Shown here: positions 1 through 64,000 of the stretch, in pieces
How positions within the stretch are numbered: the stretch's first letter is position 1
How the letters are laid out: the number at the start of each line of letters is the position of its first letter
Assembly (NCBI GenBank): GCA_949358305.1
Contig: OX442314.1
Span: 23,064,001-23,128,000 of the forward strand
Direction: 5' to 3'
Length of the DNA: 64,000 bases
From: Strigamia acuminata
Lineage: Eukaryota
Position numbers and translations under genes: made by a program
Notes under the pieces: model-generated
The model's input: only the letters and a program-made list of their open reading frames with translations
What the model was told of the DNA's origin: nothing
Database searches by the model: none

Positions 1-476
1 TTTGATTGATTTGATAATGTAAATCGATTACTTTCGCCAACAATTTCCGGTGAACAAAGGAATAGAGAATTTAATCGATCTTTCCTTAAACATTATGTTG
101 GGTTATTGAGAAAACAAATACCCAGGTATTCAGTTGTTGAAAAATGAAAACGATTGTAAAAATGAAGTGGGGATGATTCTTTTCTCAAAGTCCTCAATAA
201 AAACAAATGGAATGAAAATCCAGGTTATTTTTTCCCCCTTTTCTACTTTCTAGATCCAATTCACCAGAATTTTCTATTTGTTTTCCAAAAATGTAAAAAG
301 GGTGTCTCTATAAAGAGACTTGACAAGTGAGATGATCGATTGTATTTTTCATCAACTTTCGATTCACTAAGAGTAGAAATGAAATGTAAATTGATTTCGT
401 TTTTTTTTCTTCCCGTTTTTATCTTTCTTTCTTTCTTTTTATTTTGTTTGTTTTTTATTTCTTTTCTTTTTTTTAG

Positions 477-3400
477 TGCGATGCAGCTGTTGGAATGAAA
501 GCTTTTTTTGACATGATGTACAAAAGTCCTACTAAAGTCATTCTCTTTGGCGCTGCGTGCACACAAGTTACCGATCCAGTGGCCAAGACGTCGAGAATTT
601 GGTATCTGACACAGGTAAGAGTGTGACGTTTTTAACTTTATGGTCGTTGTTTTGTCAATTGTTCGTGTAAGTAGTGTTCTATTGTCTTCTATTACCCACT
701 CTTCTCGTAATCGTGTCTCGCTTTCTCACTTTTTTTAGTGGTTTCTGTATCTGGGGAGTAATTAAATCAATCCTTGTCGCGGGTGTGTGTGTCAAGTAGT
801 CATAAATATCAATCAATGTGGTGTGATCAACTGCTGTTCTTCTTCGGGAGAAAGAATTGAGTTTTATGTCGTGATTTTCTGAGTTAAATAACATCCAATC
901 TGTGAAAATGTGAATTTTATACGAGTTACGGTAGAGAAGTTTTTATTATATTTAGGTATACTCCATTTAATAATTCAAAATTTCCATATTTTTCCTCATT
1001 TAGCTTTCATTTGTGTTTGGAAATAGGATGTGTTGGGGGAATATTATAACGTTATTGTTTCATTTATTTTCATTTATTTTATTTAGCTTGCTTGAGTTTG
1101 ACCCCGTATGGCGAACTCCATTCAGCAAGTCAATTACCTTTGGCTATTAAAGTATAGATAAAAGTTGCGTTTATATATATCAGTCTATTTATGGTTGCTG
1201 GTGGCAAGAGGTAATTCTCCAGTGTGTCGACAGCTTGCAATGTCGACGGGTCATACAAATTTGAAGGTTTTATATTCTTTTTATGCAGATTTAATTATCG
1301 CATTAGTGGTGTTCAATCTGACAAGAAGTTTTCATATGTTCCGATTATTTGAATTACTGTACTTTATATCTTCTAATTGTGCACTGCGAGCTATTTGCTA
1401 TAATTTCTTCTCCCCGCGTGCAATTGGATGCCCGCGCGGTAATAGAGACCCGCAGACAATAAGAAGATACCGTATATGATATGCAAATTTTCTGCATGTA
1501 TTTCGCAAATGCCAAAGTATTCAATGAGACAAATAAATCCGTTATATTGGCGATTATCCAGCTTTAGGATGAAGCGCGATCAGTATTGTGTGAAGTAGCT
1601 TGAAGATTTAATTTGGAGATTATTAGCGTGTGAATTGCGACTTTTGATTCTGTTTAATAGCACGTTGTGTAAACGGGAATTCTATTATCAAATAATACTG
1701 AATTTTATTAATTTCAATATATAGAATTGGTCATCAATTTATTGCGTAATTGTATAGTCGTTTGACAATTTTTTTGGGATTTTATTTTAAGATTTTTATT
1801 TATTTTTACTTTTTTTGAAAACTGTATAGCACAAACGTCTGAAGAGTTTTGATGCGATACCAGCAATATTGCAATCATTTTTATTCTTTCCTACGTTCTG
1901 CCACACAGCACCACAAGAAAAGAAAAGAAAATAGAATTTATTTTCGCCATTTCTAACACTTCAACAGCAGCAGGCCAACATGAACAATACTATTTTAAGT
2001 TATCTACAAACAACATAGCTGGATGTCACCTTAAACTGAGCCAATTTTAAGACGCTAGATAAAATGTGTTTTTGATCATTTTATTGAAGTTTTAATTATA
2101 GCAGTTCCTTTTATCCTATTTTATAGCACCGTCTTTTCTAGACGGGTAGAAAAGAATATAAATGTCATATGTCATATGGCTATTAAATAAACATTGATCT
2201 TCGTGCAATATTATAATAGCTGTCATATATTAAGCCACCTTCTAAATCATGTCAGAAGTGTGCTATCTTAGTAAACTGAGACTACTGCAAGCTGAAAAAT
2301 TGTGCAAAACTACAAGGCGGATGTTAAAACTTACAGTTAAACATGATTTGCTGTTTAAATGTCATGTGCACGTCCACTGACTACAAAAGGACTAAATCAG
2401 CCGCCATTTTTGAAGTTAGATCGCAACAAGCAGTTCAAATATGTTGTTTAAAATTATTTTTATGAATGCTCCTACTATTTATACCTCATCAATTCCACAT
2501 AGACTTTTGGTTTCATATTTTGCCGGCAGGCTTAGAATGGCTGTGATAGTCATAACTGCATTGCCAAAAATGTGAATTTTGCATTTTTAAAACAAAATAG
2601 CTAAAAAAAAAATGGAACGTTTTTGTATTTATATATTTATTTATTTATGGTTTTTGTATTGCTATGTTCTGGTGATGCAGTGCAATGGCCACCAACTACC
2701 AGTACGTGACACACCAAAATGGCAACCCCAGTGAATATGTTTTAGTTCTCTTCTGAAGTAATCTGGGACCTCTGGGTACTAAATATTTATCTTTTAGCCT
2801 TTCTTCGAGTGAGGTGAGAAAGTCCGCTCAGCTTTGTTCATGTAGAATATGTAGGTGATGAAATGGCAACAAAATTCTTTAATAATCTAAATATATATTT
2901 TTTAATTTTTAATTTTAGAAGACATGAATAAAAAGTTATTCATGCAGTTATTTTTTTCCTTCTAATTTTTCATATTTAATCAATTCTCCTCACCTCTGTG
3001 CAGTTCAAGTGACGACTGGCAATTTAATTTTCCAATCACATTAGTGCTAAAAAGTAGAAGAAAAAAAATTGAGTGCCAAGAGGGGCTGCAATTGATAGAA
3101 TTTTACTAAAATAAAAAAAAAGAAACTGAAAATAATTTTTTCTACACACACTCTCATAAGGCTTGTTACCGTACCTTAATGCTTGTTAATTCTTGTGAAA
3201 ACGACCTATAAACACACAAAAGTTTTTTTTTAAATTTTTTTTATAACCAAAATAAAGCAGAAAGCACAAAAACAATTTGTAATTTTTCCCCGCGATAAAT
3301 TGGTAGTTCAATTTGCAAGCTAAGTGGCATTCGGTGCAGCAAACAGGTTTTGCCATTAGATGCCAGAAGCAGATATTGGAGGTTTCATGCACTTTGCTTT

Positions 3401-6400
3401 TACTTTGTCATTTCTGATCGGCGTATCGGAAATTACTTTGCAGTTGTCTTACGCCGACACGCATCCGATGTTCACCAGCCAGAATTACCCCTATTTCTTT
3501 CGAATGGTTCCCAGCGAGAACGAATTCAATTCTCCGCGGATTCACCTGTTGAAATTATTCAATTGGACCCAGGTGGGCACTCTTTACCAGAATAAACCGC
3601 GTTTTGCTTTGGTGAGTTCAACTTCGATCGGAAACTTAAATTAAAAGTGAAATGTAAAACTTAGACTGTTTTCAGGCACACAATAAGCTGCTCAACGACC
3701 TAGAAGAGGCTGGGATCACCATTCTAGACTCGCAGAGTTTCGCCAAGGAAGTGAAAACGCATTTAATTAAATTGAAGGTAATTGTTATTTGCTAGTTTAG
3801 GAATTTCTTCCTCTCATTCAATCGTTAATTATTAATATCAGCACTATTAGTAATTCATTAACGTGCACTGTAATGTGTTATTTCACTCAGGGAGGTAAAT
3901 TAATTGAATTAATTCGAGAAAATGGCCATCAACATTTTATAGCGTTTTTCTAACCTAATGGACAAAAGGGTAAGGCTCAGTCCAGTGCAGGCATTAATTG
4001 TATGTTCACAGACAATTACGACATACGTAATTGCTTGCAAACCACTTTGAAGTAGTTTTATTTTAAGTGTGTTTACGTTCGAATGGCGTAAACCGGCAAT
4101 TTGGGCTGCAATGAAAATTGCTCGTTGTTTTACACTTTTCTACACTATTGATTTTGATTTTCTTTTTTAAATTACATGACATCACAATGATTGTATTTGA
4201 TTATCATATCAAAATGGTTTTTTATATAAATTTCGATGATGTTAATCAAAAAGATTTAATACTCTTTAATGTAATATTTCTTTAAACTTAAACTCGGCAC
4301 TTACAAATGTTTCCAATGACTAGACAGATAATGTATAACTCAATTCTAGTAAGGACCGAAGATTAATGAGCTTAGTAGTTCCCAAAACAAATTTTTCATA
4401 CTTTACTTGTAGTCACAGTTGGAGATAAGAGCTTTGGAATCATTTGAAATAATTAATATAATACCTATTAGTTATTTATGATAATCTGCATTAAGCCATG
4501 TTAAAACCAATCAAAACTAATTTGAATAAATTGATACGATATCTAAATAAATCAAACTGGAACGTTAGTTTGAAATATGACTAAAGCAAGCAAAGTGATT
4601 TTTTTTGGCCCGTTTTACAATCTCGACAGGGTTAGCTGTGATTTATAGGAATAAATGCGGATGAAATCCTCTTGAATCCCACTTATTCATTTAAAAAAAT
4701 ATTTCATTCTACAGATTGTGTGAATTATCTAGTAATTATCAATTAGGAGCGGGGATTTGGCTCGATGATCCAAGTGGAGTCATTTCGAGACAGCAATAAA
4801 GCGACACGAACTTTTCCATTTCTACCAGTTATAAATCTTGATTAAGTCTGGATCCGTGCACTTGGGGCTCGTGGAGTTCGCTTCGTTCCGACGTACTGTG
4901 TCTCTCGGCTTACGTGTTGAGGGGTCCTCTGGGATAGTTGAAAGCTCCCTTTTCCTTTCCAGTGCAGAAAATCTTATATCTTGTCTGTTATTTTCTTTTT
5001 AAAAGTTTCCTTTTATTTCTTTTTAAAGGAAAAAGATGCCAGAATAATTCTAGGGAATTTCGACGAAAACTGGGCGAGGAAGATTTTTTGCGAGGTAAGA
5101 ATTAAATATTTATTTCAATTTTTTTTTTGACACAATATTTTAAAATGGTATAAATTAATACAGTTTAGAATTAATAGCACGGTAAAATTAAAGGGGGGAA
5201 AAGTGTAAAAAGCTTTATTTTAATATTTCAGCGAAAAAGCAGTTTAATTCTATGACGTAGCAGCCGTTTTTTTTTGTTTTTTTTTTAAATGGTGTTATTT
5301 ATTATTATTTTGGTAACAGGTGTTTCGTCTTGGTCTCTACGGTCGGAAATATCAATGGCTCATTGTTGGAATGTACGAGGACCAGTGGTGGAACAAGTTG
5401 GACAAGTCTGTAGCATGCAGCCGGTGGCAAATTGCACAAGCATTTGAAGGAACTATTTCTACTGATCTGCTACCACTGCGAACAAACTACATAAGGACAG
5501 TGTCCGCTATGGTAATTTAACATTTAACATTTAAAAAAAAGAATTATATATTTTTTTAATTTTTATAACTTTAAAAAACTTAAATTTTATATAAACACAT
5601 ACGGGGATGCGTTTTGCATATAAATTGTCACTTATTTTACATTTCATTGCAAACATAGCAGCGCAATACTTCAGAAACACATTTTTTCATATTTTCCCTT
5701 CTGCTTTCTTTTTGTATTTATTTACATTTTTATCACACGTGAGACTGGTATTAAAGAGATTCAAAACTTTAATTGCAACTGACACATTAAATTATTAAAC
5801 CACTCATGATTTATGACATGTTAGTTTGCCTTGTTCGCTCACTAAACATTCTAAACGCCCCACTTTTTAAAAGAGTAAATTAAATTGAAACAGTTCGGAT
5901 ATTACTTCAATTAATATTTAATTCATATCTAATTATTATGCAATATACCTGCATTGCCACAAACATTACCATCGCTGAAACGCATATAACAGCCATCAAT
6001 TTTGATAAATTTATAAGCGATAGGGCAATTAATATGTAATATAACTTTTGTGTTCTACAATCTGCTGTCATTCATCAAGCCCAATCAACTTCATCCAACG
6101 ATTTAAAACAATTTTCTTTTATTTCTCCATCTGACAACGATTGAATGTTTCACATTCGCAGTTCGAGCTCTCATTGCAGCAAAAAGGGGCACGACGTCGA
6201 GATAGTTTTATTGCCACGGGATTTGTCTGTCGGGTTTTAAATAAGTTATTTACTGCATGGGTGACTTGTAGTGATTATTTTAATTGGCAACAATATTGTG
6301 CACTTGACCATTGAGTAAAAATAGCCCGCAGTGTGAGTTTGGAGAGGCAGCAGCTACGCAGTTAGTGGCAATGGAGGTTCTTGGCATTGGTAGTAGAGAG

Positions 6401-9400
6401 TGGGGCGGGTGGCGAAGATGCTGTTGTAGCAAGCTGCAGGAGCATTTCATCAATGGAAGTTTGCGATCGATATTTGGCCACACGCTTTAGGGGAGGGCGA
6501 TTCCAAACGAGCCCTTTGGGGTTGTTTTGAGGGTAACAACATGGGAGGAGATTGTAGAGTAATTTGTGGATTGCAATTTGCTTACTTGTTTTTCAGACGC
6601 CCACGCAATACCTTTCCCAGTACGACAAGCTGCGGGGTAAGGAATACAGCCGGTTCCACGGGTATGCCTACGACGGGATTTGGACGACGGCTTTGGCCTT
6701 GCAAGCAGTTGCGAGGAAGTTGAAGGAACAAGGAGATGGTCGCGGATTGGAGGATTTCGAGTACAGGAGCGCCGAGTGGGGCGATATGTTTGCGACTGCC
6801 CTCAATGCAACTTCGTTCGAAGGGGTTACGGTAATAAAGTTTGAGAAACGAGGCGGAGGAAAAGAACTGAAGGTAGTGAATCTGAATAGAAAGTTTGTTA
6901 GGGTTTGTGGAGATGCTTGAAGTGGCGCACCAGATGTGAATAGTGAGCGAGGTGGAGTTGAATGAAAACAGCGAGAAAATTGCTTCTTTTCCTTTTCTTC
7001 ATTATCATTTTAATCACTTGAGAGTAATTAGTTCTTATGAATGAATGTGGAAGGTGTAGCTTTTAGATTATTCTTATTTTTGTATTTTTAAAGGGACCGG
7101 TTTGGTTTATCAACAACAACAGGAAGGGATATGTTCTGCTGAAACAATTTCAAGGTAAAAATTTCACGTGTGAGCTGATTTCGCCAATTTGGCATGGCAT
7201 TTGTACAGTTGTTTTCTATTCAATGGAGTGGAAATTAGACCTTTTTTTGTCGTGCAAAATGATTCGGTTTGAGGTTGGTTGTAGAACCAACACGAGTCGA
7301 ATTGGAAATGTAAATGTTTTGAATTTTGCATTGTTTCTGCTGTTTGCAAAGACAAAAAAATTGAAAAATTGGTTGATTATTAACTGTTGAAAAATATTTC
7401 AAGTCAATTTTTTAAAGTTAACTTTCCTTAATGAAACAATCTGAAAACTTTTAAACAATAAAGGCGAAATGTGGAAATCAATTTTACTCATTATGTGGGT
7501 AAAATCTGCAGCTTTAAATCTGAATTCTTTATCTTTTGGACCTTGGTGTCTTTTGGCTGGTGGATATGACATTTTTACGTCATCAGCTAAAAAATAATTA
7601 CACATCGTAAGGCACAAATTGGGTCACTTTTTTTCCTTACTAATAGATTTCTTGTCTGAAGACAGAATTGCACTTTGCGCATGCGTATCTAGATCAATGC
7701 AAGGGACTTCGATTCCCGTAAATCAAGGTTCACAAACTTTCTTTGGCTTCGGAGTCCGGAAATCCTTTACAGTATTCTGAATTTAACTGTTTAGATAACT
7801 TGTGTAAAGTTACTGATTTGATAAATAATACTCTAATTCCAATAGTCTACAAAGACTATTTCTTCTGTACGGTTTGCAGTTAAAAATGTCGAAACAACAT
7901 ATTTGCATCTGATACCATTTTCTTCAAGATTAGTATCAGAAAAATTATTAAGAGAGTTTCGGGATTAATTTACATGGCAGATTTAGTTACTAAATTACAA
8001 ATTATGCGGAGCCCCAATGGCCCACTGATCACGTATATTGCACCTATCGATGTTTGTTATTAAATTAAATGAATAAATCTCTGTCTGGTCTCCAATTACC
8101 ACCTGGGCCGTCTGTTTATTGAGTGGCAGTTCCAACTTTAGGACCGAAAAACCAGATGTTTCTAGAAAACATCATTAAATTAATAGGGGTAGTGTGAAGT
8201 TGTTTATGGGTATCATTCAGAAAGTCCATTTTTTAATTTTGCTATTATAGCGCTTATCTTTGGGAGTTTGACTCAAATACAGAAGGAATTTTTAACTGAA
8301 AGTGAATCTGCGCTGTGCAGAAAAGATAGGCATTATTATGTGACAAGTATATGCTAATTCCGCTTATCTTTATTTTTTTTCCAGAGGGAAAGGGAGTATG
8401 AATTTTATTCTCAGTTGAAGATGAACCAATTTTTCACAGATAGTTTACGTTTTGAATAACGTAATGTACTGTGGTGAAGTTAGGCTTATCTCATTTGCAA
8501 AAAGGGCCGAGTTTGTGGTTTATTTTAAATGTTTTCAATGATGCTCAAGTTAGTGCAAATATTATTACTTTATTACCACACGCTAGCCAGCTTTAAATTT
8601 TCATGTGTAATATTTATAGTGAATACTAATGCTGAAAGTGCGTTTTGTGAAATTCTTTTAATTAAAATATGAGCATGAAGTTTTTATTGCAAATTATAGA
8701 ATATTTAATGCCGCGATATGTGATTGATATGAAACTAGATTATATTCATGACGGGTTGTAATAAAATTACTTGACAAGGGTAAGGGTGATGCGTGTGCAA
8801 ACTGAAAATGATAATACAACACTAAAGTGAGGTCATAGCTCAAATGATCTCTGCATTAATTTAACTGCAACTGGAACACAGTAGGTATATTATTTGATTA
8901 GATAAATATCCGCGCAAGAGCTCTTAAAAAGTTTAGAAACCACTGTTCTGTGGAACCTTTATTAAAAATAAAAGATGAATTTCAGCGATGCAGTAATGGC
9001 GGTCTTTTAAACGGAATACTAAGCCATCTGTCGTTAAAATATTAAAACAATTGCGTCGAAACAATTTCCGGCGTGCTCGATTTTGTAGTTTTGTAGTTTT
9101 GGTAATTTTTATGTGTGATGACAACGAGTGGAGAAAACCAGCTTTTCAATTAATGAGAGTTGTTTTATTAAAACTGACATTTGCACATTAAAGGAGGCCG
9201 CGAGGTGAAGATTGGCGAATACGATGGAGTGCAAAATGTGTTGGATCTCAAGCGATGGAAAACAATTCAATGGAGAGGTTAGGTAAATTTCTTTGTGCAG
9301 TATTTTAAAAATCTGTTGCTGTTTTGTTTGCCCGTTTGTGGCCACGTTGGGGGTTTGTTTTTTTTCCCCTTTGCTTTGTTTTCAACAGGTTCCGGACCGC

Positions 9401-12400
9401 CGCTGGACAGAACTTTGTCCATTATAGAGCGCATGAGAGTCAATCTGCCCATTTATTCAGTTTTGGCGAGCATCGCGTCATGCGGTATCGTTACCGCGAT
9501 CTTCTTCCTGGCTATAAACATCCGTTTCCGGAACCAGAGGTATGTAAAAGGTTGAGAAATGTTTTATTTATTTTTAATTTAGTTTGTATCAAGGTATGCT
9601 TTACGACATGGGGAAAGTTTAAGCATCGATTTAAATGTTAATCGATTCGTCAAGGGGCTTTGTCAGAAAATGGCGATGATAAAAAGTGTTTTTATGCGGT
9701 GCTAACATTTAACTTAGGCTTAACTATTTTCTAGTTGATGCTTCAAAGGAATAACTTGAATGCCATTTAAAGCAGGAAGGAGCCGTTAAAGACACTATAG
9801 AATTTCTCTAAAATTTATTTCCGCAAATAGAAGAGTAAAAAAATTTAAAATTTAAAATTTAAACGAAAAGCAAAATTTCTTTTTCTATTTATTCTCTCTT
9901 CTTTTCGTACAACCGTGTTATTTATTTACTGCGAGTGGTGGCAAAAAAATCTGAAATGGAAACTGGTCATCTTTTTTGTGTGCTGTGTTGGAAAAAATAT
10001 GTTAAGTCGGATGGTCATCTGCTTTACAATGAAGCCTGTTCAGCTCTGTTTTGAGTGTGTTTGAATTCAAAGAAGACAACTTGGAGGAAAAGCAAAACTT
10101 AAAAACGATACAGTGCTAATAAAAGATTGACGCGAGGCGTCTACAATATCAACAACTTAATAATAACGACGAGCATACGCAATGACCCAACATGCTTTTG
10201 ATAGTTCAATTGTGTTTACCTCTTAACCCTCTGGTGAAATGCATAAGGACTTTTATCTCCATTGGTTTACTATGCTGGTGAGTGGTGATGGTTGACCAAT
10301 TTTTTCAGGTTCGTTAGTCTGTCGCAGGCCAATAACAGTAACCAATAGGAGTTTAAGTAAGTTGTGTGTGTTTGCTTCTCTGCGCTTCACTTCCCACGTA
10401 CATGTAAACACGCGAGCGGATATAAGTTAGTTACCAGCGAGCATTTTCCATACAGAGTGAATGAGCTTGTTTACTTTTGAAGCTACATTTACATGTAAAA
10501 AATAAAATAAAGTATAAACTTTAGTTTTGGTGAAGTTGTCTAGACGCCAGAATATTTGCATCAGCTGGTTATTTACCTAGAGTAGTTGTTTACATAAAAG
10601 CTGAATACCTACATTGTTTTATGCATTTTTTGCGCACAAGTTATTACCAAAAAGCAGATGAATTTACCTGCTTCTAGCATTTTTTAATCTGTACAATTTT
10701 GTGCCGTAGACTGTAGTGCCATTCATTTTATCTAGGACTTTGATTGGTTCTATCTTAGATTAAGAAACTTGTAAGATGAAAGTAGGAATGACTTATCGAC
10801 AGCTACACATATATTGAATACAGAAAATGAATATTTTATTACCCAATAAACCTGCAAGAAGCATTTTTATTGCCAACTTGCAGCGGGTTTTATCACATTT
10901 GAACCTGAATTCCCTTCAATGATAAATTAATTCTATTTTGTCAAATGAAAAATGTGTTTATATTGTTTGAAGACATAAAATATAGATGGATGAATAGTAG
11001 ATACATGTTTTGAGATGGTCTTTCATCATTGCAATCTCAGGGGTATTGGGGAACGACAAACAAAGTATGAAATTGAAAAGCATTTCACTCGAATGTCATC
11101 ATGCGGCTTGTCATTATTGAAAACAGTTAAATGAAATTGAAATTGATTGTATGTTTGGATTTGAAATGACATTGCTTGATGTTCTAGATGCAGATAAAAT
11201 GGAATTACATTTTCTTCTTCTTCCTTTTCAGGAATATTAAGATGTCAAGCCCTTATTTGAATAATTTAATAATTATCGGCTGCATTTTGACCTATACCAG
11301 TGTCATCTTGCTTGGATTAGACAGTGAACTGACAAGTGAAGATTCTCTTCGTTATGTGTGTTCGGTATGTTAGAAAATTGACTTGTCTTTCTAAGAGCCC
11401 GAAATTCTAGACATATTTTAAACACTTTACCAAACAAATTAGATTGACCTTTTATCTTAATCGTGATCAAAGCCATAGTAATATGCTAGGTAACCTTCAG
11501 TTCACATCCTGTATCTTGATGCCAAATTCATACTGCGCATCACATTCTGCGCATGCATTTAACATGGCGATTGTCAAGCTGCAAGATTTCGGTACCAGGC
11601 TGAAAAAATTACTTTTGTTAATGAGTTTATCATTATTTATTTACTTTATTTTAGCATTATTAGGCCTAATATTAGACTTAACACTACAAAATAACGACTG
11701 AAATTAGGAAATCAACTGCGCGGAATGGAATGTACAATATGAGTTTGACATCAAGATACGCGGAGACCAAAGGTGCTGTCACGTTGGTGCTTTGTGTTTT
11801 ACACCATTACACGCATGCGCCTCACATATTTCAATGGTAAAGGGCGCCAAAATGCGTGGTTTGCCTGGGTCGCAAAACATTTGCACTAAGTCTGTTAAGA
11901 CATTTTGTCTCGTCCATTGCTACGCTCAAGTATGGTCTCGTAGGAAAAGACCAAAATCCTTAAAAATCACTCAAACGGCAAGAACAAATTATACACATTG
12001 GGCCCAGCCGGACATTTGTCGATTCATCGAACCACGTACTTCATTTATAAGAACTTGAACCGCACAGAATGAGAACGGCTCACTGTGTTGATCACTTGTT
12101 CCCATTTGAACACAGAAATTAAGCAGCATTGTATTTGGTCTGTTCAAGTGCGTGAAGTGATCTCAGGCTTGCTCACAAGTTCAATGAGGCATGAGTCGCT
12201 TTCATATTTTGGGGTCCCTTATAACCCTTTCCTTTTCCTTACAATCCACCACAATTTCTCATGTGAAGACTCCATTTAGACAATATAATAACAGCCAATT
12301 TATACTACGGAGTAAAAGGGTAATGTTACCTTTAAAAATAATTAAAATGTGGAAGCGACTTAATATATCAAAAGTGTGCAATTTGGATTTTTGCCAAACT

Positions 12401-15400
12401 TCAGTGAGTTAGCAAAATATTACCCACTGTTTTCAGCGACAGTAATCCTTAGATACTAACAGATTAAATAAACCAAGCGGAGATATGAATTTGTTTATTT
12501 TTATTATTGCTAATGGATAGGGGATGGGGATAGCTGTGCAGGCAAGCAAACGCCAATAATGCGCAAAAATATTGACACTTCGTTCACTGCAAATGTGATT
12601 TGAGTTAAAAATAGGTTTATTCACATCAACAACTAATAATTAGTTAAATTATTTCCTTCCTTCAGAGATTTTATAAGTCATTTTTTTTTAAAATTTCTTT
12701 ATCGATGACATTTTTATGCGTTTTGTATTCAAAATGGGATTTTTTTAAAAAATGACCGTTTTATGCAAAGAGATTTGGAAATTAATTCAGCCTCAAAGCG
12801 GGTATTTAGCACTATTTAAAAGCGCTCTGGCTCTGCTCTGTCATTTAATTTTTTAGCGGTTTTGATTTCAATAATACCAGGATAAGCTTTTTAAAGAAAT
12901 GTATATTTTAATCTTGTGAAATTCTCGTTTATCTGATCTTCAGATGCGGGCCTGGATTCTCATGTCTGGGTTTACGTTGGCATTTGGTTCTATGTTCAGT
13001 AAAACGTGGCGGGTTCACACGATTTTCACCGACATCAAACTGAACCGCAAGGTATGGTATTGTCTTTTTAAGATAGAAAAGAAGCGAAACCGCGCAGGGC
13101 GAAATCGCATTAATAAGACTTTCTTCGTGCAGTAAATGTTGTACCAAAACAAAAATTAATTTAACCTAAAAATGCAATTTGTCGGGAAAAAAATGTATTT
13201 TTTCAATCCACAATAATGTGTTGTTGACTGCGATGCTTGAAAACGAACCATAATCAAATCACTCGCCTATATTTCATCAAAATAAGTTAGGTGTGCTGGA
13301 ATTGCGGTTAAGCGAAATTTGATTAAGTGGTTTCACTTTTGGAAAAATATTTTGTTTTTTATGTGATACCTAAAGTGGTTCAAAAACACATTAAAATTAA
13401 AATATTAAATTACAATGTGTTTTGAAATGCATTGAGTTTCACGGGAATATGTTTTGTATACATTTTTACATGCTGGTGGTTTGTAAAATGTATTATGATG
13501 AAATGTGCATTCAAAATATTATTATTTGTCAAATATGAATGCATTTTCAAATGTATTTTTTCAGTTATATTATGAAATGCACGTGCAGTATTGTAAAATA
13601 TATTTTTCAACCATATACAGTTCGCGCCCGGTAATCTTGATGCTAAATTCGTACTGCGCATCCCATTCTGCGCAGACGATTTTCTAATTCCAGCTGTTAT
13701 TTAGCAGTATTAGGCCTAATAATGCTAAAATAAAGTAAATAAACAACAATATTTTGATCATACACTGTAAATTAATTTTAATCATGAGTTTATTGTTGTT
13801 TATTTACTTTATTTTAGCATTATTAGGCCTAATACTGCTAAATAACAATCGTCTGCGCAGAATGGGATGCGCAGTACGAATTTAGCATCAAGATACCGGG
13901 CGCGAACTGTAGGTAGGTATTTTTTAATACTCTTCTATTAATTATTCAAAATAGTCAGAGAAATTGAACAGTTTAAAGTTGGGTTGTTTTTCTAGTGAAA
14001 AAGTTTGAAAATGTATGCGCAAACTCATTCTCCTCCCTCTGTGGTGGTTCGAAATGGCCCACCACAGCTGCGCGCCAAAAGTATAGTGACTATTGCCGTG
14101 TTTAACTGAGTCGATTCAAGTAATTTTGTTAGGTTACAACTTTTGGGGTAACTATATGCTGTGCTTCCAAACGAAGCAGCAAATTCCCATCGGATACCGA
14201 TTACCGACCTCTATACACTCCGCAGATGAGTTCAATCAATAGGAAATCTTGACGTAGCATTAATGTTCGTCTTTAAGCAAGCAAAAATTGTGACCCGAAT
14301 AAAACTTTTTACATTTCTGTGGCTTTTATTTTTATATTGAATGCAGTCTTTTCTCATTCCGTGTATATAATCCTTATAAAATTGGATTTAATTGAAAATT
14401 ATTGCAGCCACGTGAAATAAATGAAATGATAGTGGAACATTAGAGGAATTTAATGTTATAAAGGCAATAAATGTTGTGTTGGAATGCGTTTGCAGGCTAT
14501 CACGGATTTCCAGCTCATTTCTGTAGTGGCCGTTCTACTAGGAATTGATATTGCCATCATGGTCACGTGGCAAATCTTGGATCCTTTTTATCGGGAGACT
14601 AAGAAACTGCCTCCAGTGGTACGCTGCCGAGTTAATTCTTATGGATTTAATCAATAAAGTTTGGATTAATTTTTTCCTTCTTTATGCTTCACTTTTTTTT
14701 TCCAGCCACATCCTACTAATCAGGATTCCCAGATCGTGCCTGTCATGGAATACTGCAAAAGCGATAGAATGACGTTGTTTTTGGGTGCTATTTACGTCTA
14801 CAAAGGACTTTTAATGGTACGAATGTTTTCTTGTTATTAACTGGGCATTCCGCATCACAAGTTGAAGCAACGGTGCAGAAATAATTCTTTTTCATTCCTT
14901 GTTGTGGTGTCCTGTTCAACTCTAGCCCAAAATAATTATCTGGAAAATTAGCAGTTTGAACTTTGCGTTTAATGTAACAAACATGTAACGTGTAATTATC
15001 TTAGAATTGATTCTGCAATTATTTCCATCGATTTAGTGGGTTTTCTTTTTTCTTTTTTCTTTTATTTTCTTTTTTTGTGACTAATTTTAGATCATCGGCT
15101 GTTTTTTGGCTTGGGAAACTCGGCACGTGAGCATACCAGCTCTAAACGATTCCAAGTACATTGGCATGTCGGTGTACAATGTAGTAATTATGTGCGTTAT
15201 TGGTGCAGCCATATCATTCATTTTATCCGATCAACCAAATACTTCCTTCATCATGGTGTCTGTATTCATCATTTTCTGTACAACTACCACGCTTTGCCTC
15301 GTCTTTGTGCCTAAGGTAATTATTCAACAGACCGAAAGTAATTTAAATCATAATTAACATGCCTTTCACTGGACTCATTGCTTCCACATCAAACCATAAA

Positions 15401-18400
15401 TGGTACCAAGTGCAGCCGCTTTGGCTGCCATTATTGCATCTCTAAACCAAAATAAGTTAAACAACATTTTTAAACTGCTTGTATCGACCTAACTTCAAAA
15501 TGGCGACCGATTTAGTCTGTTTTCAGTGCCTGTTGCGTGACATTTAAATCAAAAAACATGTTCAACTGCAAGTTAAACAAGACTTTGATTTCACATTTGA
15601 AATTTGAAATTTTGAGAAAAATATTGAGATTTTGTATTTTTACGCCCTGGCAATGCAGTAATGGCGCTACAGGCACTCGAGTTTTGGGTGCACTCAAATA
15701 GCATCCAGTTTTGTTCCGTTGCGACTATTTTCGCTGGAGAATATCGAATTTCCACAATGTTTCCGCACTGTTTCATATTAAATATAATATCTAGTAGTTT
15801 TAGTTTGTATTGGGAAATGAAACCGAAACTTTTTGAAAGGAAGTGGGAAAATAAATTCGATACTGAGAGCGGGGTTTAGGGAAGGATATTTCGATCAATA
15901 ATAAGGGCAGTATTTTCGGCCTGAAATCAATGCGCAAATATGTGCCATTCACAGCTCATTGACTTGCAAAAAAATCCCCATGGGATGGACGCACGCGTTC
16001 GAATCACTTTCCAAGCATCAATGCGCAAACGCAGGAACAGCGACGAGAATACTCAGGAGAAGATGAAAGAGCTGCACGAGGAAAATCAACTTATTAGAAG
16101 AACTTTGAAAGAGGTAATTTGAAATAATATACCGCGATTTGTAATTTGTAGTTAAGATTTGTTATCCTTTATTTTCATTTCTTTTATTACTCAGAAAGAT
16201 ATAGAAATTAGATCCCTTATTCGACAATTGGGTGAAGATGTTTGCGACATCTTGCAAGAGCGGCTCAGGTTTCCACGAGTGGTCGAAATAATTAGACGAG
16301 AAGGTAATGAGCTACCACCATCAACAAGTCTGCCCGTTCGTTGTTTTGATGTTAAATCTAATAATAAAATCGATTTTTTGGCACACGAAAACACAAAATT
16401 CTAAAATTGTTTACTGCACATTAAATGCTGTTAACTGATATTATTTCTATAAGAAATATTTGCTGCGTTTATATGTGCGCAAACAGTGATTTTTCGGTTT
16501 GATTTTGACATCAAGATCTCGGGCGCAAACTAACAGGAATGGTTTACCTCCCAGGCCTTATTTGCACTCTTAAAAATCAATTTTGCAGCCCCACCTCAAA
16601 ATTGAAGTGCAGTTTAAACACGCATAAAAGAAATTAGTTACCGATGCTACCCGCCCTTCCATTGTCATATCCATGAAATAAAGATGGAGGACAGCTTTTT
16701 TAGATCGATGGTGCCGATTTTTGCGCTAATTCATCGTGCAAACTGTCAATAACATTACATTTTTGATGACTGCGGATGGCACATTTGGACGGAGAGAGGC
16801 TCTTTCGGCTTGGCCGTTGGGAACGGACCTAAGACGGCAACCCACCAAGACCCATCTCCGTCATACATTTTTTAAATTTCCTTCCGTGTTTTCATGTTTA
16901 TTTTATGGTTTAAAAGATTTAAAAGAAATTTCAATTTGAGATGTTTGCGTAAATGCAAAAAAAAGTAAATAGAGAGTTTGCGGGAGGCATTTTTCCCTTA
17001 TTTTGTGCCACGTTACACTATTTTAGTGCCATATCGTAAGGAAAAAATCTTTAGTGTATCGTTTTCAACACTAAATTAAAATATAGCGCAGCCAATCACA
17101 ATTGAGAACACTATATTGTTAGCTCCGCCCATTGCAAATGGCGATTATTTTGTTGTCCCGATCAAACACATCAGTCATAGGTATGTAGATTGAATGATAA
17201 GTGAGGCCCAAAATGAAATTTTAGGCCCAAAACCATACTTTATAGGCATAATAATGGAATTTTATGCAGAAATTTGCACATTTACGCCCCCAAATTGAAT
17301 TTTTAGGCTCAAAATTACTAACTGTCAGTAGTTGGCTGAAATAGTGTAGTGATAAGGGAAAAGTGCAGCCCGCAAAAACTTAATTTATCATTTTTCCCTT
17401 ACACTATTTTTATACCGTATAGTCTTTAACTGTTAGGGGAAAATGCATCCCGCAGACTCTCTAATGTAAAAAATTTGTTATACAAATACTTATAGTTTGC
17501 TTTAAAAAATGACTAAAAATAATCGCAACAAGTCAAAAATTTAGATTTAAACGCCATACCAAATCATAGAATTCACTTAGCCCAACTGTTATTGCTTTTT
17601 TATTCTTTCAAGGAGGGTCCAGTTCGGATGATGATGATACATCATCTGTGACATCTTCTCAGGACGAAGAAGCGAATGTTTCCTTATCCACAGATAAAGA
17701 AAGGTTAATTTTTCTAGCATAACTTGTTTTATCTTCTTCTGGGGTGTGTCACGACTTTTGTTATTGCAGAAGTAGAACGCAATACTTGCTAATCAACAGT
17801 TGCACCCCACAATCAGATAGAAAGAGTGTAAGCACTGTTGAACTGGAGTTATCGAGCAGTGCGGGAAGGGAAAGCCCACTGGAAATGGAAGCAATTCCAT
17901 TGACCGATCTAAAAATCCGCAGAGAAAGTGGTGCTGCACCGCAATCATCCGAGCAACGAGAGATTGAAGTATCTGAAAAACCGTATGAATGAAGGTAATG
18001 GTTGGAAATGTTGCTTAATAATTCATTTGTTATTTATTTCCTCTTCGAATATTTCGTTTTGCCGCCTGGCTGCTGCGCCTGTATTCGAATTGTTATTGTC
18101 ATGTGAGACCTTGCGATGCGGTTGCAATTGTACAAGACTTTTGTTCGCCGTGCAGTGCAGCTTCGGGCTGTGTGGAAGCTGCTGACGTTAAATTAATCGT
18201 TAATTAGTTACGTAGCGGCTTGTTGACACGCGTAATTTGAATTCATTGCTTTGATTTTAGTTACTCTGTACGGTCCATTTTGCAGAAAAGGTTTTGTCAA
18301 TTCAATGTTGGTCTTTCTTTAATTAAATAGACCAATTGTTGAAATCAAAGTTTTAATTTGATTAAAAAACTAATTGGTTGAAATGCAATTTTAAAGTTGG

Positions 18401-18616
18401 CTTGTGGTGGTCAGCTACAATTTTTTTTTTTTTTTACTGTTTTTTTTTTTTTTTAATATTTTTTTTAGAAACTATTTACAGCTTGCAGAATGTTTTGATT
18501 AATCATTTTTAATCCGTCGTTGCTTGTTTTTCTTCAGGAAGACGTATAAGCTCTTTCAAGCTGGTGCTCGTAGTTGTGCTAAACTTTTACCAGAAGATGA
18601 TCATCGCCTTTCTTAA
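477..18616 (+). CDS. GABA-B-R2: GABA-B receptor subunit 2-like class C GPCR, multi-exon; 5' exon(s) lie upstream of the window
   Basis: GT-AG exons read in frame. 477-614 [37 protein letters not shown]; 3444-3611 [25 protein letters not shown]; 3676-3777; ~5029-5094; 5320-5511; ~6597-6830 HGYAYDGIW. 7TM exons ~9389-9539, ~11232-11365 [16 protein letters not shown], 12944-13051 [12 protein letters not shown], ~14496-14816, 15091-15315 [25 protein letters not shown]. Coiled-coil ~15955-16113; last exon ~18538-18616 ends EDDHRLS*. C-terminal exon joins are less certain. Confidence 0.95.
2356..2452. repeat. Dispersed repeat fragment, inverted relative to the copy at ~15455-15550
   Basis: tttaaatgtcatgtgcac...ggactaaatcagccgccatttttgaagttagatcg...tgttgtttaa is a diverged reverse complement of ttaaacaacat...cctaacttcaaaatggcgaccgatttagtc...gtgacatttaaa. 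Confidence 0.65.
11498..11765. mobile_element. Degenerate copy of the 13618-13909 MITE family
   Basis: Shares tatcttgatgccaaattcatactgcgcatcacattctgcgca and tttactttattttagcattattaggcctaata with the 13618 element. Further fragments at ~16500-16531 and ~28180-28228. Confidence 0.75.
13618..13909. mobile_element. Near fully palindromic MITE, Tc1/mariner type (TA TSD)
   Basis: ta|cagttcgcgcccggt...accgggcgcgaactg|ta. About 65-bp outer TIRs plus a second ~55-bp inner inverted pair. Confidence 0.92.
16970..17463. mobile_element. Non-autonomous TIR element, superfamily unclear
   Basis: tagagagtttgcgggaggcatttttccc ... gggaaaatgcatcccgcagactctcta: imperfect ~27-bp TIRs. Confidence 0.75.
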
Positions 18617-20075
18617 GAATGTCGTTGCAACAACATTTTGCTTGTTCTCTTCCTATAATCTGCGTCGACAATAGCTGGAATTGCAGTATTGGAAGACATG
18701 GGAGACATGGATTGGCAGCTGTATATATTTTCAACACTATTTATAATTGCATATCAAACAAAAAATAATAGACAAATTTTAGAAAATCACACTTTGTCAA
18801 TGTTTTTATTTCTTTATTTTATTTCTATTTAATAATTTTTTTACAATGAATGAATGAAACTATTCCATCATCTAGAATCGTTAGAAACTTTGAATGGGAG
18901 GTTGCTTACCTGCACAGCATTCATTTTCTATTATTGTTTTCCAGATTTAATAGAATAATCATGTAAAATTGCTTGATGAGTAGCCCTCCAAACTTAACAA
19001 AAATATGAGAAAAACAATCATTTTGACTTATTCATGTTTAGTGCTATTCAATTTGCTTCATTAATTCATTTTATTCCAAAAGTCTGCTCTTGTGCCATCT
19101 ATTGAGGTTTATGTGCACAAATTTCTCTGGAGGATTAGTTGCTACTCCATATCTTCTACGACAAATGATCGACTTTACAGTCCGCTTTTTAAGCCAAAAT
19201 TTTCATGTTAATCTGTGATAATTCTCCCCGCATATTTTACGGGTGTTTTAACCTATCGAGTGAGTAATAGACCCAAAAGAAATAATTTATTATTTAGATA
19301 TTTAAGAATACTTTCGGGCTTAAATTGTTTACATTTACTGTATATCCCTCTCTGATTGCAGGGGAGCTAGTACAATTTTTACGACTTTAATTATTAATTT
19401 CATAACGTCGTTTTGGAAATTGGATTTAAAATTTTAAATCAAATGGCAGTAAAAGTGTACCGATTAATTATTTAGAACAACAGGAATGCCTTGAAAGGAA
19501 GAGGTTGTTAGTTGTTACAAAGTGTATTTTCTTGCTCTTGCAAATGTTTTTATTAAATTTATCCGGGAAATTTGCCAAGGAACATGGATGGATTTTAGTC
19601 GAAGAAATTTATAATAAATATAATATAATAATGTCAACATTTTCAAGTACTGTAAAACTTTATTCAAAAACCTTTCCTATTATATGGATTTTATAATCGA
19701 AATCATAAAACTTAAACGAAAGAAACTTGACCGGTTCAATGTTGATACCAAATTCATTTCTTTGATATTCGCTTTTATTGTAAAAAATAATAATAACAAT
19801 AATAATAAAGTTGGTAGGCAGAGCTTGTTTGTGCCCATGTAGCTCAGGCAGAAGAGCCTATTGAAAACTGTCAGTCCATCAAACATTCACTCATATTGAA
19901 TATGGGTTTCCAATCAGCAAATAACTCATCTATACAAATGCAGAAACTCGACAATACTCAACAACTATCAAAAAATAAAAAATAAATCTGTTTTTATGAA
20001 AAAATATATTATCATACACAAAAAATGCATTTTTAGACAAAAACACGGGGTATGTGCATGTGTGTATAGCCTATA

Positions 20076-20341
20076 CTCCGTTCCAGTACAAGGTGGTCTT
20101 AATTCCAGCCTTATCACTGGTGGATTACGTCTACGCGGAAAAGTAGTTCTGTTTATTTTCAATGAATTTAAGTGTAAAAAGTGATTAGAAGTATGGATTT
20201 TATTTAATTGGTAATAAAATATTTACCTTATTTGCTAAAAATAAGCTTTTTTTCCCTTTTAATCAATTAAACAATGTGTTAAGGGCTACTTTTTTGTGCC
20301 ACTACACCAGTGAATTAAGACCACCTTGTACCGGAACGGAG
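20076..20341. mobile_element. MITE, Tc1/mariner type (TA TSD)
   Basis: ta|ctccgttccagtacaaggtggtcttaattc ... gaattaagaccaccttgtaccggaacggag|ta: 30-bp TIRs with one mismatch. Confidence 0.9.
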
Positions 20342-20599
20342 TATATGTGCTACCACAAAACTACTATTTGAATGTGTAACAACAGTGGGTGCAATCAATT
20401 TAACCACTCACTTATCATTTATTTCCAATGGCCCCAAATCACACAACAAAAAAACAAATGTATTTCTTGCAACAAAGTGCACCTAGTATTGAAAAGTGTA
20501 AAAACTCAACGGAAAAAAAGCTTATAAAATGTGCACGACTCCAGTAAAATGTTTACCACTATAGATTAGTTGAAAATAAACTGAATGTAATTTTTTTAT

Positions 20600-23313
20600 T
20601 CATTTATTTACATTATTATCAAAAACAAAACTATGAATAACTTTGACACCAACCCCAGTAGCATTGAATGCCAACCCACCAACCACAGCACCAACGCCAT
20701 CTGGCACATCAACTTGAAAAGAAACTCCTTCACCAAGTCCAGAATACATCGGAGGTTCAACCACCATTATCTTCACTTTAATAGGATTACTCCCACCCTC
20801 GTCTTCAATTTGAAACCTAAAACACTGCACTGACAAATCATCAGATTCCAAATCACTTATTACACTCGAGTTAGGTTCAACAACCTTCCCATTGGCATAA
20901 ATTCTAACCCACAGCCAGGGATGAGTCCTGAGCCCAATAGCCACACTTTCCCATACCAAATTCCTATCCAAGAACTCTACAACGCCACTGTGTACAATTG
21001 GATGGCCCGTGGAAGCCACAAACTGTTTTGTATTTAAAACGGAGCAAGTGCCATCCAAAACAACCGCTTCCGACGTGGGAAATGCGCACCCCTCGTCTTC
21101 AACGAGCCAAGACGAGGCCGGCATTGTGCGCGTATTGCCTCGGCCCAGAACTTCATTTTTTAGGTCGATAAACCCGGAGTGTAACGGCCGAGGCAAATCG
21201 AAATAAACCGAGTCCTTGTTGTAATTAACGAGAGTCGCGGTGAACCCCGAGACATCGACCGGGTCGTCTTGAGCCGACCACACGGTCATCCCACTTTTGG
21301 GTAGAAATTCCGTCAACCACCGAAGTTGTTGGTACGACCGGTCCAAGAATATCGCGCGGATAGGGAAAGATAGTTCTTGTGTAATCGCGTGTTTTTGCAG
21401 GATTTTCAACATTTGCGTGACGTGTTGCCACGTGTACCACGCTTCGGTCGATGCGTTGTAACGTGTGGTCCATCCTACTGACAGGATGCATTGTGGGTAC
21501 CATTTTTGAACCAGGGTGAGAAATTGATCCGCGTCCACGGGTGTCGCTGGGGAATTGGACGGGCCTGGTAGGATATCGGCGTTGATAAAAACCGGAAATG
21601 AAATTTGTGGTTGGTGGGAGTTTAAAAGTGTTAGTGATTCTTCGACCACCGAAATGTTTTTGAAGTCTAGTTTGATTCCTTTGGTTTTGTTCGCTTCGAT
21701 CACTGTTTCGAGCCATTTTTGGAAGGAAATGTTGGATGTTGTGGATGGAGGATGGGCCATGATTGGTATGGGGGTGCCAGTTGTTTCTCCAACCACGTGA
21801 CCAGAGGAAATGTCCGCTTCGAGCATCATGACAGAATCTACATAGACGTTGCAGAAATTGCATGCTTTTGTCGTAATGGTTTTTGTTTTGCCATTTAAAC
21901 TCTAGTCACTCAGAGAATCCCCTTATATTTTGTTCACACTAAATGAAGCTCTAACCAAGGCTAACCAATATACTCGAGTTGCACTCAAAAAGGCACCTCA
22001 CAATGTGTACTCCCATTGGTCGAGCCAGTTTACTACAAACTCCAGACTGTATGCTACTACTAGGAGAAGTAGTTTTGATTTTTATTTATTGTTGTGATTG
22101 TTATGACTAGTTTAGTTAATGTTATTTTGATTTTATTTAATAAAAAATGTTATTTCCATCATTAAAATAAAGTTTTACACATTAAAAAATGTCAAACTCA
22201 TGTTTGTTGTGTTTATTGCTTACATCGTCTGGAAGTTTGAATTTTAGGCCGATTGCATTTTAGGCCGATTGCAATGCCTGTACATTGTAATGCAATTCTG
22301 GTGTTTGGGTCTACTTTTCCAAATCACTACACCAGTAAACTGGCTCGACCAATGGGAGTACAGATTGTGAGGTGCCTTTTTGAGTGCAACTCGAGTATAG
22401 ACAATCAACTGAGCATGCACAAGGAAATGTGGGAAGTATTCTGGGCTAGTTTTGGCAGTTATTCTAATTCATACAACTGGGTTTGCACTACGGTCGAAAT
22501 TCTTTATAACGAATCGGGATATAACGAATTATTATGGCTGGTTTGGTTGGCTGACCATAGAACACCACATTAAAAAATTTCGATTTAACGAATTCTCGTT
22601 ATAACGAATTGATTTTTCGGGTCCCTTGCGATTCGTTGTAAAGAGTTTTGACTGTATCTGATTTAAACTCGATTATTTTGGGCGATGTGTTCACACCAAA
22701 TATACAGAACTAAATTCAAATGTTAGGCTATCACAAATATTCTCATCGGCTGGCAGCTTTACTAATGTCTAGATACAAAGGAAATGATTAGTTGATCTTC
22801 TCAGCCAATTACAACTCACAACAGCAAAAAACACGTGAATTAATTATTAGTTGGAGCGCCCTAGTGCGTCAGCGCCATCTTTCAATAAAATGGACAAGTT
22901 TTTGGGATTTTTTCTGTTTGAGAAGCAAGCAGTCATTTGCTCACTGGCCAATGAGATTTCGAGGATTCTCTGGGCGAATTGAATTCACTTACTGTTCAAT
23001 GCTGCAGTCAGTTCTTCCGCACTGTTAACTGCATGTGCCCAAGTAACCAGACTGGCGTCTTGGTTTATGCTCTTGAAGAATTGTGTGGGGTTAACGGTCA
23101 GATTAATATCCTCAGTTGCATTTGCGATTTGTAACATGGCTTGAACTATTAACAAATAAAAGCCAAGTTCAAATGGTGAACATGTGCGCAATTCAAAAAG
23201 CACCATCTGGTGTTTGATGCCCAACATTCTCCAACGAGTTAGTAATCACAGTAATGGATTAAAATTCTATAAGAATACTTACCGAAAACGATAATCTTAA
23301 AATAAACAGCCAT
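20600..23313 (-). CDS. FAM151: FAM151/menorin family (DUF2181) protein, 3 coding exons
   Basis: ATG 23313 (MAVYFKIIVF, signal-peptide-like). Exon ~23146-22992 contains VTWAHAVNS. Large exon ~21837-20600 contains MLEADI, PIMAHPP, KGIKLDFK, INADILPGP, LSVGWTT, FPIRA and VYFDLP, the characteristic FAM151 motifs. Confidence 0.92.
21973..22395. mobile_element. MITE with ~62-bp TIRs and TA TSD, in FAM151 intron 2
   Basis: ta|ctcgagttgcactcaaaaaggcacctcacaat...ggtcgagccagtttact and its reverse complement ending gagtgcaactcgag|ta. Confidence 0.92.
22491..22654. mobile_element. Short pogo/Tigger-like MITE
   Basis: ta|cggtcgaaattctttataacgaatcg ... cgattcgttgtaaagagttttgactg|ta, with repeated internal ataacgaa motifs. 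Confidence 0.75.
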
Positions 23314-25036
23314 CTTAACCGATTCTCCCCGCGACGCCACACGATGACTCAACCATGTAGAATTTAGTGTCGTGGTCGGGCGAGGTTTATCCTCGGGTTT
23401 AGCAATAACTAACATTTGCGCCTCTCGTGGAGAAATGATGAAATAACACTTCGATATCAGATGATGTCATTTCGATATCGGATTGAATTTCTCTACACTA
23501 CAAAACTGCAAGAAAAATTTAAATCATATTTTTCCAATTGTTTTTGAACCTTTTATAAATATTTATTCAAGGAATTGAGCATTTTTAAAATTAGCGATGT
23601 ATTTTTGTGGCACCAGATGGCCGCACAATTTAAAGATGGTGCTGCTGACAGAAACGGACAGAAGAATTCCATTCTGCTCAGTATGATGCCGTGTAGTATT
23701 TATCCTACTTCCTAGCGGTGTTATTTAATTCAGGTAAACAGTTTTTTTAAACTCCAGATACAAATTCACACGGACAAAATCCAGGAAATCTGTGGTCATA
23801 AATGACGTAATACTGTTCAATGGCCATCTGATGTATTTTCAAACTAACCCATCTGGACGATTAGTACATGACGTCATTTCAACCAATTGTATTTTCCCGA
23901 TTGCTCATTATCATTACCAAAACACAACACCACGTTATTCATATTAACATTTCATCTGATCAGCAACGGCGACTTTGTAGCGATTAACACAACCAAATAC
24001 TCTTGAAATTTTGAAATGAAATCGAAAAACATCGCGAGCTAGAAGCACCACGTGTAAATTTAGGGCGTGCCCATAATCGGAATAATTTTTAACGCGCATA
24101 CCCGGTTGGGAACATCAAATATCAGTGCTGAGGTATCGTATGCTTGGTTTAAAAAATGAAAATTTAGATGAAACTAAACAATCAACCGGTGGCATTATTT
24201 TCGACACCTTGTAAATTTGTTTCGAAGAGTTTGGTTGCTTGGCAACGACGTTTTCACAGCTTTCACGGCGTTAAAACTTGGGTAAAGCCATTAAACACTA
24301 AAATTACCGGTACTCGTGTATTTAATGGGATATATATTGTTTTACGTATATTGATTTTATTCATTTTTCAAAACAAATGAACCGTTTACTGGGTTTTGTT
24401 TTTGGAATCGGTTCAAAAATATTTTTAAACGGGGTACCAAATGGCTATAATTAGTCAGAAACAAAAATCAAACGAAAAAATATCAGTTTATCACTCGTTT
24501 TAGTTGCTAAAAAAATACAAACGAATAAATAAATAAATTTATATCACGCTGAAAAGGCTGTAAAAGAAATCAACATGTGAATCACAGTAAAGGAAGTAGG
24601 AAAGAATGCATTTCCAACATGTACAAAATAGAGTTTATCCTCACAACAACGCTTTTTGCGCAAGAATTAAAAATAATACGTTGATTGGAACAATATTTAA
24701 AAAAAAAATCCATTACATTGTTTATAAAAATCATATTTTCGTTGTTGAAAACAACAACATGGAATTCCCACTTTAGTTAATGGAGAGTTTGACCCAAACT
24801 GCTTCCTGTTGACGTAGCACAAAAGACGGAATTAAAATAAAAACACTTTTAATGCGAGAAACTTGATAAACACCTGCAGCAGCAGTTAATGAATGCTACG
24901 ATGAATGCTATGATAAATTGACAGACCAGAAAGGTCAGTTTTAAAAGTCCTCGACAGATTTATTGTTTTGTTATGTTATTTGATTTTGGTTATTTGATCT
25001 CGTGTTTATTTATTTATTTATTTATTCCTAGGAAAG

Positions 25037-26590
25037 ATGTCGACTCTGATGGAGCATAAAGGCGCGTTGTTAGGAGTATTTTTCATCCTACTGTACTTTA
25101 TGTGGATGGATGTAGCACTTTATTACCATATCCAGGGTCGAGAACCCCCGCGACCGTCGTCTGAAAAGCCGGTGTATCATTCTCGATCAGGATTGCAGGG
25201 ATTATTTTCACCTTTCAATGGACTTTCTATTAAAATGATGATGATCGACCCTGCTAATCATTACATACACACACCAGCAGCTACCATTTTCAATGAGGTG
25301 AGCAATGGAAATGGAATTTATCTGCCAGCAAATGATGAGGCCATTTTAATTTAACTTGGATTGTTAAATTTTTTTTTTCGTTTTTTTAATTATTAAAATA
25401 ACCTTGAACTGTCTTATTTTGATAGGTTGTGCAACCGAATTCGTTTGGAATTTCAGCCAACTCTTGATTTTTTTGATTTTTTTCTTTGTTAGGTTTAAAG
25501 CAGTGATGGCTGCTAGAATCAAAATTTGAATATGATAAGACAAAATTTTAATCTAATTTTATTTATTACTGAATTTTTGTCGTATTGTTTTTTTTCTAGG
25601 TCACTCATTTCAGCAGCGTGTTCTCCTTCATAACTCCAAACATGATCAGCGTGTCGCACGTGTTTGTGTCGATCATCGCGGTAAAATTTATCGCATCCGA
25701 CACACTTTTGATGCGCCAAGTGGGAGTGATGCTTTTCGAATTTCGCTCGTTTCTGGACTGTTTGGACGGCGTTTTGGCGCGAGTGCGGAACAAGCAAGAG
25801 TCGAACATCTCGGAGTTTGGATCCATGGGATACGTGGTGGACGGTGTGGCCGACATGATGGGCTCGGCGGCTCTGGTTATCGGTTGTTTTCTCTATCTAC
25901 GACGGAATCAACCGTCACGTCGTTCAATGGGCAAACTAAGTTTAGCCAGTGTGGAAAGTGCTATTGTTGGTTCGTCGGCCAGCAGTCAGAGGAGAATTTT
26001 GACCGTCCTGGGGTGCTTTTCTTTGCAATTGTTTATAAGTGCGTTCTTTTGGGATCGATATATATCTGGCTATCACCAGTTATTGGAGAATCCTCAAGCA
26101 TCGGAGCAGCAAATGGTAGAATTGATCTTTTTTCGAGTTAAACAGCCTGGATTGACTCGCAATATTTTGTTTCATTTCAGATTTTGCAGAATGAAGTGCT
26201 AAAATCGGCTCTTATGTGGATAATAATGTGGTTTTGGCGGATCGCTAATGCTCATGCCTTATTAGAAATGGTTTTGTTTTCCGTTTTTATTAACAAATTA
26301 TGGGTTGGTATATTTTTTTGTGACTTTTTTGACATTTTTGACGTTTTATTTATAAATTATTTTAATTTGTTTTCTAGGAATTCTTAGCATTTATCCAATT
26401 CATTGGTTTTATTTGTTTATTTGTTCTAATTTCACTAACGGAAGTTCATTTTCATGATGTAATGATTCGGAATTGTGGTTTGTGTCGCGTGATTGTGTTT
26501 TCTAATTTGTTTTTATTTGTTTTTCAGGTTTCAAATTACATAGGAAAGTTAGCATTGACTTCCAAATTACTCAGTGCGCAGCCGACGTGA
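25037..26590 (+). CDS. Cpes: Ceramide phosphoethanolamine synthase-like (CDP-alcohol phosphotransferase), copy 1, 5 coding exons
   Basis: LYFMWMDVALY, MIDPANHY, ITPNMIS and the CDP-AP motif FLDCLDGVLAR...GYVVDGVAD. Exons 25037-25297, 25600-26115, 26181-26302, ~26378-26458, 26528-26590. Confidence 0.9.
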
Positions 26591-28809
26591 AACGTGTAAC
26601 TTGTGAATATTGTATATATCCACACACAAATTCTTTGCACAGTGCCAAACGAAATACAAGTCTACTCTAAAGTCATTTAACGTGCTATTACTGCTCTATT
26701 TGTTTGACCAAATATTTATAATATTAATCAATTACTCTTGGTTTATGGTAAGTAAAACACACTCCATTTTATTTTTCCGTTAACACAAAATTGACGGAAA
26801 TGACACATCGAAAAGGAACCTTTGACCGACTATTCTAGGATCAGTGGCATACAGACATTGTTCCTGGTCTTCGGTGATCACGCAAAGGGTAATTCTATGA
26901 GTACTTAAAATTTAATTTAACATTTTAAACTTTTATTTGTCGATTTAAATATGTGCTCAAACAGTGTCTATCGAATAAAAATTGAAATTATGTCCTCAAT
27001 TCTCCTTGCAGTGTGTTTTATGTGTTTCTGTGAGGTATTTTAGCGAGTACACTGCTTCCATTATATTCTGTGATGTCGACTTAAATTCTGCATAAATATT
27101 AATTTGTTTTGCCGCTGGTTGCCTTTTAGTACGACTTTTGAACGAGGCAATAAACAGGGGGGCGGCTAAGAGTCGCCGGATTAAGTATTTGTCATATTGT
27201 TTGAAATCAATTACATCTCACTGTTTGTTGGCTTGAAAATTGAAATGCGTGTTTTTAAACAAAAGCTAGAGTTGTATAGGACCTTGACTCTTTATTATAA
27301 TTGTTAAATGCAACTGTTGTAGTTTCTGAAATGTGTTGAAATTATGTATTATCTATAATTGTTTACAACTTTACATGAGTATTTTTTTCCCTTTAATACG
27401 CAATATTTGTGAAATTATAAGCAGATGCTTGTATTGTTTTCAAGACCTTTATCTCGGGGGTGCTCGTATGTATTGGTTCGTCCATTTCAATCATTCACGA
27501 AGGGAAAACGTTGAAATGCGTCATATTTTTACCGAAAAAATGACGTATTAACAGATACTGTAAAATTGTGGTGAAGAGATCAGACAAAATGAACAAAATT
27601 ACCATTTTTATTGAGCATTGTCCTGTCATTTAATTTGCCAACTTCGTTTTCTGCTTGTAATTGTTTTTATTAGCTAAAATGTACTTTTTACTGTTCTTTA
27701 ATCAAATATGGGAGATTTTGGTTAATCAAAAGTTTAATAATTGACTATAATTTATTGGGTTTATTATTAACGCCTAGACTATTAGTAAATTATATTTGAT
27801 CTGTCAGTTTGTCAAAACGACATATCGTGTATGGCTGCCATGATTATAAGTTTCTGTAGCATTGAAAATTGTTTATATCCTCTTGTTTGATGAAAGCTAA
27901 ATCACGTGTTAATGCATTCGAAGCTTTTTTTGTCATAATACAGTATATGCAATGACAATTCAGATTTCACTCAAAAAGGCACGCTCAAAACTGGGGTGTA
28001 ATTGCTATTTACATGTAAGCAAACCAAGTATAGTTCTGCGATTTTGCATGGTAAGTGTCTACTGACGGGGGAAAATTAAATGACAACAATAGCATCCTAG
28101 TTTAAAATTTTCCTGCATTTGTCAGGAACAAAAGTAATTTTACAGCGTGGTACCGACATTTTGTTGCATTATTTCCTTGCTTGACAATCGCCATGTTAAA
28201 TGCTTGCGCAGAATATGATGCGCAGTGCAATAAATATTCAAAATTTCTGCTTACGTAAGGATGCTGTGCTATTTTCCCCTGGAAGCAGACTTTGCGTTTT
28301 AAATATTGCCAGTACTTCCTCGTTATTGAATGATGTAAATGGAATCTCAGTATCATGTATTTAAAAAAAAAACTATTTTAAATTAATCTGAAAATGTCAA
28401 TTGATACCATTATATATATATAAGAATTATCTTGTGTAACCGAAAAAATAAGAGCCAAGTATTTTTTCAGATGATATGCAATAATAATGTGTCCACATTC
28501 TGAGCATTTATTATGTGAAATGTGTTCATAGGGTTTTTGTTTTTTTTTTAAAAAGAAAGTGCTCAAAGCCAAGAAATAACTGAAACAAACAAACTATTGT
28601 TGTGCCTATAGTTTAATTCAGCAGTTCATTTCTTTCAGTGCCTTTGTGTAAAAATATAAATTATTATTAAATGAAATCAATGTATTTTGTAAACCATGTT
28701 TCTTGTGTTCTATTCATGGGTTTCTAGTTCCGATAGAACATTTAGAAGGTCCCTTCAGGAAATGAACTTTAGGGGTCCTGCCCTGGAAATATAATTGTGT
28801 TACCTAAAG

Positions 28810-29111
28810 CAGCGTTTCCTAAACTGCGCCGGGGCCGGCCCACAGGGGCGCCTCGAAATTTTCCAATATCGCAAATATCGTGCGAAAATCAATGGGTGCG
28901 TTCAATCTTAAATGGATTTCCGAAATCGTGATTTTCTTGATTTTCTGAAATCAAAGAAATCTGATTTCAACTTTGAAACAAGCTCATCTGTCTCACTAAG
29001 CATTAATTATTTGTGATTTTTGTAATAATTGCGTTAAGTTTTTTTGGGGAGCTGCGGAAAATTTTTTAAACGTTAAGTGCACCGCGAACAGAAAAGGTTT
29101 GGGAACTACTG
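28810..29111. mobile_element. hAT/Charlie-like MITE, degenerate
   Basis: Termini cagcgtttcctaaact ... aggtttgggaactactg. Flanks acctaaag / atct(atct)aaag resemble a decayed 8-bp TSD. Confidence 0.65.
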
Positions 29112-29353
29112 ATCTATCTAAAGACATAAAATGGCCGGACTGTAACAATACCAGGTGCATTCGAAACCGCCTGTTTAGCTGCTGGTTAAACAAATTTGCT
29201 GTTAAGCGCATGCCCACTGCGACTGAAAGCAGACTAAACTGGCCCCCATTTTCGAAGTTAGTTGAGACAACCCTCAGTTTAAATAATTAAAAATGTGTTT
29301 AGTGTAAATGACTTTTCAAATGAGCCTAGGGAAACATCAATAACATTTAGATG

Positions 29354-29559
29354 CAGGGGCGGATCTAGCACAGGGCTAGTGGGGCTTGAGCCCCGGGCCC
29401 CCAAACTCTAGGGGCCCCCCAAGACACAGGGCAATGTACTAAAAAAAAAAAAAAGTTTCTACAAAAAAAAACGAAGAAAGGTCACTATTAAAAATTTCGA
29501 TAAAGGGGCCCCGAAAAAACCTCAAGCCCCGGGCCCCCGAATAGCTAGATCCGCTCCTG
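29354..29559. mobile_element. hAT MITE with perfect 8-bp TSD
   Basis: tttagatg|caggggcggatctagc ... gctagatccgctcctg|tttagatg: 15/16 TIR, with subterminal agccccgggccccc repeats. Confidence 0.95.
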
Positions 29560-30004
29560 TTTAGATGTCATGGCAACTGGCAGTTAGTTATCCCTAGTTA
29601 AATACATACATCAATGTTGCGACATTGATTAAATGTGGAGAACATAAATAAATTCATCAAATGAAAGTTCCGTGTAACTATATGACAATGACAAGTCAAT
29701 AAACTTGTTTATACCAGTATTTATTGAAGAGATGGAAGATAAATATGTCAGGAAAAAAATTATTATTCAATGTGGTTTATTTTTCAATAACGACAGATTT
29801 GATCATGATTCCAAAAGGCAGAATGCTTGCCTGGGTATGCAGGGGAGCATTATCATTCTGTGCGGTTTAGGACGACTTTGTGGGCCAAACCTTGCATTTG
29901 CACTGGGAACTGGGGAAACCACAGAAATCCAGGGCTGGACTGGGAACAAATTTATTACCGGGAAATCTGGGTGTCCGGGCCACAATTAATGGAGTCGGAA
30001 CAGG

Positions 30005-30063
30005 CTACAGCAGGCCGCAACAGGCCACAGCAGGCCGCAACAGGCCACAGCGGCCACGGGCCA
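30005..30063 (+). repeat. Short 20-bp tandem repeat (acagcaggccgcaacaggcc) x ~2.5
   Basis: Directly visible; lies in a GC-richer, probably TE-derived stretch. Confidence 0.8.
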
Positions 30064-31562
30064 CCCGGAAACTCCCGGTAGCCCGCTTCACTGCAGAAAT
30101 CCCAGTTAGAGGTGGTTGGCATTTGGCAGCAAATGTAGCCACAAAACTGGTAAGACTGGACTATTTTTGTGTAAAAAGTGGAGGTTGTGGACTAGCGTTT
30201 GAATAAAAACAAGTGGAAATTTGGGAACTTCTCGTATAAAATTTAAAGTTGAGCCATCGTATTGTATTACACACACAACCATGACTACCACACAACACTC
30301 TTCTGCTTCAAGGCGCCACCTACCGTAGTCTGTGGACGGCCCTGGCAGTATCATCGGAAGTGCTTTTAGTGCACAACGCGTTGCAGGGAAGTGTTTGGGG
30401 TACCACGCGAAGAAACAAATGAATCAATCAAATTCGTAAGACGTGTTGTTTCTGTTTGGGATTGTTTTCTGAATAAATTATTCTTTCTCTCTCTTCAAGC
30501 AACAGATTTTTTTTTTGATAGTTTGAACCAAATTTTCATTTCAATCAATATTTTTTCGTGCAAAATTCACACTTCTAAAAAAGTTCAAAACACGCCGCCT
30601 TGGGACTTTGGATTTCCTTTCTTGAACCTCAACAGATGTCACTGATAATCCGCACCTCGTGTCATTTGATAAAAGATAAAATATCTTCCCGTAAATCCCA
30701 CATTTTTCCAATATTCCCACCCCACACAACATGCAATGCAACTGATTCATAAAATAGAAAAAAAAATAACAAACTTCATCTAAAGATGGTCGAAAGTGAA
30801 TCCGCAAGCTCTAGTGCGAGATTTGTTGATGATGTGGCACAAATTGCGAAAATAATATAAAAAATACCCGTAAGAAAAAGACTACGAATACCAAACGAAG
30901 AAATGAGAAGAGGAAAGCTGTTCACAAACAAAACTAAAACTAAAATCCCGAGGTAATTCCCCGCCCCAACTCAAATTGAAACTAAACTAATTTCAGCCAA
31001 ATTTGAAGTAAAAAAAATTAAAATGGGCTACAACTGATAAATTCTAGTATCTATAACAATAAATACAAGACCCCAACGTTTATACACGATTACAGGTGGC
31101 AATAAATCCCAAAATTTGACGTTAAAAGTTAAAACTCACCTTTTATAAATAGCGCTGATCGGTCGTTGTGTCTGGGTCACTTCGAGCGTGTTGTGAGCTT
31201 TCCGTCACGTCGGTCTATCGCATGAGGTGATGATAACTTTCCCTTGGTTACAATCTACTCTTGACACTCCCGAAGCCACGACGAACTTGTGAGTTTTTCA
31301 ATTCATCTCAATTCTCTTAACAAGAAAAACTAAACATAAATCAATATCACTTTTTCCAAACCCCGTAGAACCACAAAATGAACCAGTCCACTAATATAGC
31401 CGTCGGATTGTGCTGTCAACAATAGCGCCGTCGAGAAAAACTTCCTTGAAATCAGTCATTAGCACCGGAATCCATCAGAAACATGGTTTGTTGTCGCAAT
31501 TTCAATTTTACAAGAGTTGCATTTCAACCATCTTAAATTCAAAGTCCAGAAAATCACTGCTG

Positions 31563-31901
31563 CAGTGCCGGGTCCAGGTACGCACGCCCTTGCACGCCCC
31601 TTCACGCCCCGCGTCGTATGGGACCCTAAAAAGTTTTCTAATGCACGACAATGCTAATCTATTATTTGATTTATTACATGGACGTGAAAGCTGTTTGATA
31701 AGATATAAAAGGGGTGGAATTGCAACAGATACTGTAATTAAAACTATAGGACTATTGATATAGAGGAGAAATGAAATGAAATGAAAATTACAGTAATTTT
31801 CATTTTATTTTTACATATTTTTTTCCTTGTATTTTTCCAATTTTATCAAGTTTTATGCTTTACTTGGTGCTGGGGGAGCCAAATACCCTGGATCCGGCAC
31901 T
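31563..31901. mobile_element. hAT-like MITE, degenerate
   Basis: cactgctg|cagtgccgggtcca ... tggatccggcact|cagtgctg: TIRs with a 7/8 TSD. Confidence 0.65.
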
Positions 31902-33892
31902 CAGTGCTGCAAATTAAAGGCTTAATGAGGCTTTCTGGATTTTTTGACGTTTGACCATGATCTACTAAAACACTATTATACAGAGCACAACACATTATTA
32001 AATTCTAAAGCTGGGTGACAATACAAGTAGGGCAATGGTAAACTAAGCAATCATAGTCATTATTTTGATGGGATAAAAGATTGGTGTAGTTGGAAATAAA
32101 TAAAGTATTTAACACGGCATGCAATTTAGTTTTGCGTAATTGTCGAATTGGATTTCTTGGCATTACCGGTAATTCTTGGAAAGAAAATGCAATTTAATGA
32201 GTGTAGGTAAGAGCTTTTCTTGTTTATCGTGATTGGAACTTGAAAGAGATTTATTTTTAGCTCTTAGTTTTGCAGATATTATTAATCAAATCGAATTGCT
32301 AGCGAATTGATTTCCTCGTTAATAGGAACTTAGTTTTGAATAGCTTTATTTTAAATGTGAGGATATTCGCATGCAATGACATCGATCGATGAAGCTTCAC
32401 GTGACGTGACAGGGTAAATAGTAATGGGCAGATGCGTTGCAAAGGGCACACAAAACGAAAATTAACTGACCATAGTTAGCTAGGTGAGTTTTCCACATTT
32501 TGTCACCTCAGATTCTCTGTCTTGTGGTTACAGTTTTGATTTTTTTTTTTTTAAATTAATAAATTTTCAATTTTTTAAATTCTGATTTAATTTTTAATTT
32601 GATTCAATTAAATTTGTGGGCCAAACTATCGTGACATTTATCTTATACAGAGTGTAACACTTACCAGTTGTTTCATTTTCCCATTCTTTATCTGAAGTGT
32701 TAGGTGATAAAACACTCGTCAAAACTAAACAAGGCTTATCCGTGGATCCACCGACTGACTAATGTAATATTAATTAATTTCGTGTATAATTATTGTAATT
32801 AATGGCATCGATTTGTTCGTTTCACTGATGACGCAGTCACGCAGTTGATGCAAACCACATTTCAGGCTTGACCTCGTGATCGGATTGTTTGGGGTTTGTT
32901 AAGTATTCTTATGCATCTGCTGATTACTATATTGGTGGGGTTGCAGTGAATGACATGTAGTTATTACATAATTGCTGCCTGAAAACACTTCTGTATAATT
33001 AAATGAAAGGGAGTTGCCAGGTTTTTTTTTTTTCTTCTTTTTAATATATATTTTGTTGGGAAAAATTTCAATGGTGAAGGATGTGTCGGTTCGTTTTCAA
33101 TTTGTCAGTACGTAATTTGTCATTCGCACCAAAACCAAGCACCCAAAACGTGAGAACGACTCTTCATTTTTGTTTCAAGGTAGTCGCAACAATTATTTAT
33201 TAATTTGATGATAAATGAATGGCTATAAAAAAATTCAGCTTTGAATAATTTATTTGAACGAGGAAAATAGAAATAAATTGCTGCCACAGGGACGAGCGAG
33301 TGCCATTCAATATAAGCTGCGTAATATAAAGATGCGTGTGTTTTGAAGTTGATTTTTGAGTTCATTCACTTACATACTTGTTTTTTTCGATTTATTTTCA
33401 AAATACCTGAGTTCTGTACCCCTTAAATTGATGGTAAGGAATCATTACAAACAAAAAAAAAATGATCAAACGACAAAAAATGCTTTAATAATAGAGAATT
33501 AAAACTTGATTGCGGATTGCGTGACTTGCTGTCGAAAGTTGGAACAAAATGTCTGCCTTGAAGATGAGTTAAATGTTTATCAAAATTACGAGATCTAGAT
33601 TTGTTTAATCGGTATTTTAGTGGAGGATTTTTGTATTTAAATGACTTGGTGAGCTTTTAAACACTCTTGGCTTTCTGGCTATGCTCGACGATTATTACAA
33701 GGGCTGCGAATAATTAAACGATTTGAATTTGAATGCCCATAATAACTCATCGAGGAAATGTCCTAACAAAAAGTTGGCTTCACTGTGCTGACATTTTGGA
33801 GAGTGTTTTCAGTCGGTTGTCGTGTCGTTGATATTTTCAACATACAGAGTTACAGACGTTAATATTGACACTTTTCTTGTTGCAGAATCAAC

Positions 33893-35648
33893 ATGTCTAG
33901 CATTTTAATGGAACACAGGGGATCGTTATTAGGAGGTTTTCTCATACTTTTATACTTCATGTGGATGGACGTGGCGCTTTATTACAATATTCAAGGTCGT
34001 GAACCTTTACAGCCGTCATCAACCGCACCAGCACATCAACCTCACAGTGGATTGCAAGGACTTTTTGCACCTTTTAATGGTCTCACTATTAAAATGATGA
34101 TGATTGATCCAGCCAATCAATACATTCACATTCCAGCTGCAACTATATTTAATGAGGTTTTTATTTTTAATTATTTAAAATTATTGGTTGACCCAAAATT
34201 TGACTGAGGGCTTGGAATTCGTCACAAATGATGAACATTCCAGCAATTTATTTACACATGAGCACCCAAACACAATGCAAGGATGCATGGGTGCGCACAA
34301 ACAAGTGATACACTACACTAATTAACCACTAAAATTTCTCTAAAAATCTTTTTGGCCCTGTGAAGTTCCGTAGTTTTGTTTTTACAGCGATTTTGAATAT
34401 CATGTTGTGATAATTTGTACAGATAAGACTTTTAATTGACTAGTTATTAACACATTTGAAGTTGATAAAATAGATTGATTGAACCCATTTAGCAAACAAT
34501 TATTAAAGATATTGCTTCACTTTCACCATTTTTCCTATCTAAAATGCCATGAATACCAAAATTATTTATATTTAGCGACTAGGCCTAGTTGACAGTATTT
34601 AAAGATTCCTACAATAAAACTACTTTGTTATACATAAGATATTTCTGAAATACTTGCAGGTGACCAATTTCAGCGGTACATTTTACTTCATTTCTCCAAA
34701 CATGATCAGTGTATTTCACGTATTTGTGGCAATTTTGGCAGCTCGGTTGCTTGCATCTGATTCACTCATAATACGACAAACGGGAGTTTTACTATTTGAA
34801 TTTCGTGCATTTCTGGATAGTTTGGATGGTGTGGTGGCCCGTGTGAGGAGAAAGCAAGAGCTCATTATTTCTGATTTTGGATCAATTGGATACATAGTGG
34901 ATGGAATAACTGACGCTTTTGGCACAGCAGCTCTTATTATTGGATGTTTCTTGTACTTGCGTAAAAGCCAACTGTCACGTCGAGGAATGAGCAAATTACA
35001 CTTAGCCAACATTGAAAACGCAATCAATGGCCCTTCAAATAGCAGTCAAAAAAGAATGATCTTTACTGTTCTTGGCTTCTTTTCACTCCAATTGTTAATC
35101 AGCGCTGCATTTTGGGATCGATACATCTCAGGTTATCATCGATTATTGGAAAATACTGAAGCATCGAAAGAGCAATTGGTAAAATGTCTATTTGTTCTTG
35201 TTTTGTTTGTAATCCATTTATCTAATTGTTTCGCAGTATTGGCAAAATGATCAACTGAAATCGTCCGTTATGTGGATTATTATGTGGTTCTGGCGGATGG
35301 CAAATGCGCATGCATTAATGGAAATGATTTTATTCTCTGTATTTATTAATCGATTGTGGGTGAGTTTAAATCTGAATTCACTAGAATTAATTATTTTAGA
35401 AATTAATTTATTCTTTTTTAATTTTAATTAAAAGGAATTTTTAACTTTTATCCAATTTGTTGGTTTTATATGCTTAACATTCCTCATATCAATCACAGAA
35501 ATTCACTTCCGAGTTGTGAGTAATTCTTGGTGTTTAATTTTTTATTTGATTGATAAAATAACTGAGTTTAAAATTTTGTTTTTAGATTTCTAATCATGTT
35601 GATATATTATCAATAGCTTCAAGCATAGATACATCATCAACACTATGA
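33893..35648 (+). CDS. Cpes: Ceramide phosphoethanolamine synthase-like, copy 2, 5 coding exons
   Basis: Colinear with copy 1, same intron positions. Motif FLDSLDGVVAR...GYIVDGITD; ends IDTSSTL*. Confidence 0.9.
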
Positions 35649-36200
35649 TTTTTATTTTACCATGTTTATACAGCACTGTGCCATTTTAAAAGTATTCAAA
35701 ATCACCAAATATTTTTGCAAAATTGTATTATTGTGCGATTGGTGACTTTTTTTTTAAAATTGATGTACAGTTTTCTAATCATGTGATCAGGGATAAAAAT
35801 TAAAATCAAAACATTCTTAATGTTACAGTAGGTTGTATATTGTATAGTTATCTGAAAATGAAACTGAAATAAATTAATTTATCAAATTATTTTGTGTGTA
35901 TAAATAGTGTAGTTTACAAACAGATTTTATTTTAAAATAAATTGTGACATTTTTAATTTTTTAAAACTGTTTTCTTTTCTATAATAAAAAATTGAAAATT
36001 AGAATGTTTTATTACCCATGTAATAAAAAAAAAACGAATACCGGTAACAAACACAAAAACGGAAACGGAAAGGCGCTTGGTTTGTTGAAACTTTTAGTTT
36101 CAACCGTAAGAGGGCAATGATACATAATCATGGCGGCCAAGTTGTTTATAGTGGTTATTATACGATAAATTCCTCAAGAAACATTTAAAAAACCGTTACA

Positions 36201-39200
36201 ATGGTAAGAATAGTGCGAATTATAAGTCTCTAACTTCTTTTGGTGTTGTATTTAATTATAAAAAAAGCATTCCTGATTTGCGATTTACATGAGAACCGTA
36301 TTTACTTTACTATTCATTGTATCGTTGAATTGTGGAGACCATAATAAATACATATCAAATAAATATCAAATACAGAACGGAACTATTTTTACTTTTAGAT
36401 TCGTATGTCAGCATTGAATGAGAGTGATTCAAATGATTCCGATTATTCGTCGCAACCAGAATTAGTAACTCGAGAGGCGCAGGTAATAAAATAAAAATAA
36501 CAATAACAACGTGAATTAATGCAATGCGTTAATTCTATTGCAGGAAGATGAAGCGTTTTCTTTATACAACAAGGCTTTGCAGCTGCAAAACGAAAGCGAT
36601 CATGAAAAGGCAGAAGAACTTTACCAGCAGTTACTACAAACGAAATTTGTGGCTGATGCGATTCATTCTGACGAAAACACTGGCTTACTTCGACCCAATT
36701 TGCAGCTCAAATATTCAACTTATAAAAATCTTGCCAGTATTGCAATTCAACGGCAAGATAATGTCAAAGCCATGGAATCGTTTTTAAGTGCAGTTGCTTT
36801 GGATGCATCTGATGTGGTCGTCTGGTACAAAATTGGAACTACTGCAATGAAAATTCATAATTATCCTTTATCGAGATTAGCATTCCAAGAGGTTCTTTTT
36901 TTTTTTTTACTTTTTTAATTAATTAATTTTTTCATTTAAAATTTATTTTTTTAGGGTCTAAAATTAAATCCTAATCATTGGCCATGCTTAGACAACTTAA
37001 TCACACTGTTGTACGCATTGAATGATTATGCAAGTATGTTTTATCACTTATTTATTTTATTTTTCAATATTTAATTTAGAAAATTTAATTTTTTTTCTCT
37101 TTATAATTATCTTTTACAGCTTGTTTATATTTTATTGCTCAAGCGTTTGAAAAGGAGCCTTATTATACAAAAGGTTTAGCCATTAGGGATCAGATTTTTC
37201 GCGAGCAGCCATCACTACGCAGGGATTCTGGAGATTTATTTAAAAAATGGTATAAAAATAATGCGTAAAGTGAAATTTATATTTAAAATTTTTTAATTTA
37301 GTGATGAAATAATCTACAAAATCAGCTACGACAAGGAAGAAGCAGCTAAAGTAATATTGTTCATAATAATATTCAATTTTTTAAATTTTTTTTAAAATTT
37401 TTTCAGTTTATCGAGGAATCACTGGAGATGAGAAGAGTTAAAAGAGAATTGAGTACAGTACCTGAGATACCACCTTTGTCGTTCACTAAACCATTGACAT
37501 CGTTTACGTAAATTACAAATTAACGGTTGATTATACAAAAAAATTGATTTGTTTTAACATTATTCAGTTGGAAATGCTTGGGAAATCGTTTGGTTGCTCT
37601 TTACAATCATGTCTGGGACGCTGCACCTAGACTAGTAAGTAATTAACTACTAATTAATTAATTTTAATTTAATTTTTTATTATTTTTAGTCGTTCGGTTG
37701 CACGGTCGACACGAGTAAATGTATAACAGAATCTCAAGATCCGTTGGAAAACATTTGCGTGGAGTCTGCGCCCGGGCCTGCTTTGGCGATAAAAGATCAA
37801 GGAGTTGTTTCTAGTGATTCGTCCACCGTTAATGTTCCTTTAGTGGACGTGTCCACTCTTTCAGGTTTGAATTCTTATTATTTTTTTGGATTTTTTATTG
37901 AAATGGACGTATTTTTGTTTCAGATGTTACGCCAAGTACGATGGAAGTTGATGAGGTGTTAATTCAACTCCCGGCCGAACAATCTACTACTCCTTTTGGC
38001 GACGTTATTATGAATGATATATCCAGACGGATGCCTAAAAGAAAGCGAATTTTGATGGAATTTGGAGATTCGTTAAGTAAACGGCGCTCTGCAAGGGTAT
38101 GGAAAGCGGGGATTTTAATTTTTAATGATTTATGGTGTTGTTCTAATGGTGTTTGTTTTAAGGTGAGAAATACTGGCGTTTCTAAGAAACAGGATGTTAA
38201 TTACTGCCAAATATTGCACAAATTTTTACCAAAAAGTTTAAAGTAAGAAAAGTTAAAATTTAAAAAGGTAATCATTAATTATTTTGTGTTTGTTTGAAGT
38301 AAAGAAAATACAGCGGAACCGAAAAACTTAATTCCTTTGTCACTGAATGTGGATAAATTGTCGGAAGGTGGGAAATTATTTATAAAAACAAAATATTTTA
38401 AACTAATTAATTGAGATTTTTTTTAGAAAGCAAACAAGTGTCAGCCAGCAGCTTATTAAGCACAAATGAAGATGATGATGTGAAAAAATTCTTACAAGTT
38501 AATGACGGCTCTACTGTTTTGGATATTATGTACAATTACTTAGTAGCTTTAGGAGAAAAGCATCGAATGACTTGGTACACGAATATCGAATTTATTATTG
38601 TTTACGGTATTTTTAATAGTATTATTTGTTTATCACGCTAGGCAAGCCGGGTTAATTGATGAATTTATAACAATTTATAGTAGGATTAGGCGCCATCTTT
38701 CAAAACCAGATGTCATATGGTAAAAAATTCAAGTTTTTTTTTTTTCTAAAAAAACATTTTTTTAATTTAAATTTTTTTTACAGTCAAGAATTAAAAAGCG
38801 AAACCATTAAATTAGATGCGGTGGTAATTAATTTTTTGTTTTTATTTTCTTATAAAATTGATACAATTTTACTTTATTTATTGGTTGATAGTTTACGCTG
38901 ACATTCAGCGAATTAAAACTGGATAGCTGGCATATCGCACGCTTAAAATCGACTGCTCATTCACCTTTGTGTTGGAAGTAAGCGATCCATTTAATTTTCA
39001 AACTTATTATTTTAAAATTATATTTTTTCAGCAATCCCCTCGTTGCGAAGCTTATTCCCGATTTTCCAGGAAAATATTTTCGAGAAGATTTGGAATTTCT
39101 TGTTCAGTTGACCGTACGAAGAGATATTTTGGGAGATGATTGGTTGGATTATTTCATGAGGGGTATTAGACATTTTTTTTAACTTTAAAACATGTAATAT

Positions 39201-42200
39201 TTATTTTATTTATTTTATTTATTTTATTTATCTTATTTACGTTAGTTATGTGGCTGAGAGCCCGATTTCTGTCCATGCAAGGACAAATGGAATTTGCTAT
39301 CGATTCATTTGATAGGGTGAGGAATGTTTTATTACGGAATGTTTTTAATTTTTTAAAACTTTTTAAATTCTAGATAACATCTTGCATTCAAAACGGTGAA
39401 ATTAAATGTCCCGAGAAGGATTTTAAAGTCGTAATTCCAAATTGTCAAGTTGAAAACGTTATTACGTTAGGTACGTGTCAATATTTCGGTTAAGTGCTTC
39501 AAATAAGTATCGTCATAATAATTTGTAGATCAAATTCAAACCCAATTGGACACCTTACAGCGCTGTCAATCGTTGGAAGAGGTCAACTGCTTATTCGAAG
39601 CCAAGGAATATCAACAAGTTGTGGAGTTGTTGACGGCCACTTTCAATCAAGCTCAGTCTAAAAAAGTAATAATAAAAATCCTGAAAGTTTTTTCGTTAAT
39701 ATTTGTTTTTTTCTCGACAGATTTCAAATAAAAACATCCCCGAACGACGCATACAGCTCGAATTGCTACAGGAATCTGTTTGGCATTTAGAAAACATGCA
39801 AGAATGTTTACGTTGGAGCGAATTAGCTTTTAACGAATCCATTCAACAATATTTGACATTGACTGAACGGCAGCAGAAGAGTAATTGGATCCTTACGATA
39901 TCGAAATTGCTGACTGGATTAGAGAAGTAAAATTATTTAATATTACAACGCCCGATTATAATTTGTTATTTTGAATTTTATTTTATTTTATTTTTTGCAG
40001 ATGCATTAGGAAAGATATATCTTGTTTGGAAAAATTGGAGCAGGAATGTTTAGTCCGCTTTGCGCACAATCTCATTCAAATTATTTCTATTCAAATGGAA
40101 TTTCCAGACAGCAACTCGACTTTTGATAGCGTTTACCCATGGATTTTGCTACATAAAATTATTGATATGTAAATAATTGAGTCGCCATGATAATTTTTGC
40201 AATTTAAACATTTATTTTTACAGGGAAGAAAAAAAGGAAAGTAAAGATGCTTATCTTCCAGGGGTGCCAGCTTCTCTTATGTTATTATACAACGCGCACG
40301 AGTTTCTGGGACGGTAATTTTAATCGATATTTAGGGTAAATTCAGTGTTTCATGACAATATTTATTGCAGACGATCGTGGTGTTGCAATTCAGATGGTTC
40401 TCTGTTGTTGGAATACTCCGAAATGTTGGCAAAGGTGCTGGAGGAGTGCACCACCGAGAGTCCCCATCCGTACAAAGAAGATTTAGAACTCAGTTTAGAA
40501 CAGTGTTATTACTGCCTTTACGGCCATCCTCAGAAAAAGAGCAAAGCGAAACATTTGCACGAACATAACGCGGCATCGGTGCGTTAAAATGAAAAATTGA
40601 TAAGTACGGTATCAAATTTGATGTTTTTTTGTTTTGTTTTCAGATTTCTTTAACCATCGACAGATCCATACCGATCTTTAATTACTTCAAACCCAAACCT
40701 TTACCGGAATTTGATAGTCACAAGGCTAATACCGTTTCGGCCGAATTTGAAAATTTGCTCAGAAGAATTAAGAGTTTAATTCCTTCTCAGGAAAGCGATG
40801 GTAGAATTTCTAAAATGAAAATATTACACACGTTTAATATCTTTGCGTTTATTTAGCGAGCATGCTTGCGAACGTGAATGCGTACATCGATGCAACTTCG
40901 GATGAATTTCCCAATATTCCAAAAGATGATCCCAAGAGAATGTATTTCAATTTTTTTTGTCATATTATATTAATTTATTATAATTAATTTTTTATTTATT
41001 GCTTTAGACCGTTGGTCGACGAGCTGTACTACCTTTTGGCCGATTACTATTTCAAAACCAAAGAATTCAGTAAAGCGATACGTTATTACGTAACGGATAT
41101 TAGTTTTAATCCGCAGAGGCTGGATTCGTGGGCCGGTATGGCTCTCGCACGTAGCAGTCAGTTAGAACAACTAATTCACTCGGTCGGTTCTGCGGAAGAG
41201 GATAAATCGAAAAAAAAGGTGAATACAATTAACGAGCTGCTTTCGTATTGTAATTAATTATTTTTATTTTTTTAGGGCAGCAATTATTTGCATCGGAAAG
41301 CTACCTGCACTTTACGATGTTTTCGTGGTGCGGTTACAATTAATCGACACAACACTACGTTGTGGATCGAATATGGATCGGTTTCTTATATGCTTCACTC
41401 CCACGTTTCCCGGCAACTTAAACAAGTATTAAAAGAAGAAATTAATTTGTATTTGTTTGTTTACTTATTGCTTTGTTTTAATAGAAAGAACAACTCAAAC
41501 TTACGCCAGAAACGGTAGAATCGTGGACTAAAAAAAGGAAAGATTTATTATTAACGGCCGAAGAATGCTTTAGATCAGCAAACGAATGCGATTCTAATAC
41601 TTTGGACGAAGAGGAGTGGCTTCATAATTACATGTTGGGAAAAATTGTTGAGAAACAGGGGAAAAATTTGGAAATTTGTTTGAAACATTATTCATTGGCT
41701 GCCGCACTCCTGCACGAGAAAGGTGCTCGCTATCCGAGAAAAATACAATATCATAATCCACCGGATTTATCCATGGAAGCTTTAGAAGTTAGCAAATATT
41801 TAAATTTTCATAAAATTTAAAAAAAATTAAGTAAATTAAAAAATTATTTAAGGTTTTCTATCGAACGCACGCCGCCACTTTAAAATATTTATTGATCCAC
41901 GAGGAAGAGAAATTGGACGTGGAATTTTGCCGCACCGTTCACGGCTACTTGAAGGAAGCCGCGGCGAGTCCGTTCGCTCGTTTCCAGGAGAAAAGGTATT
42001 GCAGAGATTCTAACAATGATGAGACTAATATGCACTTGTTAATGCCTTGCAGTTAATTTGTGAAACTGATTGTGATGAATAAGTGTGTGTGTTGTTTATT
42101 CGTGATTGGTCGTGTGTATATGGATGCAAAACCAAGGTGGTGGAAGCTAAAGTGGGCTGACAAATGGGTTTAATTTTAAACGCTGCGCACCCTGCTTTAC

Positions 42201-45141
42201 TCAGTTTATTTTATTATTAGCCTAATTACTAATAAAATGAAAGTACGAGTGAAAATATTTTGCCACTGTATATTGCAGTAGGTATTCAGCTTCTTTGAGT
42301 TCCTCTGAAATTGAGGATCTTTCGCCCATGTCACTTCTACACCCTGGTGAGCACTCCTCCAAACCCAAATCGAAATTGGGACGCCTCAAATTTGAGCATG
42401 ATTACTTCAGAAGGAAGAGGAAGGATTCGTCCACGACTGATGACTTTGAGATTGAAGCGAGGAAAAATTCGATTGATTCCTCTTCTGAATCATTGGTAAC
42501 GTGTGCAATGTTTTTTTTTTGTTTTTTTTTTTAATTTTACTTTAATTTTATTAATCAATTTATTTATTTATTTTAAGGATTCGGCAACGGTTAAAGATGT
42601 TGTGACAAATATTGTGTCAGTTGTGTCGGAAAAATATCCGGACGAAATGCAAAGTCAGCCGCTTATTATTGTTTTGGGCGATTCAAAAATTAAGAAAATG
42701 AATCTTATTGGCAAAAGTAGGTTTTTGTTTACTTAAATCATTATGAAAATCTAATTAATGTGTTTTTTTTTTAGGTGATGATACGAATAAACAAATGATT
42801 TTAGCTGAATCGATGACTCAAGACAGCGAAGTTGAAACGTTAGCGGTGAAAGAATCGAACACGAGTTCTAACAGTTCTAATAGACAGGATAAAATGGAGG
42901 ATTCTAGTGGTAAATTTAATTTATGAGGATAAAAAAAAAACTTGTTTTTTTTATTTTTTTTAAATTGTTTTTTAGGTCGACAAGAAAAGAAAACGATTGA
43001 ATTAGCGACGGAAAGTCAAAATGAAATCAAAGATGAGCAAATACCGGATCAAACTGTTTTGCTTAAAATGTGTCTGGATGCTTTGCGACAATGTTTGCAG
43101 CGCTTTCCGCAACATTATAAATCTCTCTACAGACTCGCATATTTTCATAGCAGGTCGAAATTCAACAAGGTTAATTAATTAATTGATATTTTAATGTTCG
43201 ATTGAATCGCTTCAATACTTGATTTATTTTTTTTAATTTTTAGCAATTACAATGGAGTCGAGATTTTCTCTTAGGCCGAAGCATTCCTTGGCAGCAATTG
43301 AGTTACATGCCGAGTCAGGGGTTGTTTAATGAAAGGAAAAATTCAAATTTGTTTAATGTAAGATAACGAGAAAGAAAACCAGACGTGGTTCTATAATTGC
43401 GCTTTATTTGCAGGGAATTTGGCGAATTCCAAACGACGAAATCGATAGACCGGGCAGTTTTTGCTCCCACATGTATCGCTCTGTAAAACTTCTTGGAGAA
43501 GTTTTGCTGCAGTTGAAAGATTTTTTCGTTCTCGCAAATTTGCTCACGCAACTCTATCGTACTCCAGAAGCGGGAAAGTGCGTATAAATGATTACATAAC
43601 GTATGATTTGCATAGTTGATTCAAATTCTTTATTTCTAGGAAGTTTCTGCGCGACAATGACCGATTAATCGTCGCCAACCTGATTCAAGGTCTAACAATG
43701 GATGCACTTATGGAAGAAATGAATCGCTGGTGTGGTGTTCCGTCTAAATTTCGAGAAAACGAAGACAAAGCCGTTAAACATGTGCTTTTAGTGTCCAAGA
43801 TTTGGCATATTTTGATCAAAGTTTCTGAAAAATGCAGCGAGGTGAATAAGTTGTTCGAAGATGTTTTTCGCATTTACATAAAATGTGTGGAGGTAAATAA
43901 AAATTCGAATATTTCTGCCATTTAAATTCTATTACTACAATCAATTTTCATTGAAATAGATCCCTGAAACGTCCAATCTGCTAGATCAGGCTTTAAAATT
44001 TTGCCAACAACAACAAAGCATGTCCCGAGCCATGAAAATGTCAACGATGGTCCAGATGGATTTGCTGCGAAACTCTCAATCCCTTTTACTAACCGGTGGA
44101 TTAGAAATGGAAAAGAAAATTAAATCGATTCCAGAGTACACGAAACTGACGCCTCATTCGGAAACAACGAGAATCGATTACGTCCACAACAAATCACAAT
44201 TCGAAACGACTCGGATCGATTACATTCACAAATCGCAGATGGAAATGCCCAACAAAGAGAAACCGAATTTGCCGACGAGCAAAAGCGTCTCGACAACCGC
44301 AGAAAACGTGTCCAAAAAAGGCGTTTGGGTGTCCAACGCGATCCCCGTCGAAGGCGTCGTTATTGGTTCGATGACCATTACTCCGGTTGGCGCAAACTCG
44401 CCGTCACCCGAAGGATTAATGAGTCGTTTACCGTCCAGTACAAAATCGCCGCGCGGGCCGCTCAATTTATCCACTACGAATCCGGCAAGACCGGCCACGG
44501 CGACACCGAGCAGCAACATAACTAGAAATCCTCCTCCGTCGACATCGAGTGCCAAGTTTGCGCCTTCGTTCGATCCCAGTCGATTGACCGCCGACGTGCA
44601 ATCGAAAATTACGTCGCTGGACCCGGTCGAACATGCAAAGACGACAAAGGCGTTGTCGGGTTATCAGATGGAGTTTTTGAAGCAAATCAGCCAAACGCAG
44701 ACTGTGCCGACGTCGTTCAAGCCGCGGGGAAGGGGAACGGGGAAAATTGCTTTTCAACCTCAGACGTGGGGATCGCGAACTTCCGCCGTCGTTTCGTCGG
44801 CTAATAAGTCAACGTTGGATCTGTCAGTTAAAAACGAACCGGTGGAAATGACGTCTTCCAGTTTGACGAATTTTCCGACCGATTTGTCGGTTTCGGCGTC
44901 GAGTGAACCGGAATCGACGCCGCCTAAGCCTTCGTCGTTGAGATCTATTAGGATTTCGACTCAGGAACCTGCAAAGAGAATTGTAGGGCCTCTGAATTTG
45001 AAATCTACGTCCAACTTTGTTGGGTTGTGTACGAAAGTGTCTCCGCCAACTGTCACGGCGCCCGTTGTTACTACCCCGTTTGAAGTTATTGACATTTCTT
45101 CTAGTTCTAGCTCAGAACCAGAAGGAAGGCAAAATGAATGA
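36201..45141 (+). CDS. CABIN1: Calcineurin-binding protein Cabin1 (TPR subunit of the HIRA complex), many short introns
   Basis: ATG|gt at 36201 joins [101 protein letters not shown] and [14 protein letters not shown] all match recalled vertebrate CABIN1 blocks. Low-complexity last exon to 45141. Confidence 0.95.
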
Positions 45142-45298
45142 ATTAATCAGTCATAATGATTGCTACTGCCTAAAGTTTGTTTTGTTTTATTTATTTAGAG
45201 TTTTGTTTGTATTTTTATATGAATAAAATGTTGCATTAAAATTATCAAATTCTTAGTATTTTTATTTATTTACTTGTTTTAATATCGAAACTGAAAAC

Positions 45299-45560
45299 AT
45301 TGCACCGCGTCCAGACAGCTGTGTGGTCCGCACAGGGTTGGTCGTTTTCATTAAAATTTTTAATGAAATAGTTACACCGTATTTGGACTGCAAATTGGTT
45401 CGTGAATTCGATTAAATCGATAGTATTGGAAATCAATTCCAACTTGGCCGAGCAAAGTGCATCGAAAGCGGCCGGCGTGCAGCCCATTTCCATACGCTCT
45501 CCCTCGTCAGACATCTTGCATTTGTCCGACCAGCTGTATGGACGAGACATTCCTTAGTCG
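45299..45560. repeat. Internal fragment of the MITE family at 61601-63636; an empty-site copy without the nested LTR element
   Basis: Colinear with 61633-61704 joined to 63401-63585. Confidence 0.9.
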
Positions 45561-45619
45561 ACGCCGACATCGCCATCGCCGAACACCACCTTGAGCTACT
45601 CCGGAGTCGTCGCCATTGC

Positions 45620-45959
45620 TAGGGCCGTCTTAACACTTTTTAACGCTCTGGGCTTAAAAAAATCAGTCTCCCCTTGTCTCTTGTCGTAATTAAAAAAAAA
45701 TCATTTATACATTTACATTTCCTAGGGTATACTTGTAGTGCATTCGTGTTTTTGGGGGATGCTGGTGCCCCACTCCCACCCCCCTCGAAAAGAAGTAGCG
45801 GTAAGCATTTTTGTGAAAAAGAAATTTGAATTAAAAAATTCATTTTTGGACCTACAAATGCATTTTCGAACATAAAAATACATCTTTCGGGGTGGCGCCC
45901 CCTGACCTGTGACGCCCGTGTGTTTTACACACTATCAACAATGTGTAGGAACGGGCCTA
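45620..45959. mobile_element. Possible degenerate hAT-like MITE
   Basis: Termini tagggccgtctta ... taggaacgggccta with subterminal ggcgccc motifs; no clear TSD. Confidence 0.45.
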
Positions 45960-46128
45960 CACGTTCAGCTTATATTTGAACACTCATGAAGACTCTTTGT
46001 AGGAGGCGCCTAGCATACTTCTCTGCCCGGCACACCTCTTCTCCTGGCATACTTCGGTTGTTCTTAGCAACTTAACCTAACCTAACAATGGCATACATTG
46101 GGGCAGATGTACAGAACAACCCATACTT

Positions 46129-46213
46129 CTCTGCCCGGCACCCCTCTCTGTCCGGCACTCTTCTCTGCTCGGCACCCTTCTCTGCCCGGCGCCCCTCTCT
46201 GCCCGGCGCCGCT
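46129..46213 (+). repeat. 17-bp minisatellite (ctctgcccggcrcccct), left 5 units; target of the gypsy insertion
   Basis: Five in-register 17-mers ending exactly at the TSD. Confidence 0.92.
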
Positions 46214-46844
46214 TGTCGTGATTCGGCTTTGTGGTTAAAGATAATAAATAATACACTCGGGAATACAATATATTTCAAATACTGCTTTATTAAAACACGC
46301 TTACTAATACAAATATAAGTCAAGATGTTTCCTGTGTTGGTCCTCGGATTCGGCTGCGAATACGAGTTGCCGCTAAACAATGGCGGATCCAATTGTTTAG
46401 TCCTACGCGTGGTCTATGTTTGTTGTCTAGGGTATTTCCACGTGTTATTATGAACACGCGAGAATTCGCTTTCTCGTGCGAATTAAACGAATATCGTTCG
46501 AATATTTATTCTAGCGTAGATTGGCTACGCTAAATAAATGTGGCTGTTGTACAGTTGAAATGGTCAGCGGGCACCGGTCCTCGATCAATCCGTGAAACGG
46601 CCTGAAAGGTGAGGTAAATGGTGCTCTTGCTGAAATGTGGTAACTGTAGTGTCGTTTCCGGTCAAGCATTGGCTATATATATTAACCGGAAATGACGTCA
46701 TATGCAAATCCTTCTGATTATGCAGGTTCGCAGAAACACGCGACTAGTCAGTCTAGTCGGTATTTCTAGCGCGCTCTAGTGGCGAGTATTAGTAACACAA
46801 TAATCACCGCTAATTACTTCTTCAGGTGATGCTGAATCACCACA
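46214..46844 (-). repeat. 3' LTR (631 bp)
   Basis: Identical by eye to 57345-57975 except one G/A difference (46226 vs 57357). Confidence 0.97.
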
Positions 46845-46855
46845 CGTCCCTCCCC
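46845..46855 (-). promoter_or_regulatory. Polypurine tract
   Basis: Minus strand GGGGAGGGACG immediately before the 3' LTR TGTGG. Confidence 0.85.
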
Positions 46856-47038
46856 GAGAATAAATCATCGGGGCCCCCCCTTTAAATAAAGGTGGAGCAG
46901 TATCTTTAATCATAAATAATCTTTTTATTAAATAATGATGAATGATGAACAAAATATTTTACATTCTTGAAATTGATACATAAATAATTTCAGGTTTTTT
47001 TAGAGAAGACAGTCTTCTCGTTATGAATATGTAATTAA

Positions 47039-50000
47039 TTATTTCTTCAAGTTATCGGCGTAACTTGGCTTATCTTCCGAACTTGGTTCGTCCAGGTTGG
47101 GAGATGTGGTCAATTTTGAAGAGTAGTCCGAGGGGTCTTCGCTCTCGTTCAAGTAGAAACGTAAGTGACCTGGTGCTTCCAGCGGATTCCCCGTTCGTTC
47201 GTGGGCCCAAATTGGCGGCAAAAAGGGCGACATTCCCTGATTGGTGTGATGGATTCTTTGGGCCTCGGCAATGCTGGTTGGCGCGCGATGGGCTCGGAGT
47301 AGTCGTTGATGCTGGATGAAGCGATCGCCTCCGGCTCCAGCTTCGATAGCGTTCTTCATCCAGACATAAAGAGAATAGCCACGGTCTGGGGTTTGGAGTA
47401 ATTTTGTTTCAGTATCCTTCGTCAAGGACAACCCCGGGAAGTACATCCGGAGTCTGGCGGCGATCTGAGGTTCGGCCGTCTTTGAAGCTTTCATGCTCGA
47501 TTTTGGGCGGAGCAATTTTCCTTTTGTTTCCTTCTTTTTGAGCGAGACTGGTTCGGCCAGTGGTTCGGAAGGTCTATTTTCCTTCGGCGGAGGCGGAGGA
47601 GGAGGCGTCGGATCCCTGGGAGCCGGAGTTTCCACGACGGGTGTGGTCACTGAAGACGACGGGCGTGGGTGTTGGATGATCGCTCGAACGTTCTGATAGG
47701 AGGTCTCTGGATCCGGGTCCTGGGCCACCATTTGGGCTCGAATTACTGCCGCAGAGGGCACTAGGCGGGTCCAGCTGTCTACGAGAGCCGGCGGGACTTG
47801 GAAACCCTCGTGGGCCACCACGATCCAGGCTGCCACAGCAACACGTGCGTTTCGGAAGGTGGCGGCGGCCAGCAAAATCGACATCAAGTCGGTAATGGCA
47901 ACCACGATCCTCGTATTCCAATTTGGATGATCCCGATTTTTGTTCTGCGTATATTCAATCGAGATCCGCTGAAGGTTCGTGATGACGTTTTGGATCACGT
48001 TTTGTTGGTAGGAGTCCATCTCGCACAAAAGCGCTCTAGCTTGCTCCACGGTCGTTACCTCCAGAAACTGTTGCAACGTTACCTCCGAAGGGTTGATTGG
48101 AGTCGAGGCTTGGATGACTGCTGGGGCTGGCAACATCGGATTGGGTCCCGTGGATGTCGTTGGCTGAGGCACAGATCTGACCAGACGTCTTGATTTTTCC
48201 GGTTCGGGCTTGTCCCAAACGATTGGAGTTCTCGTTGAAGTTGAGGCTTCGGGGATAGTTGGGAGAGGTTCGACTTTGGCCGGTCCAAAGCGAGCTTCTC
48301 GATGTCTGAGTTGTTCTTCAGAACTCAGTGTCGGTGCGCCGATTATCACTTTCTTGCGAAAGGCGCTTGGGAGGCTGACGCTGGATGTTACGCTTCTCGT
48401 CTGCGAGAGTTCCGGCTTGATGAAAGCACTTGGCGCCGTCTCTAGACTCGAGGCGGTCGAGGGAGTCGGGCGGTAGACTGGTTTCGGCTGCATTTGTTGG
48501 TATTGCATAACTACCGCGAGGAGGTCCGCCTGAGTATACATCTTCTTTTGCTCGGGGACCTCGTCGATAATTACCTCATCGTCGATCTTCATTGGTTCGG
48601 GACTGTCCCGAATTGATCGTGTATCTTCGCAGCGCCTCCTATCTCGCTGTCGAATTTCTTCTTCACGATACGCTTTCCATGAACGTGCGCGACTCTCCGA
48701 TCCTCTCCTTCTTCGTTCGTCTTGTAGACGGAGGTTCTCTCGTTCACGTCGGGCTCTTTCATCACGTTCGCGCAGGAACTCCTCTCGGTGTCTATTCCAG
48801 GATTCCTTGTTTTCTTCCCGCCGTCGGAAGTAATTTCTACGATAATCGTCCCAATTTTCTTGGTTCCTATCGCGTCGGCGTTGATCTTCTCGGCGGTCGG
48901 GGCGTTCGCGTACATTTTCTCTTCTTCGGCTGGTTGACGGGGCATCCCTGGATTGAAATCGCGATGTTTGTGGGATCTCCGTCTTTCCCAGGCGAGAGAG
49001 AGCGCTTGGTTTGGCCAGGCGTTTCTCTGTCGCGGGTTTCTTATTCTGCGCGCTGCTGGAAGTGCTTGGCTTGTCCAGGCATGGTTTCTTCGCTGAGCAG
49101 CCTGCTTCGTCGTGCTCGTTGGAGAGACGTTTCTCGGCCTTCTGGCGTTTGCGACCAAAGAAGCCCAAAAAATGCAATTGATGCATTGCTCGTTGCGAGG
49201 TGATGAAACCGTGTCTCGGTCTCCAATCTGGGCGGTCGGGCCGGTCTTCGCGGATCTGAAGGAGCCAAAACCTGATTTCCTCGGTCGAGTAACCGTCCGG
49301 CTGTAGATAATTGAAAACCTCGTCATGTGCGGTCCGCCTTACTTCTTCGTAATATGCCATATGAATCTGGTGTTTTTCTTCATCTGTTTCGGCGTCGCGC
49401 CATTGTTCGTAAACGTCCCATCCTCGCTGGTCGTCAGGAAAGGCGGCTCGGATTAGTGGATTCGGGATTGGCGCTGGCGGGTCCATATTTCTCGAGATAA
49501 CTGCCCGTAAAGCTGCTTGATATTGGCGCGGCATGTAGTGGATCAACGTTTGCTGGCTGGACCAGTAGCGGCTGATCGCACGGGACAATAAAAGGCGAAT
49601 TTTCCATGGTTCAAAGTCGACCGCTTCTTCGAGCGCTTGTCGGAACAGTATGGGGATTACTTCGCGCCATAAGCTGCCTGCGGAAACTCTTTTCGGGTCG
49701 ATTTGCCCCCACGTAGTGCGATATCCGTCCTAAATATTAGAATATTAATAAATATATTAGGATCGTTGATTAATTTGTCATATTTTTGTAGAGATTCTTT
49801 CGTCTAACACAAGATGGCGTCATGGTCGGCCATGTGCTTTTCGACCACGTGTCTTGAAGTTAATTTTTCTTTCGGTATTTGATTAATTTTGATAATTTGT
49901 CACTTAAAGTTAAATTATTTCTTCGTTTGTGGTCAGTCCACGAACTTATTTCGTATTTTTGATTATCGATAATTGAATTTTTTCTATTTTTTACTTACGT

Positions 50001-50148
50001 CGGGTTGGACATCGGGTTCATTGGGTTCGTCCCAATTTCCCTCTTCGTTGTTTACAATGATTTGTAACAAATCCACTTGATCTTCATCGTCATCCTCGGA
50101 AGCGTTGTTTACGGCCCGTTCAATTTCTTTCTTCCAATCATTTCTCAT
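47039..50148 (-). CDS. Retrotransposon ORF3, two exons (50148-49999, 49729-47039), ~946 aa, unknown function, not env-like
   Basis: The 849-aa track ORF is open for 47 more codons upstream, to a ctaat...tttAG acceptor. A 50-codon ATG exon (MRNDWKKEIERAVNNASEDDDEDQVDLLQII...DVQPD) ends at a GTAAGT donor. Both junctions are phase 0. Confidence 0.85.
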
Positions 50149-50326
50149 TTTTCGGAAACTAATTTGATTTCACGGCTGTCTCGAGGTGATCGTTGCTTAG
50201 TCGGAGATGACAGTGATAAGTGTGGGTCGGGTTAGAGGTTAACTATTAGTCTCATGTCATCTTTGATTGGTTTGGCCAATTAAGACGCATTGTGGGACGT
50301 AACAGGTGTCCCCCCTGTGGTTGTTT

Positions 50327-53300
50327 TTATCGATTGTTTGAGACAATGGCCGGAGTCGCTTTTTGTTTTCCGACGAGTTTCCCGTCTTTTATGAACGGGT
50401 TTGGCTTGTGTCGGCGCATACCGTATATTTTATCAGGTTTGGGGATTCCTGTAGTCTTCTTTTTGTTTGATTGCTTTCCTTTTTTAGGAGATTCTGCGAC
50501 TATTTCCTCCCTCCCCGAAATCTCATCCGGGGCGTCGGCCACTTCGAGTAACTCATCTTGAACTAAATTGGTTGGGCCAGTTTGTTCATCTAAAAACATG
50601 TCGCGAATAATTGGATTTTTCGCTGGTTTCGTCTGATATTCCGTCCAAGCCTCTTGAGGAAACTCAGGTAAGTATGGAGTTAATTCTCGGGCGTGGATCG
50701 ATCTAAAATTAACGTTATCTGCCAATCTTTTTAGCTTGAAAGCGTTTCCGCCGTGGGCTTCGAGTATGACGTACGGGCCGTCGCGTTTGTCTGCTAAGCC
50801 TGCGTGGATCCCCTTATCGGCGCTGGACTGAATATGTGTGTCTTTCCAGACGAGGTCATTGACTTTAAAATTGCAGAAGGGCCGATCCTTTCCAGCAATG
50901 CTAATACGATCTCTCATGTCGAATATGTGTGACATCATGTGCTGATAAGTGGCCGAAATTATTTGCTCCAGTCTGTCGACATAAATATGAGGCTTCTCAG
51001 GATCAATTTCCAGTATTTCCTCCGGTATTCGTGGGTCCCAGGGTACTCTGAGTTCCCGAGCGAAGTTTAGAAACGCGGGAGAAAATTTGCGGTTCCTTGA
51101 GATCGTTGTGCGGATGCTGAAGGCAATTTCACGAAGATATTCGTCCCAGCTGGAGTGAACATCGGTGAAAATTGCTAGTGCATATTTTATATCGCGATTT
51201 AACCTTTCGACGGGATTGGCCCGTGGATTATAGGTTGATGTATATGATGTCTCGATGTCGAATTTTTTACAGAAGTCTTTATACAAATTTGACGCGAATT
51301 GTGGTCCATTATCGGAGATTAATTTTCGAGGGAATCCAAAATGAAGCGCCACTTCGTACAAACATCGAATGATTTTTTGCTTAGTTGGTCTCTCCATTGG
51401 AAAGAGTTCGGGCCATCCAGTCGCGACATCCATGATTACTAATATATATTTGTTTTTATTGGATGACGTGGGTTTTGGGCCCATTAAATCCACGCTCCAG
51501 CAATCGAAGGGTGCGAAAGGGCCAAGTGAGATTCTCTCGTAGTTCTTGGGCGTCCTCGGCTTGCACGCTTGGCATCTGGGGCAGTGATGAATAAAACGAA
51601 CAATATCTCGGGTCATTTTTGGCCAGAAATAAAGTTGATTTGCTCGGTAGATCGTTCTGGCCACTCCAGAATGTCCGGCGAGCGGGTGTCCGTGGACCAT
51701 CCACAGAAACCTTGTCAGCAGACTCCTGGGTATAACGACTTTCATCGAAGTTCCTGTCTCCGTCAGATCATCGCGGAAATTCGGGTGGTGTTTTAGTAGA
51801 AGTCCATCCTCGATTAAGTACGTGGAGGCTTCTCTTTCGAATTCTTCACGTTGGATTTCGTCGAAATTCTCGTCGGGAAATATTTTATCTGTGATGAAGT
51901 CTCGATAAGTTTTACAGAAGTCGTCTGCCATCTGGGCGGCTATTAATTCGTCCCTGGTGGGCGGTTTGCTATTCGTCCCCTTGCTTACGTGGGCGACGAA
52001 TGCTCGAACGTACTTGTCGGAGATTCGAGGTTCTATTGTTAGCTCATAATTTGGGTGAGCGTCCTTGACCGACTGGTACGCTCGGAGCCAATAACTGTAA
52101 TAATTCTGGTCTCCTGACTCGAGTTTCTCCTTGGGTAATTCGTTTAGCTTTTTAAATTCCCATTTTCGGACGGGGTTCGGACAGTAGAAGAGGCGTGAGT
52201 CGTCCTCTCCGCAGTCGGTCTCGTCTTCGGGGTCTGAAGCTGGGGCTCGTGAGAGGGCGTCTGCCACGACGTTGAATTTTCCGGGTCGGTATTCAATGAT
52301 TAAGTCACAAGCCATTAATTCTAGCTGCCAGCGAGCCATTCTTCCGGACGGTTCCTTCAACGCCATTAACCACTTTAGTGCTTCGTGGTCAGTTTGTACG
52401 TTGAACTTGGTAAATTCCAGGTATGGTCTGAATTTTCGGATTGCCCAGACGACGGCTAGACATTCTAACTCTGTCGCATTATAATTCTTTTCGGCTGCTT
52501 GTAATTTCCGGCTGATGAACATCGTCGGGACCTCTAACACTACTCCGTCGATGTCATGCTTTTGAAGCAACGCAGCACCTAGGCCAATTCGACTGGCGTC
52601 GGTGTGAAGAGTGAATTCTCGATTAAGATCTGGTAGGGGAATTCGTTTTACATCGATCAGCATTTGTTTTATTTTGTTAAACGATGTTTCGCAGTGGTCA
52701 GTCCACTCGAAATCTTCATCGTTGCGTAACAGATCTGTGATGGGCGCCGCGACGTCTGCCAAATTTGGGAGCAATCGATTGAAGAAATTCACCATGCCCA
52801 TGAAACGTTGGACTCCTTTTACATCTTCCGGGGCGGGGAACTGGCTAATCGCCTGGGTCTTTTTCGGGTCGATGGATAGGCCACCTGTTCCGACTGTGTA
52901 ACCCAGGAATGCCAATTCTTTGCGGCAAAATTTACTTTTCCCTGGATGAATGTTTAGACCGGCTTTTGTGAGTCGCTCCATGACGTCATTCACGTGTATC
53001 AGGTGATCTTCAAAAGTTTGGGAGACTATGACTATATCATCGAGGTAAGCCCATGCGTATTTGTGTAAGGCATCGCCGAGAACTTTTTCTATTAGTTTTT
53101 GAAAGGTGGCGGGTGCGTTTACTAACCCGAAGGGCATTACATTAAACATCAGTCGACCCTGTGGTGCCCAAAAAGCTGTTTTCTCTTTATCCTCTTCCCG
53201 CAATTCAACCTGCCAGTAACCCTTGGACAAGTCCATGGTCGTGACCCAGTTAAATGGGGCGAGCTCCCGTAGAATCGCTTCTATTGACGGCATTTGGATG

Positions 53301-54439
53301 GGGTCGATGACGGTTATGGCGTTTAAAGGTCTATAATCGATGCAGAGGCGCGGTTCGGAGCCTGGTCGCATGACGAGGACAATCCTCATTCCATATTCTC
53401 CGATGGCGTGCGACACGATCCCTTTTTCGAGTAACTCGTTGCACATCGTTCTTACGATATGTCTCTTTTGGGGATTCATAGTTTTAAAAGGTACTCGCAC
53501 CGGTTTTCCCGTAACCAATTCGATCTCGTGCATTACGTAACTAGTCTTTCCTGGATCTTTATTTAAGTTCTTCGAGTGCTTCTTGAGCATTTCCTCGAGG
53601 AGTTTCGTTTGTTCTTCTCCAAGATTGGCGTCCATGGCCAGATTATGTATTAAATTCTCCTCTTGGAGGATAGTATTAAACGACTTAAAATTATAGTCTT
53701 GGATGAACTTCTTAATTTCGCCTCCTCCCCATTCCTCGTCGTCCTTAGCTTTGTCTAGGAGTTCCGGAGGTATTATGGGTAGTCGTGGGTCCTCGTGGTT
53801 GTCGATGTAATTCCACGAACGTGTGACTGGGTTGGGCTGGATGTTCATCCGTTCCATCAAATCCATTCCTATCAGCAGGATTGTGTCTCGGGTTGGTAAC
53901 ACGATGAAGAAATGCTTAATCGTGCCTCCTTCCCATACAAAATCGGTTGATAACGTCCCCACTGCTCTAACTTCTCCCGCTGCTGTAAGAACTCGAATAT
54001 TCTCGTTCATTCCCCGTAATTTTTTCTGTATTTTTTCTTCGAGTGATTCGAATAAGTCGGTGGAGATAAACGACTGATCCGCTCCCGAGTCGAGTAGTCC
54101 CATTAACACCTTTTTGCCGAAAGAGACTGGTATTTTAGCCAGTACGCTCTTCGCTTCTGTTGATAGGTTGCAACGAAGTATTCGCTTTTTAAGAGGATTG
54201 GCCCCTTGGTCAAGCGGCAAAGTCATGAAAGCGTTGGCTATACCGTCTTCGTCTCTAATTTCGAATTTCCGTTTTTTGGTTGGAGTTGTGACTTCCTCGT
54301 TGGCAGCTTCCTCGAAGAATTCCAACAATTTTTTCATTTCTTTAATTTGTTTTTCCACCAGTGTAAGGTCCATCGTTTTCGAAGTTATCGCGAGCGGATG
54401 TGGAATCACTTTTGTTCCGCCCGCGAGTTCCAGTTTTTT
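50327..54439 (-). CDS. pol: Pol polyprotein (protease, RT, RNase H, integrase), expressed as a -1 frameshift fusion with Gag
   Basis: LLDSGAD protease; RLCIDYR, MPFGL and YLDD RT; HTDAS, ELE, TDH and NVVADALSR RNase H; H-H-C-C zinc finger, SVDLMG, SDNG, VERLN and GPY integrase, in gypsy order. Confidence 0.97.
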   Translation of the reverse strand, partial: KKLELAGGTKVIPHPLAITSKTMDLTLVEKQIKEMKKLLEFFEEAANEEVTTPTKKRKFEIRDEDGIANAFMTLPLDQGANPLKKRILRCNLSTEAKSVLAKIPVSFGKKVLMGLLDSGADQSFISTDLFESLEEKIQKKLRGMNENIRVLTAAGEVRAVGTLSTDFVWEGGTIKHFFIVLPTRDTILLIGMDLMERMNIQPNPVTRSWNYIDNHEDPRLPIIPPELLDKAKDDEEWGGGEIKKFIQDYNFKSFNTILQEENLIHNLAMDANLGEEQTKLLEEMLKKHSKNLNKDPGKTSYVMHEIELVTGKPVRVPFKTMNPQKRHIVRTMCNELLEKGIVSHAIGEYGMRIVLVMRPGSEPRLCIDYRPLNAITVIDPIQMPSIEAILRELAPFNWVTTMDLSKGYWQVELREEDKEKTAFWAPQGRLMFNVMPFGLVNAPATFQKLIEKVLGDALHKYAWAYLDDIVIVSQTFEDHLIHVNDVMERLTKAGLNIHPGKSKFCRKELAFLGYTVGTGGLSIDPKKTQAISQFPAPEDVKGVQRFMGMVNFFNRLLPNLADVAAPITDLLRNDEDFEWTDHCETSFNKIKQMLIDVKRIPLPDLNREFTLHTDASRIGLGAALLQKHDIDGVVLEVPTMFISRKLQAAEKNYNATELECLAVVWAIRKFRPYLEFTKFNVQTDHEALKWLMALKEPSGRMARWQLELMACDLIIEYRPGKFNVVADALSRAPASDPEDETDCGEDDSRLFYCPNPVRKWEFKKLNELPKEKLESGDQNYYSYWLRAYQSVKDAHPNYELTIEPRISDKYVRAFVAHVSKGTNSKPPTRDELIAAQMADDFCKTYRDFITDKIFPDENFDEIQREEFEREASTYLIEDGLLLKHHPNFRDDLTETGTSMKVVIPRSLLTRFLWMVHGHPLAGHSGVARTIYRANQLYFWPKMTRDIVRFIHHCPRCQACKPRTPKNYERISLGPFAPFDCWSVDLMGPKPTSSNKNKYILVIMDVATGWPELFPMERPTKQKIIRCLYEVALHFGFPRKLISDNGPQFASNLYKDFCKKFDIETSYTSTYNPRANPVERLNRDIKYALAIFTDVHSSWDEYLREIAFSIRTTISRNRKFSPAFLNFARELRVPWDPRIPEEILEIDPEKPHIYVDRLEQIISATYQHMMSHIFDMRDRISIAGKDRPFCNFKVNDLVWKDTHIQSSADKGIHAGLADKRDGPYVILEAHGGNAFKLKRLADNVNFRSIHARELTPYLPEFPQEAWTEYQTKPAKNPIIRDMFLDEQTGPTNLVQDELLEVADAPDEISGREEIVAESPKKGKQSNKKKTTGIPKPDKIYGMRRHKPNPFIKDGKLVGKQKATPAIVSNNR
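54388..54439 (-). promoter_or_regulatory. -1 programmed ribosomal frameshift signal
   Basis: A-AAA-AAC in the gag frame (54439-54433), a 6-nt spacer, then an 11-bp stem UCGCGGGCGGA / UCCGCUCGCGA. The -1 frame is the pol frame. Confidence 0.88.
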
Positions 54440-57252
54440 GTCATACTGTCGAATTTGGCGGTGAGTTCCTTCAAGATTTTTTCTTGTTCCTTCGCGAGCA
54501 ATTTCACTAGCTCCTCACGCTCTGCGGCCTTGTCGTCGGCTTTTTTCTTTGCCAGTTTTGGGCAGGCCTGACGCCAGTGGCCGTCTTCGTTACAGAAATT
54601 ACAAGGGCTTTTCTTCTTTCCCTCCCGCTCAAAAGGTTTTTTGGGGTAGTCCTTCTTCTCGGAAGTCGCCTCTGTTTTCGGGTTGTGGTGTTCCGATTTT
54701 CTGGACTTCATCTGAGGTCGGTAGCTGGGCGCCAGTTCCTTCCCCATGTTTGCGTGTACCACATCGTTGATACCTTCGTCAGCCTCATCGCTTTCCGAGA
54801 ATTGCTCAGAGTCTTCGCTTACTTCGTCTTCCGACTTTTCCTCGGCGGCGTTAGTTTGCGTGCGATAGGCCTTATTCGGAGGTGGTAAAGGGTTAGAAGC
54901 TTGTTGGTTTTTCTTTGAGGGGAGTGGCTCTATACTTCCGTTTAGATAATTTCGCGATTGGAGCAGCTTAGTGGAGTCTATGCTGCGCTCCTGTATTCGT
55001 TGCTGTCGGGCCACTCCTAGAGCTCGCTCTTCTTTTGTCAGATTTTCGTTATACCGAGCATTTACTTCGGTGTGTTTCTTCTCGACGAAAGCTAGGATGG
55101 CTTTGAAATTATCCCCTTTAGGAGCGTTCATTTCTCGTAGGACTTTGGTTGCGGTTTCGTTTAGTCCTTGTTCGAAGAGAGCTTTCTGAGCGTGTTGGTC
55201 AAATGGTTTGTCCATTTCACGGAACAGGCTGTCGGCTCGTTGTACGTATTCCCTCAGAGTTTCCCCGGGAGCTTGCTTCATAGAGCTTACTCTTTTCTGG
55301 ATTTCTTGGCTCGTCTCGCCATATTGATTGTGGAACTTTATGACGAAATCTTCCCAGTTTCGGGGTTGGACATCAGCGTACCAGTTTCGGGCCCGGTTGA
55401 TCAGCATTTCTGGTATTCCGCGTGCAACCATTTCGTCGGGTTCCGCTCCTAAGCGATTAATCGTCAGGGCGACTTCGTCCAAAAACAAGTTGCCGGCGTT
55501 CCAGGATCCGTCGAACTTAATTAGTCTCAGGGTCGTCCACTTGATGTTGTTATCCTTGCGAGAATACAGCCATCGGTCTGCGGAGTAACGTTTCAACAAT
55601 CCTTCGCTTCGATCGTCCTCCTCGGTCTCTTGGCCACGGCTTTGTTGAAGTTTTTGGTCCATGGCCTGAAGGAGTTCGTCTTTCATCGTCCGTAGTTGGT
55701 TGCTTAGCGAGTCAGTCTCACTAAGCAGCGGTGATGATCGTGGATTGTCGGAAGGGAGGCTTGGGTAATGCGTACCGTTGCCCGTCAGTCCGAACTGATT
55801 GTGTTGGAACGACGTTTTCCCTGATGATCCCGCGGTGTTCGGGTTATTCGTGAGGTCTTGCGCTATGGTTGAGTTATCTGGGTTCGCTTTCTCTGGAGCG
55901 GAGGTTTGGCTCAACTTTGTTCCGGGCGGTATCAGATCGTCCAGTCGGGTCCCCGTGAGGCCTTCGTTCGTTTTTTTGATAAAAACGTAGGAATCTCTCC
56001 CAGCATACGCTTCGGCGGCGTGTTTCTTTTCGAGGTGATTTTTAACTGCGTTAATCTCCTCGAGCGTCGGCATGGCCAGTTTATTTTGACCTACTTCGTT
56101 GCGTATTTGATTCTTCTGATTTATACATCTGATTAGCTCTGCGTTAGGGTCGCCTGGGTTGTTATTACTGGTTTGGCCAGTTTTCATTGCGAATGAGTTT
56201 TTTACTGCCCATGATTGTGCGCCCTGATTATTCCTCCTATCCTGTATAAACGCCTCGTACAGTTCTCCTTTGACTTCGTCCGATTCGTTCAAGATGCTAT
56301 CTAGTCCGTTGACTCGGATACTGCCGTGAGATGCTTGAGAGTCGATACTTTCGCTGTCTGACGTTGCTTCGCCGCCTGTCTCGGACTGTTGTCGATCTGC
56401 TCCGACCCGACGTCGTTTCTCTCCGCGTCTGGCCGTGTTATCTGCCGATCGTTTTTCAGTCCTCTGATTTACTAGGTCGATTACTCGGCTTAGCTCTGCG
56501 TAGGGATCCTTGTCCTGGTCGATCTCGATGCCGTGTGCGCAAGCTACCCGAGTTACTTCTATTGCTTTGGCTACCAGCTCCTTAGCTGTGTGAGACCGTT
56601 CTGGGGAGCTCTGTACGGAGTTTGGCTCCGAATGCTGGCTTAACCCGTTGCTTGGCGGCCGGATCTGGCAGTCCTTTGCCATTTCTCGTTCGATTATTTT
56701 CTGCTTCGCGAGCAATTCTCGAGCCAGCTCGCGCTCCAGTGCCATTTGTTTAGCTTGGTGTTCTTGTGCCAAGCTCTGTTCCATGGCAGCTAATTTCTCG
56801 CGATGCTCTCTGGCTAAATCTTCCATCAATTCGTTTTTCTTCTTCTCTAACGCGACTGTTCTTGCTTGGTCTGCGCGGGCAGCCTCGTTGATAATTGCGG
56901 CACTTGTGTTTGCCGCTTTATTTAGAAGAGTCATTAGATCCATTTCACTGGGATCCTTTTCGACTGGTCTTGGGCTTTTCAATCCGAATCGAGGGTTTTC
57001 GAACGATTTATTTAGTCCGTTTTCTTCGTGAGAGCTTCCTGATCCTTCGAATTCGCCTCCCGTAAACGGAAGTTGTCTTGCAAGGGGAAGGCTTTCACTT
57101 GATGATTCCGTTGAAACTTTAGTCGAGTTAGTCTCGACTTCTGGTTCCACGTGGTTCGCTTCTTCCGCTTTTTGGCGTTCGATTTCTTCGGCTTCTTTTC
57201 TATCCTTTTCGTCGTTACGCCTTTTTCTATCTTCTGCGGTAGTTTTTGTCAT
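54406..57252 (-). CDS. gag: Gag (948 aa): long N-terminal extension, capsid domain and one CCHC zinc knuckle
   Basis: RARNWY..WEDFVIKFHNQY..MKQAPGETLREYVQR capsid-like block; CNFCNEDGHWRQAC. Confidence 0.93.
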   Translation of the reverse strand: MTKTTAEDRKRRNDEKDRKEAEEIERQKAEEANHVEPEVETNSTKVSTESSSESLPLARQLPFTGGEFEGSGSSHEENGLNKSFENPRFGLKSPRPVEKDPSEMDLMTLLNKAANTSAAIINEAARADQARTVALEKKKNELMEDLAREHREKLAAMEQSLAQEHQAKQMALERELARELLAKQKIIEREMAKDCQIRPPSNGLSQHSEPNSVQSSPERSHTAKELVAKAIEVTRVACAHGIEIDQDKDPYAELSRVIDLVNQRTEKRSADNTARRGEKRRRVGADRQQSETGGEATSDSESIDSQASHGSIRVNGLDSILNESDEVKGELYEAFIQDRRNNQGAQSWAVKNSFAMKTGQTSNNNPGDPNAELIRCINQKNQIRNEVGQNKLAMPTLEEINAVKNHLEKKHAAEAYAGRDSYVFIKKTNEGLTGTRLDDLIPPGTKLSQTSAPEKANPDNSTIAQDLTNNPNTAGSSGKTSFQHNQFGLTGNGTHYPSLPSDNPRSSPLLSETDSLSNQLRTMKDELLQAMDQKLQQSRGQETEEDDRSEGLLKRYSADRWLYSRKDNNIKWTTLRLIKFDGSWNAGNLFLDEVALTINRLGAEPDEMVARGIPEMLINRARNWYADVQPRNWEDFVIKFHNQYGETSQEIQKRVSSMKQAPGETLREYVQRADSLFREMDKPFDQHAQKALFEQGLNETATKVLREMNAPKGDNFKAILAFVEKKHTEVNARYNENLTKEERALGVARQQRIQERSIDSTKLLQSRNYLNGSIEPLPSKKNQQASNPLPPPNKAYRTQTNAAEEKSEDEVSEDSEQFSESDEADEGINDVVHANMGKELAPSYRPQMKSRKSEHHNPKTEATSEKKDYPKKPFEREGKKKSPCNFCNEDGHWRQACPKLAKKKADDKAAEREELVKLLAKEQEKILKELTAKFDSMTKNWNSRAEQK

Positions 57253-57324
57253 TTCTTACGATATAATGATCGATCGAAAGATCCCGGTTATTATTTAAAG
57301 TATTGTCTTAAGGTTAGCAAATCT

Positions 57325-57342
57325 ATCCCGGACAGGCCCCCA
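57325..57342 (-). promoter_or_regulatory. Primer binding site, tRNA-Pro type
   Basis: TGGGGGCCTGTCCGGGAT, 2 nt after the 5' LTR; 16/18 match to the known tRNA-Pro PBS TGGGGGCTCGTCCGGGAT. Confidence 0.85.
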
Positions 57343-57344
57343 CG

Positions 57345-57975
57345 TGTCGTGATTCGACTTTGTGGTTAAAGATAATAAATAATACACTCGGGAATACAAT
57401 ATATTTCAAATACTGCTTTATTAAAACACGCTTACTAATACAAATATAAGTCAAGATGTTTCCTGTGTTGGTCCTCGGATTCGGCTGCGAATACGAGTTG
57501 CCGCTAAACAATGGCGGATCCAATTGTTTAGTCCTACGCGTGGTCTATGTTTGTTGTCTAGGGTATTTCCACGTGTTATTATGAACACGCGAGAATTCGC
57601 TTTCTCGTGCGAATTAAACGAATATCGTTCGAATATTTATTCTAGCGTAGATTGGCTACGCTAAATAAATGTGGCTGTTGTACAGTTGAAATGGTCAGCG
57701 GGCACCGGTCCTCGATCAATCCGTGAAACGGCCTGAAAGGTGAGGTAAATGGTGCTCTTGCTGAAATGTGGTAACTGTAGTGTCGTTTCCGGTCAAGCAT
57801 TGGCTATATATATTAACCGGAAATGACGTCATATGCAAATCCTTCTGATTATGCAGGTTCGCAGAAACACGCGACTAGTCAGTCTAGTCGGTATTTCTAG
57901 CGCGCTCTAGTGGCGAGTATTAGTAACACAATAATCACCGCTAATTACTTCTTCAGGTGATGCTGAATCACCACA
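57345..57975 (-). repeat. 5' LTR (631 bp) with promoter motifs
   Basis: Octamer ATGCAAAT, CRE TGACGTCA, ETS-like CCGGAAA and TATATATA cluster at ~57805-57840. AATAAA on the minus strand at ~57417-57422. Confidence 0.97.
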
Positions 57976-57979
57976 CGCT

Positions 57980-58115
57980 CTCCGTCTGGCGTTCCTCTTC
58001 GTCTGGCGTTCCTCTCTGCCTGGCACCCCTCTCTGCCCAGCGCCATTCTCTGCTTGGTGTCCCTCTCCGCCTGGCATTCCTCTCTGCCCAGCGCCCCTCT
58101 CTGCCCGGCGCCCCT
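57980..58115 (+). repeat. 17-bp minisatellite, right 8 units
   Basis: Continues the 46129-46213 array in register once the element and one TSD are removed. Confidence 0.92.
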
Positions 58116-58942
58116 GGGCTGCAGCCCAGTTAACTTAATGGTAAAGATGGCCCTGGCCATCACCCGCCTAAGTAAAGAGGGAAAAGACGCAGCCCCGCCA
58201 TTTTGCGCGCAACAAGCCGTTGTGCTGTGCCATTTCCATTCCTATTATTTCGCGACCGTTGTCGTATTCATTATTGTTCAATTCATAGTCATTATTATTA
58301 GTTTTAGCCTAATTTATTAATTCAATTGTATTTCATTAATAAATCATTTGTTCATTTGAATTAAACCACTTGTGTATTTTATTTAAACATCTAGACAACC
58401 TTTTGGCCACTTATTCCTGATTTAAGTCTTACAATAGCATTCAACATGTGATTAAAACCCGAATCGTAGCAGGGCATAATATAATTCAACATCGTCACAA
58501 CTTCTTTAAAAACTATTTGTTAGATTATCTAATTTCCCCAATCGGAAATGATTCTCCTTTATACATTAGCCTAGCCTGTTACACACTAACAAGCGTATAA
58601 TCCATTTTATTTGCTAAATTAAAGTTTAGCTCCCAAAAAATAATTTTCATTCCTGAATTAACGCCATTGCTGTTCACACTCTAATATCGTCACAAACTCG
58701 TTTCGTCATATGCGCAAACAATGTTCATGCTTGCGTCTCATTGAATGAGGCGATATTATAATCGATATTGCTAGCCATATAATTCGATAATACATTTAAA
58801 CTTCACAAGCGATACAAAAAGATATAAAGATATTAGTGTTTACTTTCCACAAAAACACAACAGAATATAGTCATGAAACGTGGAATAAACTAGAATTTAT
58901 TATTATTATTCAGCTTGCTTCCAGAATTCCATTTACTTGTTA

Positions 58943-61322
58943 TCAGAATAACATTTTGGACAATATCTCGATCACAAACACTATCAGTGCAATTCCAATT
59001 CCCAAGCACAAAGTAAAAAAAAGGCCAACGACTGCAGGCATTTTAATAGTTGCAACTTCTCTTCGCACTCGGTCACAAACGGCATTATGATCATCGTGAT
59101 TAACGACACGATAGAGTTTTCTGTAAACACCGTTTTCCGAAAAAATCAGTGTACTACAAGTATTTGATAAATTTTGAATCAATTAGATGTTCATTGAATT
59201 ATAAGTTGTAGCTTACTATTGATTAAAAAGCTGTTTGTATAGAAATTGCTTGTTATATGTAAAACAAAAGTCAGATTCCATAACCACCTCATCCAAGAAT
59301 CGAAATGAACAGTTATTTTCGACTTTGAGTTTCAATACTTCCATTATTTGAAAATATGCTATTTTACGATTGTATACCAATTCCTTTCCTTCTTCATTAG
59401 ACATTACCAGAAACTTCTCAGGATTACTACTGATTTTCTTGTATGCTCTGGCATACAGATCCTCTTTAGAAGCCTGCATGCAAAAATTCAAATGAAATTA
59501 ATCCATACCATCTGGGATTAATTAATTTTTAAAAAAAAGCTTTAAGGAAAATATGGCCATACCTTTAATAACTGAAGTGGACTAGTGTCTTTAAGTGTGG
59601 CTAAGTCATAGTTGGATTCGTAAAGGAATTCATGAAAACTATTAAATGGTAATTTGAGTCGAGTCACAGCTAAAATCGATGTAAGACTTGAACAGTAGTT
59701 TATAAATATAATGATGCAAAAAATATGAAATACGACCAAACATATTCTACCAGATAGACCGTAAACTCGAACTGGAATACCTATAAAACACATCTCCATT
59801 TTAACCTAACACTGTGATTACTTTCACACCTACTTAATTTTACCCGTGTGAAGTATCATTTGTAAAGCACATCTTGTATAATAGCAAATTATTGTAGCAA
59901 TTCTAATTGCTTTTTGGGGCCAACGTTGTTCCTTATTTTTGATAAAACAAATAATTGACAAAAAAGCTGCAAATAAAATTGTAAAAGCCATTATGCAGAT
60001 CCATGAGAGCAAGGAAAAAGGCTCCAAATAAAAGAAAAATCTTTCTTCTGTGTTGCCTTTATGGTGATATAGTAATTTATAATGGATTTTCGTAACAGCT
60101 GGCGAATAAAGTATGAATTCGGACCTCTCGTTGGTCTTCACTAGTGAAATTCCCATATCGCTCTCCTGTATTAAGGTATTTCTCTTTTGAAAACGTTTTT
60201 TGAAGAATTACAAATGAAATTACATTTCTGTATACTGTTCCAACTATTCCAGATGCGTACGAAGCATTTACCTTAGCCCCAAATAATTTATCTTTTACTT
60301 CAGTCAGGCTAGCACTTTATACAAGGAAACATAACTTAGATTTTTTATATTTAACGATTAAAACTGTTTAAATTACTTAAATAAAGTTGTGCTCTGAATA
60401 GTGTTCAATATTTCACCATGTAATCCTCCGATAGTCCGCTGTTCGTTCTTCTCGGAAATTGAAAAAAATGGGTGGAACTAATTAGAAAACATAGTGACTT
60501 CAATAATTTGTGCATTGAATGGCAAACCAATATAACTTATTTACCGGTAAGGTGGCGAAACGAATCGGTTCTTCAATGTACGAAGGCAAAGGCACAGGCA
60601 AACGTGAAAATTTTAAAACACCGTTCTTCGGATCCCAAACGCCACTTTTTTGCTCCTTTATCACACTTCCGTGAGCCGTATACAAACGAAATAAAAACCA
60701 TTCCTTGAATACATAAAATTACTTGAAACGTAACGATTTCAGCATTAACTCCCATAACTACCGTACCTCGTGTGAATGCCCGACGTGCAATAAAAATAAA
60801 GCGATATTATGTGGAATGAAAAAATTTCCAAAATTTTCCAACTTCTCTTCTAATATTAGTAACCAATTACAGGGGCAATGACTTAACTTTAAGGCCTTTA
60901 CCACTATTCCAATAGCAGTATTTGGTTTGCTTATGATCAACACAGTGCCGAAATTGTTCAGTTCGTTCAGGTCAAATTCATTCACGGGTGCAACACTGGC
61001 AGAGATCAGATGTTGCGAGAAGTGTTCAGATAAATAAACTTAAAGAAAACAAAATTAAAACTACCGAAATGTAATGAAACAAAAATATTTCTTACCAAAA
61101 TCCTGGTCATCCGTTAGAATTATTATTTTTGACCATTGGACATATTTTAAGAAATTAGTTGAAAATTTGTGGATCAAATTAATTTCTATCCGCGCAAATA
61201 AAACGAGTTAGTACTTGCATTTAAGTTTGTATTATCGATGGTTACGTTTTCCTACCAACATCTTCCTTAGAAACAGCCGAAATGATGCAAGAAACAACCG
61301 CAGCATAAAATAACACTTTCAT
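58943..61322 (-). CDS. Divergent ionotropic receptor (IR/iGluR family), multi-exon, apparently intact
   Basis: Signal-like start MKVLFYAAVVSCIISA. DMGIS...TNERSEFILYSPAV (S1), FYLEPFSLLSWICI (M1), SGRICLVVFHIFCIIIFINYCSSLTSILAV (M3), LPFNSFHEFL, S2 and a C-terminal TM VVGLFFTLCLGIGIALIVFVIE. Confidence 0.88.
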
Positions 61323-61600
61323 CTTGCAAGATTCAATAAGAACAAGGTGGTGTAATATGTTATTATATCCTTGCTTAGCTAAAGTATTACTAGTAATTGC
61401 ATATAAAAAGTCGTGTTACAGGTATTTTAGGTGTTTGTTTTGACATAGAACAAATGCCAAAATGTAGAAAAAACAATTTTTATGAGCAATACATTTATAT
61501 TTGATTTATCGTTTAATTTGCTAATCAACTGTTTATAAAATTATTATAATAAGCAATTTTGTAAACAATTTTATATCATTATTTTATTACTTATTAAATT

Positions 61601-63636
61601 CAGTGTACTCATAAGTCAGTGTAGCCCGGGCATTGCACCAGGGTCCAGACAGCTGTGTGGTCCGGATAGGGTTGGTCGTTTTCATTAAAATTTTTAATGA
61701 AATATGTTGTGTTCTGACTTGCGTATTAGATGTAATAATTGTTATGGCAACAATAAATGTATGCATTGTTGCCGCGGTTGGAATAAAAAGTTCAGTTGTT
61801 GTGAAAATGTGTAAATGAGTAGTTCATTTTCTGGGCCTCTCCTAGATGGTCAGGCCTAGGACATACTTAGTATTTTAGAACGATGAGATATACTAAATTG
61901 GCGCAGTCAATGGAACTTAACTTATGTGCGTGTGGACTGTGAACTCTTTAAAATAAATTTAGAAAATAAAAGAAATAAACGGGATTAAGCCTGAATTCGA
62001 GTTTGGAACGTTGGCCGTTCCAATGTGTTGTGCTGTGCCGAGTGGACAAGCTCTAGTTGCCGACTTTGGAGTTTTAAGCCGTTAGTTATCCGTGAGTAGC
62101 GGTAATTTGGCGGCGTTTGAATTTTTGCTGATGTTGCGACGTGAGTGTGACGTATTTGCGATTATTCTTTGAGGCGCCGTGTGACTCGACTGGAGTTCTA
62201 GTTTGCTGCGACTACCCATCGTGTGTGTGTGGTCAAGTAGTTCACACATAGCTGACTCTGGCTGGGTCGGTTGTGGGACGTTTTCTTGCGAGTAGCAAGG
62301 AGCACAGTTGTTGTGTAGTCGACATTCGGGTGCTGTTTTGGTGCAAGGAGCATCGTCTGTAGTGTGCCCTGGTATGGTCTGCTGAGATAGCAAGACGAGC
62401 TGTCTTTGGTCGTGGTTCTACTGTTGTGTCAAGAGACACTATGGTGCGACTTTCTTACTGTCGAGAAAACAGTAGTGACCACGTTGTTGCGTGGAAGACG
62501 GGTCGTCGAGGATTTCGACTAATTTCCGAGTTGCCAAGGAAGTCGACAAGTGTGTGGATTCGTCAAGCGAGGCCGACGCCGACTTTGGTTTGTCGAACGA
62601 CGTTGACGAGTGGTTTTGACTTGGTCAGCCAGCTGACTAGGCATGAGAGTAAAATTGATCAAGTGTCAGCAGTGGATGAGGCATTGGAGAAGCAGGATTT
62701 GCAAAGAGTGAGCACGGATTCGAGTGTGCTGGTTGAAGCAGGTTCAGACACTGTAGTGTCGCTGGATCCAGTGGCAGAGATTGCATCACAAGATCCAAGT
62801 GTTGCTCAAGGTCAAGCGGCAGTGGTGGTACAAGATCCAGTTGCAGATATCACCCTGGTTCAATGCAAGATCCTGGAACAGAGCTAGGAACACTCATTTT
62901 CCCAAAGTCTGGAGGGTCTTGGGACCATTATGTTGCGATAATAATTAAAGTTCAAATGAAAAATCTTATTAGTCTATTAAGCAAACGTTGAATTGTGGGG
63001 TTATATTCTCTTCACAATATATTCTCTTCATAATATATGTAATAAAGAGGCTAAAATCTATAAGTTGGAATTGATCAGAACTGCTAAATGTGAATTTGAA
63101 TCTACACTCTGAAATTTGGTTTCATCTCATTACTTGAAAATTGTTTATTTGTTAAAGAGAAGTGTAATTCCAAGTTGGGGAGTGATGTTGTGTTCTGACT
63201 TGCGTATTAGATGTAATAATTGTTATGGCAACAATAAATGTATGCATTGTTGCCTCGGTTGGGTTAGCAACTGAGGTGGAATAAAAAGTTCAGTTGTTGT
63301 GAAAATGTGTAAATGAGTAGTTCATTTTCTGGGCCTCTCCTAGATGGTCAGGCCTAGGACATACTTAGTATTTTAGAACAATGAGATATACTAAAAAATA
63401 GTTACACCGTATTTGGACTGCAAATTAGTTCGTGAATTCGATTAAATCGATAGTACGAGAAATCAATTCCAACTTGGCCGAGCAAAGTGCATCAAAAGTG
63501 GCCGGCGTGCAGCCCATTTCCATACGCTCTCCCTCCCTCAGACATTTTGTCCGACCAGCTGTATGGACCAGACATTCCTTAGTCTGGACAAATTTCTGGG
63601 ACCAGTCCTATGTCTGGGTTACACTAGAGTACACTG
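61601..63636. mobile_element. Tc1/mariner-type MITE interrupted by a nested LTR element
   Basis: Imperfect TIRs cagtgtactc..agtgtagcccgggcat / atgtctgggttacactagagtacactg|ta. The interior matches 45299-45560. Confidence 0.75.
61705..63395 (+). mobile_element. Non-autonomous LTR retroelement (TRIM/LARD-like), 1.69 kb
   Basis: Direct repeats 61705-61897 and 63186-63395; 5-bp TSD AAATA (61700-61704, 63396-63400); PBS-like TGGCGCAGTC at 61899; PPT-like GGGGAGTGA at 63177-63185; no gag or pol motifs. Confidence 0.9.
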
Positions 63637-64000
63637 TATCTACAAATTTGCAAATTTGTTCATGGAACTTACGTTTGGTGGTCAGAAATGACAAAACCAC
63701 AGAACAAGGAGTAGAATTCAACCGGCTAACTTGAGCAACAAAAAGTTATTATTTCTAGTTTATTTCACGCAAACTCGTATAATTTCTAAACATTGATTTC
63801 TCCATTATTACATCACAGCTTTGAGTTTAATGAAATTTAATAAAAAGTTGTGTTAGATTAATTTCCAATTTCTAAGCAGAATTGATTCCTTCTTTAGTTT
63901 TTGTATTTATTTTTTAATTCAATTTATTAAAAATTTATGTTAGATTAATTTCTAGTTTCTAAGCGAAATTGATTCCGCCTTTACTATTTGTATTTATATC

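Follow-up and report, generated by a model that had tools for sequence, protein, structure and literature searches.

The window (the 64,000-nucleotide stretch of Strigamia acuminata contig OX442314.1 that was analysed) contains a full-length Ty3/gypsy element on its minus strand, at positions 57975-46214. The two LTRs (the 5' LTR at 57975-57345 and the 3' LTR at 46844-46214) are 631 bp each, begin and end with TG..CA and differ by one mismatch, and the element is flanked by a 4-bp target duplication, AGCG (46213-46210 and 57979-57976). Because of these near-identical LTRs and the duplication the insertion is considered recent, in agreement with the preliminary description, which had placed the gene discussed below inside a recently mobile gypsy element. 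The 5' LTR includes a TATA-like run near 57812 and AATAAA signals at 57641 and 57422. A polypurine tract (46855-46845, minus strand) adjoins the 3' LTR, and the leader contains a candidate primer-binding site (57342-57326, minus strand) which we take to resemble the 3' end of tRNA-Pro; a search for the tRNA-Pro 3'-end 7-mer found none. The LTR termini, target duplication, candidate primer-binding site and polypurine tract are those of a Ty3/gypsy element. Rfam gave no matches across the element.

The insertion site is a GC-rich 17-bp minisatellite (46014-46213 and 57976-58132), within which the AGCG duplication lies and which also occurs elsewhere in the two contig runs described below. Each LTR has a donor-like GTAAGC (57435 and 46304), located 13 nt upstream of an AATAAA; such a site could bear on the suppression of polyadenylation in the 5' LTR, an idea that comes from foamy viruses. 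The regions 43960-45141 and 61643-63535, on either side of the element, have repeats in common that are 96-99% identical, together with two frames that lack Pfam matches (one of 393 aa, rich in Ser/Thr/Pro, and one of 174 aa), and they probably represent another repeat family. The host genes in the window (20600-21901, 25557-26202 and 34618-35250) comprise Menorin/FAM151 and two CDP-alcohol phosphatidyltransferase pieces. The Menorin/FAM151 neighbour matches a Strigamia maritima protein with 80% identity across 52% of its frame, and the next matches fall below 50%.

The gag frame (57252-54406, minus strand) encodes 948 aa, with a Retrotrans_gag domain at residues 614-699 and a zinc knuckle at residues 884-899; the N-terminal ~570 aa that precede the capsid domain (57252-55543) gave no significant Pfam match. 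The pol frame (54514-50327, minus strand) overlaps gag and encodes PR, RT, RNase H and IN in the order characteristic of Ty3/gypsy elements (Metaviridae), i.e., gag and then PR-RT-RNase H-IN. Both frames are open, and their overlap contains AAAAAAC (54439-54433), presumably a typical -1 slippery site. Among solved structures the best relative of pol is the Ty3 Gag-Pol (E 3e-102). In an RT tree without named reference clades (Osvaldo, Mag, errantivirus), the sister of the element is P0004 (46% identity over RT-RNase H), within a clade (support 0.998) that takes in 24 of the 193 rows and in which the names of the protein rows are uninformative. One contig of the second run (X2, depth 1905) joins across 8050 nt (46872-54923). 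This join would be a derivative with most of gag and the 3' end, lacking pol and ORF3, and is possibly a multi-copy non-autonomous form.

A third gene, ORF3, follows pol, and its parts lie at exactly the coordinates given for them in the preliminary description. Exon 1 (50148-49999, minus strand; 150 nt, 50 codons) starts with the ATG at 50148 and ends at a GTAAGT donor (49998). The predicted intron (49998-49730, minus strand) is a phase-0, GT-AG block of 269 nt, AT-rich, with CTAAT motifs at 49760 and 49740 and a TTTAG acceptor ending at 49730. Exon 2 (49729-47039, minus strand) is 2691 nt in length, corresponding to 896 codons and a stop. The phase-0 join of the two exons yields 946 codons and one stop with no internal stop, as had been claimed.

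The GC content of the 269-nt block is 28%, versus 43% in exon 1 and 54% in exon 2, and a two-change-point fit, which was blind to the gene model, set the GC transitions at 49997 and 49731, each no more than 1 nt from a splice site. Read from stop to stop, the frame of exon 2 starts directly behind the TAG of the acceptor, and its first ATG is codon 66. The GTAAGT of the exon 1 donor is the single occurrence of this motif on the sense strand of the element, where 2.5 would be expected. When the 597 nt from the pol stop to the acceptor were shuffled, a comparable exon (an ATG-led frame of at least 40 codons with an in-phase end at a donor) appeared in 6 of 5000 shuffles for GTRAGT and in 28 of 5000 for GTRAG. 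Exon 1 has a codon score of +9.9 in the proposed frame, compared to -14.7 and -27.8 in the others. On these grounds, and from the contig differences described below, the 269-nt block is likely an intron, whose removal is needed for the 946-aa protein.

Family copies were represented by contigs from two runs of one study (X1 and X2), which were taken as DNA because they look like DNA, covering the LTRs, the intron and the flanks. The contigs of the two runs cover the element in 30 of 30 bins, and ORF3 thus travels with the family, as had been supposed. The preliminary description had also proposed that selection on ORF3 be measured. In exon 2, the differences listed for the contigs are 27 synonymous and 6 non-synonymous over the two tables together, where ~23-30% synonymous would be expected; the rows were ranked by support, a ranking blind to codon position, and they stem from related copies rather than independent events. 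Seventeen of the 21 differences among the best 40 of 61 rows are synonymous (against 0.23-0.30 expected, p 2e-8 to 2e-6), as are 10 of 12 among the best 40 of 621 rows (p 2e-5 to 2e-4), and the listed contig differences correspond to a rough omega of 0.06-0.10. In the other two frames of the same strand, just 3 of these 33 differences would count as synonymous; for pol the figure is 12 of the 21 listed differences. Within codons 22-106 of exon 2, which lie in the N-terminal helical region, 17 of the 21 listed differences are synonymous. Exon 2 is therefore marked by purifying selection. The part of exon 2 ahead of its first ATG has 7 listed differences, 5 of them synonymous (p 0.03), so that this part is translated and needs an upstream start. 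One X2 contig has a 1-nt insertion at 48621, and a compensating deletion is not among the best 12 of 28 indels. The summed contig depth over ORF3 is about three quarters of that over pol, although depth cannot rank the genes.

The codon usage of ORF3 correlates with that of gag (0.49) and pol (0.51) more closely than with that of 400 host codons (0.26), which argues for long residence in the element. As judged from the sequence, ORF3 is a real, long-resident and selected gene of the element family. These data bear on the reading of ORF3 as a recently captured host gene that includes its intron and rides along as a neutral passenger. An ordinary GT-AG intron would be expected in a piece of genomic DNA that had been captured, but the synonymous excess (27 of 33), the codon usage nearer to gag and pol than to the host, and the lack of any relative among 1.84 billion proteins, though a Strigamia protein was found for the neighbouring gene, all oppose it. 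This reading is already largely refuted, and we regard it as hardly credible.

No difference is listed in the GTAAGT or in the last 58 nt of the block, low-depth diverged copies being below the listing threshold. Among the listed indels, those of the 269-nt block measure 1-2 nt and the single one of exon 1 measures 3 nt, and those in the spacer upstream are frameshifting. In a diverged copy, 104 nt stand in place of 110 nt from the middle of exon 1, with adjacent gaps not all located. Joints that match the intron number 0 of 6 in one contig table and 0 among the best 15 of 63 in the other, so that no intron-less DNA copy was seen among the joints of contigs, which drop rare forms. Stretches of 534 and 557 nt (within 49544-50123), including the intron and parts of both exons, are missing from two low-depth contigs; their ends are not at splice sites, and these are deleted copies. 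The preliminary description had considered a sense intron paradoxical, as it should be lost on reverse transcription unless the genomic RNA retains it. The copies seen do keep the intron, but the paradox is smaller than was thought, as any element that packages unspliced RNA keeps its intron.

The signals around ORF3 fit a doubly spliced message. The spacer between pol and exon 1 (50326-50149, minus strand) is non-coding and tolerates the frameshifting indels of other copies. It has three short upstream ATG frames (50290, 50260 and 50255), all of them upstream of a branch-like CTCTAAC (50237); beyond this motif there are candidate acceptors at 50196 and 50176, and the next ATG is only that of ORF3 at 50148. 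The leader from 57780 contains no ATG, and a donor-like GTAAGA (57259-57254, minus strand) immediately precedes the gag ATG. The latter is a candidate donor for a subgenomic RNA, and this site (57259) differs in some contigs. An internal promoter would be an alternative route to an ORF3 message, as would in-frame splicing from the gag sites 55290 or 54822. In Tor3b and Tor4b the third gene is driven by internal promoters, according to the available text of PMC4402516.

The gag donors raise the question of whether exon 2 is genuine and belongs to a differently built transcript, either through splicing of a gag donor to 49730, giving a Gag-ORF3 fusion, or through a start within exon 2, with exon 1 being a separate peptide or a chance frame. 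Of the four GTRAG sites inside gag, two (55290 and 54822) have the phase 0 needed for an in-frame join, although one third of donors would be in phase by chance. CERV, the accessory protein of Cer1, also shares exons with gag in the available text of PMC10309623. The only listed substitution in exon 1 is non-synonymous. Exon 1 nevertheless scores as coding, keeps its frame across indels and has a GC border at its donor. Moreover, the stop closing the unspliced, stand-alone 54-aa frame is not kept, as it differs in 12 X1 contigs, and codons 22-48 of exon 2 are constrained, contrary to an internal start. A wrong transcript model is, on balance, decidedly improbable.

The ORF3 protein proved to be an orphan. 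A phmmer search of 1.84 billion representative proteins, a word-indexed protein search (restricted to lengths of 492-1568), a comparison by language-model features (Atlas), 19 metagenome contig candidates and a tblastn search against 83 gypsy loci yielded no relative. Pfam gave no match to the whole protein or to four pieces of it, and no match was found among PDB sequences. Foldseek with the ORF3 models returned nothing from the PDB, a weak blank in view of the low confidence of the models; a single BFVD row (E 9e-4, TM 0.07) is meaningless as a relative. Nor did the sequence, family and fold searches reveal homology or structural similarity to Rev, to CERV or to any RNA-binding domain, the comparison with CERV having been made by database searches and by Cys pattern. 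The clear match to an env or host gene that the preliminary description had named as refuting its proposal did not emerge from the sequence, family, feature or fold searches.

The position of ORF3 is that usually occupied by env, and the hallmarks of env were therefore examined. Exon 1 encodes an acidic head (17 acidic and 4 basic residues, with W, L and I) and, as the preliminary description had noted, is not a signal peptide: its hydropathy maximum is -0.66, as judged by hydropathy only. The 896 residues of exon 2 include 4 scattered cysteines and 1 N-glycosylation motif, with no Cys-rich ectodomain and no F/gB homology in Pfam, PDB or fold searches with a low-confidence model. The C-terminus is hydrophilic and has no membrane anchor. 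The claim that env hallmarks are absent thus stands for the signal peptide, ectodomain and anchor, and has to be tempered for two features that an env might share. One is the sole hydrophobic peak of the protein, which is internal (exon-2 residues 605-638); its core at residues 608-626 reaches a moderate Kyte-Doolittle value of 1.84, contains an Asp and lies within a predicted helical bundle. The other is a set of three RxK/RR motifs, all of which fall in the arginine-rich helix described below. Together with the env slot, these features speak for a highly diverged env or env remnant, to be set against the missing signal peptide, the few cysteines, the single glycosylation motif, the hydrophilic C-terminus, the lack of predicted beta structure and the lack of an env match; decay to a remnant is excluded by the strong selection. 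The env reading is already largely refuted and very improbable, and by its sequence the ORF3 protein is not an env.

Single-sequence folds of ORF3 were poor (mean pLDDT 45.6 and 45.1) and show a mostly disordered, charged protein in which proline-rich linkers separate helical parts. An N-terminal helical region (49729-49106, minus strand; exon-2 residues 1-208) has a KRQK motif at residue 194 in a low-confidence model. It is followed by an arginine-rich mixed-charge stretch (48934-48617, minus strand; residues 266-371), predicted to form one long helix, which is the sole confident part of the structure model. Its 106 residues comprise 38 R, 2 K and 28 D/E, with a net charge of +0.11 per residue. 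A second helical region (48097-47672, minus strand; residues 545-686) includes the hydrophobic stretch as well as leucine-rich patterns that resemble export signals. Both the NLS-like and the NES-like matches were obtained by regex, and such matches are common by chance. Long E/R helices can also act as plain spacers.

Arginine-enriched mixed-charge domains target nuclear speckles and affect mRNA export, as described in the available part of 10.1101/771592. The ORF3 stretch is similar to the domains of U1-70K, CPSF6 and FIP1L1 presented there in extending over more than 60 residues, with R greatly exceeding K, an admixture of D/E and a net charge of about +0.1, and it differs from them in a charged fraction of 0.64-0.67, under the screen value of 0.7, and in its prediction as a single helix. 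The best 61-aa window narrowly misses the required fraction (0.67 versus 0.7 over more than 60 aa), whereas its ratio of positive to negative residues (23:18) is inside the range of 1:0.7 to 1:1.3, and the stretch as a whole is arginine-enriched (38 R to 2 K).

We tentatively favour, with considerable reserve, a role for ORF3 in the nucleus, where it would regulate the unspliced RNA of the element in a manner comparable to Rev or CERV. This reading was chosen because working-looking splice sites appear to be kept in an RNA that has to be exported whole, and because the arginine-rich stretch is typical of nuclear RNA-processing factors; the basic NLS-like motifs, identified by regex, also count for a nuclear role, and CERV (PMC10309623) and the nuclear sORF1 of MDG1 elements (PMC11952523) set a precedent. 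The scheme starts from the selected gene described above, whose 946-aa product would likely be made by removal of the 269-nt intron. Transposed copies have kept the intron, which suggests that the RNA reverse-transcribed was unspliced. The ORF3 message would bypass gag-pol, likely by a splice from 57259 to 50196 or 50176, or else by means of an internal promoter. In the weakest steps of the scheme, the arginine-rich mixed-charge helix would serve both to bind RNA and to bring the protein to where RNA is processed in the nucleus, and the helical regions would mediate oligomerisation or the recruitment of export factors. Early spliced RNA would thus give rise to ORF3, and ORF3 would bind the unspliced transcripts of its own element and allow them to leave the nucleus, in the manner of Rev in HIV and of CERV in Cer1, in a switch to unspliced RNA for Gag, Pol and packaging. 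Against such a role, a Cys loop like that of CERV is missing from ORF3, and in the ATG-led model none of its exons is shared with gag. We know of no Rev-like protein in gypsy elements with a spliced env. Other gypsy elements are described, in the available text of PMC12992720, as producing spliced env messages alongside unspliced RNA. A more far-reaching version, in which the centipede gypsy lineage independently evolved the expression plan of complex retroviruses (a doubly spliced message, one of whose introns lies in the post-pol gene, and an orphan 946-aa regulator with a helix acting on speckles and on the machinery of splicing and export to flip the RNA from spliced to genomic), would make ORF3 the first arthropod analogue of Rev and CERV while related to neither; this version appears doubtful.

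The main rival is a spliced nuclear transactivator or anti-silencer, of which the helical region would act on the LTR or chromatin while the acidic head activates. Parallels are known in foamy-virus Tas and HTLV Tax, and the composition of exon 1 resembles that of acidic activation domains. The spacer, in addition, contains CCAAT-like boxes, and some Tor third genes have internal promoters (PMC4402516, available text). Transposon regions are methylated in Strigamia, where a Copia family has acquired an MBD by capture, according to the available part of PMC6673714; CpG depletion is, however, absent in the element (o/e 1.26). As Pfam and motif searches revealed no DNA-binding domain or chromatin motif, and as the middle of exon 1 is replaced in the diverged copy, we consider this role unlikely.

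ORF3 may also be seen as a cytoplasmic scaffold of the RNP or particle, with a part in condensates, transport or envelope-free passage from cell to cell. A mostly disordered, charged and proline-rich protein with a long helix and one moderately hydrophobic stretch would suit this purpose, and a small accessory protein gives envelope-free transmission in MDG1 elements (PMC11952523, available text). That protein, sORF2, has ~70 aa as opposed to 946, while ORF3 has no signal peptide, its hydrophobic stretch bears an Asp in a predicted helical bundle, and its basic residues are biased towards arginine. Such a scaffold is accordingly improbable.

The nuclear exit of intron-containing LTR-retrotransposon RNA is understood for very few elements. 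If the favoured reading, a nuclear RNA regulator, is true, the Rev solution would have arisen again in arthropods from a different protein, and the short internal intron would make the switch easy to follow. Irrespective of what ORF3 does, a selected 946-aa orphan in the env slot indicates that env-centred surveys miss large accessory genes of animal gypsy elements.

A search by title and start of abstract, with subscription journals, Repbase and GyDB outside its scope, found no published description of this element or of a centipede gypsy third gene; PMC13524379, including a search of its supplement, and PMC7998251 added nothing on ORF3 in the text available. The preliminary description had called ORF3 an undescribed accessory gene, which holds for the protein and the position of its intron; the concept is known from CERV (PMC10309623) and from the ORF3s of rotifers (PMC5408684), in the available texts. 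CERV of Cer1, a Ty3/gypsy element of C. elegans, is a spliced, non-env, Rev-like accessory protein (PMC10309623, available text, as for the comparisons that follow). Like CERV, ORF3 is a large non-env gypsy protein without homologs outside its lineage, with candidate NLS and NES, structured regions joined by flexible linkers and a spliced RNA, which in the case of ORF3 is predicted. CERV consists of 517 aa encoded in 5 exons, the initial ones being shared with gag, and is built of H, M and G domains with a Cys loop, whereas ORF3 starts at an ATG of its own downstream of pol and is distinguished by a predicted intron within the gene, an arginine-rich helix and the lack of a Cys loop. The export role is proven for CERV and a guess for ORF3; if the guess holds, ORF3 would work like CERV and Rev while being, by the tests run, a member of neither family.

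In the env genes of errantiviruses (PMC12992720) and of the Oikopleura Tor elements (PMC4402516), as far as the available texts describe them, the intron removes gag-pol, in contrast to the predicted intron of ORF3, which lies wholly within the third gene; ORF3 also differs from these proteins in having no signal peptide, Cys-rich ectodomain or C-terminal anchor. The LTR elements of bdelloid rotifers similarly carry non-env cargo in the env slot (PMC5408684, main text, in which the word "intron" has 0 occurrences), but the rotifer ORF3s are of GDSL, DEDDy, coiled-coil and TM types that include recognisable captured enzymes, and no match was found for the centipede ORF3. The sORF1 and sORF2 of the Drosophila MDG1 group are, like ORF3, accessory genes under purifying selection, and sORF1 is nuclear; they are distinct in their size (~70-110 aa), their location upstream of gag and their lack of splicing (PMC11952523, available text). 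Spliced non-env accessory genes of gypsy elements, as exemplified by CERV, and non-env third genes (PMC5408684 and PMC11952523) are thus already known. What appears to be new is the combination of an orphan 946-aa protein under strong selection and a predicted intron wholly inside a post-pol gene, in a myriapod.

Follow-up and report, generated by a model that had tools for sequence, protein, structure and literature searches.

The window, a stretch of 64,000 nucleotides from Strigamia acuminata, contains an LTR retrotransposon of the Ty3/gypsy type (46214-57975, minus strand), which is intact and young and whose gag and pol frames are both open (Table 1). The hallmarks of Ty3/gypsy elements are present: direct LTRs, a target site duplication (TSD), a primer-binding site and a polypurine tract, with gag placed before protease, reverse transcriptase (RT), RNase H and integrase. 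The two LTRs of 631 bp each begin with TG, end with CA and differ at a single base (1/631); the primer-binding site is presumably tRNA-Pro-like. With its 948 codons gag is long, and the approximately 600 residues N-terminal to the capsid-like domain match no known family. The pol frame is shifted by -1 relative to gag and overlaps the gag end. Ty3 Gag-Pol is the best match of pol in the PDB (E 9e-103), and in a protein search with relatives in the hundreds the closest full-length match is 40% identical. A quick pol tree, which comprises the window and 43 of the 120 listed hits and from which named references are absent, places the element on a long branch with the nearest protein 46% identical. 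Judged by these sequences, the element family is isolated among Ty3/gypsy pol proteins.

Table 1. Features of the Ty3/gypsy element, in order of their position in the window.
Feature	Position	Strand	Remarks
TSD, left copy (4 bp)	46210..46213		Identical to 57976-57979
3' LTR (631 bp)	46214..46844	-	TG...CA; series of hairpins; one mismatch to the 5' LTR
Polypurine tract	46845..46855	-	Purine run adjoining the 3' LTR
ORF3, main exon	47039..49729	-	896 codons from stop to stop; first ATG only at codon 66
Predicted helical domain of ORF3 (aa 545-690)	47660..48097	-	Holds aa 607-625; AF2 on the single sequence, pLDDT 48
SARNP DIM/UCM-like motif (aa 469-482)	48284..48325	-	SSEEQLRHREARFG; in a Pro/Ser/Thr-rich linker
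Arg/Glu/Asp mixed-charge tract (aa 268-373)	48611..48928	-	Predicted single long helix
Candidate monopartite NLS (aa 192-201)	49127..49156	-	GRKRQKAEKR; pattern match
Predicted GT-AG intron of ORF3	49730..49998	-	269 nt, phase 0, 28% GC; from sequence
Predicted first coding exon of ORF3	49999..50148	-	ATG-led, 50 codons; acidic (17 D/E, 4 R/K)
pol	50327..54514	-	Protease, RT, RNase H, integrase (Pfam)
gag	54406..57252	-	Retrotrans_gag, Pfam PF03732 (E 5e-10); CCHC knuckle PF13696 (weak)
Candidate leader splice donor	57254..57259	-	GTAAGA, just before the gag ATG; from sequence
Primer-binding site	57325..57342	-	Position from sequence
5' LTR (631 bp)	57345..57975	-	TATA-like and AATAAA signals
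TSD, right copy	57976..57979		

The element is covered end to end by thousands of contigs of graded likeness, some of them less than 90% alike, which implies a family of many copies and diverged subfamilies; these contigs belong to two contig runs of one study, which are possibly the source of the window itself and not independent of it. The insertion site is a 17-bp GC-rich minisatellite (46128-46207 and 57978-58115), and contigs that join both flanks of the element indicate that empty or related sites exist. Hairpins and palindromes are unusually frequent in both LTRs, where most windows of the scan give z -3 to -5.8, and far less so in the coding regions. Compared to shuffled sequences, RNA folding of the LTR reaches z -5.8 at 46270-46650 and z -4.5 at 46650-46880; a search against Rfam gave no match. 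Directly after the pol stop, a G-rich purine run (50315-50295, minus strand) followed by TGTTAC resembles a junction of polypurine tract and LTR, and CCAAT-like boxes come after it. This run may be what is left of an ancestral 3' end that predates the gain of ORF3, or part of an internal promoter.

The surrounding genome is intron-rich and contains menorin, CDP-alcohol transferase and TPR genes. Two plus-strand genes (24998-26202 and 33869-35250) are tandem duplicates with a CDP-alcohol phosphatidyltransferase domain, which we take to resemble insect ceramide phosphoethanolamine synthase. The multi-exon TPR gene (36520-45141, plus strand), which resembles Cabin1, ends about 1 kb from the 3' LTR, in an orientation opposite to that of the element.

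ORF3 and its predicted intron

The third gene of the element, ORF3, occupies the position of env, and its main frame lacks its own start codon. The coding character of this frame is evident from variation among copies: at 48120-48560, 24 of 40 variants (the best-supported 40 of 51) are silent in the ORF3 frame, compared to an expectation of 25-31% (binomial p 2e-6 to 1.3e-4), and 8, 5, 9, 9 and 20 of the same variants are silent in the five other frames, the frame with 20 being the antisense frame that has its third positions in common with ORF3. A second variant listing has 11 variants in ORF3, of which 9 are silent, and 19 in pol, of which likewise 9 are silent. Since only the best-supported rows were kept and one apparent stop is seen in one contig only, next to other changes, the silent fraction is to be read as an estimate. 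On the evidence of these variants, ORF3 is a real protein-coding gene under purifying selection.

Relatives of ORF3 were found neither in a set of 5.8 billion proteins (lengths of 476-1516 aa, or 30-491 aa for aa 460-850 as query) nor in metagenome contigs or viral contigs, and aa 540-700 and 1-200 have none in the ESM Atlas. The protein has no sequence match in the PDB, no Pfam match and no exact look-up match, and tblastn against all 83 of 83 pol-related loci gave none. In particular, Pfam identified no recognised RNA-binding or DNA-binding domain, no ICP27 domain, and none of the known anti-silencing domains such as a nuclease or methylase. An envelope gene was considered and rejected: ORF3 matches no env or fusogen family, has only 4 Cys and 1 sequon, and its start does not resemble a signal peptide; the predicted N-terminus is acidic. 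The most hydrophobic stretch (aa 607-625, Kyte-Doolittle 1.84) lies in mid-protein and may be a membrane helix. It is part of a predicted helical domain, for which Foldseek returned no match at E<=0.001. Single-sequence AF2 folds of ORF3 are of low confidence except for the charged helix described below, and a polyproline run is located at aa 709-713.

The start codon missing from the main frame may be supplied by an upstream exon (Table 1). After codon 50 of an ATG-led frame that starts at 50148, the element carries GTAAGT, the only one in 11,762 sense-strand bases, and the TTTAG that would end the intron at 49730 contains the stop by which ORF3 is delimited. Both splice sites are in phase 0. 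The acceptor is preceded by a branch-like CTAAT and by 65 nt free of AG, and it ranks first among 282 YAG sites for T-richness, branch-like motif and AG-free zone, with a score that is ad hoc and was devised with the site already seen. Shuffles of the gap region often give GTRAGT (18%) or a 50-codon ATG frame (17%); singly, each of these features is thus common, and the case for the intron follows from their coincidence. Where copies differ in the length of the exon, its frame is preserved: 3 letters are added at 50144, and 110 letters are replaced by 104 at 50009-50118, in a contig that has more gaps nearby. None of the 15 listed joints, out of 47 contig joints, skips exactly 49730-49998. From these features, ORF3 is probably completed by a 50-codon exon across a 269-nt intron, to give a product of about 946 residues. 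If the exon is joined in this way, the intron has to be retained in genomic RNA. This probable intron was absent from the first-pass annotation of the locus and is new here. The candidate donor in front of gag could give rise to a doubly spliced ORF3 message, the alternative being an internal promoter.

Charged tract, candidate nuclear localization signal and UAP56-type motif

The first-pass annotation likened ORF3 to a nuclear RNA regulator with two basic clusters, a mixed-charge tract typical of splicing and speckle proteins, and a motif of the type that binds UAP56. All motifs were found at their positions in the 896-codon frame (49729-47039, minus strand): beside the clusters in Table 1, AKKP is located at aa 213-216 (49093-49082), RRRENV...RRRDR at aa 268-288 (48928-48866), and ERDERARREREN at aa 321-332. 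Only the first basic cluster is a candidate nuclear localization signal, its KRQK (aa 194-197) fitting the monopartite core pattern, whereas AKKP fails this pattern and was rejected. No bipartite pattern was found in ORF3, and the loose pattern for nuclear export signals matches 10 times and is not specific.

The tract of about 100 Arg, Glu and Asp residues is borne out: it comprises 106 residues with 38 R, 19 E and 9 D, of which 64% are charged, at a net charge of +12. RD/RE repeats of the U1-70K type consist of alternating opposite charges, and such alternation was rejected for ORF3, as adjacent pairs of opposite charge number 21 in the tract compared to 21.1 in shuffles. Pairs of opposite charge at i,i+3 are in mild excess (29 vs 20.7 in shuffles; p 0.012, one spacing out of six). 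In the AlphaFold model, aa 279-373 are predicted as a single helix, with pLDDT ~90 at aa 281-340, and no other part of the model is confident. The DNA of the tract is 65% purine, and its Arg codons are CGN in 27 of 38 cases and not GA-rich. Arginine-rich mixed-charge domains (R-MCDs), which go to nuclear speckles, are defined by at least 20% Arg, a positive net charge and more than 40% charged residues (PMC12629991). With 36% Arg, the tract of ORF3 falls within this definition, like the speckle proteins LUC7L3, PRPF38B and PPIG (PMC12629991). However, it differs from the R-MCDs described there in having only 3 RS pairs, no excess of adjacent opposite charges, interspersed aromatic residues, a predicted continuous helix, and mostly CGN codons for Arg (PMC12629991). 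The tract may bind RNA or condensates, or may act as a rigid spacer.

The proposed UAP56-binding motif ends in REARFG and can be compared to the consensus as given in the papers on SARNP and Tho1. The DIM consensus is K1xxxR5xxR/K8F9G10, located at the end of a helix and present in 2-6 copies; R5 and F9 are invariant, K/R at position 1 is a preference only, and G10 is preferred (PMC10508174). The fuller UCM consensus is R/KxxxRAxRFG, and UCM-1 of SARNP binds UAP56 at about 10 uM (PMC12823420); the structure of the SARNP complex has been solved. ORF3 agrees with these at R477 (R5), R480 (R8), F481 (F9) and G482 (G10), but it departs from them with Q473 instead of K/R at position 1, with E478 instead of A at position 6, and with a single copy. 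Like the SARNP and Tho1 motifs, it lies at the end of a stretch with helix propensity, within a linker of low complexity, and in both Tho1 DIM-1 and ORF3 a His precedes R5; in contrast to these proteins, ORF3 has no SAP domain, and its motif is a predicted one (PMC10508174, PMC12823420).

Whether the match exceeds chance was approached by shuffling, in which R..RFG appears in 0.66% of 20,000 whole-protein and 1.1% of 20,000 local shuffles. Since the motif was picked post hoc, a rate of about 1% makes it uncommon and not striking. The only other RxxxF in ORF3 (aa 297-301) lacks R/K8 and G10. Among controls, none of 120 pol proteins contains RxxRFG, and 266 frames (143,486 aa, 89 loci) contain it 4 times, two instances being UAP56's own helicase motif and two lying in unrelated frames; a K variant, KKRRFG, is found in locus L040, in a downstream ORF that is unrelated. 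Within the linker (aa 415-545, 130 residues), the most helix-prone 12-mers coincide with the motif, which ranks 70 of 885 overall, and AF2 models it as coil with low confidence (pLDDT ~30). Among the best-supported 40 of 51 variants in the family, changes at R477 are all silent and R475 alternates with K. No listed variant falls in 48282-48298, for which the chance probability is 0.13-0.21 on the same 40 of 51. Taking these sequence comparisons together, we consider it rather improbable that the motif truly binds UAP56. A precedent for a single motif is pUL69 of HCMV, which binds UAP56 by one short arginine-rich motif and exports unspliced RNA (PMC11980605) and which has been aligned as a putative UCM (PMC12823420). 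pUL69 is, however, a herpesvirus protein of the ICP27 family (PMC11980605), whereas ORF3 has no ICP27 domain and carries a putative UAP56-binding motif.

As to UAP56 itself, eukaryotic genes for this helicase were found at the loci L086, L087, L088 and L089, on contigs that are labelled as parts of bacterial genomes, which probably reflects contamination; L089 is of the animal type. Two further candidates, L084 and L085, were rejected as UAP56 and are phage helicases.

Possible roles of ORF3

Third ORFs other than env are an already known kind of gene in retrotransposons. For the majority of additional ORFs located where env would be, no function is known, and the export of intron-containing genomic RNA is understood for few LTR retrotransposons (PMC10309623). 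For ORF3, we favor, with a probability of roughly 0.4, an accessory, non-env gene that would be expressed from spliced RNA and encode a nuclear protein aiding the export of intron-containing genomic RNA. With the 269-nt intron removed, the main frame would be extended by the acidic exon of 50 codons, and the product would have about 946 residues. The packaged RNA would be the unspliced one, because the intron still stands in the freshly inserted copy, and it would need a route past host surveillance; it is when unspliced RNA is copied that an element would depend on Rev-like helpers or RNA transport elements. KRQK would then mediate nuclear entry, and the arginine-rich helix would bind RNA or partition into speckle-like sites. 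In the last and weakest step, which we hold to be doubtful, the short helix ending in REARFG would dock on the RecA2 lobe of UAP56 in the fashion of SARNP.

A precedent for an export role is provided by CERV, encoded by the Ty3/gypsy element Cer1 of C. elegans (PMC10309623), and the probable intron lends indirect support to a Rev-like role of ORF3. CERV has 517 aa, exons in common with gag, a Cys loop and a G-protein-like domain, whereas ORF3 would have about 946 aa, an upstream exon of its own, a 106-aa R/E/D helix and RxxRFG; no UAP56 motif is described for CERV in the available text of that work (PMC10309623). Export function has been shown for CERV (PMC10309623) and is what we infer for ORF3, and the two are compared by description. 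A more specific version of the export reading appears unlikely to us: as a retrotransposon mimic of SARNP, the spliced protein would clamp UAP56 on intron-retaining RNA by its single motif, its arginine-rich helix would reach RNA or speckles, and feedback would set the ratio of spliced to genomic RNA, perhaps via the hairpin-rich LTR. The LTR hairpins could serve as a response element for ORF3, but palindromic promoter sites would give the same folding signal.

Such promoter sites are part of an alternative in which ORF3 acts as a transcriptional or chromatin trans-activator of its own LTR, likened to the LTR trans-activators Tas of foamy viruses and Tax of HTLV, and in which REARFG is incidental. 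Activation domains are acidic with interspersed W/L/I, and the predicted first exon, which is composed in this way, fits an activator equally well. The NLS-like KRQK core and the several predicted helical domains with a fold without match would also suit an activator, as would TGACGTCA and the other palindromic sites that precede the TATA-like box in the LTR. However, no DNA-binding domain was found with Pfam, and the 106-residue tract, of a kind characteristic of proteins of speckles and RNA processing (PMC12629991), would be left unaccounted for. We hold this role to be improbable.

About equally improbable is that ORF3 counters host silencing at the level of piRNA or chromatin, e.g., as a decoy for UAP56 or speckle factors instead of an export adaptor. 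In favor of this, the element belongs to a young family of many copies, some of them diverged, and the lack of detected relatives of ORF3, compared to hundreds for pol, is often seen in fast-evolving conflict genes. Moreover, UAP56 can retain unspliced RNA, so that blocking it could help the element (PMC10309623). Yet the variation near the motif is purifying and not diversifying, and the Pfam search revealed no known anti-silencing domain such as a nuclease or methylase.

Less likely again is a cytoplasmic or particle scaffold, possibly membrane-anchored and without a nuclear role. A tract that is predicted to be a single stable helix, with opposite charges paired at i,i+3 as in single-alpha-helix spacers, would be consistent with this, and proline-rich linkers (including the polyproline run) could be used for trafficking or cell-to-cell spread; the hydrophobic stretch and the env position point in the same direction. 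On the other hand, an Arg-dominated tract of positive net charge argues against a scaffold, as do the absence of a signal-peptide-like start and of env or fusogen matches, the 4 Cys and the single sequon. Finally, a neutral captured sequence, with motifs as by-products of purine-rich DNA, would agree with the 65% purine in the tract and with the failure to find homologues, but is very improbable and largely refuted by the open frame of 896 codons in this young element and by the strong silent excess (24/40, and 9/11 in the second listing).

Returning to export as the favored role, an ORF3 intron in a young and abundant family would make the element a clean system for regulated splicing and export. 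Searches of the open-access literature turned up no protein that combines an intron of its own with an arginine-rich helix and a motif like that of SARNP, nor a report of a retrotransposon that mimics the SARNP clamp. If the motif binds UAP56, the element would mimic this recently described clamp, a strategy suggested for pUL69; if the match is due to chance, ORF3 would still be an orphan accessory gene under selection.

Extra ORFs were also observed in other gypsy-like loci. Long non-env ORFs follow pol in L001 (7404-9176), L057 (2794-3495), L021 (1582-2742), L061 (7739-8530) and L077 (7871-8731), none of them similar to ORF3. The KKRRFG-containing ORF downstream in the pol-related locus L040 (3586-4674) resembles a Ulp1/SENP protease. 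In the pol-related locus L012 (5551-9927), an env-like ORF is followed by an ankyrin-repeat-like ORF and then by another ORF, as judged by eye. The post-pol ORFs of L061, L077 and L079 likewise look alike by eye, and those of L061 and L077 contain a Cys-rich motif of the RRLCDC type.
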